A stretch of DNA of 64,000 nt from Bradymonadia bacterium. GTDB taxonomy: Bacteria; Myxococcota_A; Bradymonadia; UBA7976; UBA1532. Under the pieces are notes generated by a model. That model was not told the DNA's origin. It searched no databases and was given only the letters and a program-made list of their open reading frames with translations. Position numbers and translations under genes: made by a program. Positions 1 to 64,000 of this stretch are shown in pieces (positions within the stretch are counted from its first letter, which is position 1; each line of letters begins with the position of its first letter). The stretch lies in assembly GCA_046290225.1 (NCBI GenBank), contig JBKAGE010000035.1:416001-480000 (forward strand), in the 5' to 3' direction.

Positions 1-492
1 AACCCCGAGGATGGCCCGGGCGAGGCCCTTCGCGTCTAGATCTGGCTTGAGGTGTCCATCGCTCACGCCTTGCTCAATGCGTTGGGTGAGCATCATCAGT
101 GTCGCAGTACGGCGGTTGATGAGATCGGCATCAGCGTCAGCGCTCTTGGGCTGGTCGAGGCGCCCGGAAGAGAGCACCGCGCACCCACGTGGGCGGTCAG
201 GGCGAGTAAAGGTCGACACCGCGCTGACCAGCAACGCTCTGAGCGCCTCACCAGCATGAGGGCGGCTCAGAGCGCTCACCATGAACCCGCCGTTCTGGGC
301 GTTGTAGAGGTCCATGGCACGACGGAACAGATCCGCCTTGCTGCCAAAGGTGTTGTAGAGGCTCGACGGGCCGATCTCGAGGGCCTCGGTGAGATCATTG
401 ATCGAGGTCGCCTCGTATCCGCGGCGCCAGAACACCTCGGCGGCGATCTCCAAGCTCTCGTCCACAGGGCGTTTTCGGGGTCGGCCTGCCAT
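1..492 (-). CDS. TetR/AcrR family transcriptional regulator (3' end runs off the window; not in ORF track)
   Basis: Manual translation from ATG at 492: MAGRPRKRPVDESLEIAAEVFWRRGYEATSINDLTEALEIGPSSLYNTFGSKADLF, a typical TetR HTH; starts 8 bp downstream of the SDR stop. Confidence 0.9.
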   Translation of the reverse strand, partial: MAGRPRKRPVDESLEIAAEVFWRRGYEATSINDLTEALEIGPSSLYNTFGSKADLFRRAMDLYNAQNGGFMVSALSRPHAGEALRALLVSAVSTFTRPDRPRGCAVLSSGRLDQPKSADADADLINRRTATLMMLTQRIEQGVSDGHLKPDLDAKGLARAILGV

Positions 493-500
493 GGCTCACC

Positions 501-1253
501 TCACAGTTCGGTCATCCCGCCGTCGACCACGTACTCGGACCCTGTGACGAAGGCGGCGTCGTTGGACAACAGGAACGATGCCACCGCAGCAACATCTTCA
601 GGAGTGCCGAAGCGGCCGAGGGGCACCCGTGCGACGATTTGCTCTGCCATGCCATTGATCTGCTCTTGGGACATGCCCGTGCGATCGAAGAAGCCAGTGC
701 TGATGGGCCCGGGGCTCACAGCGTTGACCCTGATCTTACGGCCGGCGAGCTCAGCGGCGAGCACGCGGGTCACGGTGCGTAGGGCGCCCTTGGTGGAGGC
801 GTAGACCACGGCACCTGGCATGCCGAGGTCTTGTGCGACCGAGGTGTTCAGGACGACCGCTCCACCGTCGGCGATGAGCCCGGAGATGGCGCCTACCTGA
901 AGCACTGGGCCTCGAACGTTGACGTTGTACTGTTGATCGAAGGCCTCAGCGGTGATTTGGTCATGGGGGATGAAGACGCCGTACCCAGCATTCAGGAAGA
1001 GACCATGGATCTGACCGAAGTTGTCTTTGATCCAGCTGGTCAGGGTGGCGACAGCCTCTGGATCTCCTGCGTCGTTCACCAAGGTGCGCAGGCCGGGGAT
1101 TTGGGCCTTGGCGGCATTGAGTTTCACTTCGTTGGTGCCGGTGACGAGGACCTCGCCGCCTTCTTCGATGATGCGCGCTGCCGTGGCCAGGCCGATGCCA
1201 CCAGAGCCACCCGTGATGACGATCTTCTGTCCTTCAAAGCGCTTCATGGTCAT
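501..1253 (-). CDS. SDR family NAD(P)-dependent oxidoreductase
   Basis: TGGSGGIG Rossmann motif, NAG, YASTK catalytic motif, VNAVSPG, C-terminal DGG. Confidence 0.95.
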   Translation of the reverse strand: MTMKRFEGQKIVITGGSGGIGLATAARIIEEGGEVLVTGTNEVKLNAAKAQIPGLRTLVNDAGDPEAVATLTSWIKDNFGQIHGLFLNAGYGVFIPHDQITAEAFDQQYNVNVRGPVLQVGAISGLIADGGAVVLNTSVAQDLGMPGAVVYASTKGALRTVTRVLAAELAGRKIRVNAVSPGPISTGFFDRTGMSQEQINGMAEQIVARVPLGRFGTPEDVAAVASFLLSNDAAFVTGSEYVVDGGMTEL

Positions 1254-1284
1254 TCTCCTGTGATGTCTTTCGAGATGCGTTTCA

Positions 1285-1365
1285 TTTTGGAGTGATCACT
1301 TCATGATGAATCGCAGAAGGGCCATCAACAGGATTTCGTACTTTTTTGGAGTGATGGCTTCAAAA
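1285..1365. promoter_or_regulatory. Pair of palindromic operator-like sites upstream of SDR-tetR
   Basis: TTTTGGAGTGATCACTTCA (1285-1303) and TTTTGGAGTGATGGCTTCAAAA (1344-1365); 17/19 identical, each an imperfect inverted repeat. Confidence 0.7.
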
Positions 1366-1373
1366 GGGTGGGA

Positions 1374-1390
1374 TGCCCCTGAAAGGGGCA
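1374..1390 (-). terminator. Possible hairpin downstream of cysS
   Basis: TGCCCC-TGAAA-GGGGCA just past the cysS stop; weak U-tract. Confidence 0.4.
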
Positions 1391-1396
1391 CAGGTG

Positions 1397-2896
1397 TCAG
1401 GCCTCGGCGGGGGCGGCGCTCTCTTGCACGTCTTGTACGAACCAGTCAGTGCCCGAGGTGCCGTCCATGATGACCACGCCGGCTTCGAGCAGTTCGTCGC
1501 GGATGCCATCAGCAGCAGCCCAGTCTTTGGCCTGACGGGCGTCAAGACGGGCCTGAATACGCTCTTCGATCCACTCGAGAGAGAGCTCACGACGAGCGGC
1601 TGCCTTGGTGCGATGTCGCTCGAGGTAGCTGACGGGGTCGTCGCTGAAGAGGTTGAGTACGGCATCGACCTTGCGCAACGCCTGCATGAGCATGCGAGCC
1701 CCGGCGGCGGCCATGGGCTTGCGCTTGGCCTTCCGGATGGAGGCGAACTCGTTGAGCAGCTTGAAGGCTTCGGCGAGCAGGGCCATGGACTTCGCGGTGT
1801 TGAAGTCGTCATCCATGGCCTCGCGGAACTGGGCCTCGAAGGTCTCGATGAACTTCTGGCCCTCGACGGGCCCGTTGAAGGGCGCGATGTCTTCGGCGAG
1901 CAGCAGGTCCACCTTGCGCAGCGTCTCGTAGAAGTAGCCCATGCGCTGGGCGGCCTCGTTGAGGGTGACGTCGCTGTAGTTGATGGGGTGCCGGTAGTGG
2001 GTGCTCATCAGGAACAACCGCAAGACGAGGGGCTCATAGAGATCGAGCACCTCTCGAATGCTGAAGAAGTTGCCCAGCGATTTGGACATCTTCTCACCAT
2101 CGACGTTCACGAAGCCGTTGTGCAGCCAGTAGCGTACATACTGGTGATTGTGGGCACCCTCGGATTGGGCGATCTCGTTCTCGTGGTGAGGGAACACCAG
2201 ATCGCTGCCGCCACCGTGAATGTCGAGCTCTTCGCCGAGCACGCTCTTGGACATGGCAGAACACTCGATGTGCCACCCGGGCCGACCAGGGCCCCAGGGG
2301 CTGTCCCAAGAGATCTCGCCTTCTTTGGCACCCTTCCATAGAGCGAAGTCCATGGGGTGACGCTTCTTGGTGTCTTCAGCGTTCACCCGACCGGATCGCC
2401 CGGCCTCCATGTCTTCGAGCTTGCGACCGCTGAGCTTGCCGTACCCTTCGAACTTTTCCACGGCGTAGTACACGTCGCCCTCGGAGGCGTACGCCATGTC
2501 GTTGTCGATGAGCTGCTGCACAAGGGCGATGATCTCGGGGATGGTGCCGCTTACCCGTGGCTCGTGATCAGGCCGGGCCACACCCAGATCGTCCATGTCG
2601 CGATGGAATGACTGGATGTTGGTCTCAGCGAGATCGAGAGGGGGTACACCCTGCTCTGCTGCACGCTTGATGATCTTGTCGTCGACGTCGGTAAAGTTCC
2701 GAACGTAGGTGACCTCGTAGTTGGCGTACTTGAGGTAGCGGAACACGACATCGAAGGCGACGTAACAGCGGGCATGTCCCATATGGCTGTGGTCATAGGG
2801 GGTGACCCCGCAGACGTACATGCGCACCTTGCCCGGCTCGATGGGCTCGAAGGGGACTTTGGCGTGACCCAGGGAGTTGTAGACCTTCAACGTCAT
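1397..2896 (-). CDS. cysS: Cysteine--tRNA ligase
   Basis: MYVCGVTPYD, HMGH (HIGH), GRPGWHIECSAM, HGGGSDLVFPHHENE, KMSKS; start placed at MTLKVYNSL (2896). Confidence 0.98.
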   Translation of the reverse strand: MTLKVYNSLGHAKVPFEPIEPGKVRMYVCGVTPYDHSHMGHARCYVAFDVVFRYLKYANYEVTYVRNFTDVDDKIIKRAAEQGVPPLDLAETNIQSFHRDMDDLGVARPDHEPRVSGTIPEIIALVQQLIDNDMAYASEGDVYYAVEKFEGYGKLSGRKLEDMEAGRSGRVNAEDTKKRHPMDFALWKGAKEGEISWDSPWGPGRPGWHIECSAMSKSVLGEELDIHGGGSDLVFPHHENEIAQSEGAHNHQYVRYWLHNGFVNVDGEKMSKSLGNFFSIREVLDLYEPLVLRLFLMSTHYRHPINYSDVTLNEAAQRMGYFYETLRKVDLLLAEDIAPFNGPVEGQKFIETFEAQFREAMDDDFNTAKSMALLAEAFKLLNEFASIRKAKRKPMAAAGARMLMQALRKVDAVLNLFSDDPVSYLERHRTKAAARRELSLEWIEERIQARLDARQAKDWAAADGIRDELLEAGVVIMDGTSGTDWFVQDVQESAAPAEA

Positions 2897-3078
2897 GGTT
2901 CTGATGCCTCGGCCTCCGGTCAGGAGGCTCTTTGTTGGTTCTGCGCCCTCAACCATCACTCGGCTGAGGGGCTCGACATGATAGGGGACTCGTCAATGCG
3001 GAGCAATCGCAGGGGATTCCCCCGCGATTGCTCTGTGAGGTGTGGTTTAATGCCGAGGTCCGTGTTTGAGGGAGGTTG

Positions 3079-4005
3079 ATGCGCCACTGTCCGTCTTGCG
3101 GCCGAGATTTGAAGGGGGCTCGCCGCCGCTGTCCTTATTGTGGAGTGCCTCTGCCCATGGAGGGTCAGACGCTCGTGCAGCCCACGCTGCCACGGGGCAT
3201 TACGCCTGGTGAAGGCAGCACGCTCAGGGAAGGCAGCACTGCTGACGAGCATGTGGACGGCTCTACCCTCACCGAGACTGCTCAGAGCAGTCGTGGTATT
3301 CTCGGCACCCTGGTCGGGATGCCCACGATGCCCAAATCCCCTGATGGGACCCTTGGCGCGAAGGTTCAGGGGCCGCCTCCACGGGTGGGCCCGCCCGGTA
3401 AAGACGCCACCCTCGAGATGAGCCCCATCGAGCGTCCTCGGCCCCGGGCCCGATTCGAAACTCGACCTCTGGGTACGCCCAAAGAGCTTGCTCAGACGAT
3501 GATCCGCGATGATGACGGCACTGAGCCTGTATCGGCACCGATTCATTTGCTCACTGAGCCCGCCAACAGCACGCGCCCGACCCTCCAGGCCCCCCCAGTG
3601 CCAGTGTCCACGAAGCTCGACCAGACCGATCCGGTGAACCTCACCGAGGCAGAGGTTCGGGCCATGGCGGCTGATACCCCTGTCGAGCCTTCGCCATCAC
3701 CTACGCCCTCCAAGCCCAAAGCCAAACCGGGCATTCATACGGCGCCGACTCAGCAAATGGCTCGGATCCGACCTGCCCAAACGCCCCCACCTGATGCTGC
3801 TCGGGTGGCGCGGCCGATGACCCCGGAAGAGCAGGAGAAGCATCGCGAGGCCCGGGCCCGTCGCGAAGCGATGGACATGACCCAGCAGCTGCCCCGGATC
3901 CCAGAGAGCCAGAAGAAGCCCATTGATCAGCGCCCCTTGATCATGGCCCTCGCTGTCGTGGGCGCGGCTCTCTGTGGCGCCCTCATGTACTTTGTCGTGG
4001 AATAG
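3079..4005 (+). CDS. Hypothetical: N-terminal double CxxC zinc ribbon, Pro-rich linker, C-terminal TM helix
   Basis: CPSC...CPYC, Pro/Thr-rich middle, hydrophobic C-terminus; GGAGG upstream. Confidence 0.75.
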   Translation: MRHCPSCGRDLKGARRRCPYCGVPLPMEGQTLVQPTLPRGITPGEGSTLREGSTADEHVDGSTLTETAQSSRGILGTLVGMPTMPKSPDGTLGAKVQGPPPRVGPPGKDATLEMSPIERPRPRARFETRPLGTPKELAQTMIRDDDGTEPVSAPIHLLTEPANSTRPTLQAPPVPVSTKLDQTDPVNLTEAEVRAMAADTPVEPSPSPTPSKPKAKPGIHTAPTQQMARIRPAQTPPPDAARVARPMTPEEQEKHREARARREAMDMTQQLPRIPESQKKPIDQRPLIMALAVVGAALCGALMYFVVE

Positions 4006-4163
4006 CGACGTCCCCCACAGCGATCCAAACGGTAAAGACCAGCGGCACACCAGGGCTGCAGGGCACAAATGAAGATCTGCTTGAGCAGTGGGTCTGTATG
4101 TACCCTTCTTTTGAAATCAGGCCCTTGCTACCGTGATTGCCGAGCATTTGAACGAGGTACCCA

Positions 4164-7100
4164 ATGTTGAAACGTCGCCATGTATGGGGGGCCTGCGCGT
4201 CCCTGAGCTTGATGGTGTTCTTTGGCTGTGCAGATGGGGGAGATCCTGTGGGTGCCTCCGACACGGATGCCATGGCCCCCCGAGACACCGGCCCACCCAT
4301 CAGACCTGATGCTTCTCTCGTCTTCAGACCCGACGCTGCGATGCTCGGTGCCTTCGGTGATCCGTGTCGCAGTGGGGCTGAGTGTGCTTCAGGCTTCTGT
4401 ATCGAAGCCCCTGCCGGTGGAAAGGTGTGCACCGAGCGCTGTGTGGGCGGTGAGTGTCCAGAGGGCTTCGAGTGTACTCCCGTTGATTCTGATGGTGCCG
4501 ATCGCGACTTCTACTGTCTCGCTGATCGCCCTGATCTCTGTCGTCGGTGCGCTTCGGATCGCGAGTGCGACGACAATGAAGATCTCTGCCTGCAAATTGG
4601 CTTGAGCACCTGGTGTGGTGAGGACTGCTCCCGCACGGGAGTTTGCCCTGATGGTTACGAGTGTGTCGATGTCATCGGGCGTCAGATCGCCGACGAGATC
4701 GAGGATCTCGATGCTGGGGTAGGGGATGCTGGCTTGACCTTCCGCCAGTGTGTGCCCGTGGAGCGGGCCTGCGCGCCGTGCACTGATGCTGATGGCGATG
4801 GGTACGGTGATGGCGATGATTGCCTGGGCTTCGACTGCAACGACAACGATCCTCTGACCCACGAGGGGGCGCCGGAGCTGTGTGATGGTCGCGACAACAA
4901 CTGCAACTCCCTGGTGGACGAGCCAGAGTCGCTGACCACGCCCCCTGCAGACATGACCTGTCTCAGCGACGGGGTCTGCCTCGGCAGTGTGGTCATCTGC
5001 TTGGAGGGTGGCTGGGCCTGTAACTACCCTGAGGTCTACGAGAGCCCCGCCGAGCTCAGCTGTGACGGGCTCGACAACGATTGTGATGGTACAGCCGACG
5101 ACGACTTTGATCTCCAGGTCGACAACGCCAACTGCGGATTCTGTGGCAACGCGTGCACCTATGAGAACGCTGAAGGCCTCTGCGAAGCGGGTCAGTGTCT
5201 GCTCGGGCCCTGTGAAGAGGGCTTCCACAACAACGACGGCATCATCGAAAACGGTTGTGAGTACGTCTGCGTGATCACCCAGGAAGGCGTAGAGGCCTGC
5301 GACGAGGTGGACAACGACTGTGACGGGCAGACCGATGAGGACTTCGACGTACAGACAGATGTGGCCCATTGCGGCGCCTGCAACAGCGCCTGTGATTTTC
5401 CTCGGGCCATGCCGGTGTGCGCCGAGGGTGCTTGTGCCATTGAAGCGTGCGAAGCGGGATGGGTCGATCTTGATGGTGAGCTGGCCAACGGTTGCGAGTT
5501 CGAGTGTGCGCCGAGCAATGGCGGGGTCGAAGCCTGTGACGAGGTGGACAACGACTGTGATGGGCAGACCGATGAGGACTTCGATCTGCAGATCAGCCTC
5601 GATCACTGCGGCGCCTGTAACGCGGTGTGTGCCTTCGCCAACGCCAACCCGCTGTGTGCCGCTGGTGATTGCCAGCTCGAGTCGTGTCAGCTGGGCTGGT
5701 TCGATGCCAACAACAGCATCGACGATGGCTGCGAGTATGCCTGTGTGCTCACCAACAATGGTGCCGAGGCCTGTGACGAGGTGGACAACGACTGCGATGC
5801 TCGGACCGACGAGGACTATGATCTGAGCTCGGACGTGCAGAACTGTGGTCAGTGCCGAAACCAGTGCTTCTTCGCCAACGCAGCCTCTGCCTGTGAGGAT
5901 GGCGGGTGTGTACTCGCGGCCTGCAACGAGGGCTTCTTCAACATCGATGGTCGGCTGGACAATGGCTGCGAATATGCCTGTGTGCCGAGCAACGGTGGTG
6001 TCGAGATCTGCGACGAGGTGGACAACGACTGTGATGGGCAGACCGACGAAGATTTCAACCTGCTCTCCGACGTCGACAACTGCAACCGGTGTGGGAACGC
6101 ATGTGCCCTGCCCAACGCCTTCAATCGCTGTGTCACCGGCGCCTGCCGCATTGCCCAGTGCCAGGAGAACTTCTACGACATCGACGGGATTCTGGAGAAC
6201 GGCTGTGAGTACAGCTGCGCGCTGACGAACGGCGGTGTCGAGGTTTGCGACAACATCGACAACAACTGCGATGGCCAGGTGGATGAGGTCTTCGACTTCG
6301 ACGTGAGCCTGGAGCATTGCGGTGGGTGCAACCAGGCCTGCGAGCGTGACGGCGCGACGGCGGTCTGCTTTGGTGGGAACTGCCGACTCGACACCTGCCT
6401 CGAGGGTTTTGAAGATCGCGACGGCCTCGAAGAGAACGGCTGCGAGTTCGAGTGTCAGGACGAAGACTGGCCCGACGCCGAGGGCATCGACGCCAACTGT
6501 GATGGCATCGATGGTGACATCTCTGATGCTGTCTTCGTTTCAGCTGACGGTCGCCCCGGCGCTGCGGGCACCATCGACGACCCCTTCGACAGCATCAATG
6601 CCGCCATCACCCGGGCCGAGGACCTGGACATGCATCAGGTGCTGGTCTCCAGCGGGACCTACTCAGGCATCGTCGTGGTGCGCAACGGCGTGGGTGTGTA
6701 CGGCGGGTACGATGCCATGGGTGGCTGGCGGCGAAACTTCGGTGCCTTCATCAGCCGCATCGAAGGGGCCGGCTTCGGCATGATCATCGCCAACATCGAC
6801 GAGCGCACTGACGTACAGGGCATGCACATCACCAGCCTCGACGCTGCGGTCTCAGGGCAGTCGGTCTACGGCGTGTATGTCCGTGATGCCGTCGAGGGGG
6901 CGCTGACCCTGTCTCACAACGTGATCTCCTCCGGTGACGGCGGCAACGGGACGGGTGGCCGGGACGCGACGTTCCAGCCCTCCGCTGATCTCAACGGTGG
7001 GGCTGGCACCAACGGCCAGAACGGCGACGATGGCGGGAGCAGCAACGGCAACGGTGGGCCTGGGGGCACCTCGAGCTGCAACCGGACCGGCGGCAACGGC

Positions 7101-7919
7101 GGTCGTGGCGGTTATGGCAACGGTAACAGCGGTGTTGGCGGCACAGGCGTCGGTGGCACCTCTGGCGGTGTGGCGCGGAGCGCGGGGTGCAGCAACCCTG
7201 GCGATGCAGGTCGAGACGGGGCCAACGGTGGCAACGGCGCCCACGGAAGCGCGGGCAATGGCAACGGCCAGGTCATCAACGACTTGTGGATCGGCAACGC
7301 AGGGACCTCGGGCCGTATCGGCAGCCATGGCAATGGTGGCGGCGGCGGCAGCGGTGGCGCCGGTGTGAGCAGCTGCCATCGTTGTGGTCTCGAGCCCTGT
7401 GACCTCGACTTCGTGGGGTGTGTGTGCAACGCGGATCGCGGCGGCGGTGGCGGCGGCGGTGGTGCTGGCGGTTGCGGTGGCAACGGCGCCTCTGGTGGGA
7501 CTGCTGGTGGTGGATCCTTCGGCGTGTTCATGGTGCGTGCCGACGTGGAGCTCATCAACAACGAGATCAGCAGTGGCCGTGGCGGTGTCGGCGGTGCCGG
7601 TGGCCGTGGCAACAACGGTGGCGACGGTGGTGGCAATGGCAACCCTGGTGGTGGCCGTGACGACTCCAGTGACGGCGGCCGTGGTGGTCGCGGCGGCGAT
7701 GGTGGCTGTGGCGGCCATGGTGGCGGTGGCAGCGGTGGCGTCAGTTATGCGGTATACACTCGAACTTCTGATCCTGATCTGGCGGGCAACCTCTTCATCC
7801 CCGGCCCTGGTGGCCAGGGGGGTGCTGCCGGATGTGACGACCTGAACGGGCGCTTCTGCTGCGCGCGCCAGGGCAACCCTGGGGCCCGTGGCTTGTCGGC
7901 GCCCCGTGGGGGAGATTGA
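4164..7919 (+). CDS. Large Cys-rich repeat lipoprotein (CDxxDNDCDG putative metal-binding repeats, NCGxCGxxC repeats, Gly-rich C-terminus)
   Basis: Lipobox VFFGC; 79-aa repeat units; Gly-rich tail. Confidence 0.85.
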   Translation: MLKRRHVWGACASLSLMVFFGCADGGDPVGASDTDAMAPRDTGPPIRPDASLVFRPDAAMLGAFGDPCRSGAECASGFCIEAPAGGKVCTERCVGGECPEGFECTPVDSDGADRDFYCLADRPDLCRRCASDRECDDNEDLCLQIGLSTWCGEDCSRTGVCPDGYECVDVIGRQIADEIEDLDAGVGDAGLTFRQCVPVERACAPCTDADGDGYGDGDDCLGFDCNDNDPLTHEGAPELCDGRDNNCNSLVDEPESLTTPPADMTCLSDGVCLGSVVICLEGGWACNYPEVYESPAELSCDGLDNDCDGTADDDFDLQVDNANCGFCGNACTYENAEGLCEAGQCLLGPCEEGFHNNDGIIENGCEYVCVITQEGVEACDEVDNDCDGQTDEDFDVQTDVAHCGACNSACDFPRAMPVCAEGACAIEACEAGWVDLDGELANGCEFECAPSNGGVEACDEVDNDCDGQTDEDFDLQISLDHCGACNAVCAFANANPLCAAGDCQLESCQLGWFDANNSIDDGCEYACVLTNNGAEACDEVDNDCDARTDEDYDLSSDVQNCGQCRNQCFFANAASACEDGGCVLAACNEGFFNIDGRLDNGCEYACVPSNGGVEICDEVDNDCDGQTDEDFNLLSDVDNCNRCGNACALPNAFNRCVTGACRIAQCQENFYDIDGILENGCEYSCALTNGGVEVCDNIDNNCDGQVDEVFDFDVSLEHCGGCNQACERDGATAVCFGGNCRLDTCLEGFEDRDGLEENGCEFECQDEDWPDAEGIDANCDGIDGDISDAVFVSADGRPGAAGTIDDPFDSINAAITRAEDLDMHQVLVSSGTYSGIVVVRNGVGVYGGYDAMGGWRRNFGAFISRIEGAGFGMIIANIDERTDVQGMHITSLDAAVSGQSVYGVYVRDAVEGALTLSHNVISSGDGGNGTGGRDATFQPSADLNGGAGTNGQNGDDGGSSNGNGGPGGTSSCNRTGGNGGRGGYGNGNSGVGGTGVGGTSGGVARSAGCSNPGDAGRDGANGGNGAHGSAGNGNGQVINDLWIGNAGTSGRIGSHGNGGGGGSGGAGVSSCHRCGLEPCDLDFVGCVCNADRGGGGGGGGAGGCGGNGASGGTAGGGSFGVFMVRADVELINNEISSGRGGVGGAGGRGNNGGDGGGNGNPGGGRDDSSDGGRGGRGGDGGCGGHGGGGSGGVSYAVYTRTSDPDLAGNLFIPGPGGQGGAAGCDDLNGRFCCARQGNPGARGLSAPRGGD
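5301..6300 (+). repeat. 237-bp period intragenic tandem repeat
   Basis: GACGAGGTGGACAACGACTG at 5301, 5538, 5775, 6012 (exact 237-bp spacing, in frame), with degenerate flanking copies. Confidence 0.9.
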
Positions 7920-8422
7920 TGAGCGATCGTATCAGCCGCCCGGTGGCGGAGAGCCAGGCGGAGATGACCCAACTGGTGCTGCCACCTGACACCAATCACC
8001 ACGGCACCATCTTCGGCGGCCGGGTTCTACAGTGGATCGACATCGCCGCAGGCATCTCTGCTCAGAGGCACTGTCGGCAGAAGGTGGTCACGGCAGCCAT
8101 CGACGAGATGCACTTCAACCTGCCCATCAAGCAGGGCGATATTGTCATCTTGCGCTCATCGGTGAACTTCGTGTCGCGATCTTCCATGGAGATCGGCGTA
8201 CGGGTCGAGCGAGAGTCACCGGCCACGGGTCGGCGTTTTCATGCAGCGACGGCCTACCTGACCTTTGTGGCTCTCGATGGTGACGATCATCCTGTCGAGG
8301 TGCCGATGCTGACCCTGCTCACCGATGAAGAGCGTCGTCGGTGGTCCGAAGCCGAGGCGCGCCGTGCTGCTCGTCTCGAGCGTCGCGCTGTGCTGTTGGC
8401 GAAGCAAAAAGCCGAGCAGTAG
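7919..8422 (+). CDS. Acyl-CoA thioesterase (hotdog fold, YciA-like)
   Basis: DTNHHGTIFGG, VVTAAID, SSMEIGV, AYLTFVALD. Confidence 0.93.
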   Translation: MSDRISRPVAESQAEMTQLVLPPDTNHHGTIFGGRVLQWIDIAAGISAQRHCRQKVVTAAIDEMHFNLPIKQGDIVILRSSVNFVSRSSMEIGVRVERESPATGRRFHAATAYLTFVALDGDDHPVEVPMLTLLTDEERRRWSEAEARRAARLERRAVLLAKQKAEQ

Positions 8423-8428
8423 CACCTG

Positions 8429-9319
8429 GTGCCTGCCCCGCTCCGCCCACCTCCATTGCCCGAGCACCCAGTTGTTCGGGTCGTCCACCCATCTGGCAGC
8501 ATTCGTCCAGCACATCGTCCCCGCCTGCAGGCTGGCGTCGAGGCACTTCGAGCCGCCGGCTGTGAAGTCCGTTGGGCGTCGGATCGCATGTTCGATGTCT
8601 GGCGCGGCTACTACGCTGGCTCTGACGAGGTTCGAGCGCAGGAGTTGATCTCGGCGCTCTCCGAGCCTGGTGTCGACATCATCTGGTGTGCCCGTGGGGG
8701 CTCTGGCGCGGCGCGAGTGACCCCCGAGATCATCAATGCTGCCCGAGGTCTATCGCCGAGGATCCTCGTGGGCTTCAGCGATGTCACCGCCTTGTTGAGT
8801 GGTCTCCAGCGTCATCTTGGTTGGGTCACGTTCCATGGGCCCACCGTGACCCTGCTCGGTGATGATCCGAGCCTGGCTGTACGATCGCTCGATGCGCTGA
8901 GGCGACCTCGATGGTCCGTCACATGCCCGCCTGGACCAGGGCCAGAGCTGAGAGGCGCCATCTTGGGTGGGAACTTGATGGTGCTCGCCTCACTGGCAGG
9001 CACCAAGCTGATGCCTGTCGATTCAGGTTCGATTGTATTGCTCGAAGAGGTGGGTGAGTCCCGCTATCGGATTGATCGAGCGTTCCATCAGCTGCTCCAA
9101 ACCCCATGGCTCCAACACGCTCACGGTGTATGGCTGGGCGATTTGGGCCTCGACGCTGAGAGTACGCTCCAAACCGAGGCCATGGCACTGGATGTCTCAC
9201 CTCTACCCCTGATCACAGGTGCACCGGCTGGTCATCGAGGGCCAGTTCAGATCGTGCCGCTCGGATGGCCTGGGGTCTTGTCGCCGGAACAGGGCATATG
9301 GAGAGGGGACGAGGGTTGA
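8429..9319 (+). CDS. LD-carboxypeptidase, peptidase S66 family
   Basis: ARGGSG, GFSDVT, TFHGP, GGNL, LLEEVGE, AGH. Confidence 0.9.
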   Translation: MPAPLRPPPLPEHPVVRVVHPSGSIRPAHRPRLQAGVEALRAAGCEVRWASDRMFDVWRGYYAGSDEVRAQELISALSEPGVDIIWCARGGSGAARVTPEIINAARGLSPRILVGFSDVTALLSGLQRHLGWVTFHGPTVTLLGDDPSLAVRSLDALRRPRWSVTCPPGPGPELRGAILGGNLMVLASLAGTKLMPVDSGSIVLLEEVGESRYRIDRAFHQLLQTPWLQHAHGVWLGDLGLDAESTLQTEAMALDVSPLPLITGAPAGHRGPVQIVPLGWPGVLSPEQGIWRGDEG

Positions 9320-9320
9320 G

Positions 9321-10430
9321 ATGAGCCATTGGATCGGACACATCGACGAAGCCCTGAAGACTGCAGCCCTCCCAGATGCCAAGGGCCTGAGAGTGGCACC
9401 TGCTCTGGCCCTTGGCGTGAGCACGCTCAGAGGTCAATCCCGATGCTGGTACGCGGGGCAGGCGACACCTCACACGATCTTCGATCTCGCTTCCTTGACC
9501 AAACCACTGACCACTCTGTTGTGGGGTTTGAGACTGGTCGAAGCTGGCCGTCTGACGCTGACCGAGCCCATTGGGCGTTGGATCGATGTGAAATCACGAT
9601 CCCTGGCCACGAGCCCGGTGTGGCGTTTGCTCAATCACACCACAGGCCTCGCGGCGCATCGCTGCTACTTCGAAGAGCACGCTTCAGCAGCGCTGGCCGG
9701 CGAGCATCGCAAGGTCTACACCCAGGTGCTGGCGTCGATCAGACAAGACGCTTTGGAGGCTGATCCTGGCGCTCGAGAGCGATACAGCGACTTGGGCTTT
9801 CTATTGCTTGCCGAGCTCTTGGGTCGGGTCGATGGCTCACTTGGCGATGTATGGCCTCAGCTCCCTGGCCATTCACCCTCGGCTCTTCATTTTCGAGCCT
9901 TGGAGCAACCACTCCACGAGGTGGCGCGCTATGCGCCCACCGAGCAGTGTGATTGGCGGGGCCGGTTGCTCCGTGGCGAGGTACACGACGACAACTGCTG
10001 GGCCATGGGTGGCCTCTGCGGACATGCTGGAGCCTTTGGTGATCTAGAGAGTGTGCTCGCTCTGGGGCAGGGGTTTCTCAAGGCCTGGTTGGGGCAGGGG
10101 AGTGATCTGGGTATTTCACCGGAGCTGATGCAGCTCACGTGTGATCGAAGCTGGATGCATCCCAATGGCACTCGGGTGTTGGGCTGGGACACCCCGACAC
10201 CGGGTCGTAGCTCTGCTGGTCAACACATCAGCCTTGGGAGCGTCGGTCATCTGGGATTCACGGGCACATCCATCTGGTTGGACCCCGAGAGGGAGGCCGT
10301 GGTGGTGTTGTTGACCAATCGGGTGAGTCCCACGCGAACAAACACATTGATTCGGCAGTTCAGGCCATTGATCCACGATTTGGTGTGGCAGTGGTTGGAC
10401 GAAGCTCAAAGGATGCGCAGTGACGACTGA
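9321..10430 (+). CDS. Serine hydrolase, beta-lactamase/AmpC-like family
   Basis: FDLASLTK (SxxK), YSDLGF, GEVHDDN, GHAG, GHLGFTG, LTNR. Confidence 0.92.
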   Translation: MSHWIGHIDEALKTAALPDAKGLRVAPALALGVSTLRGQSRCWYAGQATPHTIFDLASLTKPLTTLLWGLRLVEAGRLTLTEPIGRWIDVKSRSLATSPVWRLLNHTTGLAAHRCYFEEHASAALAGEHRKVYTQVLASIRQDALEADPGARERYSDLGFLLLAELLGRVDGSLGDVWPQLPGHSPSALHFRALEQPLHEVARYAPTEQCDWRGRLLRGEVHDDNCWAMGGLCGHAGAFGDLESVLALGQGFLKAWLGQGSDLGISPELMQLTCDRSWMHPNGTRVLGWDTPTPGRSSAGQHISLGSVGHLGFTGTSIWLDPEREAVVVLLTNRVSPTRTNTLIRQFRPLIHDLVWQWLDEAQRMRSDD

Positions 10431-11241
10431 GATGCCAGGAGGCAGCCTCGAGGCTGATTTGATGGTGGCTCGACATGCGGCAGAGCAAGCAGGTGAGATC
10501 ATCCGCCGGGCTTGGGGCCAGAGCCTGCAAGTGTGGTCAAAGGGCAAGGTTGATCTGGTGACGGAGATCGATCTGGCTGCAGAAAAAGCCATCGTCTCGA
10601 CGCTGCGCAGTCAGCGTCCCGCTGATCGGATAATCGGCGAGGAAGGTGGCCAACAGGAGAGTGGGGGAGGGGCCCGTACCTGGTTTGTCGATCCACTGGA
10701 CGGGACGACAAACTTCAGCCACGGCGTACCTCACTTCTGCGTCTCTGTGGGCCTCGTGGATGATGAGGGCCCTCGAGTGGGGGTGGTGTACGAGCCTCTC
10801 AGGCAATGGTGTTTCTCTGCCCTGCGGGGAGGGGGTGCCTGGCTCAACGGGCAACGCCTCAATGTCAGTACAGCCCCAGATCTTGGCCAGTCGGTGCTGG
10901 CCACCGGCTTCCCCTATAACAAGTGGGTAGAGCCTGATAACAACGGCCATCGATTCACTCATCTGCTGCGCAAGACGCGCGGTCTACGTCGTATGGGCGC
11001 GGCGGCTTTGGATTTGTGTTATGTCGCCGCCGGCTGGTTCGACGGCTACTGGGAGTTCCGTTTGAAACCCTGGGATGTCGCCGCTGGCGTATTGTTGGTC
11101 ACCGAAGCTGGAGGTAAGGTCTCCAGCTTCGAGGGTGGACCCATTGATTTGCAATCTGGTGCCCTCGTCGCCACAAACGGGATGTTTCACGTGGAACTGA
11201 TCAATGCCCTCGCTGAAGCAGAGGAGACCCGCACTTCATGA
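10420..11241 (+). CDS. suhB: Inositol monophosphatase family protein
   Basis: DLVTEID, IGEE, WFVDPLDGTTNF, GAAALDL, WDVAAG. Confidence 0.93.
   Translation: MTTEMPGGSLEADLMVARHAAEQAGEIIRRAWGQSLQVWSKGKVDLVTEIDLAAEKAIVSTLRSQRPADRIIGEEGGQQESGGGARTWFVDPLDGTTNFSHGVPHFCVSVGLVDDEGPRVGVVYEPLRQWCFSALRGGGAWLNGQRLNVSTAPDLGQSVLATGFPYNKWVEPDNNGHRFTHLLRKTRGLRRMGAAALDLCYVAAGWFDGYWEFRLKPWDVAAGVLLVTEAGGKVSSFEGGPIDLQSGALVATNGMFHVELINALAEAEETRTS
11183..11198. promoter_or_regulatory. parS-like site inside suhB
   Basis: TGTTTCACGTGGAACT versus consensus TGTTNCACGTGAAACA; 1.3 kb from parA. Confidence 0.75.
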
Positions 11242-11792
11242 GATTTGTCTCTAAACTGGCCCTGGCCGGTACCGCCGCATTTTGGGCGGTCACCCAGACC
11301 GCCTGCACCGACGAGTACACACTGCCCAATGTGGCCCCTGAGGTTCAGGCGATTGCCTATTGCCAGCAGAATGATCGGACCTATCTCGTCCTCGAAGTTT
11401 TCGACATAGAGCGAGATCCAATCGATGTCTCCATTCAGGTCAGTGGAGCGCCCTGTGGCGGCTCATCTTTGGCTGTCGGCCCCACAGGCAGTGGAGTGAT
11501 TGGGTTGAACAGCGAGCGCGCTGATCACCCACGGCGCATCTCTGGTGAGCGCCCCGAAGTTCATCTGATCGAATGGGCCAGTGGGGATGACGTTCAGTAT
11601 CTGTGTGCAGCAGAGCAAGAGACCACAAATTGTTGTGTACTCGAAGCTGCGGCGCCCAACTCCATCGAGGTTCGGCTGTCTGCCACCGACAGTGACAACT
11701 TCAACGAGGCGGAGTGGCAAGGATCCCTTTCGCTCTCCGCTGCTGACTGCACCACCGTGATTGAGGCCATGGCTGATGGCACGCAGGAGTAG
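11238..11792 (+). CDS. Hypothetical lipoprotein
   Basis: Signal peptide ending QTAC; overlaps both neighbours. Confidence 0.7.
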   Translation: MRFVSKLALAGTAAFWAVTQTACTDEYTLPNVAPEVQAIAYCQQNDRTYLVLEVFDIERDPIDVSIQVSGAPCGGSSLAVGPTGSGVIGLNSERADHPRRISGERPEVHLIEWASGDDVQYLCAAEQETTNCCVLEAAAPNSIEVRLSATDSDNFNEAEWQGSLSLSAADCTTVIEAMADGTQE

Positions 11793-12435
11793 AGCGCCAT
11801 CAGTGCCCTTTGACCCAGAGGGCTTTCAGAGGCATCTGGCCAGCGCAGGGTTGCCCATCGAGCTGACCGATGACGCCCTGAGCCTGATCGGGCAGTACCT
11901 CGAGATGCGTCAGAAGTGGGCCCGGGTACACAACCTTACGGGGCCGCAGGCGAGCCAGGACGTGCTCTATCGGGATCTGGTGGACAGTGTCGCGGTATTG
12001 ACCGTGTTGCGCGGTGACCAGCCACTCTTCGATGTTGGCTCTGGCAATGGCACACCAGGGTTGGTGCTGGCATGTGTCTGGAGTGAGCAGCCCATCACCC
12101 TCGTGGAGCCCATCTCCAAGCGATCTGCCTTCTTGCGAACAGCTTCAGTGAAGATGGGCCTGAAGCATGTGCAGGTCATCAACGGTCGTTGGCCCACCGA
12201 ATTGAGTCAGGGTGCCCAAGTCGTCTCTCGGGCAGTCGCGCCCGTCGAGGTCTGGCCTGAGCTCGCGGTCGAAGCTGGGGCCCATGTCGACAGCTTCATT
12301 CGCATGCTCGCGGCCCGCCGGCCGCCAGTGAACGTGAGTGACTTTGAGTGTGCAGTTGGGGTCGATTATCGGCTCTCAGACGGGGTCTCGCGCCGAATTG
12401 AGCGTTGGGATCGGGCCGTGAAACCTGCCGTGTAA
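11776..12435 (+). CDS. rsmG: 16S rRNA G527 methyltransferase (divergent)
   Basis: HNLTG, DLVDS, DVGSGNGTPG, LVEPISKRSAFL, VVSRA; directly upstream of parA. Confidence 0.88.
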   Translation: MARRSRAPSVPFDPEGFQRHLASAGLPIELTDDALSLIGQYLEMRQKWARVHNLTGPQASQDVLYRDLVDSVAVLTVLRGDQPLFDVGSGNGTPGLVLACVWSEQPITLVEPISKRSAFLRTASVKMGLKHVQVINGRWPTELSQGAQVVSRAVAPVEVWPELAVEAGAHVDSFIRMLAARRPPVNVSDFECAVGVDYRLSDGVSRRIERWDRAVKPAV

Positions 12436-12448
12436 CCCGCGCCAAAAA

Positions 12449-12464
12449 TGTTTCACATGAAACA
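12449..12464. promoter_or_regulatory. parS centromere-like site
   Basis: TGTTTCACATGAAACA, one mismatch to the TGTTTCACGTGAAACA palindrome, between rsmG and parA. Confidence 0.85.
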
Positions 12465-12511
12465 CCCTTCTGCCATTGGCACCCCCCTGACCATGTGGTA
12501 TCCGTCGACTC

Positions 12512-13381
12512 ATGAGTGCTCGCATCATCGCCATATCAAACCAGAAAGGTGGGGTGGGTAAGACCACCACCGCCGTCAACCTCGCCGCAGGTCTCGCCCT
12601 CGAAGGGGCGCGAACACTGCTCGTCGATCTTGATCCTCAGGCCAACGCAACCAGCGGCATCGGATTCGACCCTCGCCAGAGAAGACGCAGCGTGTATCAC
12701 GCGCTCATTGGCATGGCTCGGGTCAAAGACATCCGGCTCGAGAGCCCGGACGTCGAGAATTTGTCGCTGTTGCCAGCCAGCCACGACTTGCTTGGGGCTG
12801 AGATCGAGCTCGTCGACTCTGTGGCTCGGGAATATCGACTCAAAGAAGCGTTTCAGGCCGATGATGATCTCGAAGACTTCGTGATCATCGACTGCCCGCC
12901 GTCTTTGGGGCTGCTCACCGTCAATGCCCTCGCCGCTTCGAGCTCAGCGTTGATCCCGTTGCAGTGTGAGTACTATGCCCTTGAGGGCATCTCTCAGCTC
13001 ATGCGGACCATCAACCTGATGCAGAGGAACATCAACCCAGCCCTCGAACTCGAGGGGGTGTTGCTCACCATGTTCGATCGTCGAAACAACCTGTCTCATC
13101 AGGTCGCTGAGGATGCACGGGGCCATTTTGGCAACCGCATCTTCGACACCGTGATCCCTCGAAACGTGAGGCTTTCCGAGAGCCCCTCCCACGGAAAGTC
13201 GATCCATCATTATGACAAGGCCAGTCGGGGTGCCCAGGCATATCGGAGCCTGGCCCAAGAGCTGATCAAGCGACACCTCGATCCCAGCAAGCGCGTGTCG
13301 TCGAAGGCCAAGAGCCCGGCGAAGGCCAGGACGACCTCGGCTAAAGCGAAGACCAGCCAGAAAGGAAGCAGCGCCCGATGA
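12512..13381 (+). CDS. parA: Chromosome partitioning ATPase ParA/Soj
   Basis: NQKGGVGKTT, DLDPQAN, IDCPPSLG, QCEYYALEG, IPRNVRLSESPS. Confidence 0.97.
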   Translation: MSARIIAISNQKGGVGKTTTAVNLAAGLALEGARTLLVDLDPQANATSGIGFDPRQRRRSVYHALIGMARVKDIRLESPDVENLSLLPASHDLLGAEIELVDSVAREYRLKEAFQADDDLEDFVIIDCPPSLGLLTVNALAASSSALIPLQCEYYALEGISQLMRTINLMQRNINPALELEGVLLTMFDRRNNLSHQVAEDARGHFGNRIFDTVIPRNVRLSESPSHGKSIHHYDKASRGAQAYRSLAQELIKRHLDPSKRVSSKAKSPAKARTTSAKAKTSQKGSSAR

Positions 13382-14265
13382 GTCGACCCAAGCGCGGACT
13401 GGGTCGCGGACTCTCCGCTTTGATCCCCGCCGCTGATGAAGAGAGCACCAAAGCCGGCCGACCACTGGAAGTCCCCATCGGACAAGTGGGGCAGGCTGAT
13501 CATCAGCCCCGTACTGCTTTTCGTGAGGAGAGCCTGCAAGAGCTGGTCGACTCCATCCGCACAAATGGGGTGATTCAGCCCATCATCGTGCGTCAGGCCG
13601 ACACCAACGCTTACATCATCATCGCCGGTGAGCGTCGATGGCGTGCAGCTCAGCGGGCAGGTCTCGAGCGGGTGCCCATCGTCATTCGCGAGGCCACAGA
13701 TGCTGAGGCGTATGAGCTGGCACTCGTCGAGAACATTCAGCGTGATGATCTTGGTCCCCTCGAAGAGGCAGAGGCCTATCACCACCTCATCGACGCATAT
13801 GATCTCACTCAAGAAGAGGTGGCTCTACGGGTAGGTAAAAACCGCACCACCGTCACCAATGCCCTCAGGTTGTTGAAGTTGCCTGAAGTCATTCGTGCTG
13901 CTGTAGCGGGCGGTCATCTCAGCGGTGGCCATGCCAGGGCTCTGCTCACCGCACCTGATGAAGAGATCATGGTGGAGCTTGCTGATCGGGCTGTGGCCGA
14001 GGGCTGGTCAGTGCGTGAGACCGAGCGCCAGGCACGGGCAGCCAAACAGGCTCAGAAGGCCGAAGCTGCTGCGGCCGAGCCCGAATCCGAGCCAGAGCCA
14101 CCCTCATTGGTCCACGAAGCCGTAGAGAGCCAGCTGCGGACTGCGCTCAGAGCACCTGTTCGCCTGGTACATCGAGGGGGCAAAGGGCGCATCGAGATCA
14201 AATTTCACAGCTCTGATGAGTTGAATCGGCTCATCGAAATGCTGAGCACTCTCGAAGAAGAGTAG
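13378..14265 (+). CDS. parB: Chromosome partitioning protein ParB/Spo0J
   Basis: GLGRGLSALI, QPR, IIAGERRWRAA, ENIQR, HTH. Confidence 0.97.
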   Translation: MSRPKRGLGRGLSALIPAADEESTKAGRPLEVPIGQVGQADHQPRTAFREESLQELVDSIRTNGVIQPIIVRQADTNAYIIIAGERRWRAAQRAGLERVPIVIREATDAEAYELALVENIQRDDLGPLEEAEAYHHLIDAYDLTQEEVALRVGKNRTTVTNALRLLKLPEVIRAAVAGGHLSGGHARALLTAPDEEIMVELADRAVAEGWSVRETERQARAAKQAQKAEAAAAEPESEPEPPSLVHEAVESQLRTALRAPVRLVHRGGKGRIEIKFHSSDELNRLIEMLSTLEEE

Positions 14266-14330
14266 TTTCTCGGCAACCTCCACCCTTCGGTGCCATCCTC
14301 TTTGAACACGAAGAGCACGGATAAGGCACC

Positions 14331-14954
14331 ATGGGGCGTCCATCAGGCACCCGAAACCCCGGATACGCAGATCGGCGAGAGCGTTTGATCGAGGGCATGA
14401 TTCCCATTGTGCTCTCACCGGGTCGACCTTTGCCCAGTTTCCGTCAACTTGCAGAGAGTGCCGGTGTCAGTGTGCCGACTCTGAGGCACTACTTTGGTGA
14501 TCAAGAGGGTGCTCTGCGATCCATCTTCGAGTTCTGGTCAGACAGAAGTCAGCCGTATCTCGATCAGGTGGCCTCCGAAACAGATCAGACCTTCGAAGAC
14601 TCGCTGTGGTGGTCAGCCGACTTTTTGATCAAAGGTTGGCGGATGTTCGGCGTGGGCCGAATTCACGCCACAGGCATCGAGCTTGGTCTGGGGCACACCA
14701 CCCGTGGGCCTGGATATCTGGACGGCTTGTACGAGCCACTTCAGCAAGCCCTCGAAGCGCGCATGCGACATCACATGAATCAGGGCCACCTGCGTGAGGG
14801 TGAGCCACGTGTGATGGCGTTGTGTTTCTTGAGCCCTCTCTTGATGGCCTTGTTGCATCAAGACGAACTCGGCGGGCATGCGTGCAGGCCCCTGGACTTC
14901 AACCTCTTCTTGCGAGAGCACATCGACGGCTTCATGCGAGGTTGGGGCGCTTGA
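14331..14954 (+). CDS. TetR/AcrR family transcriptional regulator
   Basis: SFRQLAESAGVSVPTLRHYFG HTH. Confidence 0.85.
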   Translation: MGRPSGTRNPGYADRRERLIEGMIPIVLSPGRPLPSFRQLAESAGVSVPTLRHYFGDQEGALRSIFEFWSDRSQPYLDQVASETDQTFEDSLWWSADFLIKGWRMFGVGRIHATGIELGLGHTTRGPGYLDGLYEPLQQALEARMRHHMNQGHLREGEPRVMALCFLSPLLMALLHQDELGGHACRPLDFNLFLREHIDGFMRGWGA

Positions 14955-15072
14955 TCGAGCCCATTGTCGAGCCCATTGAGGCTGGCCACCGAACAACCAA
15001 TTGATCACGACAGGGAATGCAGACCAACATGGCGCGTCAAGAGCCCAGTTGATCCATGGCGAGGCCTGCCCT

Positions 15073-16950
15073 GTGAATCCCATACGACGTACTCTCCGCC
15101 GACACATCATCGTCGGCGCCGCCCTGACGCTCAGCCTTGGTGGCTGTGCTGAAGAAGACAACGGTTTGAGCAACATCGCACCCGGTGGGGAGCAGATGGG
15201 CCAGGCCGGCAGTGGGGGCACCCCCATGGGTGGAGCTGGAGGTGCTGGCGGCAACGCTGGATCACCCCAAGGCGGGCGCCCAGGCGGCGCTGGTGGCGCG
15301 GTGGGCGGCATGGGCGGTAGCCCAGGTGGCCAGGGTGGATCTCCAGGAGGCGCAGGTGGTCAGGGCGGAGCCGGTGGTGCAGTCGGCGGTATGGGTGGCA
15401 TGGGCGGTGGCCCCAGTGGAGCCGGTGGTGGATTCCTCGACGGGGAGTCGATGTCCCAATTTGCTGATCGTACCTGCTTTACGGAGGGTGACGAGACCCC
15501 AGTAGAGTTGCTCGATGGGCTCTCCACACAGCTCGTCAACGCCATCAACTGCCTGCGCCCGGGATCATTGTCCGACATTCCTGATGGCAACTGGCAAATG
15601 CTCAGTCCGCTGAGGCCCGCCCTCGTCGATGCTCGAGGGGTAGATGATCTGCTCGACGCCGCAGCGAGCAGCAATGAACCCATGGTGATCAGGTGGGCCT
15701 ATCGAGACATCGCGCTCCAGCATCTCTTCTTCTTGTGGACCCTGAAGGGCTGTGACTTCGCCGCACCTGCAGGGCTCTCCAATCACCAGAACGGGCTCAG
15801 CGTCGACTTGAACGATCCTGGTGCATGGCGTGGGATCATGGAGCAGCGGGGTTGGGAGAACAATCTGCCCACCGATCGGCCGCACTTCGACTATGTGCTG
15901 GCGGAAGATGAGGGCATGGCCACGCTCTCCATCATGGCGTTCCAGGCTTTGTGGAATCACAACCGGGCCGATGATCCACTTGAGCTCACTGGTGAGTTCG
16001 ACGACGCCACCGAAGCGGCGCTCAATGCGACTCCCCTGCTCGGGTTCCAGCGCGAGCTGTGTGAGGGCGACGGGCCGCCAGAGTTGCCGCCGTTGCGTGG
16101 GCCCACGGTGGCTCAGGCGGCCTGGCGTGGCTGCGAGCCGCCGGTGGATCTGCTCGAGGGCCTCTCCAGTGAGATCTCAGAATTGATGCGATGTGCTGAT
16201 CCCAACCGGTTCGTGCCCCTGAGCCTGTGCAACGGGCCCGGCTGTTTCTCGGTCGCTGCGCCGCCCAAGCCCGAATGGCTCGAGGCGAGAACCCACGAGG
16301 CTGCCCTCAGAGCCAGTGAAGATGCCGGGGTACCCCTCAACGTGTTGTGGGCTTTTCGAGATCCGGCTTTGGCGTGGTTCTTCTATAGCGTTCGAGACAA
16401 CCTCAGCTGCGACAACACCGATCGGCCGCCTTCAGCCAGCGCATATGTGACAGGCCGCGCGCTGTCGCTCACCAACAACAGCCCTGCTCAGCTCGACGAT
16501 GCCCTCGAGCGGGCCGGATTCACCGCCATCAACGAGTCTGATGGTTGGACCTATCCGGAGGGTGATGATCTGCGCACATTGGCTGTCTATGCCTTCCAGG
16601 CCCTCTGGAATCACAACCGACCTGACGATCCCCTCGAGACAGATGGGATCATGGGCCCTGGGACTCAGTCCGCTCTCGATCGTTCTCCCATCGGTGGGTT
16701 TGGCCGCCTGCCCCGCTGTGAAGATCTCGATCCGCCGTTGCCTCCCGAGAACGCCTTTACGTGTATCGAAGGCTGCGTGAACCAGACATGCCCTGGTGCG
16801 TATGACTTCTGCACCGAGCAGCATGGGGAGTGTGAGGCGGTGCCGTGCGACATGGACGACGACTGTGACGGCCTCTTCGCCTGTGATGATCCCGGACGTG
16901 GTTCATCACCGAACTTCTTCTGCGACGATGGTCGGTGCCGACGGCGATAA
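15073..16950 (+). CDS. Lipoprotein with duplicated M15-like (D,D-peptidase) + peptidoglycan-binding module
   Basis: Lipobox LGGC, Gly-rich linker, AYR..Q, SNHQNGLSVD, DRPHFD; FQALWNHN...T..AL PG-binding helices twice; start could be 15001. Confidence 0.75.
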   Translation: MNPIRRTLRRHIIVGAALTLSLGGCAEEDNGLSNIAPGGEQMGQAGSGGTPMGGAGGAGGNAGSPQGGRPGGAGGAVGGMGGSPGGQGGSPGGAGGQGGAGGAVGGMGGMGGGPSGAGGGFLDGESMSQFADRTCFTEGDETPVELLDGLSTQLVNAINCLRPGSLSDIPDGNWQMLSPLRPALVDARGVDDLLDAAASSNEPMVIRWAYRDIALQHLFFLWTLKGCDFAAPAGLSNHQNGLSVDLNDPGAWRGIMEQRGWENNLPTDRPHFDYVLAEDEGMATLSIMAFQALWNHNRADDPLELTGEFDDATEAALNATPLLGFQRELCEGDGPPELPPLRGPTVAQAAWRGCEPPVDLLEGLSSEISELMRCADPNRFVPLSLCNGPGCFSVAAPPKPEWLEARTHEAALRASEDAGVPLNVLWAFRDPALAWFFYSVRDNLSCDNTDRPPSASAYVTGRALSLTNNSPAQLDDALERAGFTAINESDGWTYPEGDDLRTLAVYAFQALWNHNRPDDPLETDGIMGPGTQSALDRSPIGGFGRLPRCEDLDPPLPPENAFTCIEGCVNQTCPGAYDFCTEQHGECEAVPCDMDDDCDGLFACDDPGRGSSPNFFCDDGRCRRR

Positions 16951-17354
16951 TGAGCGAGTATCCCGAGGGCACAGGCCCAGGCACCCTGCATCAGCAAATC
17001 GTCGATCGCATCATGGAAGAGATGGACGATCGGGCGTGGTCCGTCTCGGAGCTGGCCCGCCGGTGTGGCGGGTATCCCAAGGCGCCTCAACTCAGCGACG
17101 CCCTCTCGGGGAAGCGGAACCGCACCCTGAACTTCAAAATGATCGAGTCCATCGCTGTGGCGTTCGATCTGCCCCCTGTCGATCTCGTGCTCGTCGATGC
17201 AGACACACCCACTGAAAGTGTCGAAATCAGCCCACGACCGCAGACACAACCCAGCGCAGGTTTCAGCGACGAGGCCGCCACGATTGCGCGGCTCTTCGAT
17301 GCCCTCGGGCAGGACAAGCGCGCCCTCATCAAGTGGTTGATTGATCAGATTTGA
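16950..17354 (+). CDS. XRE/Cro-like HTH transcriptional regulator
   Basis: WSVSELARRCG...QLSDALSGKR...IESIAVAFDL; TAATG overlap with upstream stop. Confidence 0.8.
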   Translation: MSEYPEGTGPGTLHQQIVDRIMEEMDDRAWSVSELARRCGGYPKAPQLSDALSGKRNRTLNFKMIESIAVAFDLPPVDLVLVDADTPTESVEISPRPQTQPSAGFSDEAATIARLFDALGQDKRALIKWLIDQI

Positions 17355-17402
17355 GCGGCAGGTGCTCAGTCACGCTGAGCAGGTGGGGCGGGTCAGATCA
17401 GG

Positions 17403-20048
17403 TCAGGCGCTGGGGTTCTCGTCGGCGAGGGTGACCTCGACGGCGAAGCGATCTCCTTCAGCGGCCTCGCCGGCGGTGAGGGTCACGCCATCATCAGCGA
17501 CGTTGCCCGAGCGACGGATGTCGTCGATGGCGGGGCCGATGGCGTCGAGGAGATCCTGAGCGCCGGTGATCTGCAGGTTGGTCACGGGCCAGCGCAGGCT
17601 CTTCTTCGCCGAGGACTTCGCCGAGCGGACCTGAGCGAGCAGTGAAGCGGCGTCGCGGTACAACGTACGCTCCGCGCCCTCAGGCAGGTGGGCGAACTCG
17701 TCATCAGTGGGCCACTGAGCGGTGTGCACCGAGGGGTTGTCCTCGGTGGCCATTCGCCAGGACCACACCTCTTCGGTGACGTACGGGATGAACGGCGCCA
17801 GCAGCCGCAGGTACGTCTTGATGGCGTGGCTCAGCGTGGCGATGGCCGAAGCGCGATCCGCCGAGTCTTCCTCGGCGTAGCTGCGGGACTTCACCAGCTC
17901 GAGGTAGTCGTCGCAGAAGTCCCAGAAGGACTCCTCAGCGGCCTGGAGCGCGCCAGCGGGCTCGTAGCTCTCGTACTGCGCCGTGGCCTTGCGCACCGTC
18001 TCGCGCAAGCCTGCGAGGAACGAGATGTCCACGGGGTGCGTCACCGCCGAGAGATCCGGGGCGGTCGCCCCCTCGCCCATGGCGCGCTCGATCTGCATGA
18101 AGGTGAAGCGGCAGGCGTTGAACACCTTCCGGGTCAGGCGGTTGCCCACCTTGAATACCTTCTCGTCCAGGGCAGTGTCGGTGCCCATGCGGGCCCGAGC
18201 CGTCCAGTAACGCACAGCGTCGACGGAGTTCTTGTCGAGCAGATCATCAGGCGTCTCGGCAGCGTTGCCCTTCGACTTGCTCACCTTGCCACCGCTCTTG
18301 GCCACGACCCAGCCGGAGATCACCACATTGTGCCAGGGCACCTGCTTGTAGTGCATCCAGGCCTTCACGATCGTGTAGAAGGCCCAGGTCCGGATGATCT
18401 CGTGAGATTGAGGCCGGATGTCCATGGGGAACAGCTTCTCGTGCCGCTCGTCATCCGTGACGCCCATGCTCTGGATGAGCGGAGACACCGACGAGGTGGC
18501 CCAGGTGTCCATCACGTCAGGATCACCGGTGAAGCCGCCGGGCAGATCACGCTGCACCTCGGTGTAGCCCGGAGGTGAGTCCACCATCGGATCCACCGGC
18601 AGGCGGGCCTTCGGGGCCACGATGGGGCTGCCGTAGTCGATCACGCCGTCGAGGCCGATGGGGTACCAGACCGGGAACGGCACGCCGAAGTAGCGCTGGC
18701 GGCTGATGCACCAGTCCTGGTTCAGCCCTTCAACCCAGATCTGGTAGCGGTGGGACATGTGGCTGGGGTGCCAGGCGATCTTCTCGCCCTGGGCCAGCAG
18801 ATCGTCTTTGTGCTCCAGAATCTTGATGAACCACTGGCGGGTGGGCACGAACTCGAGGGGACGATCGCCCTTCTCGTAGTACTTCACCGCCTGCTTCACC
18901 TTCTGAGGCTCGCCGGTGAGGGCTACGCCGTCGCCGTGAGGGCCGGTCCCCTCTTCGGCGAGCATCTCCAGCACCGCGCGACGGGCCTGGTTCACGTACA
19001 GGCCCGACATCTTGTCGTAGGCCGCCTGGGCCGCCTCGGCGTCGAGGCTCAGGAAAGGTGCCTCACCAAAGCGGGCGGCGGCGAGCTTGCCGCCCATGCC
19101 GATGACCCGCTTCAGGGGCAGGTCAGAGGCCTTCCACCAGTCGACGTCGTGGATGTCGCCGAAGGTACAGACCATCAAGATGCCAGTGCCCTTCTCGGGC
19201 TCGGCGTGATCCGCAGCAATGATGGGCACCGGTGCCTTGAAGAGCGGGCTGATGGCCTTCTTGCCGAAGTAGGGCTGGTAGCGCTCATCGTCGGGGTGGG
19301 CCACCACGGCGATGCAGGCCGGCAGCAGCTCGGGTCGGGTGGTGCTGATGGTGAACTCACCGCCGCCTTCGATGGCGAAGCGGATGTCGTACATCTTGCC
19401 GTCGCGATCGCGATCTTCCACCTCGGCCTGGGCCACGGCGGTGCGGAAGTCCGTGTCCCACATCGTCGGCGACTCGGTGTTGTAGACCAGCCCCTTCTCG
19501 AACAGGTCGAGGAACGACCACTGCGACGTGCGGCGGCTGCGCTCGTCGATGGTGGCGTAGGTCTGATCCCAATCGATCGACAGACCCATACGGCGCCACA
19601 GAGCCTCGAAGGCCTGCTCGTCTTCGTGGGTCAGCTGCTCGCAGATCTCGATGAAGTTCTTGCGGCTGATCGTCTCGACCGGATCCTTCTTGCCCTTGTC
19701 GCGACGAGGCTTCCAGTCGGCGTCGTAGGGCACCTGCGACTCACAGCGCACCCCGAACACCTTCTGCACCCGGCGCTCTGTAGGCAGGCCGTTGTCGTCC
19801 CAGCCCATGCCGTAGAAGATGTTCTTCCCCTGCATGCGGTGGTAGCGGGCCAGCAGATCCTGGTGCGTGTAGCTGAATACGTGGCCGATGTGCAGCGAGC
19901 CCGAGACCGTCGGAGGTGGGGTGTCTACGACGAAGGTCTCTTCCCGGGGTCGGCTCGGGTCCCAGGTGTAAATGCCCCACTCTGCCCAGCGGGCTGCCCA
20001 ACGCGCCTCCGCATCTGCGGGGTCGTACTTGTTCGGGATCTCACTCAT
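17403..20048 (-). CDS. valS: Valine--tRNA ligase (actinobacterial/archaeal type)
   Basis: DTPPPTVSGSLHIGH, GWDDNGLPTERRVQ, TTRPELL, DWCISRQR, DVMDTWATSS, KVSKS. Confidence 0.96.
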   Translation of the reverse strand: MSEIPNKYDPADAEARWAARWAEWGIYTWDPSRPREETFVVDTPPPTVSGSLHIGHVFSYTHQDLLARYHRMQGKNIFYGMGWDDNGLPTERRVQKVFGVRCESQVPYDADWKPRRDKGKKDPVETISRKNFIEICEQLTHEDEQAFEALWRRMGLSIDWDQTYATIDERSRRTSQWSFLDLFEKGLVYNTESPTMWDTDFRTAVAQAEVEDRDRDGKMYDIRFAIEGGGEFTISTTRPELLPACIAVVAHPDDERYQPYFGKKAISPLFKAPVPIIAADHAEPEKGTGILMVCTFGDIHDVDWWKASDLPLKRVIGMGGKLAAARFGEAPFLSLDAEAAQAAYDKMSGLYVNQARRAVLEMLAEEGTGPHGDGVALTGEPQKVKQAVKYYEKGDRPLEFVPTRQWFIKILEHKDDLLAQGEKIAWHPSHMSHRYQIWVEGLNQDWCISRQRYFGVPFPVWYPIGLDGVIDYGSPIVAPKARLPVDPMVDSPPGYTEVQRDLPGGFTGDPDVMDTWATSSVSPLIQSMGVTDDERHEKLFPMDIRPQSHEIIRTWAFYTIVKAWMHYKQVPWHNVVISGWVVAKSGGKVSKSKGNAAETPDDLLDKNSVDAVRYWTARARMGTDTALDEKVFKVGNRLTRKVFNACRFTFMQIERAMGEGATAPDLSAVTHPVDISFLAGLRETVRKATAQYESYEPAGALQAAEESFWDFCDDYLELVKSRSYAEEDSADRASAIATLSHAIKTYLRLLAPFIPYVTEEVWSWRMATEDNPSVHTAQWPTDDEFAHLPEGAERTLYRDAASLLAQVRSAKSSAKKSLRWPVTNLQITGAQDLLDAIGPAIDDIRRSGNVADDGVTLTAGEAAEGDRFAVEVTLADENPSA

Positions 20049-20174
20049 CTCTGCTGCTCCATGCACAATCGATCAGCGCTGATCGTGCCGGTGAATAAGC
20101 CACAGGGGCTCTGAGGCCGCAACCCGAGTGGGCCCACGGGTCGCTTCGAAAACGATGTGAATGCAGATAGATGC

Positions 20175-20195
20175 ATTTTGTGTGCAAAATTTTGC
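20175..20195. promoter_or_regulatory. Overlapping AT-rich palindromes in divergent intergenic region
   Basis: ATTTTG-TGTG-CAAAAT (20175-20190) and perfect GCAAAATTTTGC (20184-20195). Confidence 0.5.
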
Positions 20196-20234
20196 TTGTC
20201 GTGGTTTGGCATATGTCGCTAACGTCGCCCCACC

Positions 20235-21041
20235 ATGAACGAGCGCAACCCCACATCCATCCCCGAGCACCAGCGCAGGCTGGTGTATTCGCTGTTGCGG
20301 CCCGTAGCCCGGCTGTGTCGGCGGTTCCACCTGCCTCTGAAGGCAGTGGAGGAGCTGTGTCGGCTGGCCTACTACGAAGAGCTCAAGCGCACCCCTGATC
20401 TCACCCAGACCGACATGGCTCGGCTGCTGGGCACATCGCTGCGCACTGTGGGCAACCTCGCCCACCAGCACCGCGGCGATTTCTTGAGCCCCGAGCAGGA
20501 GCAGGGCCTCGCCCGTGAGATCGAAGAGGCGCTGAGCCACGGCCCCCTGAGCCTCGACGGCCTGATCGCCGCCCTCACCCACGTGAGCCCGGATCAGATT
20601 CAGCGTCTGTTGCCGAGTCTCGTGGACTCTGGCCGTCTCACGGCAGAGGCCGGATCTCCAGTGACCTACCGCCTGGAACCAGCGTGGGTCTCCCTGGTCC
20701 GCGAAGACATGCAGGCCCGGATCGATGGTCTGAACCATCAGCTCGATGTCATCGCTGCGGCGGTGCGCACCCGTTTTCTGGCCATCGACGAGCGTCCCGC
20801 AGTGGCGCGGACCTTGTCTTTCGCGGGTACGCCAGAAGACATGCAGAAGCTCGGTCGGGCCATCGCCCAGCAGCTTCGAGTGCTCTGCAGCGAGGCAGAA
20901 GAAGACGCCCTCGAGGCTGGGGGCCACCAACGTTACGCGGTGACCTTCGCCCTGGCGCCCGTCGACGAGCCCCCACATTCAGCACAAGACGATGATCTCG
21001 CCCATCGGGCGCCCAAAACAGGTACGCGGAGAAAGAAATGA
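20235..21041 (+). CDS. Putative HTH regulator, DUF6502-like N-terminus
   Basis: LLRPVARLCRRFHLPLKAVEEL..., HTH TQTDMARLLGTSLRTV, second winged-helix-like segment. Confidence 0.65.
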   Translation: MNERNPTSIPEHQRRLVYSLLRPVARLCRRFHLPLKAVEELCRLAYYEELKRTPDLTQTDMARLLGTSLRTVGNLAHQHRGDFLSPEQEQGLAREIEEALSHGPLSLDGLIAALTHVSPDQIQRLLPSLVDSGRLTAEAGSPVTYRLEPAWVSLVREDMQARIDGLNHQLDVIAAAVRTRFLAIDERPAVARTLSFAGTPEDMQKLGRAIAQQLRVLCSEAEEDALEAGGHQRYAVTFALAPVDEPPHSAQDDDLAHRAPKTGTRRKK

Positions 21042-22513
21042 AGATGCGCAATTGGCTGACGCTGGCCGTGATGCTGGGCATGACCGGCTGTATCGCCGAG
21101 TCGGCGACGGACGAGGGTGGAGAGGTCGCTGTCGGCTCAGGCGGCGCGAGCGGCGAGAACACCCCGGAGATTCGCGAGACGGGTTATCTCGTGTGCATGC
21201 CCGGCGCTGCTGCGTGCATCACCGGCCTCGCCTGTGAGACCCCCAACGGGGAGATTGATTGTCTGCCGTTCGCTGAAGCGTGCGCCGAGAACCCTACCTG
21301 CGAGTGTGCGGGCGATGTGTGTCGCCAGGGTCGTGTCTGTGTCGATCAAGATGACGGCAGCATCGCTTGTGAAGGCCCCAATGAGCCAGACCCGGATCCA
21401 GGCCCTGGTCCAGATCCTGATCCGGCCCCTGGTGCGTGCGAAGCGCTCGGGGAGGCAGCCTGCGCCGACAACGCTGATTGTGTGGCCTACTACGGGTACC
21501 CCTACCCCGCAGCCTGTGACGTCGAGTCGAACCCCGAGGCTCGGACCTTCGTGGCGTGTGGAGACGCGGAGCCCAACGCCGGCGCCTGCAACCCCGCCGT
21601 GGAGTGTGCGGCTGGCCCTGAGGGTGTCTTCGGGTTCCCGGAGTGTGTGCCCCCGGGCTATGGCGCGTGTCCGCCGGTGGACATGTGCTTCGAAGAGCCC
21701 AATGCATGCACGGGCCTCGATGAGGATGCGTGTCGAGCGGCTGACGGATGCTACCCGTACATGGCGTACGTGCTCGGGCAGGAGAACACGAGCTTCGTGG
21801 CGTGTGACACCCCGCCTGAAAACGGGTGCGATGACGTGCTCACGTGTGCAGCGAGCGCCGAGACTGGCGAAGCGCGCATCTTCCCCGACTCGTGCGTCGC
21901 CCCTGGCTGGGTCGCGGATGCGGAGGCATGCAACGCGCCCTCGCCCGCCGGGTGTGAGGGCCTCGACGAGGCCAGCTGTGTGTCCAAGCCTGAGTGTGTG
22001 CCTGTCATGGGGCATGTCTGGTGTGGCCCAGAACTCGACACCTTCATCTTTTGTGGTGAGCAAATCCCTGAGGAGCAGGACAAGCCTGGCATTGGCATCT
22101 GCCCTGCCTGTGCTGTCACCGCTGGAGGCGTCTGCATTGGGGTGCCTGGGGTGGGGGTGATCCAGACGAGCGAGAATCAGGAAGATGTATATGTCTACGA
22201 TGACTATGAGATCTTCGAGTGTGAAGAGCTGCCACCCTGCAACATCGGCTGTGACGAGCTGGGCGAAGAGGCCTGTATGGCGGCAGAGGCCTGTCGCCCG
22301 GTCTATGGCGCCCCTGCTCAGGAGATTTGCATGGAGGACTTCAGCAATTGGATGAGCGTTTATGGCGGCTGCATCGATGTTGATCGGGGCTGCGGCGACG
22401 CCGAAACGTGTGGTGAGGATCCGCGCGCGCTCATGCAATCACCCCTCGTATTCCCCGACACTTGCTTGCCCCAGGGCTGGGTGCCCTGTGATCTGGAGCA
22501 GGTCTGCGAATAG
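21038..22513 (+). CDS. Cys-rich repeat lipoprotein
   Basis: Lipobox MTGC; four C.xL(G/D)E..C.....C repeats; ATGA overlap with upstream gene. Confidence 0.8.
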   Translation: MKMRNWLTLAVMLGMTGCIAESATDEGGEVAVGSGGASGENTPEIRETGYLVCMPGAAACITGLACETPNGEIDCLPFAEACAENPTCECAGDVCRQGRVCVDQDDGSIACEGPNEPDPDPGPGPDPDPAPGACEALGEAACADNADCVAYYGYPYPAACDVESNPEARTFVACGDAEPNAGACNPAVECAAGPEGVFGFPECVPPGYGACPPVDMCFEEPNACTGLDEDACRAADGCYPYMAYVLGQENTSFVACDTPPENGCDDVLTCAASAETGEARIFPDSCVAPGWVADAEACNAPSPAGCEGLDEASCVSKPECVPVMGHVWCGPELDTFIFCGEQIPEEQDKPGIGICPACAVTAGGVCIGVPGVGVIQTSENQEDVYVYDDYEIFECEELPPCNIGCDELGEEACMAAEACRPVYGAPAQEICMEDFSNWMSVYGGCIDVDRGCGDAETCGEDPRALMQSPLVFPDTCLPQGWVPCDLEQVCE

Positions 22514-22674
22514 CTGTGCAGTGGATGCCTTTTGTTGCTGTTCAAATGTTCAGATGTGGGGTATGTGAACCATGCCCCGATGAAAGACGCCGCCTGTATC
22601 TACACAACAGGTGACGATCCCCACATCATCGGGCACTCTCCGATTTCAGCATGCTCACAGCTGAGCGAGGACCG

Positions 22675-23226
22675 ATGATGAAAGACGTTACACTCTACAC
22701 GCGGGCGTACGATGGTGGTCTCAACGCAGGCCGGATCTCAGAGACGCTTCAGCAGGCCATCCTCACCACACTCAAGGCGCACTACATCTATCGTGGGGAC
22801 TTCGAAGACGCCCAGGAGACGCTCGACGATTATTTTGAGGACAGCAACATCGCCGACATGGACTACGACACCATGTCGTTCGAGGACCTCGATGATCCGG
22901 CCATCGCGTACATGATGGATCCCGAGGCGGATTTCCTCTCCTATGTCGAGATCACGCACGAAGACGGCGAGATCTTGTACGCAGTGGTGGCCAACGGGTC
23001 GAACCCAATGGGGATCGTGCTCTCGTCCTCTGGCGAGCTCGCATACCGTATCGACGACAACACGGTGAGCGAGCCCGATGACGCGGCTGAGGAAAAGCCC
23101 GCTCTCTATGCGGCGATTCACGTGGTGATTTTTCACGCAGAAGAGGGCCAGTCGGTCATCTCTCTCAAAGAGTCCCTCAAGGCTGAAGAAGAAACCGAGA
23201 GCTTGTACGAGGCGATCTTCGAGTAA
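22675..23226 (+). CDS. Acidic hypothetical protein
   Basis: Asp/Glu-rich ORF with host-like codon usage; no recognised motif. Confidence 0.7.
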   Translation: MMKDVTLYTRAYDGGLNAGRISETLQQAILTTLKAHYIYRGDFEDAQETLDDYFEDSNIADMDYDTMSFEDLDDPAIAYMMDPEADFLSYVEITHEDGEILYAVVANGSNPMGIVLSSSGELAYRIDDNTVSEPDDAAEEKPALYAAIHVVIFHAEEGQSVISLKESLKAEEETESLYEAIFE

Positions 23227-23448
23227 GAGATCGCTTCAGGGTGCCTCTCTGTCAGTGCTCGCCCCAAGGCGTGAGCGCTCGTCTCGATGCAGCTTTGCCA
23301 TCAGGCCTGCAACACCCTGCCTTTGATCCCCACTCCCCAACACAGCTTCTGTGAGACTGAGCACATTTGATCGTGTGCTTCAGCTGATGTCTGGCATGAC
23401 CAGTGCCGACATGCATGCTCAGATGCACCATGCTTTCGAGGTTCGCTC

Positions 23449-25179
23449 ATGCGACATGCCCTCTGCCTCACAATGTGTACGTTGTTCTTTGTCGGCTGCG
23501 ACGACGGCACTTCGGCAACTGAAACCTCATCCGACGCTGAAGTTGAACAGCCCGATGCTGCAGCCTCGACAGACCCCGGGACTGGTGGAGGCGGCGGTCA
23601 GGGTGGTGCTGGTGGTGAGCCTGTGGGTGGTATGCCTGAAGGCGGTGCCGGCGGTGTTGTGGCGCCTGGGGACTGCCCCATAGATGACATTGAGGCCCCT
23701 GGCCTCGTGGCCACCACCGAGGGCCATCTGCAAGGGGAGGCGTCCGGCGACACATGGCTCTATCGCGCTGTGCCCTTCGCTGCGCCTCCAGTGGACGATC
23801 TTCGATGGCGCGCCCCTGAGCCGCCGGCCTGCTATGGGGGCATTCGCGTGCAGGCTGACTATGCACCTGCCTGTCCGCAGCTCAACGCCCAGGGGACGAT
23901 GCTCGGCGATGAGGATTGCCTCTACCTCAACCTCTGGACGCCCAAGGCTGCCCTCGAAGGGGGGCGCCCCCGGCCCATCATGTTCTTCATCCATGGGGGC
24001 GGAAACGCCATCGGCAGCGCCACCGTCGGCGCAGGGAACCAGATTCTGTACGACGGTCAGGCGCTTGCTGAGGCCCACGATGCTGTCGTTGTGGTGATTC
24101 AGTATCGCCTAGGTGCCCTGGGCTATCTCACCCACCCCGCCCTCGACGCTGAAGATCCCGAGGGCCACAGCGGCAACTATGGTCAGCTCGACATCATCGC
24201 TGCCCTCGAATGGATCAACGCCAACGCTGCAGCTTTTGGTGGAGATCGAGATCGGGTGATGATCTTCGGCGAGTCTGCTGGTGCCCGGAACACCTGCATC
24301 ATGGTGAGCTCACCGCTGGCTCGGGGGCTGTTCTATGCCAGCATCATGCAGAGCGGGCCGTGTCGGGTGACCCCACGGGCGGACGTCGAAGCCGAGGGCC
24401 GCACGCAAGTGGAGAACAGCGGCTGCGCCGACGCTGAAGACATCCCATCGTGCATGCGGGCGCGCACTGCAGAGCAGCTGCTGCTCGATCGACCCCCTGT
24501 GGTGTCCGTGGGCGCTGCGAGCGATGCCATGAAGCCCTACGTCGATGGCCATGTACTCACCGATCAGCCCATCGAGGTGATCCGTCGAGGTGAGCACAAC
24601 CCCGTGATCTTCGTCTCCGGCGCCAACAGCGACGAGACCGCTCGAGACACCCCCGAGATCGCTACAGTCGCAGGGTACGAAGCGGTGGTCCGCAGCCAGT
24701 TCGGCGCCCTCGCCGATCAGGTGCTCGCGCTCTACCCCGCGGAAGACTACGAGACACCGACCCAAGCCTTCGTGCAGATCAGTACCGACGCCCGCTTCGT
24801 CTGCAACAGCCGGCAATCATTGGAGGCGGCTTCGGCCCATGGCCCGACGTTCGGCTACTTCTTCACCCAGAACCTCGAGAACTCTGCACGCCTGAGAGAC
24901 TTTGGGGCCTATCACGCCATCGAGCTGTTCTTCGTCTTCGACCAGATGACCCTCGCAGGGTATCGCCCCACGGCCGCTGAATCAGCGCTTGCGGAGATGG
25001 TCGGTGGATACTGGGCTCGGGTGGCGCGTCAGGGAGATCCGAATGACGGTGTGGCGCCGATGTGGCCTCAATACGACATCACCGAGCAGTTGCTGGTGCT
25101 CGATGGGGCCGGTGTCACCGCCGAGGCTGGTATTCGAAGCGAGAAGTGCGACTTCTGGGATACGCTGCTTGAGCAGTGA
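23449..25179 (+). CDS. Type B carboxylesterase/lipase, lipoprotein
   Basis: Lipobox FVGC, EDCLYLN, FIHGGG, FGESAG, GAYHAIE. Confidence 0.95.
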   Translation: MRHALCLTMCTLFFVGCDDGTSATETSSDAEVEQPDAAASTDPGTGGGGGQGGAGGEPVGGMPEGGAGGVVAPGDCPIDDIEAPGLVATTEGHLQGEASGDTWLYRAVPFAAPPVDDLRWRAPEPPACYGGIRVQADYAPACPQLNAQGTMLGDEDCLYLNLWTPKAALEGGRPRPIMFFIHGGGNAIGSATVGAGNQILYDGQALAEAHDAVVVVIQYRLGALGYLTHPALDAEDPEGHSGNYGQLDIIAALEWINANAAAFGGDRDRVMIFGESAGARNTCIMVSSPLARGLFYASIMQSGPCRVTPRADVEAEGRTQVENSGCADAEDIPSCMRARTAEQLLLDRPPVVSVGAASDAMKPYVDGHVLTDQPIEVIRRGEHNPVIFVSGANSDETARDTPEIATVAGYEAVVRSQFGALADQVLALYPAEDYETPTQAFVQISTDARFVCNSRQSLEAASAHGPTFGYFFTQNLENSARLRDFGAYHAIELFFVFDQMTLAGYRPTAAESALAEMVGGYWARVARQGDPNDGVAPMWPQYDITEQLLVLDGAGVTAEAGIRSEKCDFWDTLLEQ

Positions 25180-25200
25180 GCGTCGTGGAGTCCTGGCAGA

Positions 25201-25998
25201 TCAGGGCAGCTGAATCTCACCCTTCATGAAGTCCACCGCCTGCCCGGTGATGAAAGTGCGCTCCCCGGCATAGCGCACCCGCAAGTGCCCACCTCTCGCC
25301 GAGATTTGCCGAGCGATCATCTCGTGCTTGCCCAGCCTCTCGAACCAGTACGGCGCCAGAATACAGTGGGCTGATCCGGTGACAGGATCTTCGGGGATCC
25401 CGTGCAGTGGAGCGAAGAACCTCGAGACAAAGTCACAGTCCGCGAAGTCACCCCCACCAGGGCCGGTGACGATGAGTCCCCGAGTGTCGAGGGCGGCGAT
25501 CTTGCCCATATCGGGCTTCAGTTGATGTACCTCCTCGGCGGTGGCCACCACGGCCATGTCGTCCATGGAGCGCCAGACTTCGAGCGCTGAGGTGCCGATG
25601 GCTTCAGTGTACGTCTCGACTTCGCTCAAAGGCTCGATGGGCTGGGTCGGAAAGTCGAGGGTGTAGCCCTCGGCGCTCCGCGTCACCGTGAGCGGCCCGC
25701 TCAGGCTGTCGAAGACGATCGAGTCGCCCTCGACGCCGATGTGCGTGAAGATCACGTGAGAGGTGGCCAGCGTAGCGTGCCCGCAGAGCGTGACCTCCTC
25801 TGCAGGGGTGAACCACCGCAGATGAAAGCGCCCTGGCCCCAGAGGCACGAAGAAGGCGGTCTCCGAGAGGTTGTTCTCCACGGCGATGGCCTGCATGACC
25901 GGCTCGGGCAGCCAGTCCTGCAAAGGCACCACCGCTGCGGGGTTGCCGCCGAAGACATGATCAGTGAAGGCGTCGACCTGGTACTGAGTGAGGTGCAT
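25201..25998 (-). CDS. PhzF family epimerase/isomerase
   Basis: VDAFT..GGNPAAV, NLSETAF, LCGHATLA, EDPVTGSAH. Confidence 0.95.
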   Translation of the reverse strand: MHLTQYQVDAFTDHVFGGNPAAVVPLQDWLPEPVMQAIAVENNLSETAFFVPLGPGRFHLRWFTPAEEVTLCGHATLATSHVIFTHIGVEGDSIVFDSLSGPLTVTRSAEGYTLDFPTQPIEPLSEVETYTEAIGTSALEVWRSMDDMAVVATAEEVHQLKPDMGKIAALDTRGLIVTGPGGGDFADCDFVSRFFAPLHGIPEDPVTGSAHCILAPYWFERLGKHEMIARQISARGGHLRVRYAGERTFITGQAVDFMKGEIQLP

Positions 25999-26039
25999 GG
26001 GTGCGCTCCCGGGGTGAAAGTTGACCGGTCGCGTCGAGG

Positions 26040-26696
26040 TTACGCCGCCTCGGCCACGAAGGCCTGGGCCAGTTTCCGAATTTTGAACTGCCAGTTGTAG
26101 ACCACCTGCCGGTTGACCCCCATGAGCTCTGCGGCCTGCTGTACCTCACAGCCATCGATGTAGAGCAACCGGAACACCAGCTGACCCTTCGGCGGGAGCG
26201 TCTGCATGAGGTGCGCTGACAGCCGGGCGGCCATTTGTCGATCCGCAGCGCTCTTTTCGGGATCAGCATTAGGGGCAGAAAGATCGTGGGCGTCGTCGAT
26301 GTCGGTCATCTTCTGATCGCCGCCTCGTTTGATGGCTCGGGCCTTCTGCAGCCGATTCCCGATCTCGCGATCGGTCACCATGCCCACGTACCACTCCAGC
26401 GAGGCCTTGCGCGGATCGAAGTTGCGCAGCTGGGCGCCGTCCTCCCGCATGAGCACGAGCCAGACCTCTTGCACGATGTCGTGGCCATCTTCTGCGGCGG
26501 TCATGCGCCCCGACTGTCGAGCGAGGGCCCGACGCACATGGGCGCAGATGACGGGCATCAGGCGCCGAATCAGCATCTTCTGAGCAGCGCGTTTGCCTGT
26601 GAGGGCGCCGCGGATCAGATCGAAGTCGGGGTGTTCGACGCCTTCGGCAGCGAAGACGACGGCGAGGAGTGTGGGCCAGGGGATCAGGACGTTCAC
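26040..26696 (-). CDS. ECF RNA polymerase sigma factor
   Basis: Region 2 DIVQEVW...FDPRKASLEWY; region 4 LPPKGQLVFRLLYIDG..AAELMGV...VYNW. Confidence 0.9.
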   Translation of the reverse strand: MNVLIPWPTLLAVVFAAEGVEHPDFDLIRGALTGKRAAQKMLIRRLMPVICAHVRRALARQSGRMTAAEDGHDIVQEVWLVLMREDGAQLRNFDPRKASLEWYVGMVTDREIGNRLQKARAIKRGGDQKMTDIDDAHDLSAPNADPEKSAADRQMAARLSAHLMQTLPPKGQLVFRLLYIDGCEVQQAAELMGVNRQVVYNWQFKIRKLAQAFVAEAA

Positions 26697-26723
26697 GGCA
26701 ACCCGAAGGGCGGCCGTCAGTGG

Positions 26724-27578
26724 TCACGGCCGCTCGATCTCGTCAGCAGAGCGTCGATAGTCGACGAAGACGGGATACCATTGTGTGGTTCGGGCGTCCA
26801 CGCTGGCTCCATCAGTGAGCGCTGTGTCGGGCTCGCCGACGAGGGCGCTGGCGGCATCAGGATCGGTGGAGATCACGACATAGAGTACGAAGCGGCCATA
26901 GCGCTCGCCGAGCCATGGTCCGATCTCGGCGGTCAGCCTGAAGGCGCCCGAGGCCCCAGTGTCGAGGGTGTAGCCGGCGGGCGCTTTGCTCAGAGCGCCG
27001 CCCTCTTCGGCCATGAGCACAGCGAAGGTGGGGGCTTGGCCCGAGATGTCTTTCTTGGGACGCACGATGAGCTTGATTTTGCTCTCGGGCAGGTAGACAC
27101 CCCATTTGGCTTTGGGCTGATCTTCGCTGCGGATCATCGACACGGCGCCTTGGGGGGTGTCCATGCCATAGCTGGGCAGAGCGGGCAGATCTTTCCGGGA
27201 TCCGATCGTGGTCCATACGACCAGCAGCACGCCAGCAGCGAGGGCGCCGAGGGAGACCCACGTGGCCCATTGCCGCTTGGGCGCAGGCATTTGCTCGAGA
27301 GCCCACTGCTCCAGGCTGGCTTCGGTGGTGGGCGCATAGGCGAGGGCGAGACGCCGAGCTTCAGCATCCACGGCGAGCTGTCCGGCGACGGTGTCACTGG
27401 TCTCGTCGTCGAGGCGACCCCCACGGAGGGCGGCGATGGTGACGAGATCGAGCTCACTGTCCAGGGGCTCACTGCTCAGGGACTCACTGTTCAGGGGCTC
27501 GCTCGGAGGGCAGAGCTTGAGCAGATCGTCGATGGGATCAGGCTCGAGAGGGCCTTCTGGTGGCGTGGGTGTGCTCAT
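26724..27578 (-). CDS. Putative anti-sigma factor (single TM helix, extracytoplasmic domain)
   Basis: About 100-aa N-terminal domain, TM WVSLGALAAGVLLVVW, C-terminal beta-rich domain; adjacent to ECF sigma. Confidence 0.6.
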   Translation of the reverse strand: MSTPTPPEGPLEPDPIDDLLKLCPPSEPLNSESLSSEPLDSELDLVTIAALRGGRLDDETSDTVAGQLAVDAEARRLALAYAPTTEASLEQWALEQMPAPKRQWATWVSLGALAAGVLLVVWTTIGSRKDLPALPSYGMDTPQGAVSMIRSEDQPKAKWGVYLPESKIKLIVRPKKDISGQAPTFAVLMAEEGGALSKAPAGYTLDTGASGAFRLTAEIGPWLGERYGRFVLYVVISTDPDAASALVGEPDTALTDGASVDARTTQWYPVFVDYRRSADEIERP

Positions 27579-27590
27579 GTGTCGTGCATG

Positions 27591-30074
27591 TTATGGCGAC
27601 TCTGGCTTCATGCTCAGAGCCGAGTAGTTCGTCGCTGTCATGCTCGATTGAGTCATCTTCACCGACAACAGCGCACCCTTGATGTCGGGTATCAGGTGTG
27701 CGTCGAAATGAGATTCGATGTTCTCGATTTTCACCTGACCTCCAGGCACCCAGTCGCCCAGATGGCTGTAGTGAGTGAGGTCGACCTCGTGCACATCGCC
27801 ATTGATGAGCACATACAGTTTGGGATCAGTGATGATCGTCTCTTCCGGATAAGCGCGGCTGAGCCATAAGTCCAACGAGAAGCGGATGGAGTCATCTCGA
27901 TCGTTGGTGGCGACGACCCCGTTACACGCCGGGCAGAGTTCACCACCCGGTTGAGGCCCGAGGCGCCCGAGGGTCACGCGATCCCAGTCGAAGCGCCCGG
28001 CGCACACGCCATCTTCGCATGGGAGCCAGGCGTCGGGGCCCGGCGCTGACTCTGGCGGGGTGACCTCTTGCCCATCGAGACAACGGTTGTGGGCGCTGGT
28101 CATCTCATCCGACCAGTCGACGGTGATCTCCGAGGGCTCACAGCTGCGATCTTGAGTCATCTCGATGCGGCAGAGTCCCTCGATGAGCCTGCTGCATGCT
28201 TGAATGAGATCTCGGTTTGCGAAGACTTCAGGGCCTGCTGCTTCATCGAGGCATCGGAAGATCTTGGGCAAGAACCGAGCGTCGCACTCAGAGACCAGCG
28301 CCTCGGCGCGGGCAAGGGACACTTGGCGCACGGGGGTGCCATCGCCGGTCTCGCGACAGAGGCCCTCGCCGGTGATGTAGAGCAGCCGGGACATGACGTG
28401 ACCTGAAGGCAGATCGAAGGTGTCGCCTTGATCCCGGCGTACGCCGAGGTGCCCGTAGAGACGGGAGGCCGCTGCGGTGACCAGAGCCGTGGCCACCGAG
28501 GTGCCCGTGAAGACGGCGGGCAGGCGCAGCACACGCTCTCCCGTGTCGTGATCGGCTTCATCGACGCTGCACAGATCCACCCCCGTCCAGTCTTGGACGA
28601 TGTCGGGGTTGTCGGGGAGGGTGATCGAGCCCCCCGAGGTGACATAGACATGCTCGGCGGGCGCCACCAGAGGGGTCTCCTGATCAGGGATCGAGAGGCC
28701 GATGGGATCACGGGCAGCGTTGACGCCGCTGATGGGCGTAATCAGAGCCATCTCGTGGCCTCGATGATCACACGAGGGGTACTGGCCCCAGCGGGCTGGG
28801 TACAGGAGATGAGGGCCCTTGATCGATGGCGGAGGGCACGGATCACCCTCGGTGTCATCGATGCGGTTGTTGAACATGTCAGGTCGGGTGTGGGTGAGGG
28901 GTCGGTTGCCCGCTGCACCCAACACCATGATGGGCTGGCGCGCAGAGTCCATCTGCCGCGCGCCGGAGAGCATGTATCGCACCGGCTCGCCCTGGCTCGC
29001 TTCTACGGTGGAGCACTTGTTGAGGCCCTCTACCGTACGCGGGTGCTCCAGCTCGGGGGCCCACCCCAGGCTCATGTTGAGCAGCAAGGGCTTGTCCGCC
29101 GCTGGCCCCTCGCGCTCGAAGATCGCCTCGTCCAGCGCTTGAGCCAGGTGACCGCTGACCCCGCTGCCGTTGTTGTCGAAGACCCTCAGAGATCTGACCG
29201 CGGCGGAGTACTCGGTGAGAGAAGAGAGCAGGAGCGCCATGCCCAGGCCGTGCAGGTGGGGCGTCTGATCGCCGGTGTCTCCGATGTCGGCGTTGCTCTC
29301 CATGCTGCCGTTGACCCGTACGAAGTCATCGCTCAAACCTGTATCGATGAGCACTGCCGAGGTGGCCTGGCGCCAGGCGGGTTGATTGATGGCGTCCTGG
29401 TTGGGTCGAAAGCTGATCGCCTTTTTATGCCATGTGGTGAGGCGGCCCTCTGCCAGGGCTTGAGGGCCAGAGACACCCATGGCGCACCAGCGCCGGCTCA
29501 CTTTCATGTCATCGGCCAGCCGGTTGGCCGACGCGCTGGCCTCTTGGATGAGCGAGAGCACAGTGCACACATGATTTTCGTGCACCGAGAGCGGCCTCAC
29601 GTCGTGATGGGTGAGCGCGTCGGAGTGGAAAGACACCTGGTAAAAGCGCAGATGACCATCGCGCCGCCACTTCGGGATGCCTTTGTGACTGCGATTGGGC
29701 AGCACCATGTCCACGGATGCGCGGATCATCCGCCCTCGGCCGATCGCATCACATGCGTCTTCGCCACGATCTCCCGGATCGCAGAAGACGTCGCTCATCT
29801 CATTCTCTGCGAGCTGTGCGTTCAGCGCCTCGGCCAGGCGTGCTGCGAATCCGGCGTCTGGGGCTGAAGACCACAAGGGCGTGTCGACATTGAAGACGCG
29901 TGTACGCTCGGTACATGCCGCATTGGGGATGGGCTTGGTGTCACCGTGCGCAGCCAGAAGTACCCGGTCAGATCCCGGTTGAGCCTTCTTGGGGGCGCTG
30001 CAGGCTGGGGCCGCGGCGAGAAACATGGCGGCCAACACGACACCACTGCACCAGTGCTCTTGCTTCATTGTCAC
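27591..30074 (-). CDS. Subtilase (peptidase S8)-like Cys-rich lipoprotein
   Basis: VLIDTG (Asp), HLHG (His), LNMSLG, AAGN (oxyanion Asn), GTSVA (Ser); lipobox-like APAC; C-terminal PQP..CPAC. Confidence 0.82.
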   Translation of the reverse strand: MTMKQEHWCSGVVLAAMFLAAAPACSAPKKAQPGSDRVLLAAHGDTKPIPNAACTERTRVFNVDTPLWSSAPDAGFAARLAEALNAQLAENEMSDVFCDPGDRGEDACDAIGRGRMIRASVDMVLPNRSHKGIPKWRRDGHLRFYQVSFHSDALTHHDVRPLSVHENHVCTVLSLIQEASASANRLADDMKVSRRWCAMGVSGPQALAEGRLTTWHKKAISFRPNQDAINQPAWRQATSAVLIDTGLSDDFVRVNGSMESNADIGDTGDQTPHLHGLGMALLLSSLTEYSAAVRSLRVFDNNGSGVSGHLAQALDEAIFEREGPAADKPLLLNMSLGWAPELEHPRTVEGLNKCSTVEASQGEPVRYMLSGARQMDSARQPIMVLGAAGNRPLTHTRPDMFNNRIDDTEGDPCPPPSIKGPHLLYPARWGQYPSCDHRGHEMALITPISGVNAARDPIGLSIPDQETPLVAPAEHVYVTSGGSITLPDNPDIVQDWTGVDLCSVDEADHDTGERVLRLPAVFTGTSVATALVTAAASRLYGHLGVRRDQGDTFDLPSGHVMSRLLYITGEGLCRETGDGTPVRQVSLARAEALVSECDARFLPKIFRCLDEAAGPEVFANRDLIQACSRLIEGLCRIEMTQDRSCEPSEITVDWSDEMTSAHNRCLDGQEVTPPESAPGPDAWLPCEDGVCAGRFDWDRVTLGRLGPQPGGELCPACNGVVATNDRDDSIRFSLDLWLSRAYPEETIITDPKLYVLINGDVHEVDLTHYSHLGDWVPGGQVKIENIESHFDAHLIPDIKGALLSVKMTQSSMTATNYSALSMKPESP

Positions 30075-30116
30075 CTCACCTCCCGAAAAACCAAACCAGA
30101 GTATGGTGTACAGGGC

Positions 30117-32813
30117 CTAAGGGCGACCCCAAATCTGAAATACTGACCTCACCTCGGGATCTTTACGTGCGAGGGTAGAGATCGCTTTACGAAAAGCCTT
30201 TCCTGGCTCGCTGAGGCCTCCGTGACCGTAGAAAAGTCGAGTAAATTCAGAGCTGAGTCGATCATCCACGTCTCTGCTGGTCGACACCACGGTGCGGGTG
30301 CCCGACGCCAGAAAAACTTCGGGCAGCCCGATCGACTCGTGTTGACTCAGCTCACCCTGAGCGCCTGTCCTGCACCCCGAGAGCACAGCCAGTCTGGCCC
30401 TGGGCTGGATCGAAATGAGCTCGGCCAGGGTGAGCTTCTCTTCACCTGAGAGCTTGAGGTTGATCTTCCAGGGCTGTCGCGAGAGCAGCGCGCCGTGACC
30501 TGCGAAGTGAAACAGAGTGGTGCGCCCCAAACTGCGCGCGATCTCACCCTTTGCCGTCTGATGATCCATGAGGTGGTGCTCGACCTTGAGCGCCTTGAGG
30601 TGATCCGACAGCCAGTGACCTTCTCTGCGGGCGAAGGGTAGATCCTGGTTTGGGTCCATCACGATGACTGGCTGACCAGTGAATTTGACGTCATCCAAGT
30701 TCGACAGTGTTGAGATGGACGGCAACAGACTGATCGAGTGCTCGGGGAACACCAGGTGGCCTCGAAAGGCTTCGTGTTTTCTGTTTGGCACGAAGAAATG
30801 GTGCCTTGCGGCGCCCTCGGTGACTTGTGCGCTGAGGGCGGCGAGCGTCGGCGCGTACTTCACCTGTGTTTTGTCGATGTAGTACGTCTCCCAGTCACGC
30901 CCATCTGGCTTGAAGAAGATGATCGCTTCACCCTCTTCGAGCGAGCTGACGTGATGATCGAAGTAGGACGCCAGCGTACGATCGACGCCTCGTTGGCCGG
31001 CCTCTGCATATTGTTTGTCGAGAGATGACAGCAGTTTGTCTATTCGGTCAGACTCCGCGCGCCTTCGCCGTTTGAGCGCGTCAGCTGACATCAAATCATT
31101 CGATGCCGTCTCTTGCTCCAGTAGAGCGTTAGAAGGTGTGTTTGCTTTGTTGACCGCGAGGTGGCTGATGATCCTGTTGCTGGACAAATCATACAGAGAG
31201 ATCGCCTCTTTCAGATGATCTGAGCTGATCAGCTGATCTGCAAAATGATGAATGAATCTAGATTGGTTGCTGTATATCAGGCTCTTGGAATGGCTGAAGT
31301 CGGCCTTCCTGGCCGAGTCATTCAGGTGCGCCCACGCTTCGTTCAACAGAGCGAGCGTCTCCTCTGGGCGAGAGAGGCCCTGATTGATCTCGGAGATCGT
31401 GCTCTTGGCGATGAAGTTGTAGTAGGTGTTCAGGCCATCAGGGCCATTCTGAGAGGCGTTGACGAGCTGAAACAGTAAGGCTGTTGATGCCTCCTCATGC
31501 CCGAAGTCTCTCATGATCATCGAGAGCGTCAGGATCGAGAAGAGCCTGTCATCCAAGGTTGTTTTGTCGTCATGAATCTGATCGATGATTTGCTCAATGG
31601 ACAGGAGATCACCCGTTGCCAGTCTGATTGAGCTGGATTCGGTCAGCATCAAGCTATAGGCCGAATCAAACCCATGCTTCATGGCAATGTTGAGTGCTGC
31701 GTTGTAGTCCTCTACCGATAAATCAAATAAAGACGAGCTTTGGTGTGCGACTGCAGCCTGGAAATATTCGTATCCTCGGGTCCGGTAGACTGTCATTTGC
31801 TCAACTGGGCTGAGAAATCCCAGGCTCGACTCGATGATCGAGCTGTACCCATCAATCGCACCCCAGCTCTCACCTATCATCGAATTGATCTTCGACATCG
31901 AATAGTTCGAGCTCAGGAAATACCGGAACATCCCGCTCATCGAAGCGATGCGTATGGACTCGAGGGTTTTTTCACCGGCGGAGATGATGTCTCCATCAAA
32001 ACGAGCGAGGACCCCGGCCTGGTATTGAATGGCAGCCAGAGCGCCAGAGGATGCCAGTCCAGCTTCATGGTGGTCGTAGATGTCGAGCGCGCGATCGAGT
32101 TGAGCCTTCGCGAGGCCCATCTGGCCGGTCGTCGAGTAAAGGTGGACCAGTGCAATACAGCGCTGGATGGCCTCGCTGACAGCCCCGACCTGCAATGCTG
32201 TGTCAGCGGCTGTTTTCCATGACTTGATCGCCGCTTCGAAGTCCTGGTTCTGAAAATGGATGCGCCCCAGCTCAACCTCGGCCCACATGCGATCCAGACC
32301 ACTGAGCCTGTCTCTCGAGTCGTTTAACAGGGACTCTGCTTCTGCGAATTTTCCGGCTCTGCGCAGGGCGATGATCGGCTTCAATTCAGGCACCTGGCTC
32401 GGCGCGTGAGCCCAGATCACAGGCCAACGTCGAGCTTGATGCTCACGCTGACTTGCTTCTATCCAGCCATCGCCCTCCCAAGACTCTGGCACGCCCTCGG
32501 TGAAGATCCATCGGTACTCTCCGAGCTGGATCTCTTTGAGCGCACCTGCCTCGCGTTCTCCATTGGGCCCCATGAACCATACCGATACAGAGATGGGGCC
32601 TGTGCTCAGCTGACCATCCAGCCGGATACGGGGTGTGCGTTGGGCATCGTAGATGGGCAGATAAGCCACACCGCGTTTGACCAGTGTGCGTGCGCCGGCG
32701 AGATGGGCCGGCAAAGCTCTTGAAGGCGCTGGAGGTGCAGAGGTGCGCTCAGAGTCGCAGCTGAGTAGAGCGACCGAGAAGAGCATGAGGATCAGATACG
32801 AGACACCATACAT
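30117..32813 (-). CDS. TPR + CHAT (caspase-like) domain protein with lipoprotein signal
   Basis: DPNQDLPFARRE, FHFAGHG (His), VLSGCRTG (Cys), GLPEVFLASG, VDD; TPR-like helices; lipobox LLSC; start may be 32846. Confidence 0.9.
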   Translation of the reverse strand: MYGVSYLILMLFSVALLSCDSERTSAPPAPSRALPAHLAGARTLVKRGVAYLPIYDAQRTPRIRLDGQLSTGPISVSVWFMGPNGEREAGALKEIQLGEYRWIFTEGVPESWEGDGWIEASQREHQARRWPVIWAHAPSQVPELKPIIALRRAGKFAEAESLLNDSRDRLSGLDRMWAEVELGRIHFQNQDFEAAIKSWKTAADTALQVGAVSEAIQRCIALVHLYSTTGQMGLAKAQLDRALDIYDHHEAGLASSGALAAIQYQAGVLARFDGDIISAGEKTLESIRIASMSGMFRYFLSSNYSMSKINSMIGESWGAIDGYSSIIESSLGFLSPVEQMTVYRTRGYEYFQAAVAHQSSSLFDLSVEDYNAALNIAMKHGFDSAYSLMLTESSSIRLATGDLLSIEQIIDQIHDDKTTLDDRLFSILTLSMIMRDFGHEEASTALLFQLVNASQNGPDGLNTYYNFIAKSTISEINQGLSRPEETLALLNEAWAHLNDSARKADFSHSKSLIYSNQSRFIHHFADQLISSDHLKEAISLYDLSSNRIISHLAVNKANTPSNALLEQETASNDLMSADALKRRRRAESDRIDKLLSSLDKQYAEAGQRGVDRTLASYFDHHVSSLEEGEAIIFFKPDGRDWETYYIDKTQVKYAPTLAALSAQVTEGAARHHFFVPNRKHEAFRGHLVFPEHSISLLPSISTLSNLDDVKFTGQPVIVMDPNQDLPFARREGHWLSDHLKALKVEHHLMDHQTAKGEIARSLGRTTLFHFAGHGALLSRQPWKINLKLSGEEKLTLAELISIQPRARLAVLSGCRTGAQGELSQHESIGLPEVFLASGTRTVVSTSRDVDDRLSSEFTRLFYGHGGLSEPGKAFRKAISTLARKDPEVRSVFQIWGRP

Positions 32814-33138
32814 ATCGGGAGGGCTACACTCCGAATCGAGCATCAAGCGGGTGACTGAGTATCGCCCTGATGCCGGCGCTTGTCACCTGTGGGGGGCCAG
32901 CGCCTCGCAGAGATGCGGGGGTGCAGAGGCTGGCTGCTCTGGTGGCCACGGCTGGCTCAGCCAGGCCGATCGATTTGTCGTGAATGGCTACTCCAGTGAC
33001 CACTCTCTGGGGAGCAGATCTGCCTGCATCAGGGGATGCTTCAACGGATTTCAAAGGTTTTCAGGCTGGATCGACCCTTGCTAACACCACCCGATCTCGA
33101 GCCGCCAGATGCGCGGCAGTGTGACGGGAGGCCTCATC

Positions 33139-36100
33139 ATGAGCCTGAGCAGAACATTTTTATCTCGGGGCGTGGCCCTGATCTTCATCGGGGCCCTCGC
33201 CGTTGGCTGTGCAGGCCAGGACCCCGACAACGACGACATCGACCGTGGCGTCGGTGGTGCTGGTGCCGGTGGTATGGCCGGCGAGGGTGGAGCCGGCGGT
33301 GCTGGCAACCGTGCCGGCGGTGGCCAGTTCGACTGCATCGACAACGATCGTGACGGTTACGGCCGTGGCCCTGGTTGTTTGGGCCCTGACTGCGACGATA
33401 ACGACAACCGCGTGAACCCCGTGGCCGTCGAGCAGTGCAACGGGGTGGACGACGACTGCAACGGGGTGACGGACGACAACCTCATCGCCCCTGATTGTGC
33501 CCAGCAGTTCGGTGTGTGTGCCGGTGCCCGCAAGACCTGTGGTGGCGCCGAGGGCTGGCTCGACTGCAGCGGCCCCGCGAGCTATGGCCCCCAGTACGAA
33601 GGTGGCTCCGAGAGCCTGTGTGATGGCCTCGACAACAACTGCGACGGCCGTACCGACGAGGGCTGCCCCTGCAACCCTGGCCAGTCCCGACCCTGTGGTC
33701 AGGCCGAAGGTGAGTGTCGTCAGGGCGTGCAGAACTGCAGCGACGGCGGCACCTGGGGCGCCTGCGAGAGCGAGGTTGGTCCCCAGAACGAGGTCTGTGA
33801 CGGCCGGGACAATGACTGTGACGGCAACATCGACGAAGAGGTCGGCGCCATGGCGCCCGACTGCGAGCGCACCGCCGGTGTCTGCGCCGGTGCCAGCGCC
33901 CGCTGCCTCGGCCAGCAGGGTTGGGGCGCGTGTGGTGCTCAGGAGTACGGTGAGACCTGGCGCGCCGAAGAAGGTCCTGGCGATTGCGATGGCCTCGACA
34001 ACGACTGCGACGGCAACACCGACGAGTCCTGCAACTGCCAGGATGGCGAGACCCAGCCCTGTGGCAGCAACATCGGCCTGTGCACCCCCGGCACTCAGAC
34101 CTGTGTGAACGGCGCCTTTGGTGAGTGCCGGAACGCTGTTGAGGCGGCCCCCGAGGTGTGCAACGGCGCCGACGATGACTGCGACAGCAACGTGGACGAG
34201 GGTGTCGAAGCCCCCGCCTGCGCCCTGAACCAGGGTGTCTGCGCGGGCGCTGTGCAGGCCTGCAATGGTGAGGCAGGCTTCGCTGAGTGTGATGCCGCCC
34301 GCTACCTGGCTCAGAGCCCCGCTTATGTCGAGGTGGAGACTGCCGAGCACTGTGACGGCCTCGACAATGACTGTGACGGTCTGCAGGACGAAGAGTGCGA
34401 GTGCGTCGACGGCGCCACGCAGGTGTGTGGCGTGAACGTGGGCGCCTGCACCCAGGGTGAGCAGGTCTGTGCCGGTGGCCGCTTCGGCGAGTGCTCCGGT
34501 GTGGCCCCTGTGGCCGAGACCTGTGACGCCGTGGACAACGACTGCGACGGCAACGTCGACGAAGAGATCGAGACCCCTGTGTGCCCCTTGGACCAGGGTG
34601 TTTGTGCCGGCGCCCGTCAGCGCTGCGTCGATGGCGCCTTCGGGGCCTGTGGCGAGCAGGAGTACGGCCCGCAGTACGAGGCCGACGAGGCCAGCTGCGA
34701 TGCCGTGGACAACGACTGTGATGGTGAGGTGGACGAGGGCTGCGGCTGTGTCGACGGCACCGTGCAGTCCTGTGGCAGCAACGAGGGCGCCTGCTCCCAG
34801 GGTACCCAGACCTGCGCCGGCGGTGAGTTCCAGCCCTGTGAGGGGGCCATCGATCCCGTGGACGAGCAATGCAACGGCCTCGACGACGACTGTGACGGCA
34901 ACACCGACGAGGATCTCGTCGGCCCCGCCTGTGCCCTGCAGGTGGGCGTCTGCGCCGGCAGCGTGCAGGTCTGTGGTGGCGAGGGTGGCTTCGCCGCCTG
35001 TGGTGCCGAGCAGTATGGCCCCCGCTACGTCGCCGAAGAGACCGACGCTGATTGTGACGGCGCCGACAACGACTGCGACGGCAACATCGACGAGTCCTGT
35101 GAGTGTGTCGTCGGCCAGCCCCAGCCCGCTTGTGGCACCAACGTCGGCGCCTGCGAGTCCGGGGTGCTGGTGTGCAACAACGGCGTCTTCGGTGAGTGCG
35201 AAGGCGAGGTGCCCCCGGTGGCCGAGCTTTGCGACGGCGTGGACAACGACTGTGATGGCAGCACCGACGAGGACATCCAGGCCCCTGCGTGCGCCCTGCA
35301 GGTGGGCGTCTGCGCAGGCAGCGTGCAGCAGTGCGCCGGTGATCTGGGCTTCGTCGAGTGCGTGAACGAAGAGTACGGCCCCAACTGGGTGGCCGAAGAG
35401 ACCGCCGACAACTGCGACGGCCTCGACAACGACTGCGATCTACTCGTCGACGAGGCCTGCGCGCCCCCGGCGGTGGTCATCAGCGAGATCTACTACGACG
35501 GCCCTGGTCGTGACGGCCCCAACGAGTTCATCGAGCTCGCTGGCCCGCCCGGGCAGCGCCTCAACGGCATGAAGCTCACCGCTTGGAACGGCAACAATGG
35601 TGAGGAGTACGCCGAGATCTCCCTCGACGGGCTGCGGATCCCCTTCAACGGCTTCCTGTTGCTCGTGGACGAGAACGCCAGCGAAATCATGACTGATCTC
35701 GCTGATGCCGTGCTGCCCAACGTCGATCTTCAGAACGGCCCTGACAGCCTCTGGCTCACGTGGAACGAGGACGAGTTGCTCGACGCCGTGGGCTATGGCG
35801 TCTTTGGCGAAGAGGACAACTTCCTCGGCGAGGGCACCCCGGCGCCTGCCGCCGTGGAGCAGAGCATCACCCGTGACGACAACCTCACCGACAGCGATGA
35901 CAATGGCGCCGACTTTGTCACCAGCGGCAACACCGCGGTGGGCGTGCCCACCCCTGGCGGTGCGCCGATCCCCCGGATGCACATCTCACTGCGCTGGGGC
36001 CTCGACGGCACCGACGTCGATCTGCACCTCATCCGTGAGGGTGGGCTGTTCTTCTCGGTACCCGACGACGCTTTCTACGCCAACCGGACCCCCGACTGGG

Positions 36101-36438
36101 GCGTGCTCGGTGACGCCTCGGACAACCCCCGCCTCGACCGAGACGACGTCGACGGCTTGGGGCCCGAATTCATGTTCTATCAGAACCCCGTGCCGGGCCG
36201 TTATCGGGTGGTGATCCACTACTGGGATGCCTTCATCGACGCCATGACCGCAGGGCCTGTGGACGCCACTGTGAAGGTCTTCATCGATGGTGAGCCGACC
36301 CTGACCCTGACGAACACGGTCACTGGTGAGCTGCCCTACTGGGGTGTGGCGGAGATCGCTGTGGGTGAGGATGGGATGATCATGGTTACAGAAGAGAACG
36401 TGATCAGCGCCGACATCTTGGAAGGCCCCCAGCCCTGA
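33139..36438 (+). CDS. Large Cys-rich repeat lipoprotein with lamin-tail-like and YfaP/DUF2135-like C-terminal domains
   Basis: Lipobox AVGC; about 12 CDGxDNDCDG repeats; VVISEIYYD..NEFIEL..LQNGPD; LRW..TDVDLH..LDRDDVDGLGPE. Confidence 0.85.
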   Translation: MSLSRTFLSRGVALIFIGALAVGCAGQDPDNDDIDRGVGGAGAGGMAGEGGAGGAGNRAGGGQFDCIDNDRDGYGRGPGCLGPDCDDNDNRVNPVAVEQCNGVDDDCNGVTDDNLIAPDCAQQFGVCAGARKTCGGAEGWLDCSGPASYGPQYEGGSESLCDGLDNNCDGRTDEGCPCNPGQSRPCGQAEGECRQGVQNCSDGGTWGACESEVGPQNEVCDGRDNDCDGNIDEEVGAMAPDCERTAGVCAGASARCLGQQGWGACGAQEYGETWRAEEGPGDCDGLDNDCDGNTDESCNCQDGETQPCGSNIGLCTPGTQTCVNGAFGECRNAVEAAPEVCNGADDDCDSNVDEGVEAPACALNQGVCAGAVQACNGEAGFAECDAARYLAQSPAYVEVETAEHCDGLDNDCDGLQDEECECVDGATQVCGVNVGACTQGEQVCAGGRFGECSGVAPVAETCDAVDNDCDGNVDEEIETPVCPLDQGVCAGARQRCVDGAFGACGEQEYGPQYEADEASCDAVDNDCDGEVDEGCGCVDGTVQSCGSNEGACSQGTQTCAGGEFQPCEGAIDPVDEQCNGLDDDCDGNTDEDLVGPACALQVGVCAGSVQVCGGEGGFAACGAEQYGPRYVAEETDADCDGADNDCDGNIDESCECVVGQPQPACGTNVGACESGVLVCNNGVFGECEGEVPPVAELCDGVDNDCDGSTDEDIQAPACALQVGVCAGSVQQCAGDLGFVECVNEEYGPNWVAEETADNCDGLDNDCDLLVDEACAPPAVVISEIYYDGPGRDGPNEFIELAGPPGQRLNGMKLTAWNGNNGEEYAEISLDGLRIPFNGFLLLVDENASEIMTDLADAVLPNVDLQNGPDSLWLTWNEDELLDAVGYGVFGEEDNFLGEGTPAPAAVEQSITRDDNLTDSDDNGADFVTSGNTAVGVPTPGGAPIPRMHISLRWGLDGTDVDLHLIREGGLFFSVPDDAFYANRTPDWGVLGDASDNPRLDRDDVDGLGPEFMFYQNPVPGRYRVVIHYWDAFIDAMTAGPVDATVKVFIDGEPTLTLTNTVTGELPYWGVAEIAVGEDGMIMVTEENVISADILEGPQP

Positions 36439-36442
36439 GCCG

Positions 36443-37708
36443 TCAGAGCGACTTCAGCTGCTCCAAGAAGGCGCTCAAGCGCTGCGAGAGATCAGTCGCT
36501 CGACCATCGAGCGACTGGGCCATCGACAGCAACCCCTGAGCCGACGACTCACCCTGCCTCACCTGATCCGTAGCGCCCTCGAGCTGTCGCGTGGCGTTCT
36601 GATTGTTCATCACAGCCTCGTTGACATTGCGGGAGATCTCCTGGGTGGCAGCCCCCTGCTCTTCAACGGCGGCTGCGATGCCCGTCGAGATGTCACACAG
36701 CTTCTCGATGGTGCCACCAATGCTGTTGATCGCGGTGGCTGCCTGACCGGTTGATCCCTGTATGGCACCGATTTGCTGGGCGATCTCTTCAGTGGCCTTG
36801 GCCGTTTGGCTGGCGAGGTTCTTCACCTCGTCGGCGACGACCGCGAAGCCCTTACCGGCATCACCTGCACGGGCGGCCTCAATGGTGGCGTTGAGTGCCA
36901 GCAAGTTCGTCTGCTCGGCGATCTCCGAGATCAGATTCACCACTTCGCCGATCTTGTCGCTGGCCTGCACGAGGCCTTCGACGATTTGGTGGGTCTGATG
37001 TGCTTCCTCTACGGCGGCTTGCGCCATGGCGGAAGACTCGGAAACCTGACGGCTGATCTCGTTGATCGAAGAGGCCAGCTCTTCCGAGGCTGCGGCCACC
37101 ACCTCGACGTTCTGAGTGGCCTGACCAACCTCAGAAGCAGAGTGGGTGATCTCCGAGGAGCTGCGTTGAGCCTGGCCCACCATGTCTTCGACAGAGCTGC
37201 GAACCCCCTGAGAGGTGCTCGCCACATCATCGACCACCGACTGCACTTCACGTTCGAAGTCGTCGACGGCTTTCACCACATCGGTGGCGATGTTCCAGGT
37301 GAGCACCGCCCAGAAGTAACGGCCACCCTGATCACGGACCGCGTCGATGCGCAGATCCATCCATTGATCACCGAGCTGAATACGGGCCTCGTGGGGCAAC
37401 CTGCTCGGATCTGCGAGCAAGTTGCGCTGGTGTTGAGGGTGCTTGTGAAACACATCGATGGAGACGCCCACCATCTGTCGAGGGTCGACGCCTGATGGCA
37501 GGACATGTCGCAGCTTGGTCAGCTCACGCATGCTCGCTTCATTGATGAACTCGATCATCATCGTCTTTGGATCACATGCGATGATGGGTGTGTTCACGGC
37601 ATTGAGCAAGTGGCCGTATTTGCTCGCATCCTGAGTTTGGGCAGCCGCCTCATCAAACAATTCGATGCCTGACTCTTCAGAGCCGCCACGGCGCATGAAA
37701 CCGAACAT
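36443..37708 (-). CDS. Soluble methyl-accepting chemotaxis protein with Aer2-like PAS domain
   Basis: [34 protein letters not shown] with [12 protein letters not shown]; no TM helix; GGGAGG before 37708. Confidence 0.93.
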
Positions 37709-37977
37709 GAATCCCTCCCAGAGCCTTTTTGGGCGCATCAACCCTGTGCGCTCAACTGACTCTTGAACGGCTGGCTTGAGCTTCGAGGTGAGATCTGGGT
37801 TCTTATTTGATATTGATGATTTTTGATTGTTGCGAATGGGAAACAATGTCTTGGCTCTACTGACCAAAACGAGTCAGTTTCGTGTGTAGAAACCGTAACG
37901 TATGCCGGTCTGATGTGCTGTGAGTCGCTTGATCGAGGGTGGGTCTCGGGCGAGCTCACCCTCGATGTATGACTTGC

Positions 37978-38925
37978 TCAATAGAGGAAGTCGTCGTCCC
38001 CGTCCGAGATGGTGATCCACACGATGGTGTCGGCGGTGATGGCAGGGTTGAGGTTGCTGTGGGCCGTCATCAGCGACTCGGCATGCATCGGGCCGTATGC
38101 GATCACATGGAGAATCTGCTTCACCCACGCATCTTCAGGCTCCACTCGGGCAGAGCTGGAGAGTACGCCGAGCAGCTTGTCGTTGAGTAGATCCTGGGCC
38201 CGCTCCACGGGGTAGGGCATGTCAGGCGGGAAGATGAAGGCTCGGGTGACGCTCACGCCCACCTTGAGGCCGTCGATCTCGGTGAGGAAGTCGGTGATTG
38301 AGCCGGGCTCCGGCCGATAGGCGATGTCGTTTTCGGTCTTGAGCAGCCGGGCCTCTTCACACCGAGCGAGGACTTCGAAGGCAAAGAGCTCGGAGAACTC
38401 GGAGCTGCCGCCGGCATTGCCCGCCTCAAGGATGTCCTGCCCACCATTGGTGAGCAGGTCGAAGTCGCCCTCGTCATAGGGGTCGTCCCCGAAGTCGATG
38501 CGGTTCACCACCACCAGGGGCTCGGGGCTCATGAGCACCTCGGGGGTGAGCACCCCACATGTGCCCTCGATCCGGCCGAAGCCGTCGAGAGGTACGCCGG
38601 GCACCTCCATATCGGGCAGGGCCATATCTGGCGCCGCATCGGGCAGATCCATGTCGGGCACGACACGATCGGGGATCATCATGTCAGGCATCACGCCCAC
38701 CATGGCATCGCGCTGGATCTGCATGTCGGGCCGAGGGCGCGCGGCATCAGGCATGGGGGCGTTGAAGTCCGGGCGATCAGTCGCAGCGTCGAGATCGCCG
38801 GGGTTGGCTGCTCTCGGCCCTGCATCTCTCTCGGTGGAGGATGAGGTCTCACCGTCGTCGCAGCCGGAGACACACACAGCACAGCACAGCATCAACAGGG
38901 CAGGGGAGAGGACCGTCATGGGCAT
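37978..38925 (-). CDS. Lipoprotein with PDM-repeat linker and conserved-looking C-terminal domain
   Basis: Lipobox VSGC; PDM repeats; NAGGSS..SE, LLKTE, ITD, GVSVTRA, KQILH. Confidence 0.75.
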   Translation of the reverse strand: MPMTVLSPALLMLCCAVCVSGCDDGETSSSTERDAGPRAANPGDLDAATDRPDFNAPMPDAARPRPDMQIQRDAMVGVMPDMMIPDRVVPDMDLPDAAPDMALPDMEVPGVPLDGFGRIEGTCGVLTPEVLMSPEPLVVVNRIDFGDDPYDEGDFDLLTNGGQDILEAGNAGGSSEFSELFAFEVLARCEEARLLKTENDIAYRPEPGSITDFLTEIDGLKVGVSVTRAFIFPPDMPYPVERAQDLLNDKLLGVLSSSARVEPEDAWVKQILHVIAYGPMHAESLMTAHSNLNPAITADTIVWITISDGDDDFLY

Positions 38926-39100
38926 GGTGGCCTTCCTCGAATGATCTGCGTCGTGTTCTACACTGCAGTGTTCAGCGGGGCAATCGCACGTATATGGACC
39001 ATACCGAAGCCACGAAAAGGCACATCTATGTGCGATTGCCCTGGAAGGTCGGACGACCATGAGTCACAACTGTGATCTCGCACATTCATGGAGCTGATAC

Positions 39101-39574
39101 GTGGCCAATCGACCCGGACGCAATGACCCCTGCCACTGTGGCAGTGGCTTGAAGTACAAGAAATGCCATCTCGCTGCCGACGAGGCTGCTGCCGCTGCGG
39201 CGCGGAAGGCGGTTCAGGTCGAGGCGGAGCCCGGGGCACCCTCCATCACTCAGGCTGCACCGATGAAGACCGTGGAAGATCCCACGGTGAAGACTGCGGT
39301 GCTCATCGGCGCAGCGTCGTTGGTGCTGGCCATCGTCGTGGGCATCATGACCGACGCTTCGACGGGCTTCACCATCGCCGGTGCCGGTGGCCTGATCGCA
39401 CTGCTCTATGCGGGCCTGCGCAACCCGCCTTCACCTCACGAGAACCCCGGGGATCCGGCGGCGCTCAACTTCGGCATGTCTGGCGATGGGCAGGACGACG
39501 ATCAGCAGGGGGCACAACAGCCCCAGGTCCGCCGGCGCCCTCAGGGCCCTCGGCCACCGGCTCGCCGTCGCTGA
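39101..39574 (+). CDS. SEC-C motif membrane protein
   Basis: GRNDPCHCGSGLKYKKCH followed by two TM helices. Confidence 0.88.
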   Translation: MANRPGRNDPCHCGSGLKYKKCHLAADEAAAAAARKAVQVEAEPGAPSITQAAPMKTVEDPTVKTAVLIGAASLVLAIVVGIMTDASTGFTIAGAGGLIALLYAGLRNPPSPHENPGDPAALNFGMSGDGQDDDQQGAQQPQVRRRPQGPRPPARRR

Positions 39575-41096
39575 CCTGCTCTACAGCGAACATCCGCTGT
39601 ACGTCGTGCATGATCTCCGCATAGATCGCCGGCGGCAGATCACCCAGTGGGATCAAACTGCGATCGTCGGCCCGCCGTGGAGACGGAAAGTCGTTGTGGG
39701 TGATGGCACTGGGTTGATGCTGCAGGCAGTAGAGCCACTCGACGTCATCGGTGGCCTCGCTGGTGCGCACGACGACGTCGATGGCCCCCGAAGGCCCTGG
39801 CAGCGTGCGCACCCACCCCACGTGCCACCCCATTCGCAACACTGAAGTCCATGGCCCGCCTGCGAAGGCCTCAGGGCGCTCATGGATGTCTCGCCATCGA
39901 ATGCCGTCGAGCCCTCGGTAGACCCGTGATCGCTGCAGGTGGCTCGGGCATGTCTCCATGGGCCGGCCGAGCTGATCGAAGGGCGCTTGGAGGTCGTGAT
40001 ACTCGAAGTGCGCTTGCCACAACCCCACGATCTCAGCGTCAAGGCGGGCAGGGTGAGCGGGGCGTACCCATGTGTGCGGGGTGGTGAACAGCTCGTCATC
40101 TACATTGATGAGTGCGCCGTCCTCTCTGGGTCGGAACGTGCCGACAGGCTGGCCACGATCGTCGAGCGCGGTCCACACCATGTGCCGAGCAGGGCACGCT
40201 CTGAGGGGGTGGTGCAGCATATGGGCGGTGAACCCGCCGGCAGACCACACACGGCCGGAGAGGGTGGCATCTCGGAGTCGGGTACAGATGACTTCGAACG
40301 TGGCGCTCGCTTGATCGGACAACGCTTTGATCCGAGCGCGGTGGCCAGATGAGCCACGGGTGGTGGGGGCGGCGTCGACAGGCTCGCCTTCGAGCCACCA
40401 TCGTAAACCTTTGGGGCTCACGGGCATGGCCTCCACCAGAGGCGGACGCTCCGACAGCCGCCAACGCTGGTCTTGGATGTTGATGGTGGGGGTGGCGTGG
40501 TCGAGCAAGGTGCCGATGGCCACCCGTCGCGCCTGGGCCGCAGCCTCGAGGTGGCCCATGATCGCCTCTGCCAGGGACCTGCGCTGAGCGTCACGAAGTG
40601 TGGGGTAGAGGGCGCCGAGGGCAAAAATGGGCCCCCGTGCATCCGGGCGGGCGGTGATGGCAGCGCCCAGGGCGTCGATGGCGAAGGCGGCCAGTCGACC
40701 CCGCCGCCGTCGGGCCCAACGCAGGACCAGTGGGCAGAAATGGGTCAGCAAGAGTCCGGGGCTCGCCAACGCAGCACAAGGGATCAGCACGAACTTGTCC
40801 CTGACGTCGGCCCCTGCTTTCTGGAACCCTTCGAGCAGGGCTTTGACGAGCAGATCTGCGCCATCGGGCTCGAGCAGAGGCAGACAGCGCGCCAGCGGAT
40901 CACACACCTCGGCCTGGGCCTCCCGTGCCTGAGCGTCGAGCAGCCATGTCAGGACCATCTCCGGCATCAGAAAGCCCGAGCGCCACCCTGGTGTGGGCAA
41001 CGACTCGGGATCGAGCCAGTGTCTGATCTGCGCCTTTACGGGCGCTGCACTGGCTTCCATCACCAGCGCGTCGATGGTCTGTTGGGCGTCGAGCAT
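39465..41096 (-). CDS. DUF4132-like protein
   Basis: RL..A..SGRVW, HHPL...ARHMVW, FRPREDG, HP..L..W, APFDQLGR, C-terminal L..LPP..YAE.MHD; GGAGG before 41096. Confidence 0.7.
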   Translation of the reverse strand: MLDAQQTIDALVMEASAAPVKAQIRHWLDPESLPTPGWRSGFLMPEMVLTWLLDAQAREAQAEVCDPLARCLPLLEPDGADLLVKALLEGFQKAGADVRDKFVLIPCAALASPGLLLTHFCPLVLRWARRRRGRLAAFAIDALGAAITARPDARGPIFALGALYPTLRDAQRRSLAEAIMGHLEAAAQARRVAIGTLLDHATPTINIQDQRWRLSERPPLVEAMPVSPKGLRWWLEGEPVDAAPTTRGSSGHRARIKALSDQASATFEVICTRLRDATLSGRVWSAGGFTAHMLHHPLRACPARHMVWTALDDRGQPVGTFRPREDGALINVDDELFTTPHTWVRPAHPARLDAEIVGLWQAHFEYHDLQAPFDQLGRPMETCPSHLQRSRVYRGLDGIRWRDIHERPEAFAGGPWTSVLRMGWHVGWVRTLPGPSGAIDVVVRTSEATDDVEWLYCLQHQPSAITHNDFPSPRRADDRSLIPLGDLPPAIYAEIMHDVQRMFAVEQVSDGEPVAEGPEGAGGPGAVVPPADRRPAHRQTCRS

Positions 41097-41127
41097 GTGA
41101 TCCTCCATTCAGGCAGTGATGTGCCTT

Positions 41128-44100
41128 TCAGGTGACGTGTTGCGCGAGGGCGTCGAGTTGAGCCACGAACCGGCTCGCAGGGCGATGCTGGGCACGGCGA
41201 TGTACCACCGAGACTGTGCGCGCGATGGCCGCTCGATGACGATCGATGAAACCTGGCCCCCGATCGTTGTCGGCGATCAGGGTGGTGACGGCGTCGAGGG
41301 TGGCGAAGGCCACACCGGGGTGCCGTCTGAAGACGCCAGCCACCAGCCCCGCCTCGAGATCGGGCAGCGCCCCGCTGGGTGCGGCGAGCAGCGTGTCGGC
41401 GATCCAGCCCACCACCTCTTCAGGCCGCCGACGCGCTTCGTCGTCGAGGGCGAGCAACAGATGACTCTGCAGCAAGGTGAGATGGGCCGCGTCGAGCATG
41501 TGCACGACGGGGCCGAGGGTGCCTCGACCCGTGGCATGGTGCTCGATCCACCCGCTGAGGGCCTCGATCAAGGCAGGTTGATCGGGTGAAGCTGTCAGCT
41601 GGGCGGCGATGAGGGCCACGGCACCTTCCATGCCGTCCTGGCTCCAGCCTCTCTCGGGGCTGAGATCGCCTGCTGCGCGCTCCAGGGTGCCTGTGAGCTC
41701 ACCGGCCTGGGCAAAGGGCACCAGACAGTTGAGGTAGGCCGGCCGCGAGAAGTCCCATCGGGCCCATCCGTCTTCATCGAGGGCGTCGAACCGCTCGGCG
41801 ATGAAGGTGGCCAGCGCGCGTGGATGCTCGGGTGCGCCCAGATGCACGGCGAGGCCGCCGGTGAGCACATCGCTCTGCCGAATGTGACTCGCGAGGCTCA
41901 ACCAGTAGAAGCCCGGCCCGTCGGCATCGGCGATGAGGCACTCGGCGAGGTGTCGGGCCAACAACTCAAGGGTGCCCTCGTCGAGAACCCCATGTTGGGC
42001 ATGGCCGATGAGCCAACGTTGCAGATCGTGTCTGAAGGCGGTGCCGCGGCGACGATCTGCTTGAGCGAGGGCCAGGAGAATGCGCACTCGATCCTGGTCG
42101 ACCGCCATGGGCTGACCTGGTGGATCGAGCAACGACAGATGCATCGACTGCAGCGGGCTCGGGCCGTCGAGATGCCGATCGATCCAGCGACGCACCACCT
42201 CGAACCGTTGCTCCGGCTGCTCGGGCCAACGTCCCAAGGTCGACCAGGCGTGTAGCAAGTGGCTGCGGACCTCAGGATAGGGGGTGTGCATGAGCCAGTG
42301 ACTCAGCGGCTCGCCGAGGGCCTCGATGCAGAGCGTACGGTGAGCGGCGCCTTCCGAGCCCACCAGCTCGTCGACGCGACCGATCATCCACCGCAACAGC
42401 GCCGCGAGCCCACAGGCGTATCGCCCAGCGCCTCGACCGCTCGCTGGGGCGCCAGAGACCGTGCGGTCGGGCAGGCCGTCGAAGCCACCGTCAGCGAGGC
42501 GGGCGGCGGCGAATCGGGTGAGCGTCTCTGTGTCGAGCAACCCGCGACGCCAGGCGCCGTCGAGCAGACGGCTGCGCTCGCGGATCAACCGCTCACCTTC
42601 GAAGGGCAACGTGATCACGATCACTGCCATCCAGGGCACCGAGTCGGGGTTGCGGCTGTTGGCTTGCACCACCGTGGCCCAGAGATCGTCGAGCGTCTCG
42701 GGGCTCGGCCCCGTGAAGAGCGCCCCTCGGGCCATCTCTTTGAGCAGGGCCAATACGCTCCGTACAGGCCCGCGCTCCGGACGCGCGGCGCGCTCAAGCA
42801 GCAGCTGGCCCGCCACGCGCTCGAGGCGCTCTCGGTAGAGGTGGCTCACGGGCCAGTCCCAGACACCGCCACCCACCGCTCGGATGAGGTGCAGATATCG
42901 GGTGGAGGCCACCTGAGCCTGGGGTGATCCTTCCGGGCCCTCGGGCTGGCCGATCAGGCGCAGACGCTCCGCTGCTTGTTGTGTCAGGCCCGGCTGGGCA
43001 GACAAGATCCCGTGAAAACTCAACATCGTGAGTCGGTCGAGATCAGCGCTGAGGGCACCGTCATGATGGGTCCAGCGATCCACCATGCGTCGACACATCG
43101 ACACGGGGGCCAGCAGACAGATCAACAGCTGTCCTCGCGCCCTCAATGCAGGATCGAGGGCATCGAGCATTTGCACTGGCTGATCTGCGAGGCGTTCGAT
43201 GGCTTTCAAGAGGCGAGCGCCGTTGTGTCGGGCGCTCAACGGATCAGCGCCAGAGGGTCGAGGCTCGGGGAGTGCGGACAAGGCCGAGATACGCAGCGCG
43301 AGATCGGCACAGAGCACTGCATCTCCAGGGGCCAGGGCGTCATCGTCGAGCAACGCGTCGACCTGCTGGGCCACTGCACACCATGGAGGGCGCTCGAGCA
43401 CGAGCCCACCTGCAGACCAGCCGTCCACTCGAGCCACAGCCCGAAGCGCGTTGTGATCGAGGGGATCAGCTTGGGTGATGTCGTGCAGACCTCTGCGGCC
43501 TACCCGACCTGCGGGGGGTGGCTCTGCCTGACGTTGCATGTGCAACATCTCGTCGAGGACCGCAGTGATCTTCTGCTCAGGGCCCAAATCCGAAGGTTGA
43601 GCAGAGAGATCGATGAGATCGACACCGCGTTGACGCCAATAATCTCTTTGAGTGGCCGAAGTGCGCAGATGCAGCGACCACGCCATGGGTACATCGTCGC
43701 CCAGCCGTTGACGGACCCAGTCCTGGATCGCCCTGAAGGCCGGATCGTCGAGGCTGAAGCCCACGAAGAGCACCCGCGACTCCACGAAGCAGCGGGTGAT
43801 GAAGACCTGGATCAGGCGGTGCCGCTCGGTATAGGCCAGAAAATCATCCCCGGAGATCACGATGTCTGCGGGGTTGCGTGCGAGGCAGCCGTTCATCTTG
43901 ATGATGCGGGGTGGCTGTCGAGGGCGGGCCAGATCACGGCCTTCGGTGACCACCTGAGGCACGATGTGGGCTTGCTCGAAGGCGCGCTCGAGCAGAGTGT
44001 CGAAGTTGGTGGTGATGATCTCCTGGAAGTTGAGCTCCACCACCCGGTCGTGCACCGCCCCCGGGATGTACTCAGCGTCGGGGATCGCCCCCATCACGGC

Positions 44101-44391
44101 GTTCACCAGGGCGTTGCGACCACGGGCTGCACGGAAGTAGTCGGCGATGCGCAGCGCGTCCTGCTCTTGAGCCAGATCGTCTTCGAGGCCAGCGCGGAGC
44201 TTCTCCACCAGTGACCACCAGCCTGGCAGGCGCTGATGACCACCATCTTTGCGCTTGGCGTTCATCGACAGCCCTGCCCCAGCGAAGAGGACCACTCGCC
44301 CACGGGCGAGCTCGGCCCCCAGCTCTCTCAGAGAGGCGCGCCCCTGGGCGTCGACGAAGTCGAGCATGGGTGTCTTGGTGGGGGTCGTCAT
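41128..44391 (-). CDS. SIR2-like domain protein with long helical C-terminal region
   Basis: VLFAGAGLS, LPGWWSL, IITTNFDTLLE, IIKMNG, LFVGFSLDDP in the first 270 aa. Confidence 0.9.
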   Translation of the reverse strand: MTTPTKTPMLDFVDAQGRASLRELGAELARGRVVLFAGAGLSMNAKRKDGGHQRLPGWWSLVEKLRAGLEDDLAQEQDALRIADYFRAARGRNALVNAVMGAIPDAEYIPGAVHDRVVELNFQEIITTNFDTLLERAFEQAHIVPQVVTEGRDLARPRQPPRIIKMNGCLARNPADIVISGDDFLAYTERHRLIQVFITRCFVESRVLFVGFSLDDPAFRAIQDWVRQRLGDDVPMAWSLHLRTSATQRDYWRQRGVDLIDLSAQPSDLGPEQKITAVLDEMLHMQRQAEPPPAGRVGRRGLHDITQADPLDHNALRAVARVDGWSAGGLVLERPPWCAVAQQVDALLDDDALAPGDAVLCADLALRISALSALPEPRPSGADPLSARHNGARLLKAIERLADQPVQMLDALDPALRARGQLLICLLAPVSMCRRMVDRWTHHDGALSADLDRLTMLSFHGILSAQPGLTQQAAERLRLIGQPEGPEGSPQAQVASTRYLHLIRAVGGGVWDWPVSHLYRERLERVAGQLLLERAARPERGPVRSVLALLKEMARGALFTGPSPETLDDLWATVVQANSRNPDSVPWMAVIVITLPFEGERLIRERSRLLDGAWRRGLLDTETLTRFAAARLADGGFDGLPDRTVSGAPASGRGAGRYACGLAALLRWMIGRVDELVGSEGAAHRTLCIEALGEPLSHWLMHTPYPEVRSHLLHAWSTLGRWPEQPEQRFEVVRRWIDRHLDGPSPLQSMHLSLLDPPGQPMAVDQDRVRILLALAQADRRRGTAFRHDLQRWLIGHAQHGVLDEGTLELLARHLAECLIADADGPGFYWLSLASHIRQSDVLTGGLAVHLGAPEHPRALATFIAERFDALDEDGWARWDFSRPAYLNCLVPFAQAGELTGTLERAAGDLSPERGWSQDGMEGAVALIAAQLTASPDQPALIEALSGWIEHHATGRGTLGPVVHMLDAAHLTLLQSHLLLALDDEARRRPEEVVGWIADTLLAAPSGALPDLEAGLVAGVFRRHPGVAFATLDAVTTLIADNDRGPGFIDRHRAAIARTVSVVHRRAQHRPASRFVAQLDALAQHVT

Positions 44392-44762
44392 GGCCGACCT
44401 CCCAGCACCGCCAGCAGCTGCCGGGCGTCTTCTGCAGCTTCACGCTTGGTCACGATGGCTGAGGGGCGGACCCCCGCCGTCATCATCCGGTGGATGTGAT
44501 CCGCACTGGCACCGTACTTGGTGTAGAACGCCACGGGGATCTGCGGATCAAAGGCCTGCAACCAGGCCAGTACCTGAGGCCCGGCAGGCTCCATCTCGAA
44601 GTCGAGCACCACACCATCAGGGCGAAAGTCGTCGAGGAGCGCCCGCAAAGTCTCTTCGCTCTCCACCCAGCACAGCGACTCCACAGCGTGGCCGTCCCGG
44701 CCCAGGTAGAGCGCCAGGCGCTCGCTGGTGTCCGGCTCGTCGTCAATCAACAAAATGCGCAC
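44388..44762 (-). CDS. Single-domain response regulator (receiver)
   Basis: ILLIDDE, VVLDFEM (phospho-Asp), FYT, VTK; ATGA overlap with SIR2 gene. Confidence 0.88.
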   Translation of the reverse strand: MRILLIDDEPDTSERLALYLGRDGHAVESLCWVESEETLRALLDDFRPDGVVLDFEMEPAGPQVLAWLQAFDPQIPVAFYTKYGASADHIHRMMTAGVRPSAIVTKREAAEDARQLLAVLGGRP

Positions 44763-44929
44763 TCAGCCCTCCAGTTGTGAGTCAGAGGTCTTGTCCCGCT
44801 GCGCTGTGGGCCCGTCAAGTGCACCATTGGACCACAGCGTCGTGACACCTCAGGTCAAACCGATTTTTTGGGCTGAGATTTCCTGCACTGAGGTTTCATG
44901 CGCTGAAGAGTGATCGCTGGATGGCGGCC

Positions 44930-45526
44930 TCAGCGACCGTACGTGGCCACGAGGCGGCCCACGGCGAGGGCGTGCTGGCCCACCATGAACCGGGCCACCA
45001 CCGGTGATGTCCCTGCTTCGAGGGGCAGTGATGCCACGTCGAGGGCCCAGACGTAGAACTGGTAGCGGTGTGTCCGGCCCATGGGCGGGCAGGGGCCCCC
45101 GTACCCTTCACCGCCATAATCCATGCGACCTTGCACAGTGCCCAACGCCGTCGAGGCTTCAGCGTCGGTGCCGAAGCCCTCGGGCAAAGACAGAGTGCTC
45201 GGCGGCACGTTGGCCACCCACCAGTGATGAAAGCCCACGCCCGTGGGGGCGTCGGGATCGTACAGCATCACCAAATAAGACTGCGTGCCCTCGGGGCCCT
45301 CACTCCAGCTGATCTCGGGGCTCACGTTGCCACCAGTGCAGCCAAAACCGTTGAAGACCGTGGCCTCAGGCATGACGAGATCTTCAGCGAGGGTGTTTGA
45401 GGAGACCTCGAGCGTGAACGCTTGCCCGGTGACCGGGTCGAGATCGTCTGAGGCGTGGGTGCTTTGTGTGGGGGCAGCGCACCCTCCGAGGAAGGCGAGG
45501 GCGATAAAGGCAAAGAAACGGCGCAT
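44930..45526 (-). CDS. YbhB/YbcL (PEBP/Raf kinase inhibitor-like) lipoprotein
   Basis: GCTGGNVSP, YDPDAPTG, HHW, YGGPCPP, HRYQF. Confidence 0.93.
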   Translation of the reverse strand: MRRFFAFIALAFLGGCAAPTQSTHASDDLDPVTGQAFTLEVSSNTLAEDLVMPEATVFNGFGCTGGNVSPEISWSEGPEGTQSYLVMLYDPDAPTGVGFHHWWVANVPPSTLSLPEGFGTDAEASTALGTVQGRMDYGGEGYGGPCPPMGRTHRYQFYVWALDVASLPLEAGTSPVVARFMVGQHALAVGRLVATYGR

Positions 45527-45658
45527 GGTGCACTCCTGGTCGTTAGGGTTCGCGGTGTTGCGAAGTGCACTCAGAGTGACCGCTCACATCGACATCCCGC
45601 TTGTGCGGAACGCCCAAAAAGTATGCAATTTGGCTCAAAGCACGATGAGCAGGTGATC

Positions 45659-46558
45659 ATGACCTCAGAGCAACGCGTCATCCGCATGCCCGACGATCTG
45701 GGCGAAGACACACCCCACGCGTGGCGGGCGAGCGACGAGGGTGTAGTGGTCTCGTATCTGAACACCGCGGGGCTCAGCCGCCAGCGCGTGCTCGTGTGTG
45801 CGCCGATGCTGGTCTACGTGCGCAGTGGCCGAAAGCAGCTCGAGCGGGGCGGGCAGGTGTGTGTGGTCGAAGCAGGTCAGGTGGTGTTGCTGCGTCGTGG
45901 TGTGCACATGATGACCGAGATCCTCGATGAGTATGGGCCGTATGCGTCGACCATCATGTGCGTGCACATGGGGTTTCTGCAGGCATTCGATGCGCGAAAT
46001 CCCGGCATATTCGGTGTGGATGCTGCCAACGACGTCTGGCCGATCATCGAGCCAGAGCCCTACCTGAAAGTCCTACTCGACGCATTGCCGGCCCAACTCG
46101 ATGCGCTGCCTCACGATCGACTCGTCGACTTGAAGGTCGAAGAAGCCCTCTTCGCCATGAGCTCAGGGCCAGCTCGGGGTTTCTGGGCTCAAGCCGTCTC
46201 CGAGTCTCGGGGAGACGGAGACGCGAGGTTGAGAGATACGGTGACCCGCCACGCCATCGCTGGGACGACAGTGGCGGAGCTGGCCACCTTGAGTGGTCGG
46301 AGTGTCTCAAGCTTCAAACGCGACTTCGTGCGGTTGTATGGCGTTTCCCCAGGGCGTTGGCTGTTGCAGCGACGTCTCGAGCATGCGGCGACATTGCTTT
46401 CCTCTCATGCGTGCAATGTCACCGAAGCGTGTTGGCAGGCGGGGTTCTCCGACGTGTCGAGCTTCATCCGAGCGTTCAAGCGGCAGTACGCCCGCACCCC
46501 CAAGCAGTTTCAGATGCAGAGTGCAGCTGCGAACCCCGACACTGGCATAGGAGGATAA
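45659..46558 (+). CDS. AraC family transcriptional regulator
   Basis: LATLSGRSVSSFKRDF, SPGRWL..RRLE.A, GFSDVSSFIRAFK. Confidence 0.93.
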   Translation: MTSEQRVIRMPDDLGEDTPHAWRASDEGVVVSYLNTAGLSRQRVLVCAPMLVYVRSGRKQLERGGQVCVVEAGQVVLLRRGVHMMTEILDEYGPYASTIMCVHMGFLQAFDARNPGIFGVDAANDVWPIIEPEPYLKVLLDALPAQLDALPHDRLVDLKVEEALFAMSSGPARGFWAQAVSESRGDGDARLRDTVTRHAIAGTTVAELATLSGRSVSSFKRDFVRLYGVSPGRWLLQRRLEHAATLLSSHACNVTEACWQAGFSDVSSFIRAFKRQYARTPKQFQMQSAAANPDTGIGG

Positions 46559-46563
46559 ACTAC

Positions 46564-47631
46564 GTGCCCGCCACGACCACCGAGCTGTTGCAGCGTCGCC
46601 TCGACAAGGCCCTCGATCGTCACGTCACCGGTGCCACCGTTGCGGTTCACCATCATGGTGGCCACCTGTCGTGGTCAGGGGGAGCAGGGGATCTACAGCC
46701 CGACGCGCCGTTCTTCATCGCCAGCGTCACCAAGCTCATGACCACGGCGTTGATTCTGCAGCTGATTCACCGAGGCGAGCTCGACTTCGAAGATCGGCTC
46801 GTCGACATCCTCGATCTCGACCTCACCGGGCTCCACACCTTCAAGGGCGTCGACTACACCGGTGAGATCACCGTGGCGCGGCTGCTCAGTCAGACATCAG
46901 GGCTGGCAGACTACTTTCTAGGCAAGGCGTCAGGGGGCGGCCTGACCCTCGAACGCCAGGTTCGTCAGGGGCAGGACCAGCGGTGGGATCTCGCACAGGT
47001 GCTTCAGTGGGCCCGAGAGCAGGGTGGAAGGTTTGCACCAGGCACACCGGGGAAGGCGTTGTACTCCGACACCAACTTTCAGCTGCTCGGGGCCATCATC
47101 GAGCAGCGGACCGGGCAGACCTATGCCGAGGTTTTGAACGCTCAGATCATCGAGCCTCTGTCTCTGAAGCAGACCTGGCTCTACACCGATCCCGAGGATG
47201 ATCGGCCTGCTCCTCTGCGAGATGGCCCTGCCGCGCTGGTGATCCCCAAGGCCATGGTGTCATTCGGGCCAGATGGGGGCATCGTGTCGACCTCGCAGGA
47301 GCTGGTGGTGATGGTGCGGGCCTTCTTCGAGGGTGAGCTGTTTCCCGCAGAGATGTTGGTGCCCCTGCAGATCTACCGCCGGGTCATGTTCCCGCTGGAG
47401 TACGGCACGGGGTTCATGCGGTTTCAGCTGCCTCGGTGGATGACCGCGTTCCAGGCGAGCCCCGAGCTGCTCGGTCACGCAGGCTTGTCGGGGGCCTTTG
47501 CCTTTTGTGATCCCAAATATGGCCTGTATTTCGCGGGTACGGTGAACCAGATCGCCCGACCCCAGAGGGCTTTCAAGTTGCTGCTGAGGATCCACAACAC
47601 AGTCATGGGCCACCTCGCGCCGCGGCGATGA
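46564..47631 (+). CDS. Serine hydrolase, beta-lactamase family
   Basis: ASVTK, YSDTNF, GHAG; AGGAGG RBS before GTG at 46564. Confidence 0.9.
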   Translation: MPATTTELLQRRLDKALDRHVTGATVAVHHHGGHLSWSGGAGDLQPDAPFFIASVTKLMTTALILQLIHRGELDFEDRLVDILDLDLTGLHTFKGVDYTGEITVARLLSQTSGLADYFLGKASGGGLTLERQVRQGQDQRWDLAQVLQWAREQGGRFAPGTPGKALYSDTNFQLLGAIIEQRTGQTYAEVLNAQIIEPLSLKQTWLYTDPEDDRPAPLRDGPAALVIPKAMVSFGPDGGIVSTSQELVVMVRAFFEGELFPAEMLVPLQIYRRVMFPLEYGTGFMRFQLPRWMTAFQASPELLGHAGLSGAFAFCDPKYGLYFAGTVNQIARPQRAFKLLLRIHNTVMGHLAPRR

Positions 47632-48187
47632 ACACCAGCAGGCGATCCCGCACATCTTCAGGCCACTGAGCGATGGTGATCTCGAAGCCGTCAAAGTCGT
47701 GGGCAAAGAGCGCCCGCGAGGCGTTTTCGAACCCTGGCTGGTTGCCAACGAGATCGGACATGAAGCTGTAGGCGGCGTTCACCGCCTGTTTCTGTTGTTC
47801 GGTGTCCCCAGCGGCCTTGCGCGCAGCCTCGACGAGTCGACGCAACGTCGCCGAAGCCCCGCCCCGTTGTTGCGAGAGCCAGTCCCAATGCCGGGGCAAC
47901 AGCGAGACCTCTCGAGAGACCACCCCCAACTTGGGCCGGCCCCGGCCACGTTTTTGCGGAGGCTCTGGTGTCGCCTCGAGTACCGCGGGGTGATCCACGA
48001 GGCGGGCGATGACTTCAGCCTCGGTGCCACGGAGATCGAAGTCGATGGGGTGCCCGGTGACGGCATTGTAGATGGCCAGTCGATCAGGCGGGTCGTCGCT
48101 CAATCGGCGTCGGGCGGCGGAGACCACCTCGGTGACCTCGCCGTGGGCGATGAGGGTGTGATCAGCGAATGCAAAACACTGCAGCAT
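47603..48187 (-). CDS. DUF2239 family protein
   Basis: RGRGRPKLGVVSREVSLLPRHWDWL...GGASATLRRLVE, FENASRALF. Confidence 0.88.
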   Translation of the reverse strand: MLQCFAFADHTLIAHGEVTEVVSAARRRLSDDPPDRLAIYNAVTGHPIDFDLRGTEAEVIARLVDHPAVLEATPEPPQKRGRGRPKLGVVSREVSLLPRHWDWLSQQRGGASATLRRLVEAARKAAGDTEQQKQAVNAAYSFMSDLVGNQPGFENASRALFAHDFDGFEITIAQWPEDVRDRLLVFIAAARGGP

Positions 48188-48202
48188 GGCGCGCTCCTTT
48201 AA

Positions 48203-48235
48203 ATTACCCGGGTAATAATAATAAACACCGGGTAA
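48203..48235. promoter_or_regulatory. Palindromic operator upstream of DUF2239 gene
   Basis: Perfect 14-bp ATTACCCGGGTAAT (48203-48216) and a second CCGGGTAA 20 bp away. Confidence 0.75.
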
Positions 48236-48252
48236 AAATCAAGCGCAGATGA

Positions 48253-48996
48253 TCAATCGATGATCCAGGCCCGCTCGTGGGCGAGATCGACCATCAGGCA
48301 CCCTGGCGCTGTTGCAGAGAGTTCACCCAGCAGTTGTCCTTCGGTGTTCCAGGCTGCCGAGCGGCCACCAGCGACGAAGTTGTCACAGGGGCCCACGCTG
48401 TTCACGAAGACCACGGGCAGACCAGAATCAGAGGCTGTTTTTCGGTAGTGGGCGTGAGCGCCGTCGATGGCGCGACCGGGCTTGGCGACGCTGGCGCCAT
48501 ACACCGTGGCGCCGAGGTCGACGGCTTGACGCGCGTGTTCGGGCTGGACTGATTCGTAGCAAATGGCAGGTGCCAGTCGATGCCCATGATGCTCGATCAG
48601 CACAGGCCCAGGGCCTGGCACGAAATAGGGCAGTTCGTCTGTGTGAAGCAGCTGTTTGGCATAGGCCCGTCTGGGCCGCCCGCCCTGCAGGATGATCATG
48701 CTGATGGTCACCCCCTCGATACCCTCGAGGGGAGCACCCACGGCGGTGACGACATCGAGCTCGGCGCTCCGTTGCTCGATGAGATCGAAGTGCGTGTCAT
48801 CGAGCTTCATGGCCAGCTCGGCGGCATCCTCGGGCTCATAGCTGACGAGTGACAATTCGGGGCACAACACCAGATCAGCCCCCGCCTTGGCTGCACGCTC
48901 GATGACGTCGAGGTGCAGGGCGAGGTTGTGGTCGAGATCGCGGCGTACGGGGTGCAGCTGTGCGAGGCAGATCTTCAATGGTTTTCGCCCTGTCAC
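48253..48996 (-). CDS. Carbon-nitrogen hydrolase (nitrilase superfamily)
   Basis: CPE, YAKQ, AICYE: Glu-Lys-Cys triad. Confidence 0.92.
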   Translation of the reverse strand: MTGRKPLKICLAQLHPVRRDLDHNLALHLDVIERAAKAGADLVLCPELSLVSYEPEDAAELAMKLDDTHFDLIEQRSAELDVVTAVGAPLEGIEGVTISMIILQGGRPRRAYAKQLLHTDELPYFVPGPGPVLIEHHGHRLAPAICYESVQPEHARQAVDLGATVYGASVAKPGRAIDGAHAHYRKTASDSGLPVVFVNSVGPCDNFVAGGRSAAWNTEGQLLGELSATAPGCLMVDLAHERAWIID

Positions 48997-49129
48997 ATAG
49001 GTTTCTCTTTGGCGCTTGTGCCCTGGTAGGGCCCATGCTACGCAGAGAACACTTCGTCAGGCCAGGACCAGGTCTAGCCATCTGGGCGGCGTTGCGCCGT
49101 CCTGGAGAATGCTTGGTCATGCCACACGA

Positions 49130-49260
49130 GGAAGGCTATTTCAGGATGTCCCTGATCCCCGTAGATCCCTACGGCCCGGGGCGTCCTGAGGCAACTTCGC
49201 CAATCGCTGTTACGCACCCGGGCCGTAGGGATCTACGGGGGGGAATCCAGTGAGCCTTCC
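49130..49260. repeat. Long intergenic inverted repeat (24-bp perfect arms) inside an outer 8-bp stem
   Basis: CCCCGTAGATCCCTACGGCCCGGG (49157-49180) / CCCGGGCCGTAGGGATCTACGGGG (49217-49240); GGAAGGCT (49130) / AGCCTTCC (49253). Confidence 0.9.
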
Positions 49261-49302
49261 ACGTCCCAGGTCTTGAAGTAGCGACCCCTGGTCGACGAAG
49301 CG

Positions 49303-49330
49303 ACACCCGAGCATGCACATGCTCGGGTGT
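49303..49330. terminator. Strong hairpin, probable terminator
   Basis: ACACCCGAGCATG-CA-CATGCTCGGGTGT, 12 bp past the stop of the 49343-51016 gene. Confidence 0.7.
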
Positions 49331-49342
49331 TTGTGTATGTGC

Positions 49343-51016
49343 CTACAGAAAGCTCACCTCGACGGCGAAGTTGAGCCGTCGATGGATCTTGCGAATGGGG
49401 GGTTCGCGAAACACCGGTTGAGACACGGTGAGCGTGATCGGATCGAAGACCAGGGCCATGTGGTCGGTGGGGTGCCAACGAAACCCTCCAGGCCTGAGTT
49501 CCAGGAACAAGCCCGTAGAGCCCTTGTCGTCGAAGGTGGCGTCGAACATCAGGATCGATGGCCCGATGGCCGCACTGATGGAGATGAAGTCGTCGAAGAG
49601 CAGCAGCTCGGCGCCAGCGCCGATGTTCAACACACCACCGTCGACCTCGTTGTCGAACTCCAGCGGCATCCAATAACTGCGATCGACGAGTCCGAAGGCC
49701 CGCCACTGCCCCCATCGGTAGCCTGAGCGGAATGTGTAGCCGAAGGCGACGTCGAGGACTGAAGCGTTGCGGGTGTCGTTGAGGCTGTTGACGTGACTGC
49801 CTGCAGAGAAAAACGTCCGCCCTCGCTCTGCCTGAGCAGGCGTGCTCCCGAGGCTGACGGCAAGGCATGCCACCGGAGCGAGCCACCGAGCGCGCCGGAG
49901 ACCCACCAGTAAAAGCAGCAGCCCGAGACCGATGAGCCCAGGCGTTGAGCTGGTGGGACTCACCTCACAGCCGAGGTAGGGGCCTGCAGGATCTTCCATG
50001 GCGATTTTGATCGCGGGGTAGCGGTCAGCGCAGAAGTTGTTCGCCGCCGTACAACACACCTCTGCCTGTCGCGCTTCGTCATCGGCTTCGATGGCTTCGC
50101 GGCACTCGGGTAGATACTCGATCCAACCGCAGCTCTCGGGGCGCGTCACCGAGTCGGGGCAGGCTGAGAGCCCTCTCTCCAAGGCATCCCAGCTGCCAGT
50201 GTGCAAGTAGTCGTCGAAGGCGCGCACCAGCTCCACCGTACGCAGTGTGGATTGCCGAGCGATGGGCTTCACGTCATCGCGGCTGCAATCGTCCAGCGCA
50301 CTCGAGTGGGCGAGGCCATCTCGATCCGATTCCAGATGTCCGTTGATGGCGTCGACGAAGTTGGTGACGTGCATGATGTATTCGTACCGATCACCTGCCC
50401 TGACCATATGAGCGTGTGCGTCTTGGAGGGCATGTGCTGCCCGGCCCAGGTGGTAGACGCTCAGCGCCACCGTGATCTCGAGTGGATCGTAGTGGTCAGC
50501 GTGAAAGGCGCGTTTACCGAGCTCGACGTCAAAATCAGGCGCCCCGCCGAGGTACATCGCCCCGAGGAGCAGCTCCTCGCGGATGACATCTTTGGTGCCC
50601 TCGATGGCGATGAGGTCGCCCATGAGGCCGTCGTCATAGGTGGCGCGCAGAGCATGAGCGTACTGACCGATCGGATCGGGATCTGCGTGCAGGCGACGCA
50701 AGGCCGACAGGTTGAGCGTAGAGTGTCCCTCAGTGTCTGGTGCACGCACGCCGACCACCATGCTCCCGACGACGTACAGCTCCTGGTCGGTGAGGCCTGG
50801 TGGCATCGCGCTGGCGACGGAGGCGATGAGACGGCGAGTGATCCGATCATTGGGGACTTTGACCCTCAACTCGCCGTCGAACCCTTCGAGAAACAACGCT
50901 GCGGCCTCGAAGGTCTGCGCCTCGTGACACGATTCGCTCACGCTGGTGTTCAAGGTATAGGCGCTGGCCGACGCCGAGTAGATCAGCCCGATGCAGAAGA
51001 GCAGTGCAGATCTCAT
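49343..51016 (-). CDS. Secreted Zn-dependent phospholipase C/HET-C-like domain + internal MYXO-CTERM-like segment + beta-barrel domain
   Basis: Signal peptide ASASA-Y; CHE, HLGRAAHALQDAHAH; GC...LLLLLVGLRRAR; amphipathic strands ending VEVSFL. Confidence 0.65.
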   Translation of the reverse strand: MRSALLFCIGLIYSASASAYTLNTSVSESCHEAQTFEAAALFLEGFDGELRVKVPNDRITRRLIASVASAMPPGLTDQELYVVGSMVVGVRAPDTEGHSTLNLSALRRLHADPDPIGQYAHALRATYDDGLMGDLIAIEGTKDVIREELLLGAMYLGGAPDFDVELGKRAFHADHYDPLEITVALSVYHLGRAAHALQDAHAHMVRAGDRYEYIMHVTNFVDAINGHLESDRDGLAHSSALDDCSRDDVKPIARQSTLRTVELVRAFDDYLHTGSWDALERGLSACPDSVTRPESCGWIEYLPECREAIEADDEARQAEVCCTAANNFCADRYPAIKIAMEDPAGPYLGCEVSPTSSTPGLIGLGLLLLLVGLRRARWLAPVACLAVSLGSTPAQAERGRTFFSAGSHVNSLNDTRNASVLDVAFGYTFRSGYRWGQWRAFGLVDRSYWMPLEFDNEVDGGVLNIGAGAELLLFDDFISISAAIGPSILMFDATFDDKGSTGLFLELRPGGFRWHPTDHMALVFDPITLTVSQPVFREPPIRKIHRRLNFAVEVSFL

Positions 51017-51567
51017 AGAAACTCCACGGCGAAGTTCACGCGGTACTGGATGTCGACGAGCGGGATGCCGGAAGGCTCCGGTACGATGAGGAGGCCGCTG
51101 AGGGGCGAAAACGACAACGCGAGATCATCAGCGACCTTGAACCGGTAGGTCACTGCTCTCACCTCCCAGAAGAACCCCAGCGCGCCGGGCTCATCGAGCT
51201 CGGTGCCTTGAACCAGCCATGCAAAACCCACGTTGGTGGAGCTGCGAATGCGGCCTTCGGCAGAGAGCACGCTGACGTCAGCGCCGAGGAGGGCTGTGCT
51301 CACGGCATCGGGCTTGTCGTCGAGCGTGCGGGTGTCGAAGACGTTGTACTCGGCGCCGACGCCAAGACCGAATCGGCCCCAGTGATGCAGCACCTTTCCG
51401 CCAGCACCAAAGGCGCGCAGAGAGGTTGAGTCGCCTGCTTCTGCGCTGATCAGCGAGGCGCCGATCTCGGGCTGTAGAATCCACTCTCTCTCAGGGACGC
51501 GGGGCGCTGCACATCCCGCCACACCCCACAGCGCCAGGAGGCAGAGGCATCGATAAATGCTGAACAT
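51013..51567 (-). CDS. Small outer-membrane beta-barrel-like lipoprotein
   Basis: Lipobox VAGC; alternating strands; ends YRVNFAVEFL. Confidence 0.7.
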   Translation of the reverse strand: MFSIYRCLCLLALWGVAGCAAPRVPEREWILQPEIGASLISAEAGDSTSLRAFGAGGKVLHHWGRFGLGVGAEYNVFDTRTLDDKPDAVSTALLGADVSVLSAEGRIRSSTNVGFAWLVQGTELDEPGALGFFWEVRAVTYRFKVADDLALSFSPLSGLLIVPEPSGIPLVDIQYRVNFAVEFL

Positions 51568-51748
51568 CAGAACCAAAAATATGAGGGTTGTTCATCAGGG
51601 ATAGATGAGCGATTGAGAATTCTCAATGGCGAGACGCGCCAAAACACCATCCGAGGGCGACAACATGGCCCTGATCCCGGCCTGCGAGGATCTGCTGCCA
51701 TGAGGCATTGACAGCGGCACTGCAAACAAGTACCACCGCCAATCGATC

Positions 51749-54866
<3,118 letters not shown>

Positions 54867-54886
<20 letters not shown>

Positions 54887-55778
54887 GTTGCTCCGCCGGC
54901 GCATCAAGGTCTTTACCCGGCCTTTGAGGCACCGCCTCGCGTGGGGCGCCCTGAAGATGCTGGCCCTGGCCCTCGGGGTCTTGCCGCTGACCTGGGCTCA
55001 GGCCCTGGGGCGTGGCCTCGGCCGGTGCGTGGGGTTTTGTGTGCGCGCCGAGTCGCGGGCCATGGCGCAGCGGATCGCCGTGGCGGCTCTGGCGCATCGG
55101 CCCTCCGCAGGTGATTGCTGGGCAGATCTCGGCCAGAGGCTGGTGGAGCTGTTGGTGCACCCCAAGGTGTTGCCGCACGTCGACGTTGATCCAGCAGCAA
55201 AGCGTTGCCTCGACGAGGCCCTCGCAGAAGGCCGGGGCCTGGTGGTGGCCACAGGACACCTGGGCCATTGGGAGCTGATGGCGGCGGCCCTCGCCCGTGA
55301 AGGCTATACGGTGCACTCCACTGCGGCTCGCAGACGTACTGGCCCGGTGCATCGATGGCTCGAAGAGACCCGGGCGGCGCTGCAAGTGAGTACGCACACC
55401 CCCGGAGGCGGCGCTCGTGGGGTCATGCGTATTCTGAAAGCAGGCGGCGCCATGGGCATCTTCGTCGATCAGAATACGGGAGAGCGGGGCACGGAAGTGT
55501 CGTTTTTAGGCCACCTGGCGCCCACACCTCTGACCTGTGGTCGGCTGGTATGTCGCAGTGACACGGCATTGTGTGTGGTGTGGAACCTGCGACACGGTAA
55601 GGGCTACCGAGTCTACGCACTGCCCGTGGCGACTTCGGTGAATACGACCCCCGAGCGTGTGGCCCAGGAGACGAGCGACATCCTCGCGGCGCAGATCGCG
55701 AAATGCCCGGAACAGTGGGTCTGGCAACATGATCGATGGGGGCGGGTCATAGATGACCCCCCAGGGTCAAGAAAATAA
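54867..55778 (+). CDS. Lipid A late acyltransferase (LpxL/HtrB family)
   Basis: GHLGHWE, FVDQ, FLG, PEQWVWQHDRW. Confidence 0.88.
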
Positions 55779-55811
55779 CAAGCACACTGCGTACCAATAT
55801 GGTTTGCCTGC

Positions 55812-55828
55812 TCGGCACGAATGCTGCT
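55812..55828 (+). promoter_or_regulatory. Candidate sigma-54 (-24/-12) promoter upstream of lptA-lptB-rpoN
   Basis: TCGGCACGAATGCTGCT: GG at 55814-15 and GC at 55826-27, canonical spacing. Confidence 0.5.
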
Positions 55829-55891
55829 ACTGTTTCGAGCATGCTTGAAATCGAGGCGCCCATCACCCCCACTCCAAAGGCGGGCTGGCCC

Positions 55892-56437
55892 ATGTGTCAG
55901 GCCGCCGTCGGGGCTTCGCGCAGATCGTTGCGCGGGTCACTGCTGAGCGCAGTGATCCTGGGCGGTATCTGGTCCTCGACAGCCACAGCAGAGCCTGCGG
56001 CAGCACCCAATGCCAGGCCTGCCTCAGAGGCCATCCCTCTCGACATTCGCGCTGACAACCTGGTGTTGAACCAGAAGCAGGGCACCGCCCGCTTCACCGG
56101 ACACGTCGTGGCCCGACAAGGTGACTTCGAGTTGCGGTGTGGTCTCATCAAAGCCCGATACGATGACGAGGGTGTCCTGCAAACCATCGACGCCGAGGGT
56201 GAGGTCACCGTAAAGGGTGAAGGCCTCAAGGCCATGGCGCGTCAGGCAACGTATCGGCACGAAGAAGGCGTGCTCACCCTCACCGGCGAGCCCAGGCTGG
56301 AGCGCGCCGGAGCGTGGCTCACAGGCGCGCGCATCCGGTACTGGCCCGAGGGGGGCAAGGTGCAAATCGAGCAGGCTCGAGGTCAGTTCAAGGCCCCGCC
56401 TCTGGCTCGAACACTCAAAAAGAGGGCGAGCCGATGA
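55892..56437 (+). CDS. lptA: LPS transport periplasmic protein LptA/OstA-like
   Basis: Signal peptide, LDIRADNL, FTGHVVARQG, LTLTGEP; upstream of lptB; start uncertain. Confidence 0.85.
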   Translation: MCQAAVGASRRSLRGSLLSAVILGGIWSSTATAEPAAAPNARPASEAIPLDIRADNLVLNQKQGTARFTGHVVARQGDFELRCGLIKARYDDEGVLQTIDAEGEVTVKGEGLKAMARQATYRHEEGVLTLTGEPRLERAGAWLTGARIRYWPEGGKVQIEQARGQFKAPPLARTLKKRASR

Positions 56438-57216
56438 GCGATCTGGGGCTGCGCGCCATCGGGTTGCACCGCACCTTGCGGCGGCATCCGTGGTCCAGGC
56501 CCCAGACGGTGGTGCGCGATCTCGATCTCGAGGTCCGCTCAGGCGAGATCGTCGGCTTGTTGGGGCCCAATGGCGCGGGCAAGACCACCACGTTCCGCAT
56601 GTTGGCCGGCTTGCTCAAGGCTCAGCGTGGTCGTGTAGAGCTCGCAGGCCGTGACATCACGCGGCTGCCGTTGTGGCGCCGGGCGCGGGCAGGCCTGGGA
56701 TATTTGCCACAGCGGCCGACCTTGTTGCCTGATCTCACCGCCCGTCAGAACGTGGCTTTGGGATTGGGGCGTCAGGGTCTGAGTCATTCCGAGCGAGGGC
56801 ATCAGGCCGAGGCTCTGCTCGAACGATTTTCATTGGGGCATGTGATGCATGCCCCTGGGGGCACCCTCAGCGGGGGGGAGCGACGGAGAGTGGAGATCAT
56901 CCGCGCTCTCGCCGCCCAGCCGCGGGTGCTCCTCGTCGACGAGCCCTTCGCGGGGCTCGATCCGAAAGCCGCCGACGAGGTCGTCGCGCAGCTTCGGGCA
57001 ATCACCGCCCACGGCACCGGAGTGCTGCTCACCGATCATCACGTCGGTCGCGCCTTCAACGCCTGTGAGCGGGCCTATGTGCTTCACAGCGGCGCGTTGC
57101 TGCTGGAAGGCGATCCCGAGACCATCGCCAGTGACGCCCGCGTGCGGCAGATCTGGCTCGGTGACGCGTTCGGATCTGCCTCCAGCGATGGCGCGCATCG
57201 CCCGCAGGGCCGCTGA
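56434..57216 (+). CDS. lptB: LPS export ABC transporter ATP-binding protein
   Basis: GPNGAGKTT, GYLPQ, LSGGERRRVEI, DEPFAGLDP, LLTDH. Confidence 0.93.
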   Translation: MSDLGLRAIGLHRTLRRHPWSRPQTVVRDLDLEVRSGEIVGLLGPNGAGKTTTFRMLAGLLKAQRGRVELAGRDITRLPLWRRARAGLGYLPQRPTLLPDLTARQNVALGLGRQGLSHSERGHQAEALLERFSLGHVMHAPGGTLSGGERRRVEIIRALAAQPRVLLVDEPFAGLDPKAADEVVAQLRAITAHGTGVLLTDHHVGRAFNACERAYVLHSGALLLEGDPETIASDARVRQIWLGDAFGSASSDGAHRPQGR

Positions 57217-57238
57217 GAGGGAGACTCAAGGGGAGATT

Positions 57239-58705
57239 ATGGCGCTCGAACTCCGACAGTCAGTGAGCATGAAGCAGACTCTGCAGTTGCGGATGACCCC
57301 GCAGTTGCAGCAGGCCATCAAGCTGCTCCAGCTCAACCGTATGGATCTGGTCAGCGCGGTGCGCAACGAGCTCCTCGAGAACCCCATGCTCGAAGAGCAG
57401 TCTGAGATCACCTCTGCCGAGGCGCATCTGCAGAGCAACGCCGAGATCAAGCACACCGCTGAGAAGCTCGACCAGAGCTCCACGGTGAGCGGCGCCGAGC
57501 AGACCACCGAGAAGGCCCAGAAGGAGATCGACTGGGAGGCCTATCTGGCCAACTACTCGTCGCCGACGCCAGGGGCAGGCCCTCAGCGGCTGCGAGACGA
57601 CGATCTCCCGGGCTACGAGGCCACGCTCACCAAGAGCACTACTCTCTTCGATCACCTGATGTGGCAGCTGCAGGTCTCCGATCTCGCCGAGCAGGAACGA
57701 GAGGTGGCCCTGGTGATCATCGGCAATGTTGATGACGATGGCTACATGAAGATGGTCACAGTCGAGCAGATCGCCGACGAGGTCGATCGAGATGTCGAGT
57801 ACGTCGAAGAGGTGCTCGGGCTGGTACAGGCCTTCGACCCTGTGGGTGTCGCAGCGCGAGATCTACGAGAGTGCCTGCTGATTCAGGCCCGCTTGCTCGA
57901 GGCCGGAGCCATCGTCGAAGATGTGATCGGCGATCACATGGACAACCTCGAGAAGAAGAACTACCTGGCCATCGCCCGAGAGATGGACATCGAACTCGAC
58001 GAGGTCATCGAGGCGGCGAAGATCATCAGCCAGATGGAGCCGAAGCCCGGGCGCCCCTTCGCCACGGACGAGTCGCAGTACATCACCCCCGACATCTACA
58101 TCAAAAAGGTCGACGGGGAGTACGTCACCATCCTCAACGAGGACGGCCTGCCCAAGCTGAAGGTGAGCAACTTCTATCGCAACGCCCTCGTGGGCAAGGG
58201 CAACAAGGACACAAAGAACTACGTCAAAGACAAGCTCAACGCCGCGCAGTGGCTCATCTCGAGCATCCAGCAGCGCCAGCGCACGATCGTGAAGGTGACC
58301 GACAGCATCTTGCGGTTCCAGCGCGACTTCTTCGAGAAGGGGGTCGAGCACCTCAAGCCCCTGATCCTACGCGACGTCGCTGAAGACATCGGCATGCACG
58401 AATCTACGGTGAGCCGCGTGACCAACGGCAAGTACGTGCACACCGAGCGGGGCATCTACGAGCTGAAGTACTTCTTCAACTCGTCGATCGGCTCGAACGA
58501 CGGATCTGGCGATCTGGCGAGCGAGGCGGTGAAGTCGAAGATCAAGGCCCTGGTGGCGGACGAGAACCCCAAGAAGCCTCTGAGCGATCAGAAGATCGTC
58601 GATCAGCTGGCAAAAGACGGGGTGAAGATCGCCCGCCGCACGGTGGCGAAGTACCGCGAGATGATGGGCATCCTCCCCAGCAGCAAGAGAAAGCGCTTGT
58701 TCTAA
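57239..58705 (+). CDS. rpoN: RNA polymerase sigma-54 factor
   Basis: MTPQLQQAIKLLQL, HESTVSRVT, ELKYFF, ARRTVAKYRE (RpoN box). Confidence 0.99.
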   Translation: MALELRQSVSMKQTLQLRMTPQLQQAIKLLQLNRMDLVSAVRNELLENPMLEEQSEITSAEAHLQSNAEIKHTAEKLDQSSTVSGAEQTTEKAQKEIDWEAYLANYSSPTPGAGPQRLRDDDLPGYEATLTKSTTLFDHLMWQLQVSDLAEQEREVALVIIGNVDDDGYMKMVTVEQIADEVDRDVEYVEEVLGLVQAFDPVGVAARDLRECLLIQARLLEAGAIVEDVIGDHMDNLEKKNYLAIAREMDIELDEVIEAAKIISQMEPKPGRPFATDESQYITPDIYIKKVDGEYVTILNEDGLPKLKVSNFYRNALVGKGNKDTKNYVKDKLNAAQWLISSIQQRQRTIVKVTDSILRFQRDFFEKGVEHLKPLILRDVAEDIGMHESTVSRVTNGKYVHTERGIYELKYFFNSSIGSNDGSGDLASEAVKSKIKALVADENPKKPLSDQKIVDQLAKDGVKIARRTVAKYREMMGILPSSKRKRLF

Positions 58706-59094
58706 GTTTGCTACGGCGCTCCGGCGGCGTCAGCCGCCGTGACGCCGGCGATTTCCTGCCCAGCTACGACTTTTCGGTCCTCGACGCAGCGCTGGCAAAG
58801 GCCTTCGCTGCGCCTGCGGGTGAAAGCCCGCATCTGAACGAGAACTCACCGACCTCACGACGACTGCCGCCACCGCCGCGACGTACCCATCTGACAGGCA
58901 TGTTGGAACACTGCTCCGGCACATGTTTCTTTTTGTTTTAATGTTTCTTTTTGCTCCATGGCGGACAGCCCGTTTTGGGGCAAGGTGAAACGAACCGAAC
59001 CAGACTCACTGAAGTCATTTTTACTGATGCTGTGTGGTTTAAGTGTTTGTAATTTATGCGAAATGTTGCCCGTGTGTGTCTGTGTGGGGGAGTG

Positions 59095-59110
59095 TGGCAC
59101 GTTTGTTGGA
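59095..59110 (+). promoter_or_regulatory. Candidate sigma-54-like promoter
   Basis: TGGCACGTTTGTTGGA (perfect -24; -12 reads GG, not GC) downstream of an AT-rich tract. Confidence 0.4.
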
Positions 59111-59157
59111 AAAGGAGGGACTTGGGTAGACGAACGGCCCACTCAACAAGGAGACAG

Positions 59158-59799
59158 ATGATGTGGAAGAAGTTGGTTGTGTTCTCGGCAGCGTCCCTGA
59201 TGGTACTCGGCTGCGATGCCATCGATGAGCAGGATGAAGCGTCCACTGACGAGGCGTTGAACGTGGGGGTGAGTGAGAGTGCTCTATTCGACCCCAATGA
59301 TTGGGACCGTGATGGCCTGACCAATGCTGAGGAGCGCCGACTGGGGACCAACCCTCGCCGGAACGATACTGATGGTGATCGAGTAGGCGATGGTCTTGAG
59401 GTGCTCAGGCTCGGAACTGATCCGCTCGATCGTGATACCGACGATGATCAGCTCAGTGATGGTGTGGAGTTTAGAACTACGGGCACAGATCCCCTCAAGT
59501 TCGACAGTGATGGTGATCGCATGGGTGATGGCAGAGAGGTGAACCGTCTCGGGACCGATCCGCTCGACCCAGACACGGATGGGGATCAGCTCGATGATGG
59601 TCGAGAGGTAAGGGAGACGCGTACTGATCCTCTGAAGCGAGACACCGACGGTGATCGTCTCGGGGATGGCCGTGAGGTGAATCGTATCGGCTCGAATCCT
59701 CTGGTGTACGACACCGATGGAGACGGTGTTTGTGATGGTGACGAGGTCAGAGCTGGGAGCGATCCGCTCGATCCGAACAGCACGCCTTGGAACCCCTGA
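59158..59799 (+). CDS. Lipoprotein with thrombospondin type-3-like Ca-binding repeats
   Basis: Lipobox VLGC; seven 22-23 aa D(T/S)DGD..xDG.E....T(D/N)PL repeats; AAGGAG RBS. Confidence 0.88.
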   Translation: MMWKKLVVFSAASLMVLGCDAIDEQDEASTDEALNVGVSESALFDPNDWDRDGLTNAEERRLGTNPRRNDTDGDRVGDGLEVLRLGTDPLDRDTDDDQLSDGVEFRTTGTDPLKFDSDGDRMGDGREVNRLGTDPLDPDTDGDQLDDGREVRETRTDPLKRDTDGDRLGDGREVNRIGSNPLVYDTDGDGVCDGDEVRAGSDPLDPNSTPWNP

Positions 59800-59983
59800 G
59801 AGGTCTCAGGGCTCAACATGATCCAAGCCATACGCCCGCCTGAGTGCTCCTCCCGCACCTGATCCATCCCAGCTCCAGCCCCTCTTTTTCGATCCCCGCA
59901 CCCCTACAGCAGATCCTGTGATACCACTGAGGGCGAATGTGAAGGGCCACCGGTCCGCCAGCCCTCAGGAGACGCGTTCACCC

Positions 59984-60445
59984 ATGCGCATCACCGACTT
60001 TTTGAGCCCCGTCGCCGTCGAAGCCCACCTCAAAGCCTCCACCAAGCAAGGTGTGTTGCGCGAGCTCGTGGGCAGCATCTTGAAGGTCAACCCTGATCTC
60101 GATCCGAACTTGCTCGTCGAGACCCTTCAACAGCGCGAGAAGCTCCAGAGCACCGGCATCATCGAAGGCATCGCCATCCCCCACGGCAAGTCCGACAAGA
60201 TCGACGGGATCATCGCCTGTCTCGGTCGCAGCATCGATGGGGTCGACTTCAAGAGCCTCGATGGAGGCCCTACATATTTGTTCTTCACTTTGCTCGTGCC
60301 CACGTCGAGTCAAGGATTGCACTTGAAGGCCCTCGCTCGAGTAAGCAGGCTGTGCAAAGACCCGGCGACAGTGGAAGCGCTGTTGAGTGCCCCCGACGCC
60401 GAGTCGATGTACGCGATCATCGCTGCCGAAGACGAAAAGCTCTAG
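59984..60445 (+). CDS. ptsN: PTS EIIA(Ntr)-like protein
   Basis: RE.LQSTGI..GIAIPHG, VDFKSLDG.P, HLKALA. Confidence 0.93.
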   Translation: MRITDFLSPVAVEAHLKASTKQGVLRELVGSILKVNPDLDPNLLVETLQQREKLQSTGIIEGIAIPHGKSDKIDGIIACLGRSIDGVDFKSLDGGPTYLFFTLLVPTSSQGLHLKALARVSRLCKDPATVEALLSAPDAESMYAIIAAEDEKL

Positions 60446-60493
60446 AGACACATGCGAGAGCCCACACCAGACCGAGCCCCCCGGAGGGGCGCA

Positions 60494-60648
60494 GGCTGTG
60501 GGGTTCGGTGGCTGTGACGTGAGGCGTAGTGGCTGAGTGGTGACCCACACCGCAGGGGTAGCCAGCAAAGGCTTTTGCCGGCTACCTCGAGGATTGGGGC
60601 GTTGCGCAGACGCTGCGGAGCGCGGCGCAGACGCCGGACCCCACAGCC
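60494..60648 (+). other. Structured intergenic element (candidate RNA or MITE-like insert)
   Basis: 17-bp closing helix GGCTGTGGGGTTCGGTG / CGCCGGACCCCACAGCC with two G-U pairs; two internal hairpins. Confidence 0.55.
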
Positions 60649-60665
60649 GGAGCCCCGGAGGAAGA

Positions 60666-61634
60666 ATGGAAGCCACCGTCGGCGAAGTGTTACGGGCAGG
60701 CACCATCCGTCAATCGTTCACCGTCGTCGCCGGTGCCCATGGCCTCGATCGACAGGTCAGGTCGAAGAGCATCCAGCGGCTCGGTGTGGGCCTCACCGGC
60801 TACACCAAACACCTCGACGTGAATCGGATTCAGCTGATCGGGCAATCCGAGACCGGTTATCTCGCCACCCTCGCACCCCTCGATCGGCTCAAGCTGCTCA
60901 GCCATCTCATCGCCGTGGGGTTTCCTGCCGTGGTCATCACCACCGGGTTACAGGCACCCCCCGAGCTCATCGAGCTCGCCGAGATGCACGACTGCGTCAT
61001 CATCTCCACCGAGCTCGAGTCTGCCGATGCCATCGACATGCTCAACACCGTGCTCGCCGCGCGGCTGTCGCCGAGAGAGAGCATGCACGGATGCCTGCTC
61101 GACGTGTACGGCGTCGGGGTGCTCATCACGGGGAAGTCGGGCATCGGCAAGAGTGAGCTCGCCCTCGAGCTCGTGGAGCACGGCGCCCGCCTCGTCGCTG
61201 ATGACGTCGTCGTACTTCATCAGCTCACCGCCGGGGTGATCATCGGCGCCGCCACCGAGCTGAGCCGACACCACATGGAGATCCGCGGCATCGGGATCAT
61301 CAACGTCAAAGATCTCTTCGGCGCCGCTGCAGTGCGTGAGCGCAAGCGTGTGGAGATCATCGTCGAGTTGATGGACTGGGACCCTGAGGCAGAGTATGAC
61401 CGAATTGGGGTCGAGACCCGTCACATGCACATTGCCGGAGTGCCGATCCCACACCTGACGATTCCTGTCAGGCCCGGTCGATCATTGCGGCTCATCGTCG
61501 AGGTGGCTGCACGCAATCGGTTGCTTCAAGCCCAGGGCATACACTCTGCCCAGGCCTTTACCGAGCGGCTCACCCAGCTCTTGAGCAGGGGGGCGGCCCC
61601 GTTGGCAGATCATTCGGAGGCAGACTTTGAGTGA
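60666..61634 (+). CDS. hprK: HPr kinase/phosphorylase
   Basis: HG.LLDVYGVGVLITGKSGIGKSE, LVADD, MEIRGIGI, PVRPGR. Confidence 0.96.
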   Translation: MEATVGEVLRAGTIRQSFTVVAGAHGLDRQVRSKSIQRLGVGLTGYTKHLDVNRIQLIGQSETGYLATLAPLDRLKLLSHLIAVGFPAVVITTGLQAPPELIELAEMHDCVIISTELESADAIDMLNTVLAARLSPRESMHGCLLDVYGVGVLITGKSGIGKSELALELVEHGARLVADDVVVLHQLTAGVIIGAATELSRHHMEIRGIGIINVKDLFGAAAVRERKRVEIIVELMDWDPEAEYDRIGVETRHMHIAGVPIPHLTIPVRPGRSLRLIVEVAARNRLLQAQGIHSAQAFTERLTQLLSRGAAPLADHSEADFE

Positions 61635-62526
61635 GTCGACATCACCTTTGCAGCTCTATGTCGTCACCGGCCTCTCGGGATCAGGCATCTCCACGGCCAT
61701 CCACGCCCTTGAAGATCTGGGCTTCTTCTGTGTCGACAACCTGCCACCGCCTCTGATCCCCGACGTCATCCGGCTCGCCGCCGAGAATGGTCAGACCAAC
61801 CACCTCGTGCTCGGCATCGACGCCCGGGCGGTGCACGCACCTGAAGAGATTCACAATCTGCTCACCCTGCTCAATCAGACCACTGAAGAGCTCGGCGTCG
61901 ACCAGCACATCTTCTTTCTCGAGGCGTCACCTTCGGCATTGCAGAAGCGGTACAGCGTCTCCCGGCGGCCTCACCCCCTCGGCGCCGATACGCCGCTGAT
62001 CGACGCCATCAACGCCGAGCGGGTGATGATGCACCCGTTCAGAGAGGTGGCCCATCAGGTCCTCGACACCACCGCCCTGAATGTGCACGACTGCAAAAGG
62101 GCCGTGCAGGGCTTTGTCGGTGGGGGGCACGATCGGCTCGCGGTCTCCGTGATCAGCTTCGGCTTTCGCCATGGTGTACCCCATGAAGCCGACATCGTCT
62201 GGGACGTACGATTTTTGCCCAACCCGCATTTCAACCCCGAGCTCAGACCGCTCAGTGGTCGGGACGCAGGGGTGAGAGATTACGTGCTCGCCCAACCGGC
62301 CACGCAGAGGTTCCTTGGTGGGTTTCTGCCCTTGCTCGATGAGTCGCTGCCCTACTACCAGAGCGAGGGCAAGAGCTACCTGACCGTGGCCATCGGATGC
62401 ACCGGCGGGCGTCATCGCTCAGTGGCCCTCGCAGAGCACATCGGCGCTCACTTGAGCGATCACGGCACCCAGGCCCAGGTGCGTCATCGAGACATCGACA
62501 AGGGCGGAGAGAAGGTGCGCTCATGA
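61627..62526 (+). CDS. rapZ: RNase adapter RapZ (YvcJ family)
   Basis: TGLSGSG, EDLGFFCVDNLP, RRPHPL, SFGFRHG, DVRFLPNPHF, IGCTGGRHRSV. Confidence 0.96.
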   Translation: MSESTSPLQLYVVTGLSGSGISTAIHALEDLGFFCVDNLPPPLIPDVIRLAAENGQTNHLVLGIDARAVHAPEEIHNLLTLLNQTTEELGVDQHIFFLEASPSALQKRYSVSRRPHPLGADTPLIDAINAERVMMHPFREVAHQVLDTTALNVHDCKRAVQGFVGGGHDRLAVSVISFGFRHGVPHEADIVWDVRFLPNPHFNPELRPLSGRDAGVRDYVLAQPATQRFLGGFLPLLDESLPYYQSEGKSYLTVAIGCTGGRHRSVALAEHIGAHLSDHGTQAQVRHRDIDKGGEKVRS

Positions 62527-62930
62527 TCGGCGCTGTCATCTGCACCCATCACACCCTCGCCCAGGCCTTGCTCGAGGCCGCGTGCATGATCGTCGGCGAG
62601 TTCCCCGCCGTAGAAGCCGTGTCGGTGCTCCCTGGGGAGAGCATGGACGAGATCCGCGAGCGTCTGCAGTCTGCCATCGGCAACGTCGACCATGGAGATG
62701 GCGTGCTGGTCATGTGCGACATGTTCGGGGGCACCCCGTCGAACCTGAGCTTGTCTTTCCTCAAAGATGACGTCGAAGTGATCACGGGGGTGAATTTGCC
62801 CATGTTGATCAAGTTCTTTACGTGTCGCACCGAGCCTCTTGGTGAGGTGGCGCAGATGATCTGCGATCACACCCGAGAGAACGTGCTGGTGGCCGGCGCG
62901 CTGTTGCGCCGGCGGAGAGGAGGGGCATGA
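62523..62930 (+). CDS. PTS mannose-family EIIA
   Basis: VICTH, DMFGGTPSN, ITGVNLPML. Confidence 0.93.
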   Translation: MIGAVICTHHTLAQALLEAACMIVGEFPAVEAVSVLPGESMDEIRERLQSAIGNVDHGDGVLVMCDMFGGTPSNLSLSFLKDDVEVITGVNLPMLIKFFTCRTEPLGEVAQMICDHTRENVLVAGALLRRRRGGA

Positions 62931-63412
62931 ATCCCTTCTATCGAATCGACAATCGACTGGTGCACGGCCAGATCATCGCCACGTGGATGCCCAAGTTGCG
63001 GCTCGAGCGTATCGTGATCATCTCCGACACCGTGCCCGACAACGACATGCAGATGTCGCTCTTCGGCATGTGCGTACCGCCACAGATCACCTTCGACGCC
63101 TTCAAGATCAAAGAGGGTGCTCAGTGGCTGACCACGCGACGGTACGGGCGCAGCAGCACCCTGGTGTTGATGGAGGGTCCTGAGCAGGCTGCGGGTTTGT
63201 TCAAGAACGGGCACCCGTTCCCCACCCTCAACATCGGCAACGTGCATCACACGCCCGGCAGCCGTGAGTTCACCAGTGCGGTGCATCTCAACGACGCCCA
63301 GCTCGAGAAGCTGAGCGCCCTGATGCGTCGGGGAGTGAAGGTGGAGATCCAGAGTCTGCCCACCGACAACCCCATCAACCTCAAACACGCCATGAGCTCT
63401 TCGCATCTGTGA
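62927..63412 (+). CDS. PTS mannose/sorbose-family EIIB
   Basis: RIDNRLVHGQI, LNIGNVH. Confidence 0.93.
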   Translation: MNPFYRIDNRLVHGQIIATWMPKLRLERIVIISDTVPDNDMQMSLFGMCVPPQITFDAFKIKEGAQWLTTRRYGRSSTLVLMEGPEQAAGLFKNGHPFPTLNIGNVHHTPGSREFTSAVHLNDAQLEKLSALMRRGVKVEIQSLPTDNPINLKHAMSSSHL

Positions 63413-64000
63413 ACGTCTCTGCCCTGGCCATCGAGCTGGTCCTTATCACCCTCGCCGGGGCTTTTGTCTGCCTCGATCGTCGGGGGGCGTTCCAGCTCAT
63501 GATCTCACAGCCTCTGGTGGTGGTGCCCGTCATGGGCCTCGCCCTCGGAGATGTGGGCCTCGGGCTTTGGATCGGTGCGATTTTGCAGCTGTTGTGGGTT
63601 TCGAACCTGCAGGTGGGCACCAACGTACCCCCGAACGAAACCACTGCGGCGGTGGTCATCGGGGGCATGGCGCTGCTGTATCAGCGCCATTGTGTCGGGG
63701 TTCAGTGCACCCCCGTGGGTACAGATCAGGTGAACATGGCCCTCTCGGCCCTCGCCGTCTTGATCGGCGCACCGGTGTCGATGGTGGCACGATCCCTCGA
63801 CGTGCGCATCGATCGGGCCAACCTGAGCCTGGTGAGCCGCGCCGACGAGGCCGCCAAGGCCGGCGCCCCTCGGGTCATCACCTGGTTGTTGTTCTTGGGG
63901 CTGGCCCGCATCTTCTTGAGCGCCGTGGTGGTCATCGCCCCGGCCCTCATCGCCGGCTTCGCTGCCATCATGGTCATTGATCCGATCCTCTCGGGGCCGC
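63409..64000 (+). CDS. PTS mannose-family EIIC (partial; not in ORF track)
   Basis: Manual translation from GTG 63409: ...LDRRGAFQLMISQPLVVVPVMGLALGDVGLGLWIGAILQLLW..NLQVGTNVPP. Confidence 0.88.
   Translation, partial: MNVSALAIELVLITLAGAFVCLDRRGAFQLMISQPLVVVPVMGLALGDVGLGLWIGAILQLLWVSNLQVGTNVPPNETTAAVVIGGMALLYQRHCVGVQCTPVGTDQVNMALSALAVLIGAPVSMVARSLDVRIDRANLSLVSRADEAAKAGAPRVITWLLFLGLARIFLSAVVVIAPALIAGFAAIMVIDPILSGP

Follow-up and report, generated by a model that had tools for sequence, protein, structure and literature searches.

The stretch of DNA considered here, 64,000 nucleotides of a Bradymonadia bacterium contig (hereafter the window), carries four neighbouring genes for a TPR-CHAT protease, an S8 subtilase-like protease, a single-pass membrane protein and an ECF sigma factor, and the question it raises is which protease, if either, acts on the membrane protein, and what part is left for the other.

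A four-gene cassette of myxobacterial genomes

The four open reading frames are co-directional and separated, in the order CHAT, S8, anti-sigma and sigma, by gaps of 42, 12 and 27 bp (Table 1), as the first-pass annotation had it. Its family assignments were borne out for the CHAT protein (Pfam PF12770, E 1.7e-22, with weak TPR matches) and the sigma factor (TIGR02937, E 7.5e-19), while that of the S8 protein stood in part: the cassette copy falls under the Pfam cut-off (17.6 vs 21.8 bits), but the family profile matches Tk-subtilisin (E 1.9e-19) and the copy has the Asp-His-Ser triad in subtilisin order together with the oxyanion Asn. Of the four S8 paralogues in the same genome, three lie above the cut-off by a clear or a narrow margin, and the last scores 22.4 bits. 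The catalytic motifs that had been read as intact proved invariant, His784 and Cys825 across 58 CHAT homologues and Asp244, His275, Asn390 and Ser526 across 26 S8 homologues. Both proteases had also been credited with lipobox-like signals. For the CHAT protein this is well supported, a strict lipobox rule being passed by 44 of 65 ORFs (the failures include ORFs that lack the N-terminus), and the dyad is predicted to lie outside the cytoplasm, in line with the envelope location proposed earlier. For the S8 protein, which is predicted to be exported, the claim is weaker, some of its relatives carrying a lipobox and the others a signal peptide that lacks Cys (read by eye).

The membrane protein, already taken for an anti-sigma factor, matches profiles of the three-helix anti-sigma domain (ChrR, E 7.6e-4; 3hug_B, E 0.018), which supports that identification; it is paired with the sigma gene and is likely to hold the ECF sigma factor inactive. 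The HxxxCxxC motif is retained in 16 of 58 and 75 of 150 anti-sigma relatives. Clusters that resemble its Ig-like domain include DUF4384 in a minority of their members. The sigma factor, whose nearest relatives carry Myxococcota, Bradymonadia or Myxococcales labels, begins with a hydrophobic segment that may tether it to the membrane; such a segment occurs in 34 of 39 sigmas scoring at least 200 bits and in 7 of 34 below 200 bits and marks one clade of cassette sigmas.

Homologues of the four genes co-occur, as had been anticipated: they form a conserved cassette that recurs dozens of times across myxobacterial genomes, the full set being present at 44 of 96 surveyed loci, in 19 arrangements across 24 genomes and 9 families, with three complete copies in the Bradymonadia bacterium genome itself. 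At the 38 anti-sigma-anchored loci with full flanks, which were not chosen through S8, a sigma gene was found at 36, CHAT at 24, S8 at 21 and all three at 18, while sigma and anti-sigma stood alone at 11. The position of the anti-sigma gene before the sigma gene, singled out earlier as reversed, is real but no special trait, since among 74 loci it occurs at 29, against 44 in the usual order and one divergent; because 19 arrangements exist, the order carries no meaning and was discarded as a trait. No conserved fifth gene was found among the cassette neighbours. The module is large and unannotated, its anti-sigma profile alone retrieving 439 clusters at E < 1e-30, and our literature searches, which covered few subscription papers, returned no publication on this four-gene arrangement.

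Table 1. Features of the cassette, with positions in the window.
Feature	Position	Strand	Details
TPR-CHAT lipoprotein protease gene	30117..32846	minus	clan CD, separase/Csx29/DdvA-like; likely start ATG 32813
Predicted lipidated Cys30, CHAT lipobox	32757..32759	minus	
CHAT protein regions			N-terminal beta domain ~47-145; TPR helices ~156-565; CHAT alpha/beta part ~640-909
Predicted S1-pocket residues	30501..30623	minus	Glu742 30621-30623, Ala782 30501-30503; canonical arginine-type pocket
CHAT catalytic dyad	30372..30497	minus	His784 30495-30497, Cys825 30372-30374
Exported S8 subtilase-like protease gene	27591..30074	minus	likely start ATG 30068; export predicted
S8 protein parts			putative prodomain; Asp244/His275/Asn390/Ser526; Cys-rich linker; C-terminal tail
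S8 C-terminal tail domain	27594..27968	minus	QP-x4-CxxC, then predicted beta-sandwich
Single-pass class-I anti-sigma-like protein gene	26724..27578	minus	
Three-helix anti-sigma domain	27339..27446	minus	residues 45-80; this copy has lost the zinc ligands
Transmembrane helix of anti-sigma	27192..27257	minus	residues 108-129; single helix predicted
Periplasmic Ig-like beta-sandwich of anti-sigma	26751..27182	minus	residues 133-276
Arg150, predicted P1 of CHAT cut	27129..27131	minus	lower-confidence loop ~20 residues past membrane
ECF sigma factor gene	26040..26696	minus	
Sigma hydrophobic N-terminal extension	26646..26690	minus	residues 3-17; possible membrane anchor

Anti-sigma residue 150 and the CHAT pocket

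Covariation was examined in 58 cognate CHAT/anti-sigma pairs over 245 CHAT columns. Those that best track anti-sigma residue 150 are columns 782 (p 2e-7), 742 (3e-6), 739 (5e-5) and 862 (2e-3), p values that ignore relatedness; all four are predicted S1-pocket positions and, when mapped by sequence and structural model, would correspond to the alpha1, L3 and L5 elements of clan CD, in the terms of the account cited (PMC4357240). Glu742 together with Ala782 occurs in 47 of the 50 pairs with Arg at position 150 and in none of the 8 others, Asp782 is present in all 3 Lys pairs, and an acid at 742 or 782 is kept in all 53 pairs with a basic P1, while 2 of the 5 non-basic pairs (L035 and L092) retain the acid at 742. 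The 8 exceptions to Arg, including a non-basic one with an ambiguous P1 (L004, Gln or Leu), represent 5-6 separate events on a CHAT tree built with FastTree. Ten other conserved anti-sigma columns, taken for comparison, gave a best p of 7e-5 or weaker. Among 150 further representatives, position 150 is Arg or Lys in 145, and the residue that follows is small (Gly, Ser or Ala) in 125. The covariation supports the earlier suggestion that CHAT acts on the anti-sigma.

At the level of whole proteins, the mirror test between anti-sigma and CHAT fell short of significance (28 of 500 shuffles), and the sigma/CHAT value was matched or exceeded in 43 of 500. A predicted complex of CHAT (residues 53-909) and anti-sigma (134-275) scored 0.54, the best control 0.00, with at least 93% of contacts agreeing between runs and a partner pLDDT of at least 81; in the benchmark 116 of 157 solved pairs and 2 of 215 mismatched pairs attained that mark, though only 18 of the solved pairs, together with both mismatches, did so at scores up to 0.60, and the model weakly backs a contact between CHAT and anti-sigma.

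We propose that the membrane anti-sigma would keep the ECF sigma factor inactive, that the TPR-CHAT lipoprotein would cleave it after Arg150, outside the membrane, and that an RseP-type protease would then release the sigma factor. From the alignments we consider the sequence of CHAT cut and RseP-type step probable, and RseP-like M50 genes are present in the genome.

The S8 protease and its tail domain

S8 is co-inherited with CHAT, and the tightest co-inheritance with CHAT is its own, the distance correlation of 0.55 being reached in none of 500 within-genome shuffles. Across 48 pairs (6 of them non-Arg) no column of S8 changes along with the CHAT specificity switches, and no CHAT-cleavage site in S8 or in CHAT itself tracks the CHAT pocket; as far as these comparisons go, S8 is not a detectable CHAT substrate, and the step from CHAT to S8 in the first-pass annotation loses its footing. 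Four S8-less cassettes (L058, L003, L126 and L127) carry the S8 tail as a small lipoprotein of its own, and in the last three of them a C14 caspase stands in for S8, the L003 tail match being weak (E 2.4e-3; hhalign 7%). In the main set, 11 CHAT loci lack S8, with a clear free tail at 2 and a very weak one at 2 more. Further candidates were rejected, L123, L124 and L125 as pieces of S8 broken off by contig ends or frameshifts, L089 and L110 as too weak. An Atlas search with the tail returned no named family, and the tail alignment, run against proteins, returned one match.

Because the tail survives as a free lipoprotein in those four cassettes, S8 may act upstream, releasing or presenting a tail domain that would activate TPR-CHAT, a placement we offer tentatively. 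The two-protease cascade suggested earlier may then still hold, with S8 (or the C14 caspase that replaces it) followed by CHAT as its more likely order. A fuller version, doubtful as a whole, would be an envelope relay of three proteolytic steps, in which a swappable initiator (subtilase or C14 caspase) frees or uncovers a conserved ligand, the CxxC beta-sandwich; this in turn activates the separase-like TPR-CHAT lipoprotein, whose cut in the cognate anti-sigma falls at a P1 residue evolving together with the pocket, a co-evolution that would keep paralogous switches in one cell partly insulated; the membrane-anchored sigma would form a second, pro-sigma-like checkpoint, and the whole would resemble an extracytoplasmic caspase cascade. 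The pro-sequence of sigmaK is membrane-associated.

With the core switch unchanged, S8 could alternatively be its output, a secreted effector transcribed by the sigma factor (for predation or envelope remodelling) and not a transmitter of the signal; differing from our preferred explanation solely in the role of S8, this is unlikely overall, and somewhat doubtful even once the core is granted. It would suit the frequent divergent or separate transcription of S8 across the 19 arrangements, the full-flank S8 genes that occur without the other three (L044 and L053) and the Ig-repeat/Kelch lipoprotein that adjoins sigma in three S8-less loci instead, whereas the tight co-inheritance and the persistence of the tail as its own lipoprotein once the protease part is lost or replaced speak for signal transmission. 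Nor, one post hoc pattern aside, was a shared sigma promoter found before the S8 genes. The wider search for a promoter and regulon was negative, motif EM returning coding-sequence bias alone and gapped-word enrichment nothing convincing. The post hoc pattern, chosen by eye, occurred at 6 of 104 upstream regions of cassettes and at 11 of 6126 genes in the genome, 9 of these antisense; it was rejected as circular, being absent before this cassette and defining no regulon.

The proposed cut at Arg150 has a rival of its own, as the covariation suits an inhibitory loop equally well as a substrate, P1-pocket covariation being expected of inhibitory loops too. Arg150 could sit uncut in the CHAT pocket as part of an inhibitor or docking loop, the anti-sigma restraining CHAT or CHAT shielding the anti-sigma, and the site-1 cut would fall to another protease, possibly S8, which retains all its catalytic residues; the gingipain prodomain places an Arg in S1, in the passage cited (PMC4357240), and the weak prediction of a stable complex is compatible with such a loop. 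We nevertheless regard this as quite unlikely, given that the CHAT dyad is invariant, that no alternative CHAT substrate in S8 or CHAT tracks the pocket, that the Arg is mostly followed by a small residue (125 of 150), that the stub remaining after cleavage at 150 would be RseP-sized and that 11 loci have CHAT without S8.

Relation to known systems and to defence

Csx29/Csx30, cited at first as known background, gives way to DdvA/DdvS and ECF54 as the closest precedent: the cassette, as we read it, works like a split form of the Myxococcus DdvA/DdvS switch and shares the ECF54 gene set, but belongs to neither. A fold search with CHAT ranked DdvA first and Csx29 second, and DdvA was also the best CHAT-containing sequence match (E 3.2e-12). 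In DdvA/DdvS of Myxococcus xanthus (PMC11506125; PDB 8rot, 8rw5), an ECF sigma is paired with a single-pass, three-helix class-I anti-sigma, the TPR-CHAT His-Cys dyad is extracytoplasmic, and a CHAT site-1 cut followed by RseP is proposed, CHAT cleavage itself not being demonstrated; the cassette resembles it in the pairing, by apparent homology, in a dyad placed outside by lipobox prediction, and in the proposed order of cuts, with M50 genes present. Unlike DdvA, the cassette TPR-CHAT is unfused from the anti-sigma, with the S8 gene between them, is a lipoprotein with its own lipobox and has an extra N-terminal beta domain. The cassette anti-sigma has its own Ig-like domain and conserved Arg site and, in contrast to the zinc-binding CHCC centre of DdvA/DdvS, no His/Cys ligands; there is moreover an S8 partner and no adjacent CBASS/CRISPR island, distant targets being possible. 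The split version names a proposed enzyme, substrate and bond, and specificity has been swapped naturally within it (Arg, Lys, Met, Gln/Leu), so that the site-1 role of a separase-like envelope protease becomes testable by point mutants.

In the sections cited (PMC7826278, PMC8999054), ECF54 has, as here, a sigma beside a subtilase and a TPR-CHAT gene, with proteolytic regulation proposed, not demonstrated; it is described as 100% Actinobacteria, has no putative anti-sigma and encodes a carboxypeptidase-regulatory-like protein at +1. The cassette hosts are instead Myxococcota, the CHAT protein is a lipoprotein, and a TM anti-sigma-like gene is paired with sigma at 36 of 38 full-flank loci; no carboxypeptidase-regulatory-like Pfam match was found in the cassette, the periplasmic domain of the anti-sigma being a generic Ig-like sandwich. 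The split version also supplies a candidate activator, the S8 tail, and may give a mechanistic lead for the genes of ECF54, which are still untested.

The type III-E CASP system (Csx29/Csx30/CASP-sigma), where a TPR-CHAT protease cleaves a sigma inhibitor (PMC10028731), shares through its Craspase the TPR-CHAT fold with intact dyad, but is cytoplasmic, gated by Cas7-11 and target RNA, and has an unrelated anti-sigma; no Cas7-11 or array was found with the cassette. SAVED-CHAT/PCaspase of Haliangium, in the portion cited (bioRxiv 10.1101/2023.06.23.546230), likewise combines two proteases and a sigma in one myxobacterial locus, but is cA3-gated, and there CHAT cleaves the second protease and cleavage also falls on the sigma, whereas the evidence for the cassette favours the anti-sigma as CHAT target. 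Myxococcus sigma-70/metacaspase operons also join a clan CD protease to a sigma; the protease is C14, not TPR-CHAT, and the cited part of the source (PMC3501461) describes no anti-sigma, S8 or cleavage site. The Bacillus pro-sigmaK checkpoint, in which SpoIVB and CtpB gate the intramembrane proteolysis that activates sigma (as outlined in PMC6581720), is an analogy only, the proteins being unrelated and no homology claimed.

Independence from CRISPR held, with no match to Cas1 or RAMP in the 99.4%-complete genome, where positive controls were detected; in the window, none of the 20 largest repeat families proved to be an array. The suggested role in defence or non-self sensing lost ground, as no defence system was found among 91 cassette neighbours: PADLOC models matched 9, eight of them generic kinase, polymerase, methyltransferase, subtilase or LuxR domains and the sole non-generic one an Uma2 nuclease. 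That a ligand-gated CHAT cleaves and activates S8, which would destroy the anti-sigma and turn on anti-phage or non-self genes, has the SAVED-CHAT/PCaspase cascade as a precedent, the CBASS-CRISPR island under DdvA/DdvS control (PMC11506125) and the long branches of this genome's CHAT genes in its favour, but is very unlikely with CHAT specificity switches followed by the anti-sigma and by no S8 column, PADLOC matches nearly all generic and neither Cas1 nor RAMP detected. With genome background left in the counts, the commonest neighbour clusters were dominated by kinases (29 loci) or consisted of MopE-type repeat proteins (11 loci).

Composition of the cassette

The cassette is real and conserved, and the window sequence bears out the four co-directional genes described in the first-pass annotation as four minus-strand ORFs with gaps of 42, 12 and 27 bp. 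The 909-residue ORF holds a CHAT domain (Pfam, E 1.7e-22) plus a TPR signal, and its predicted model (mean pLDDT 80) has a beta domain at the N-terminus, followed by a TPR solenoid and a protease domain, with DdvA, Csx29 and separase as the closest solved folds. Profile and alignment identified the 827-residue ORF as a divergent subtilase (S8). Both active sites, which had been read as intact, are indeed so: His784 and Cys825 of CHAT are unchanging across 58 homologues, and Asp244, His275, Asn390 and Ser526 of S8 are invariant in 26. The lipobox-like signals claimed for both proteases held for CHAT, 44 of 65 CHAT ORFs satisfying a strict lipobox rule, and only in part for S8, whose relatives have a lipobox in some cases and an ordinary signal peptide in others. 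The window CHAT is the longest branch of the CHAT tree and the remaining CHATs of this genome are long-branched too, which suggests fast divergence.

The model of the 284-residue ORF has three helices at the N-terminus, a single TM helix and, on the periplasmic side, an Ig-like sandwich, whose best fold match (Z 8.4, rmsd 2.8, 109 aligned) amounts to a generic resemblance. The profile of the ORF's family hits the ChrR anti-sigma domain. The HxxxCxxC zinc motif is absent from the window protein and retained in 16/58 and 75/150 relatives. The 218-residue ORF encodes an ECF sigma factor. A hydrophobic N-terminal segment of 10-16 residues occurs in 34 of the 39 sigmas with scores of 200 bits and above vs. 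7 of 34 lower-scoring ones, and its translation is supported because at one locus, L001, the start of the sigma gene overlaps the stop of the anti-sigma gene. Extensions at the N-terminus are reported to be uncommon in ECF groups (PMC7826278); here the segment might be a membrane anchor or a contact to the anti-sigma helix. At L075, L078, L083 and L086, which belong to a different family, the N-terminal segment of the sigma is longer, looks fully like a TM helix and precedes basic residues.

Distribution, neighbours and known systems

The genome harbors two further complete cassettes, C38 (same order) and C76 (in another order), plus five that are partial or variant. A single S8 query matched 13/27 same-family genomes and 0/33 more distant ones; an anti-sigma profile found matches, many of them weak, in 77 of 301 genomes from the phylum, with just 8 candidates scored per genome. 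The proposed gene-neighbourhood survey covered 96 loci (the window, 9 from the same genome, 28 picked via S8 and 58 via the anti-sigma) and found the four genes together at 44, in 24 genomes, 9 families and 19 arrangements; the anti-sigma was present at 87. With 19 contig-truncated loci and one lacking an anti-sigma match set aside, 38 anti-sigma-anchored loci had full flanks, where sigma occurred at 36, CHAT at 24, S8 at 21 and all three at 18, sigma and anti-sigma standing alone at 11. The titled closest sigma relatives are labelled Myxococcota, Bradymonadia or Myxococcales, and Acidobacteriota clusters appear among the Atlas look-alikes of the anti-sigma. Cassettes L029, L054, L109 and L124 contain frameshifted CHAT, S8 or sigma genes, through decay or assembly errors.

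Co-inheritance was assessed by pairwise distance correlations over 41 complete loci against 500 within-genome shuffles. The S8-CHAT correlation was matched by 0/500 shuffles, sigma-S8 by 1 and sigma-anti-sigma by 3; less distinct were anti-sigma-S8 (16/500), anti-sigma-CHAT (28/500) and sigma-CHAT (43/500).

The suggested independence from CRISPR agrees with a genome without a Cas1 or RAMP match and with the lack of an array among the 20 largest repeat families of the window. The suggested role in defence or non-self sensing found no backing: those searches and a comparison of 91 neighbours of complete cassettes with PADLOC (93 selected, 2 partial or overlapping dropped) revealed no link to defence; 9 neighbours had a PADLOC match, in nearly every case to a generic domain. 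No promoter or regulon of the sigma was derivable from sequence searches. The MopE-repeat protein divergent from the cassette also shows a weak lamin-tail-domain match, and MopE-repeat-like proteins lie close to 11 related loci.

The literature searched contained no description of the four-gene arrangement, and the cassette is an unstudied variant of an already known type of switch. It shares its working principle with DdvA/DdvS (PMC11506125), but its CHAT is a separate lipoprotein and both zinc site and defence island are absent; it shares the subtilase and CHAT neighbourhood with ECF54 (PMC7826278, PMC8999054), but phylum and anti-sigma differ; and it resembles Csx29/Csx30 (PMC10028731) in logic only. 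Further systems compared were SAVED-CHAT/PCaspase (bioRxiv 10.1101/2023.06.23.546230), sigma-70/metacaspase operons (PMC3501461) and pro-sigmaK (PMC6581720), the last by analogy alone.

Features of the window and of related loci (L, cassette-like loci; C, labels within the same genome; P1, predicted cut-site residue of the anti-sigma)
Location	Coordinates	Strand	Feature
Window	30117-32846	-	TPR-CHAT gene
Window	30117-32813	-	CHAT gene, GC-poorer than neighbours (GC3 0.66 vs 0.75-0.81)
Window	27591-30074	-	S8 gene
Window	27594-27968	-	S8 C-terminal tail
Window	26724-27578	-	Anti-sigma gene
Window	26040-26696	-	ECF sigma gene
Window	33109-36438	+	Large Cys-rich MopE-repeat protein
Window	~4900-6500		Large Cys-rich MopE-repeat protein
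Window	20235-22513	+	HTH protein, then 491-residue Cys-rich probable lipoprotein (no Pfam or NCBIfam match)
L005 (C37)	9282-11123		613-residue gene downstream of S8-CHAT pair; N-terminal region of unknown type, zinc-motif anti-sigma domain, TM helix, Ig domain; Leu at P1, CHAT pocket without acid, no ECF sigma alongside
L004 (C68)	5057-10989		Sigma and anti-sigma between two divergent CHAT genes, one truncated by contig end; P1 non-Arg, CHAT pocket altered
L003 (C78)	3388-13170		S8 replaced by free tail lipoprotein and C14 caspase; second, unrelated TPR-CHAT downstream
L006 (C73)	10130-12135		Divergent sigma-like gene and GltJ-like membrane protein upstream of CHAT-S8 pair without usual sigma/anti-sigma
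L067	1523-5545		Large Ig-repeat and Kelch/galactose-oxidase-like lipoprotein
L069	8569-12135		As L067
L073	2688-6317		As L067
L107	3-1283		As L067

The predicted CHAT cut in the anti-sigma

About 20 residues past the membrane, the anti-sigma family conserves an Arg with a small residue next to it on the C-terminal side (Arg150 in the window, in a loop modelled with lower confidence). Covariation was examined in 58 cognate CHAT/anti-sigma pairs, i.e., 60 minus L030 (CHAT truncated) and L110 (site misaligned). Arg and non-Arg pairs were told apart best, out of 245 CHAT columns, by 782, 742, 739 and 862, which lie two residues N-terminal of the catalytic His, in the first CHAT-core helix and past the last core strand; they would correspond to the regions that build the S1 pocket of clan CD enzymes (PMC4357240). 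Glu742 with Ala782 occurs in 47/50 Arg pairs, the window pair being of this canonical type, vs. 0/8 non-Arg pairs; all three Lys pairs have Asp782, and in one Arg pair the acid has shifted from 742 to 782. Contrary to the pattern, two of five non-basic pairs retain the acid at 742. On a FastTree tree the exceptions arose 5-6 times separately, with L004 and L005 grouping as a long-branch pair. Complex prediction lent weak support, with a CHAT/anti-sigma score of 0.54 vs. 0.00 for the best control, run contacts agreeing at 93% or more, partner pLDDT of at least 81 and no interface output, in a range (passes up to 0.60) that comprises 18/157 solved pairs and both false passes from 215 mismatches. 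CHAT would cut the anti-sigma after Arg150, outside the membrane, and we consider a switch with this cleavage at its core a reasonably probable mechanism. The prediction is specific and testable.

The subtilase and its tail

The two-protease cascade of the first-pass annotation fared less well: its CHAT-to-S8 step is unsupported because neither any S8 column (48 pairs) nor any CHAT self-cleavage column tracks the CHAT specificity switches. The S8 tail is conserved, with an invariant Pro and CxxC, and its profile, run against 659 non-core neighbour proteins, gave as top two matches small lipoproteins of S8-less CHAT cassettes, at L058 (E 8e-5, hhalign 82%) and L003 (E 2.4e-3). A family-wide search added five short-frame matches, of which three turned out to be S8 fragments and two, at L126 and L127, are free tail lipoproteins preceding a C14 caspase and CHAT in place of S8. 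As L003, L126 and L127 may be a single lineage, the free tail has approximately two independent origins. Its occurrence in S8-less cassettes points to the tail as a functional element of the switch and to the second protease as an exchangeable upstream component; S8 or the C14 caspase would then act upstream of CHAT. Nearly as likely as this upstream role is that S8 is a regulated output of the switch. The full three-step relay appears doubtful. Convergent to the sigma in S8-less cassettes (L067, L069, L073 and L107) lies a large lipoprotein that is possibly a regulon member.

Follow-up and report, generated by a model that had tools for sequence, protein, structure and literature searches.

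We describe here a bacterial system whose conserved unit consists of a kinase, then a stand-alone receiver (REC), then a protein that joins an SIR2 domain to a helical solenoid, and which probably, at a rough probability of 0.55, acts as a His-Asp phosphorelay of three components, the last of them a sirtuin whose NAD chemistry departs from the standard. In the literature covered, the switch of SIR2 defence effectors is either a phage protein or a nucleotide messenger; a phosphorelay-gated sirtuin acting through the docking of a free receiver would, if true, be a third input for SIR2 effectors and would link ordinary signalling with effectors that consume NAD. Our literature search returned no description of such a kinase-REC-SIR2 system or of a natural His-to-Asn SIR2, supplementary neighbourhood tables being a place where the operon may be listed. 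All three proteins are soluble, and the system makes sharp predictions, which concern D54 of REC, N167 of the SIR2 protein and a named interface.

The locus and its genes

The features of the locus, within the window (the whole stretch of 64,000 nucleotides that was analysed), and the kinase encoded elsewhere in the genome are as follows:

44388-44762, minus strand: REC gene, 124-aa stand-alone receiver (PF00072, E 1e-10)
44601-44603, minus strand: codon of the REC phospho-acceptor Asp54
41128-44391, minus strand: SIR2 protein gene, 1087 aa (PF13289 at aa 124-260, E 1e-23)
43522-44391, minus strand: SIR2_2 domain (aa 1-290 of the SIR2 protein), with the motifs of the NAD site preserved
43891-43893, minus strand: codon of Asn167 of the SIR2 protein, in place of the catalytic His
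41128-43506, minus strand: middle region and C-terminal solenoid, entirely helical, aa 296-1087 (AF2 model)
about 41425-42594, minus strand: predicted REC-binding groove, aa 600-989 of the SIR2 protein (complex model)
39465-41108, minus strand: DUF4132 gene, 547 aa (PF13569 at aa 252-385, E 2e-21)
39101-39574: SEC-C gene, convergent to the DUF4132 gene, 110 bp overlap
Contig C5, 70843-76461: family kinase of this genome, about 1,870 aa

The three genes singled out in a preliminary description are real, with open reading frames where it had located them, and its account of a stand-alone REC whose gene overlaps the SIR2 gene start (ATGA), and of an N-terminal SIR2-like domain, agrees with what we find. 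The DUF4132-like gene that it put about 30 bp beyond SIR2 lies 19 bp away by its first ATG and 31 bp by its second, and the 92 PF02518 matches of the genome all fall outside the window, in line with its report of no histidine kinase there. A promoter and terminator scan at the locus gave chance-level results only, and a search for sequencing runs listed no RNA run, four low-share DNA runs yielding short pieces only.

The DUF4132 gene, proposed earlier as a partner, is rejected as one. PF13569 is absent from all eight other SIR2-family carriers, tblastn with the DUF4132 protein gave no match in any other fetched family locus, and the domain has seven matches in this genome, the locus copy sitting in the shortest open frame; its absence from the other carriers and its copy number here identify the gene as an incidental downstream neighbour.

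Conservation and distribution of the kinase-REC-SIR2 unit

REC lies directly upstream of SIR2 in 7/7 carrier genomes that have upstream DNA, which bears out the idea of a dedicated SIR2 partner, and these carriers span three distant lineages with different flanks. The kinase is present in all nine carriers, in three of them as partial sequences only. Kinase, REC and SIR2 are collinear in five genomes (G043, G435, G238, G887 and G042, the last across two contigs overlapping by 19 nt), while in G041 the kinase is adjacent to REC-SIR2 but divergent, and this genome has a second, SIR2-dedicated REC copy. Among 209 genomes searched with both profiles, the SIR2 family occurs in eight and the kinase in nine, with both in all eight, figures to be read with the profiles having been built partly from the genomes searched and with kin not being independent. 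Kinase-REC pairs without an adjacent SIR2 also exist (G041 contig C25, G894 and G469, the latter two close to contig ends), and the pair may therefore serve outputs besides SIR2.

The source genome encodes one family kinase, one family SIR2 and one family-type REC (E 7e-36, against 3e-16 for the next-best match). The receiver had been called an orphan, a label that no longer fits, since the family kinase is encoded on contig C5, where it is unlinked to REC-SIR2 and stands among about 90 GHKL proteins. A junction of C5 with the window was considered and ruled out: C5 ends in a dispersed repeat, and from REC to the nearer end of contig C35 the distance is 86 kb.

A chance grouping, in which the REC is an orphan, the SIR2 is degenerate and neither has a functional link to the other or to the DUF4132 gene, is very improbable. 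The unlinked kinase in this genome and the incidental DUF4132 gene would fit such a reading, but for REC and SIR2 it is largely refuted by their adjacency in every testable carrier across three lineages with different flanks, and it also runs against the REC-solenoid complex model described below.

The family is rare. At least nine genomes carry it, each an assembly of the uncultured type and 6.3-9.4 Mb in size; the SIR2 family occurs in 1 of 113 genomes of its own class, and in 1 of 401 in a phylum sample, the source genome alone, with two candidates scored per genome. Matches were obtained in 12 of 41 near-relative genomes, besides the gene of this locus over the SIR2 domain only. Of the 80 loci listed from a metagenome scan none was a family member, and of the 80 listed from a genome scan at least three were; plasmids and phages gave no solenoid match and viral contigs no kinase relative. 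Flanking genes differ at each locus and are housekeeping genes, no other output gene is conserved, and none of the loci falls within a defence island.

Kinase and receiver

The kinases form a family of giant cytoplasmic histidine kinases of about 1,900 aa with two WD40-like propellers (fold match with Z 29.0 and an rmsd of 3.2 A across 305 aa); the kinase of this genome is modelled in the order propeller, helical, propeller, helical, DHp, HATPase. The highest 19-residue hydropathy is 1.25-1.68 across 10 kinases, with no clear membrane helix, and the C5 kinase is 32% identical to that of G041 over 2012 aligned positions. A GAF-like reading of aa 1470-1645 follows from alignment pattern only, with no Pfam or PDB match, and the ESM Atlas gave no usable match for the sensor part.

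The two-component features are intact, comprising the kinase H, N and G boxes, the REC Asp, Thr and Lys, and conserved linkage. H1654, N1774 and the G boxes of the kinase are invariant in 10/10; the REC of this locus retains D7, D8, D54, T81 and K106, and D7, D8, D54 and K106 are invariant both in 9/9 locus-linked RECs and across 42 family RECs.

An SIR2 domain with an altered active site

DSR2 is the top structural match of the SIR2 domain (8wyc_C; Z 30.5 and an rmsd of 2.4 A across 263 aa by structure comparison), and the fold also matches ThsA (Z 29.5) and KomC (Z 26.1). S42, N129 and D131 are invariant in 25/25 aligned family members, N129 representing the catalytic Asn (DSR2 N133). The catalytic His (DSR2 H171) is replaced by N167, the aligned residue being Asn in 22/25 members, and Asn marks a tree clade (SH-aLRT 96) of 34 rows, with 30 Asn and one each of His, Ser, Ala and unassigned. 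The clade-wide occurrence of Asn, together with the invariance of S42, N129 and D131, argues against decay of the site. The domain may be catalytically dead, as H171A abolishes activity in DSR2 and H146A in KomC, and the KomC H146N variant, deposited with NAD fragments according to the title of PDB 9xvc, can be read as a trapping mutant. The clade constitutes a natural test of the role of the sirtuin His in SIR2_2 enzymes, and of whether the subfamily holds transferases or NAD sensors.

The DSR-type NADase suggested previously is sustained in its DSR2-like SIR2 fold, and is called into question at the catalytic His; canonical activity of this type is doubtful from the sequence, because the equivalent of H171 is Asn. 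Neither this change nor the kinase elsewhere in the genome had been noticed in the preliminary description.

It is unlikely that the protein is a DSR2-like abortive-infection NADase, fully active despite the Asn, for which a phage protein would be the direct trigger and REC a built-in antitoxin resembling DSAD1; this is the reading of the preliminary description less its DUF4132 gene. Such an enzyme would agree with DSR2 as the closest solved structure, with the best PADLOC match (Dsr2, E 2e-36, SIR2 domain only), with the patchy distribution within its class, with the invariant W252 near the DSR2 tetramer residue Y260, and with the one family member (P0007) that has His. However, neither DSR2 nor KomC is active without the His, the loci are not those of defence islands, and a dedicated kinase accompanies SIR2 in every carrier, so the trigger is probably relayed. 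The DSR family models score 118.6 bits (NF041819) and 32.7 bits (NF041818) against a cut-off of 1400, over the SIR2 domain only; the nearest His-bearing long SIR2 (P0048) is likewise alignable over that domain only, and an ESM Atlas search with the SIR2 protein returned generic SIR2_2 clusters only.

The helical solenoid and its modelled complex with REC

The C-terminal 800 aa or so, described earlier as helical and lacking a P-loop, consist nearly throughout of helices in the AF2 model, whose mean pLDDT is 85.8, and aa 296-1087 have no Pfam, PADLOC or NCBIfam match. A hidden NTPase is ruled out, the Walker A motif GxxxxGK[ST] occurring in 0/25 family members and the model having no beta-sheet core after aa 290. 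Compared over the whole chain, the protein and DSR2 give a TM of 0.23-0.30; its solenoid is all-helical, but the rmsd is 13-16 A over 530-720 aligned residues.

A model of REC with the solenoid, the SIR2 domain left out and no phosphate included, passes with a complex score of 0.75, against 0.02 for the best of three controls; the mark is reached by 116/157 solved and 2/215 mismatched pairs, counts that are roughly valid with the alignments of our own used here. At least 86% of contacts are common to the runs and partner pLDDT is at least 81. REC residues in modelled contact include 8-12, 15, 19, 21-32, 56-59, 82 and 106-110, and REC is predicted to dock by its phospho-site face into the concave side of the solenoid. 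Conservation of the modelled interface is no higher than that of its surroundings (solenoid 0.32 vs 0.39; REC 0.56 vs 0.61), with R709, G783 and T784 as exceptions on the solenoid, whose interface columns hold no conserved Gln or Asn. Solved REC/helical-repeat complexes such as RapH-Spo0F exist, and the pass could owe something to them.

It is possible that signal flows in reverse, with the Asn-SIR2 domain a non-catalytic sensor of NAD+ or ADP-ribose and the solenoid a sink or Rap-like phosphatase that masks the active site of REC and tunes kinase-REC signalling to other targets by NAD status. The coverage of the REC active-site face in the model, the Asn in 22/25 members with an intact NAD pocket, the kinase-REC pairs lacking an adjacent SIR2 and the housekeeping flanks are all consistent with this. 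In this genome, however, REC is coupled to SIR2 and not to the kinase, the second copy in G041 is SIR2-dedicated, the loci share no further conserved output gene, a conserved Gln or Asn is missing from the solenoid interface, and N129 and D131 are invariant.

A proposed phosphorelay

In the phosphorelay that we favour, the soluble kinase would sense a cue in the cytoplasm, in all likelihood a macromolecule that its propellers bind, and would phosphorylate Asp54 of REC, a transfer suggested by the conserved linkage and the intact catalytic residues. REC would dock in the concave face of the solenoid as modelled and, because it would do so by its phospho-site face, its phosphorylation state would set whether or how it is bound. 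We lean slightly towards a switch in which REC keeps the enzyme inactive until it is phosphorylated, since a tightly coupled REC accompanies SIR2 wherever it is seen and since the phosphate-free modelled interface covers the surface that the kinase would need. The switched SIR2 domain would then bind and process NAD+, and since Asn replaces the catalytic His, it is likelier to be an ADP-ribosyl transferase or a NADase of low rate than a fast DSR2-type NADase. The purpose would most likely be a response to conflict or severe stress, such as growth arrest, and a role in defence is inferred. A more tentative and rather improbable elaboration is that the giant propeller kinase detects an invader or damage, and that free phosphorylated REC in a DSR2-like pocket switches an Asn sirtuin that transfers ADP-ribose to a target or makes a signal derived from it, and does not merely break NAD+ down; this would be a mode of signalling new to bacterial immunity or stress arrest.

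Comparison with known systems

Like DSR2, the protein has an N-terminal SIR2_2 domain followed by a long helical solenoid, and in both a small protein ligand occupies the C-terminal solenoid, which in DSR2 is the binding region for the tail tube and DSAD1 (PMC11087589) and here is a site that is modelled only. The ligand here would be a host-encoded REC, whereas those of DSR2 are a phage tail tube activator and the inhibitor DSAD1; DSR2 has His where this family has Asn; and DSR1 and DSR2 act as single genes, unlike a system with its upstream REC and co-occurring kinase. The STAND P-loop NTPase that follows SIR2 in Avs5 and SIR2-STAND proteins is absent here. Thoeris and Kongming likewise have a separate sensor relaying a signal to an SIR2_2 effector, as we propose for this system, but their signal is a nucleotide where here it would be a phospho-Asp protein, and the present loci have no TIR, SLOG or HAM1 partner and the His is missing. 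Partners of the TIR+SLOG, HerA, pAgo and HAM1 kinds gave no PADLOC match among 63 flanking proteins and no Pfam match in 29 neighbour proteins or the SIR2 protein itself.

Rap phosphatases are helical-repeat proteins that cover the active-site face of the single-domain REC Spo0F; the modelled complex resembles this general description of a helical repeat over the REC active-site face, but Rap is without a sirtuin domain. In SirTM the catalytic His is replaced by Gln137 and the enzyme has ADP-ribosyl transferase activity (PMC8120803), an amide residue thus standing for the His in both cases (Gln in SirTM, Asn here). SirTM (class M) is a separate sirtuin subfamily (PMC12700824), and its linkage to a macrodomain, GcvH-L and lipoate ligase is absent among the immediate neighbours here. 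Ambrosia is reported to be an anti-phage system that requires a histidine kinase and a REC; its REC bears a wHTH and is proposed there to act on transcription of RM-like genes (bioRxiv 10.1101/2025.09.30.679545), whereas the REC of the present system is single-domain and, in the model, appears to dock on an enzyme.

Conservation of the kinase-REC-SIR2 neighbourhood

In the window, a stand-alone receiver (REC, 124 aa), a 1087-aa SIR2 protein and a DUF4132 gene lie where the preliminary description had placed them, and Pfam agrees for each; the ATGA overlap of REC with the SIR2 gene is present in the sequence, and the DUF4132 gene follows closely, at a measured gap of 19 bp (about 30 bp in the earlier estimate). 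The absence of a histidine kinase from the window was likewise borne out, with 0 of 92 genome HATPase_c matches inside it. REC had also been called an orphan; this no longer stands, since the source genome (G000) encodes one full-length kinase of the family on another contig, C5.

Genes of the source genome (window coordinates unless a contig is named)
44388-44762 (-): REC; open reading frame, Pfam Response_reg above cut-off
41128-44391 (-): SIR2 protein, 1087 aa; open reading frame, Pfam SIR2_2 at aa 124-260 above cut-off
39465-41108 (-): DUF4132 gene, 547 aa; open reading frame, Pfam DUF4132 at aa 252-385 above cut-off
C5:70843-76461 (+), L176:8844-14462 of the locus stretch: kinase orthologue, 1,872 aa; full-length, 32% identity over 2012 aligned positions

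The window also carries tandem genes for a subtilase-like protein and a TPR-CHAT protease (27591-32846, -) and a probable lipoprotein of 1,109 aa rich in Cys/Asp repeats (33109-36438, +).

Kinase, REC and SIR2 protein form a real and rare three-part system of the sensor-signal-SIR2 kind, apparently undescribed so far. The SIR2 family occurs in nine genomes (G000, G041, G042, G043, G238, G435, G463, G469 and G887), with G238 in a set yielding 2/301, G435, G463 and G469 in one yielding 4/151 and G887 in one yielding 3/24. In the large sets few candidates were scored per genome; the assemblies in general are incomplete, and kin among them do not count as independent. The taxonomic family of G043 includes four carriers, every one of them belonging to its 7 genomes of at least 6.3 Mb and none to its 65 smaller ones. 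The preliminary description had proposed examining conservation of the REC-SIR2 neighbourhood, and a family REC lies directly upstream of the SIR2 gene, overlapping it or within about 40 bp, in 7/7 carriers with upstream DNA, a count that omits G463 and G469, where a contig start cuts the SIR2 gene. Upstream of REC stands a giant histidine kinase (1,870-1,950 aa, HisKA and HATPase_c C-terminal), collinear with REC and SIR2 in G043, G435, G887, G238 and G042; the G042 arrangement, which also has an ATGA overlap, spans two contigs with a 19-nt overlap, and the G238 kinase is a 520-aa C-terminal part only. In G463 and G469 the kinase is on other contigs, partial or in pieces. The G238 fragment (L184:8891-10453) and the three pieces in G469 (C207/C335) may each reflect sensor loss or assembly error. 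For G435 the labels conflict: the source assigns its REC (stretch L192) to Candidatus Omnitrophota, and the genome search puts it in the family of an Aminicenantes genome.

When both profiles, built partly from sequences of several of these same genomes, were run on 209 genomes, the SIR2 family was found in 8 and the kinase in 9, with both present in 8/8 SIR2 carriers. In the ninth kinase genome, G894, the distance from the kinase-REC pair to a contig end is 157 bp, and a search of that genome found no family SIR2. In G041 (L016:3029-13381) the arrangement is duplicated: a kinase with a second REC of its own stands divergent to the REC-SIR2 pair, and another kinase-REC pair lies at a separate site without SIR2. 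The thiolase gene of G894 directly abuts the kinase, whereas in G041 REC-SIR2 sits between them, which suggests that REC-SIR2 moves as one unit.

The DUF4132 gene, proposed earlier as a partner, is an incidental neighbour. PF13569 is held by 0/8 other carriers and occurs seven times in G000 (on C17, C61, C35, C1, C78 and C52), and the genes downstream of SIR2 vary by locus (thiolase, amidohydrolase, ATPase, TonB receptor, vWA protein, glycosyltransferase), which rules it out as a component. The window copy has the shortest frame of the seven and at its tail shares 110 bp with a convergent SEC-C gene.

A putative cytoplasmic sensor kinase

In 10/10 aligned kinase sequences the residues H1654 and N1774 and the G boxes do not vary. 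The model of aa 1-1150 (pLDDT 81.0) consists of two beta-rich domains (35-424 and 580-935) separated by helices (427-578), with more helices beyond the second domain. This second domain resembles WD40 propellers (Z 29.0, rmsd 3.2 A over 305 aa); matches to double-propeller proteins extend over 37-939 of the model. No clear membrane helix was found in the kinase, which on that ground reads as a cytoplasmic sensor. Homologues are few (6 matches for the middle region), and an Atlas search with the kinase gave no usable match. No REC lies behind the C5 kinase gene, and G000 has one family-type REC. Behind the kinase (C5:76470-76770) is a dispersed element of about 300 bp with terminal inverted repeats. 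It recurs genome-wide in dozens of copies that share about 70-86% identity, many of them located at contig ends; with the appearance of a MITE or REP-type repeat, it could have helped separate the kinase from REC-SIR2 in G000.

Fold and altered active site of the SIR2 protein

Searching 1.84 billion representatives with the SIR2 protein returned 5,647 matches, 47 with E up to 1e-30; the full-length family is small, and its named members belong to Acidobacteriota, Thermoanaerobaculia among them. The AF2 model (pLDDT 85.8, pTM 0.75) has a Rossmann-type SIR2 domain up to about aa 290 and only helices beyond, which together with Pfam SIR2_2 upholds the architecture first described. The DSR layout suggested earlier holds for this order of domains, and DSR2 is the top structural match to the SIR2 domain (Z 30.5, rmsd 2.4 A, 263 residues). 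However, whole-chain TM against DSR2 is only 0.23-0.30, and curated DSR models match the SIR2 domain alone, far under cut-off. Though DSR-like in build, the protein is not a DSR member, because the catalytic His is replaced, the gene does not occur as a single-gene system and the likeness is not full-length. Two more SIR2_2 genes in G000 (C35:500316-501080 and C56:29124-29774) fall outside this family; their open frames measure 598 and 534 aa, and about one in four related genomes holds their relatives.

N167 stands opposite DSR2 H171. Among 25 proteins of nearly full length (the 24 that remained of the top 30 matches once six fragments were excluded, plus P0151 from a separate search), this column holds 22 Asn, 1 His, 1 Ser and 1 Ala, and S42, N129 and D131, equivalent to S51, N133 and D135 of DSR2 (PMC11850899), are retained in 25/25. 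In a quick-search, midpoint-rooted tree of 145/152 proteins (7 dropped for too little SIR2 domain), the family is a single clade (SH-aLRT 96) in which Asn occupies 30 of 34 rows; the rows outside the clade comprise 98 with His, 3 with Asn and 10 unassigned. P0079, P0093 and P0099 represent a second, independent His-to-Asn change within a large His-bearing clade of SIR2 proteins, for the most part 1,150-1,300 aa long. The sirtuin His is thought to polarise ribose hydroxyls (PMC12700824); H171A abolished toxicity and NAD depletion in DSR2 (PMC11850899), H146A almost abolished KomC activity (PMC13454610), and SirTM, an ADP-ribosyl transferase, has Gln in this place (PMC8120803). Because the Asn is conserved within an otherwise invariant NAD pocket, the alignment suggests altered chemistry or pure NAD sensing rather than decay.

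Modelled docking of REC on the solenoid

A complex model of REC with SIR2 aa 296-1087 scored 0.75 (best control 0.02), with at least 86% of contacts common to the runs and partner pLDDT of at least 81; the docking mark was reached by 116/157 solved and 2/215 mismatched pairs, counts that are rough with our own alignments. REC makes contact near D8 and through helix 1, K106-A110 and the loop that follows D54, which we take to be the phospho-site face and kinase-docking surface, and the solenoid contributes a groove across aa 600-989. In DSR2, both the tail tube, which activates, and DSAD1, which inhibits, bind the C-terminal solenoid (PMC11087589). Against docking, conservation is no higher in the interface columns than around them (0.32 vs 0.39). 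Complexes of receivers with helical repeats exist, for example RapH-Spo0F, and the score could owe to such learned complexes, which counts against binding. The model supports, but does not show, that REC binds the solenoid.

Relation to known systems and possible role

Among defence systems with a kinase and a receiver, Ambrosia comes nearest; its REC, as reported there, differs in bearing a wHTH and is proposed to act on transcription (bioRxiv 10.1101/2025.09.30.679545). Kaur et al. describe receivers independent of kinases in conflict systems (PMC8195603), and cRec domains near phage sirtuins are reported always to lack an accompanying kinase (PMC9503650); a kinase-REC-SIR2 operon is not described in the available text of either source. 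Searches of openly accessible main-text literature yielded no description of such a system.

The odds of a defence or abortive role are close to even. In its favour, the SIR2 domain has anti-phage effectors as its closest solved relatives, the system is patchily distributed and a propeller would be a suitable sensor for pattern detection; against it, the flanks are mostly housekeeping genes, and nothing was found in the phages, plasmids and viral contigs searched. PADLOC, suggested by the preliminary description, saw no known defence system among 63 flanking proteins; six had matches, four generic and two strong (PDC-M08B and PDC-S01), the latter being single candidates 4-10 kb from SIR2.
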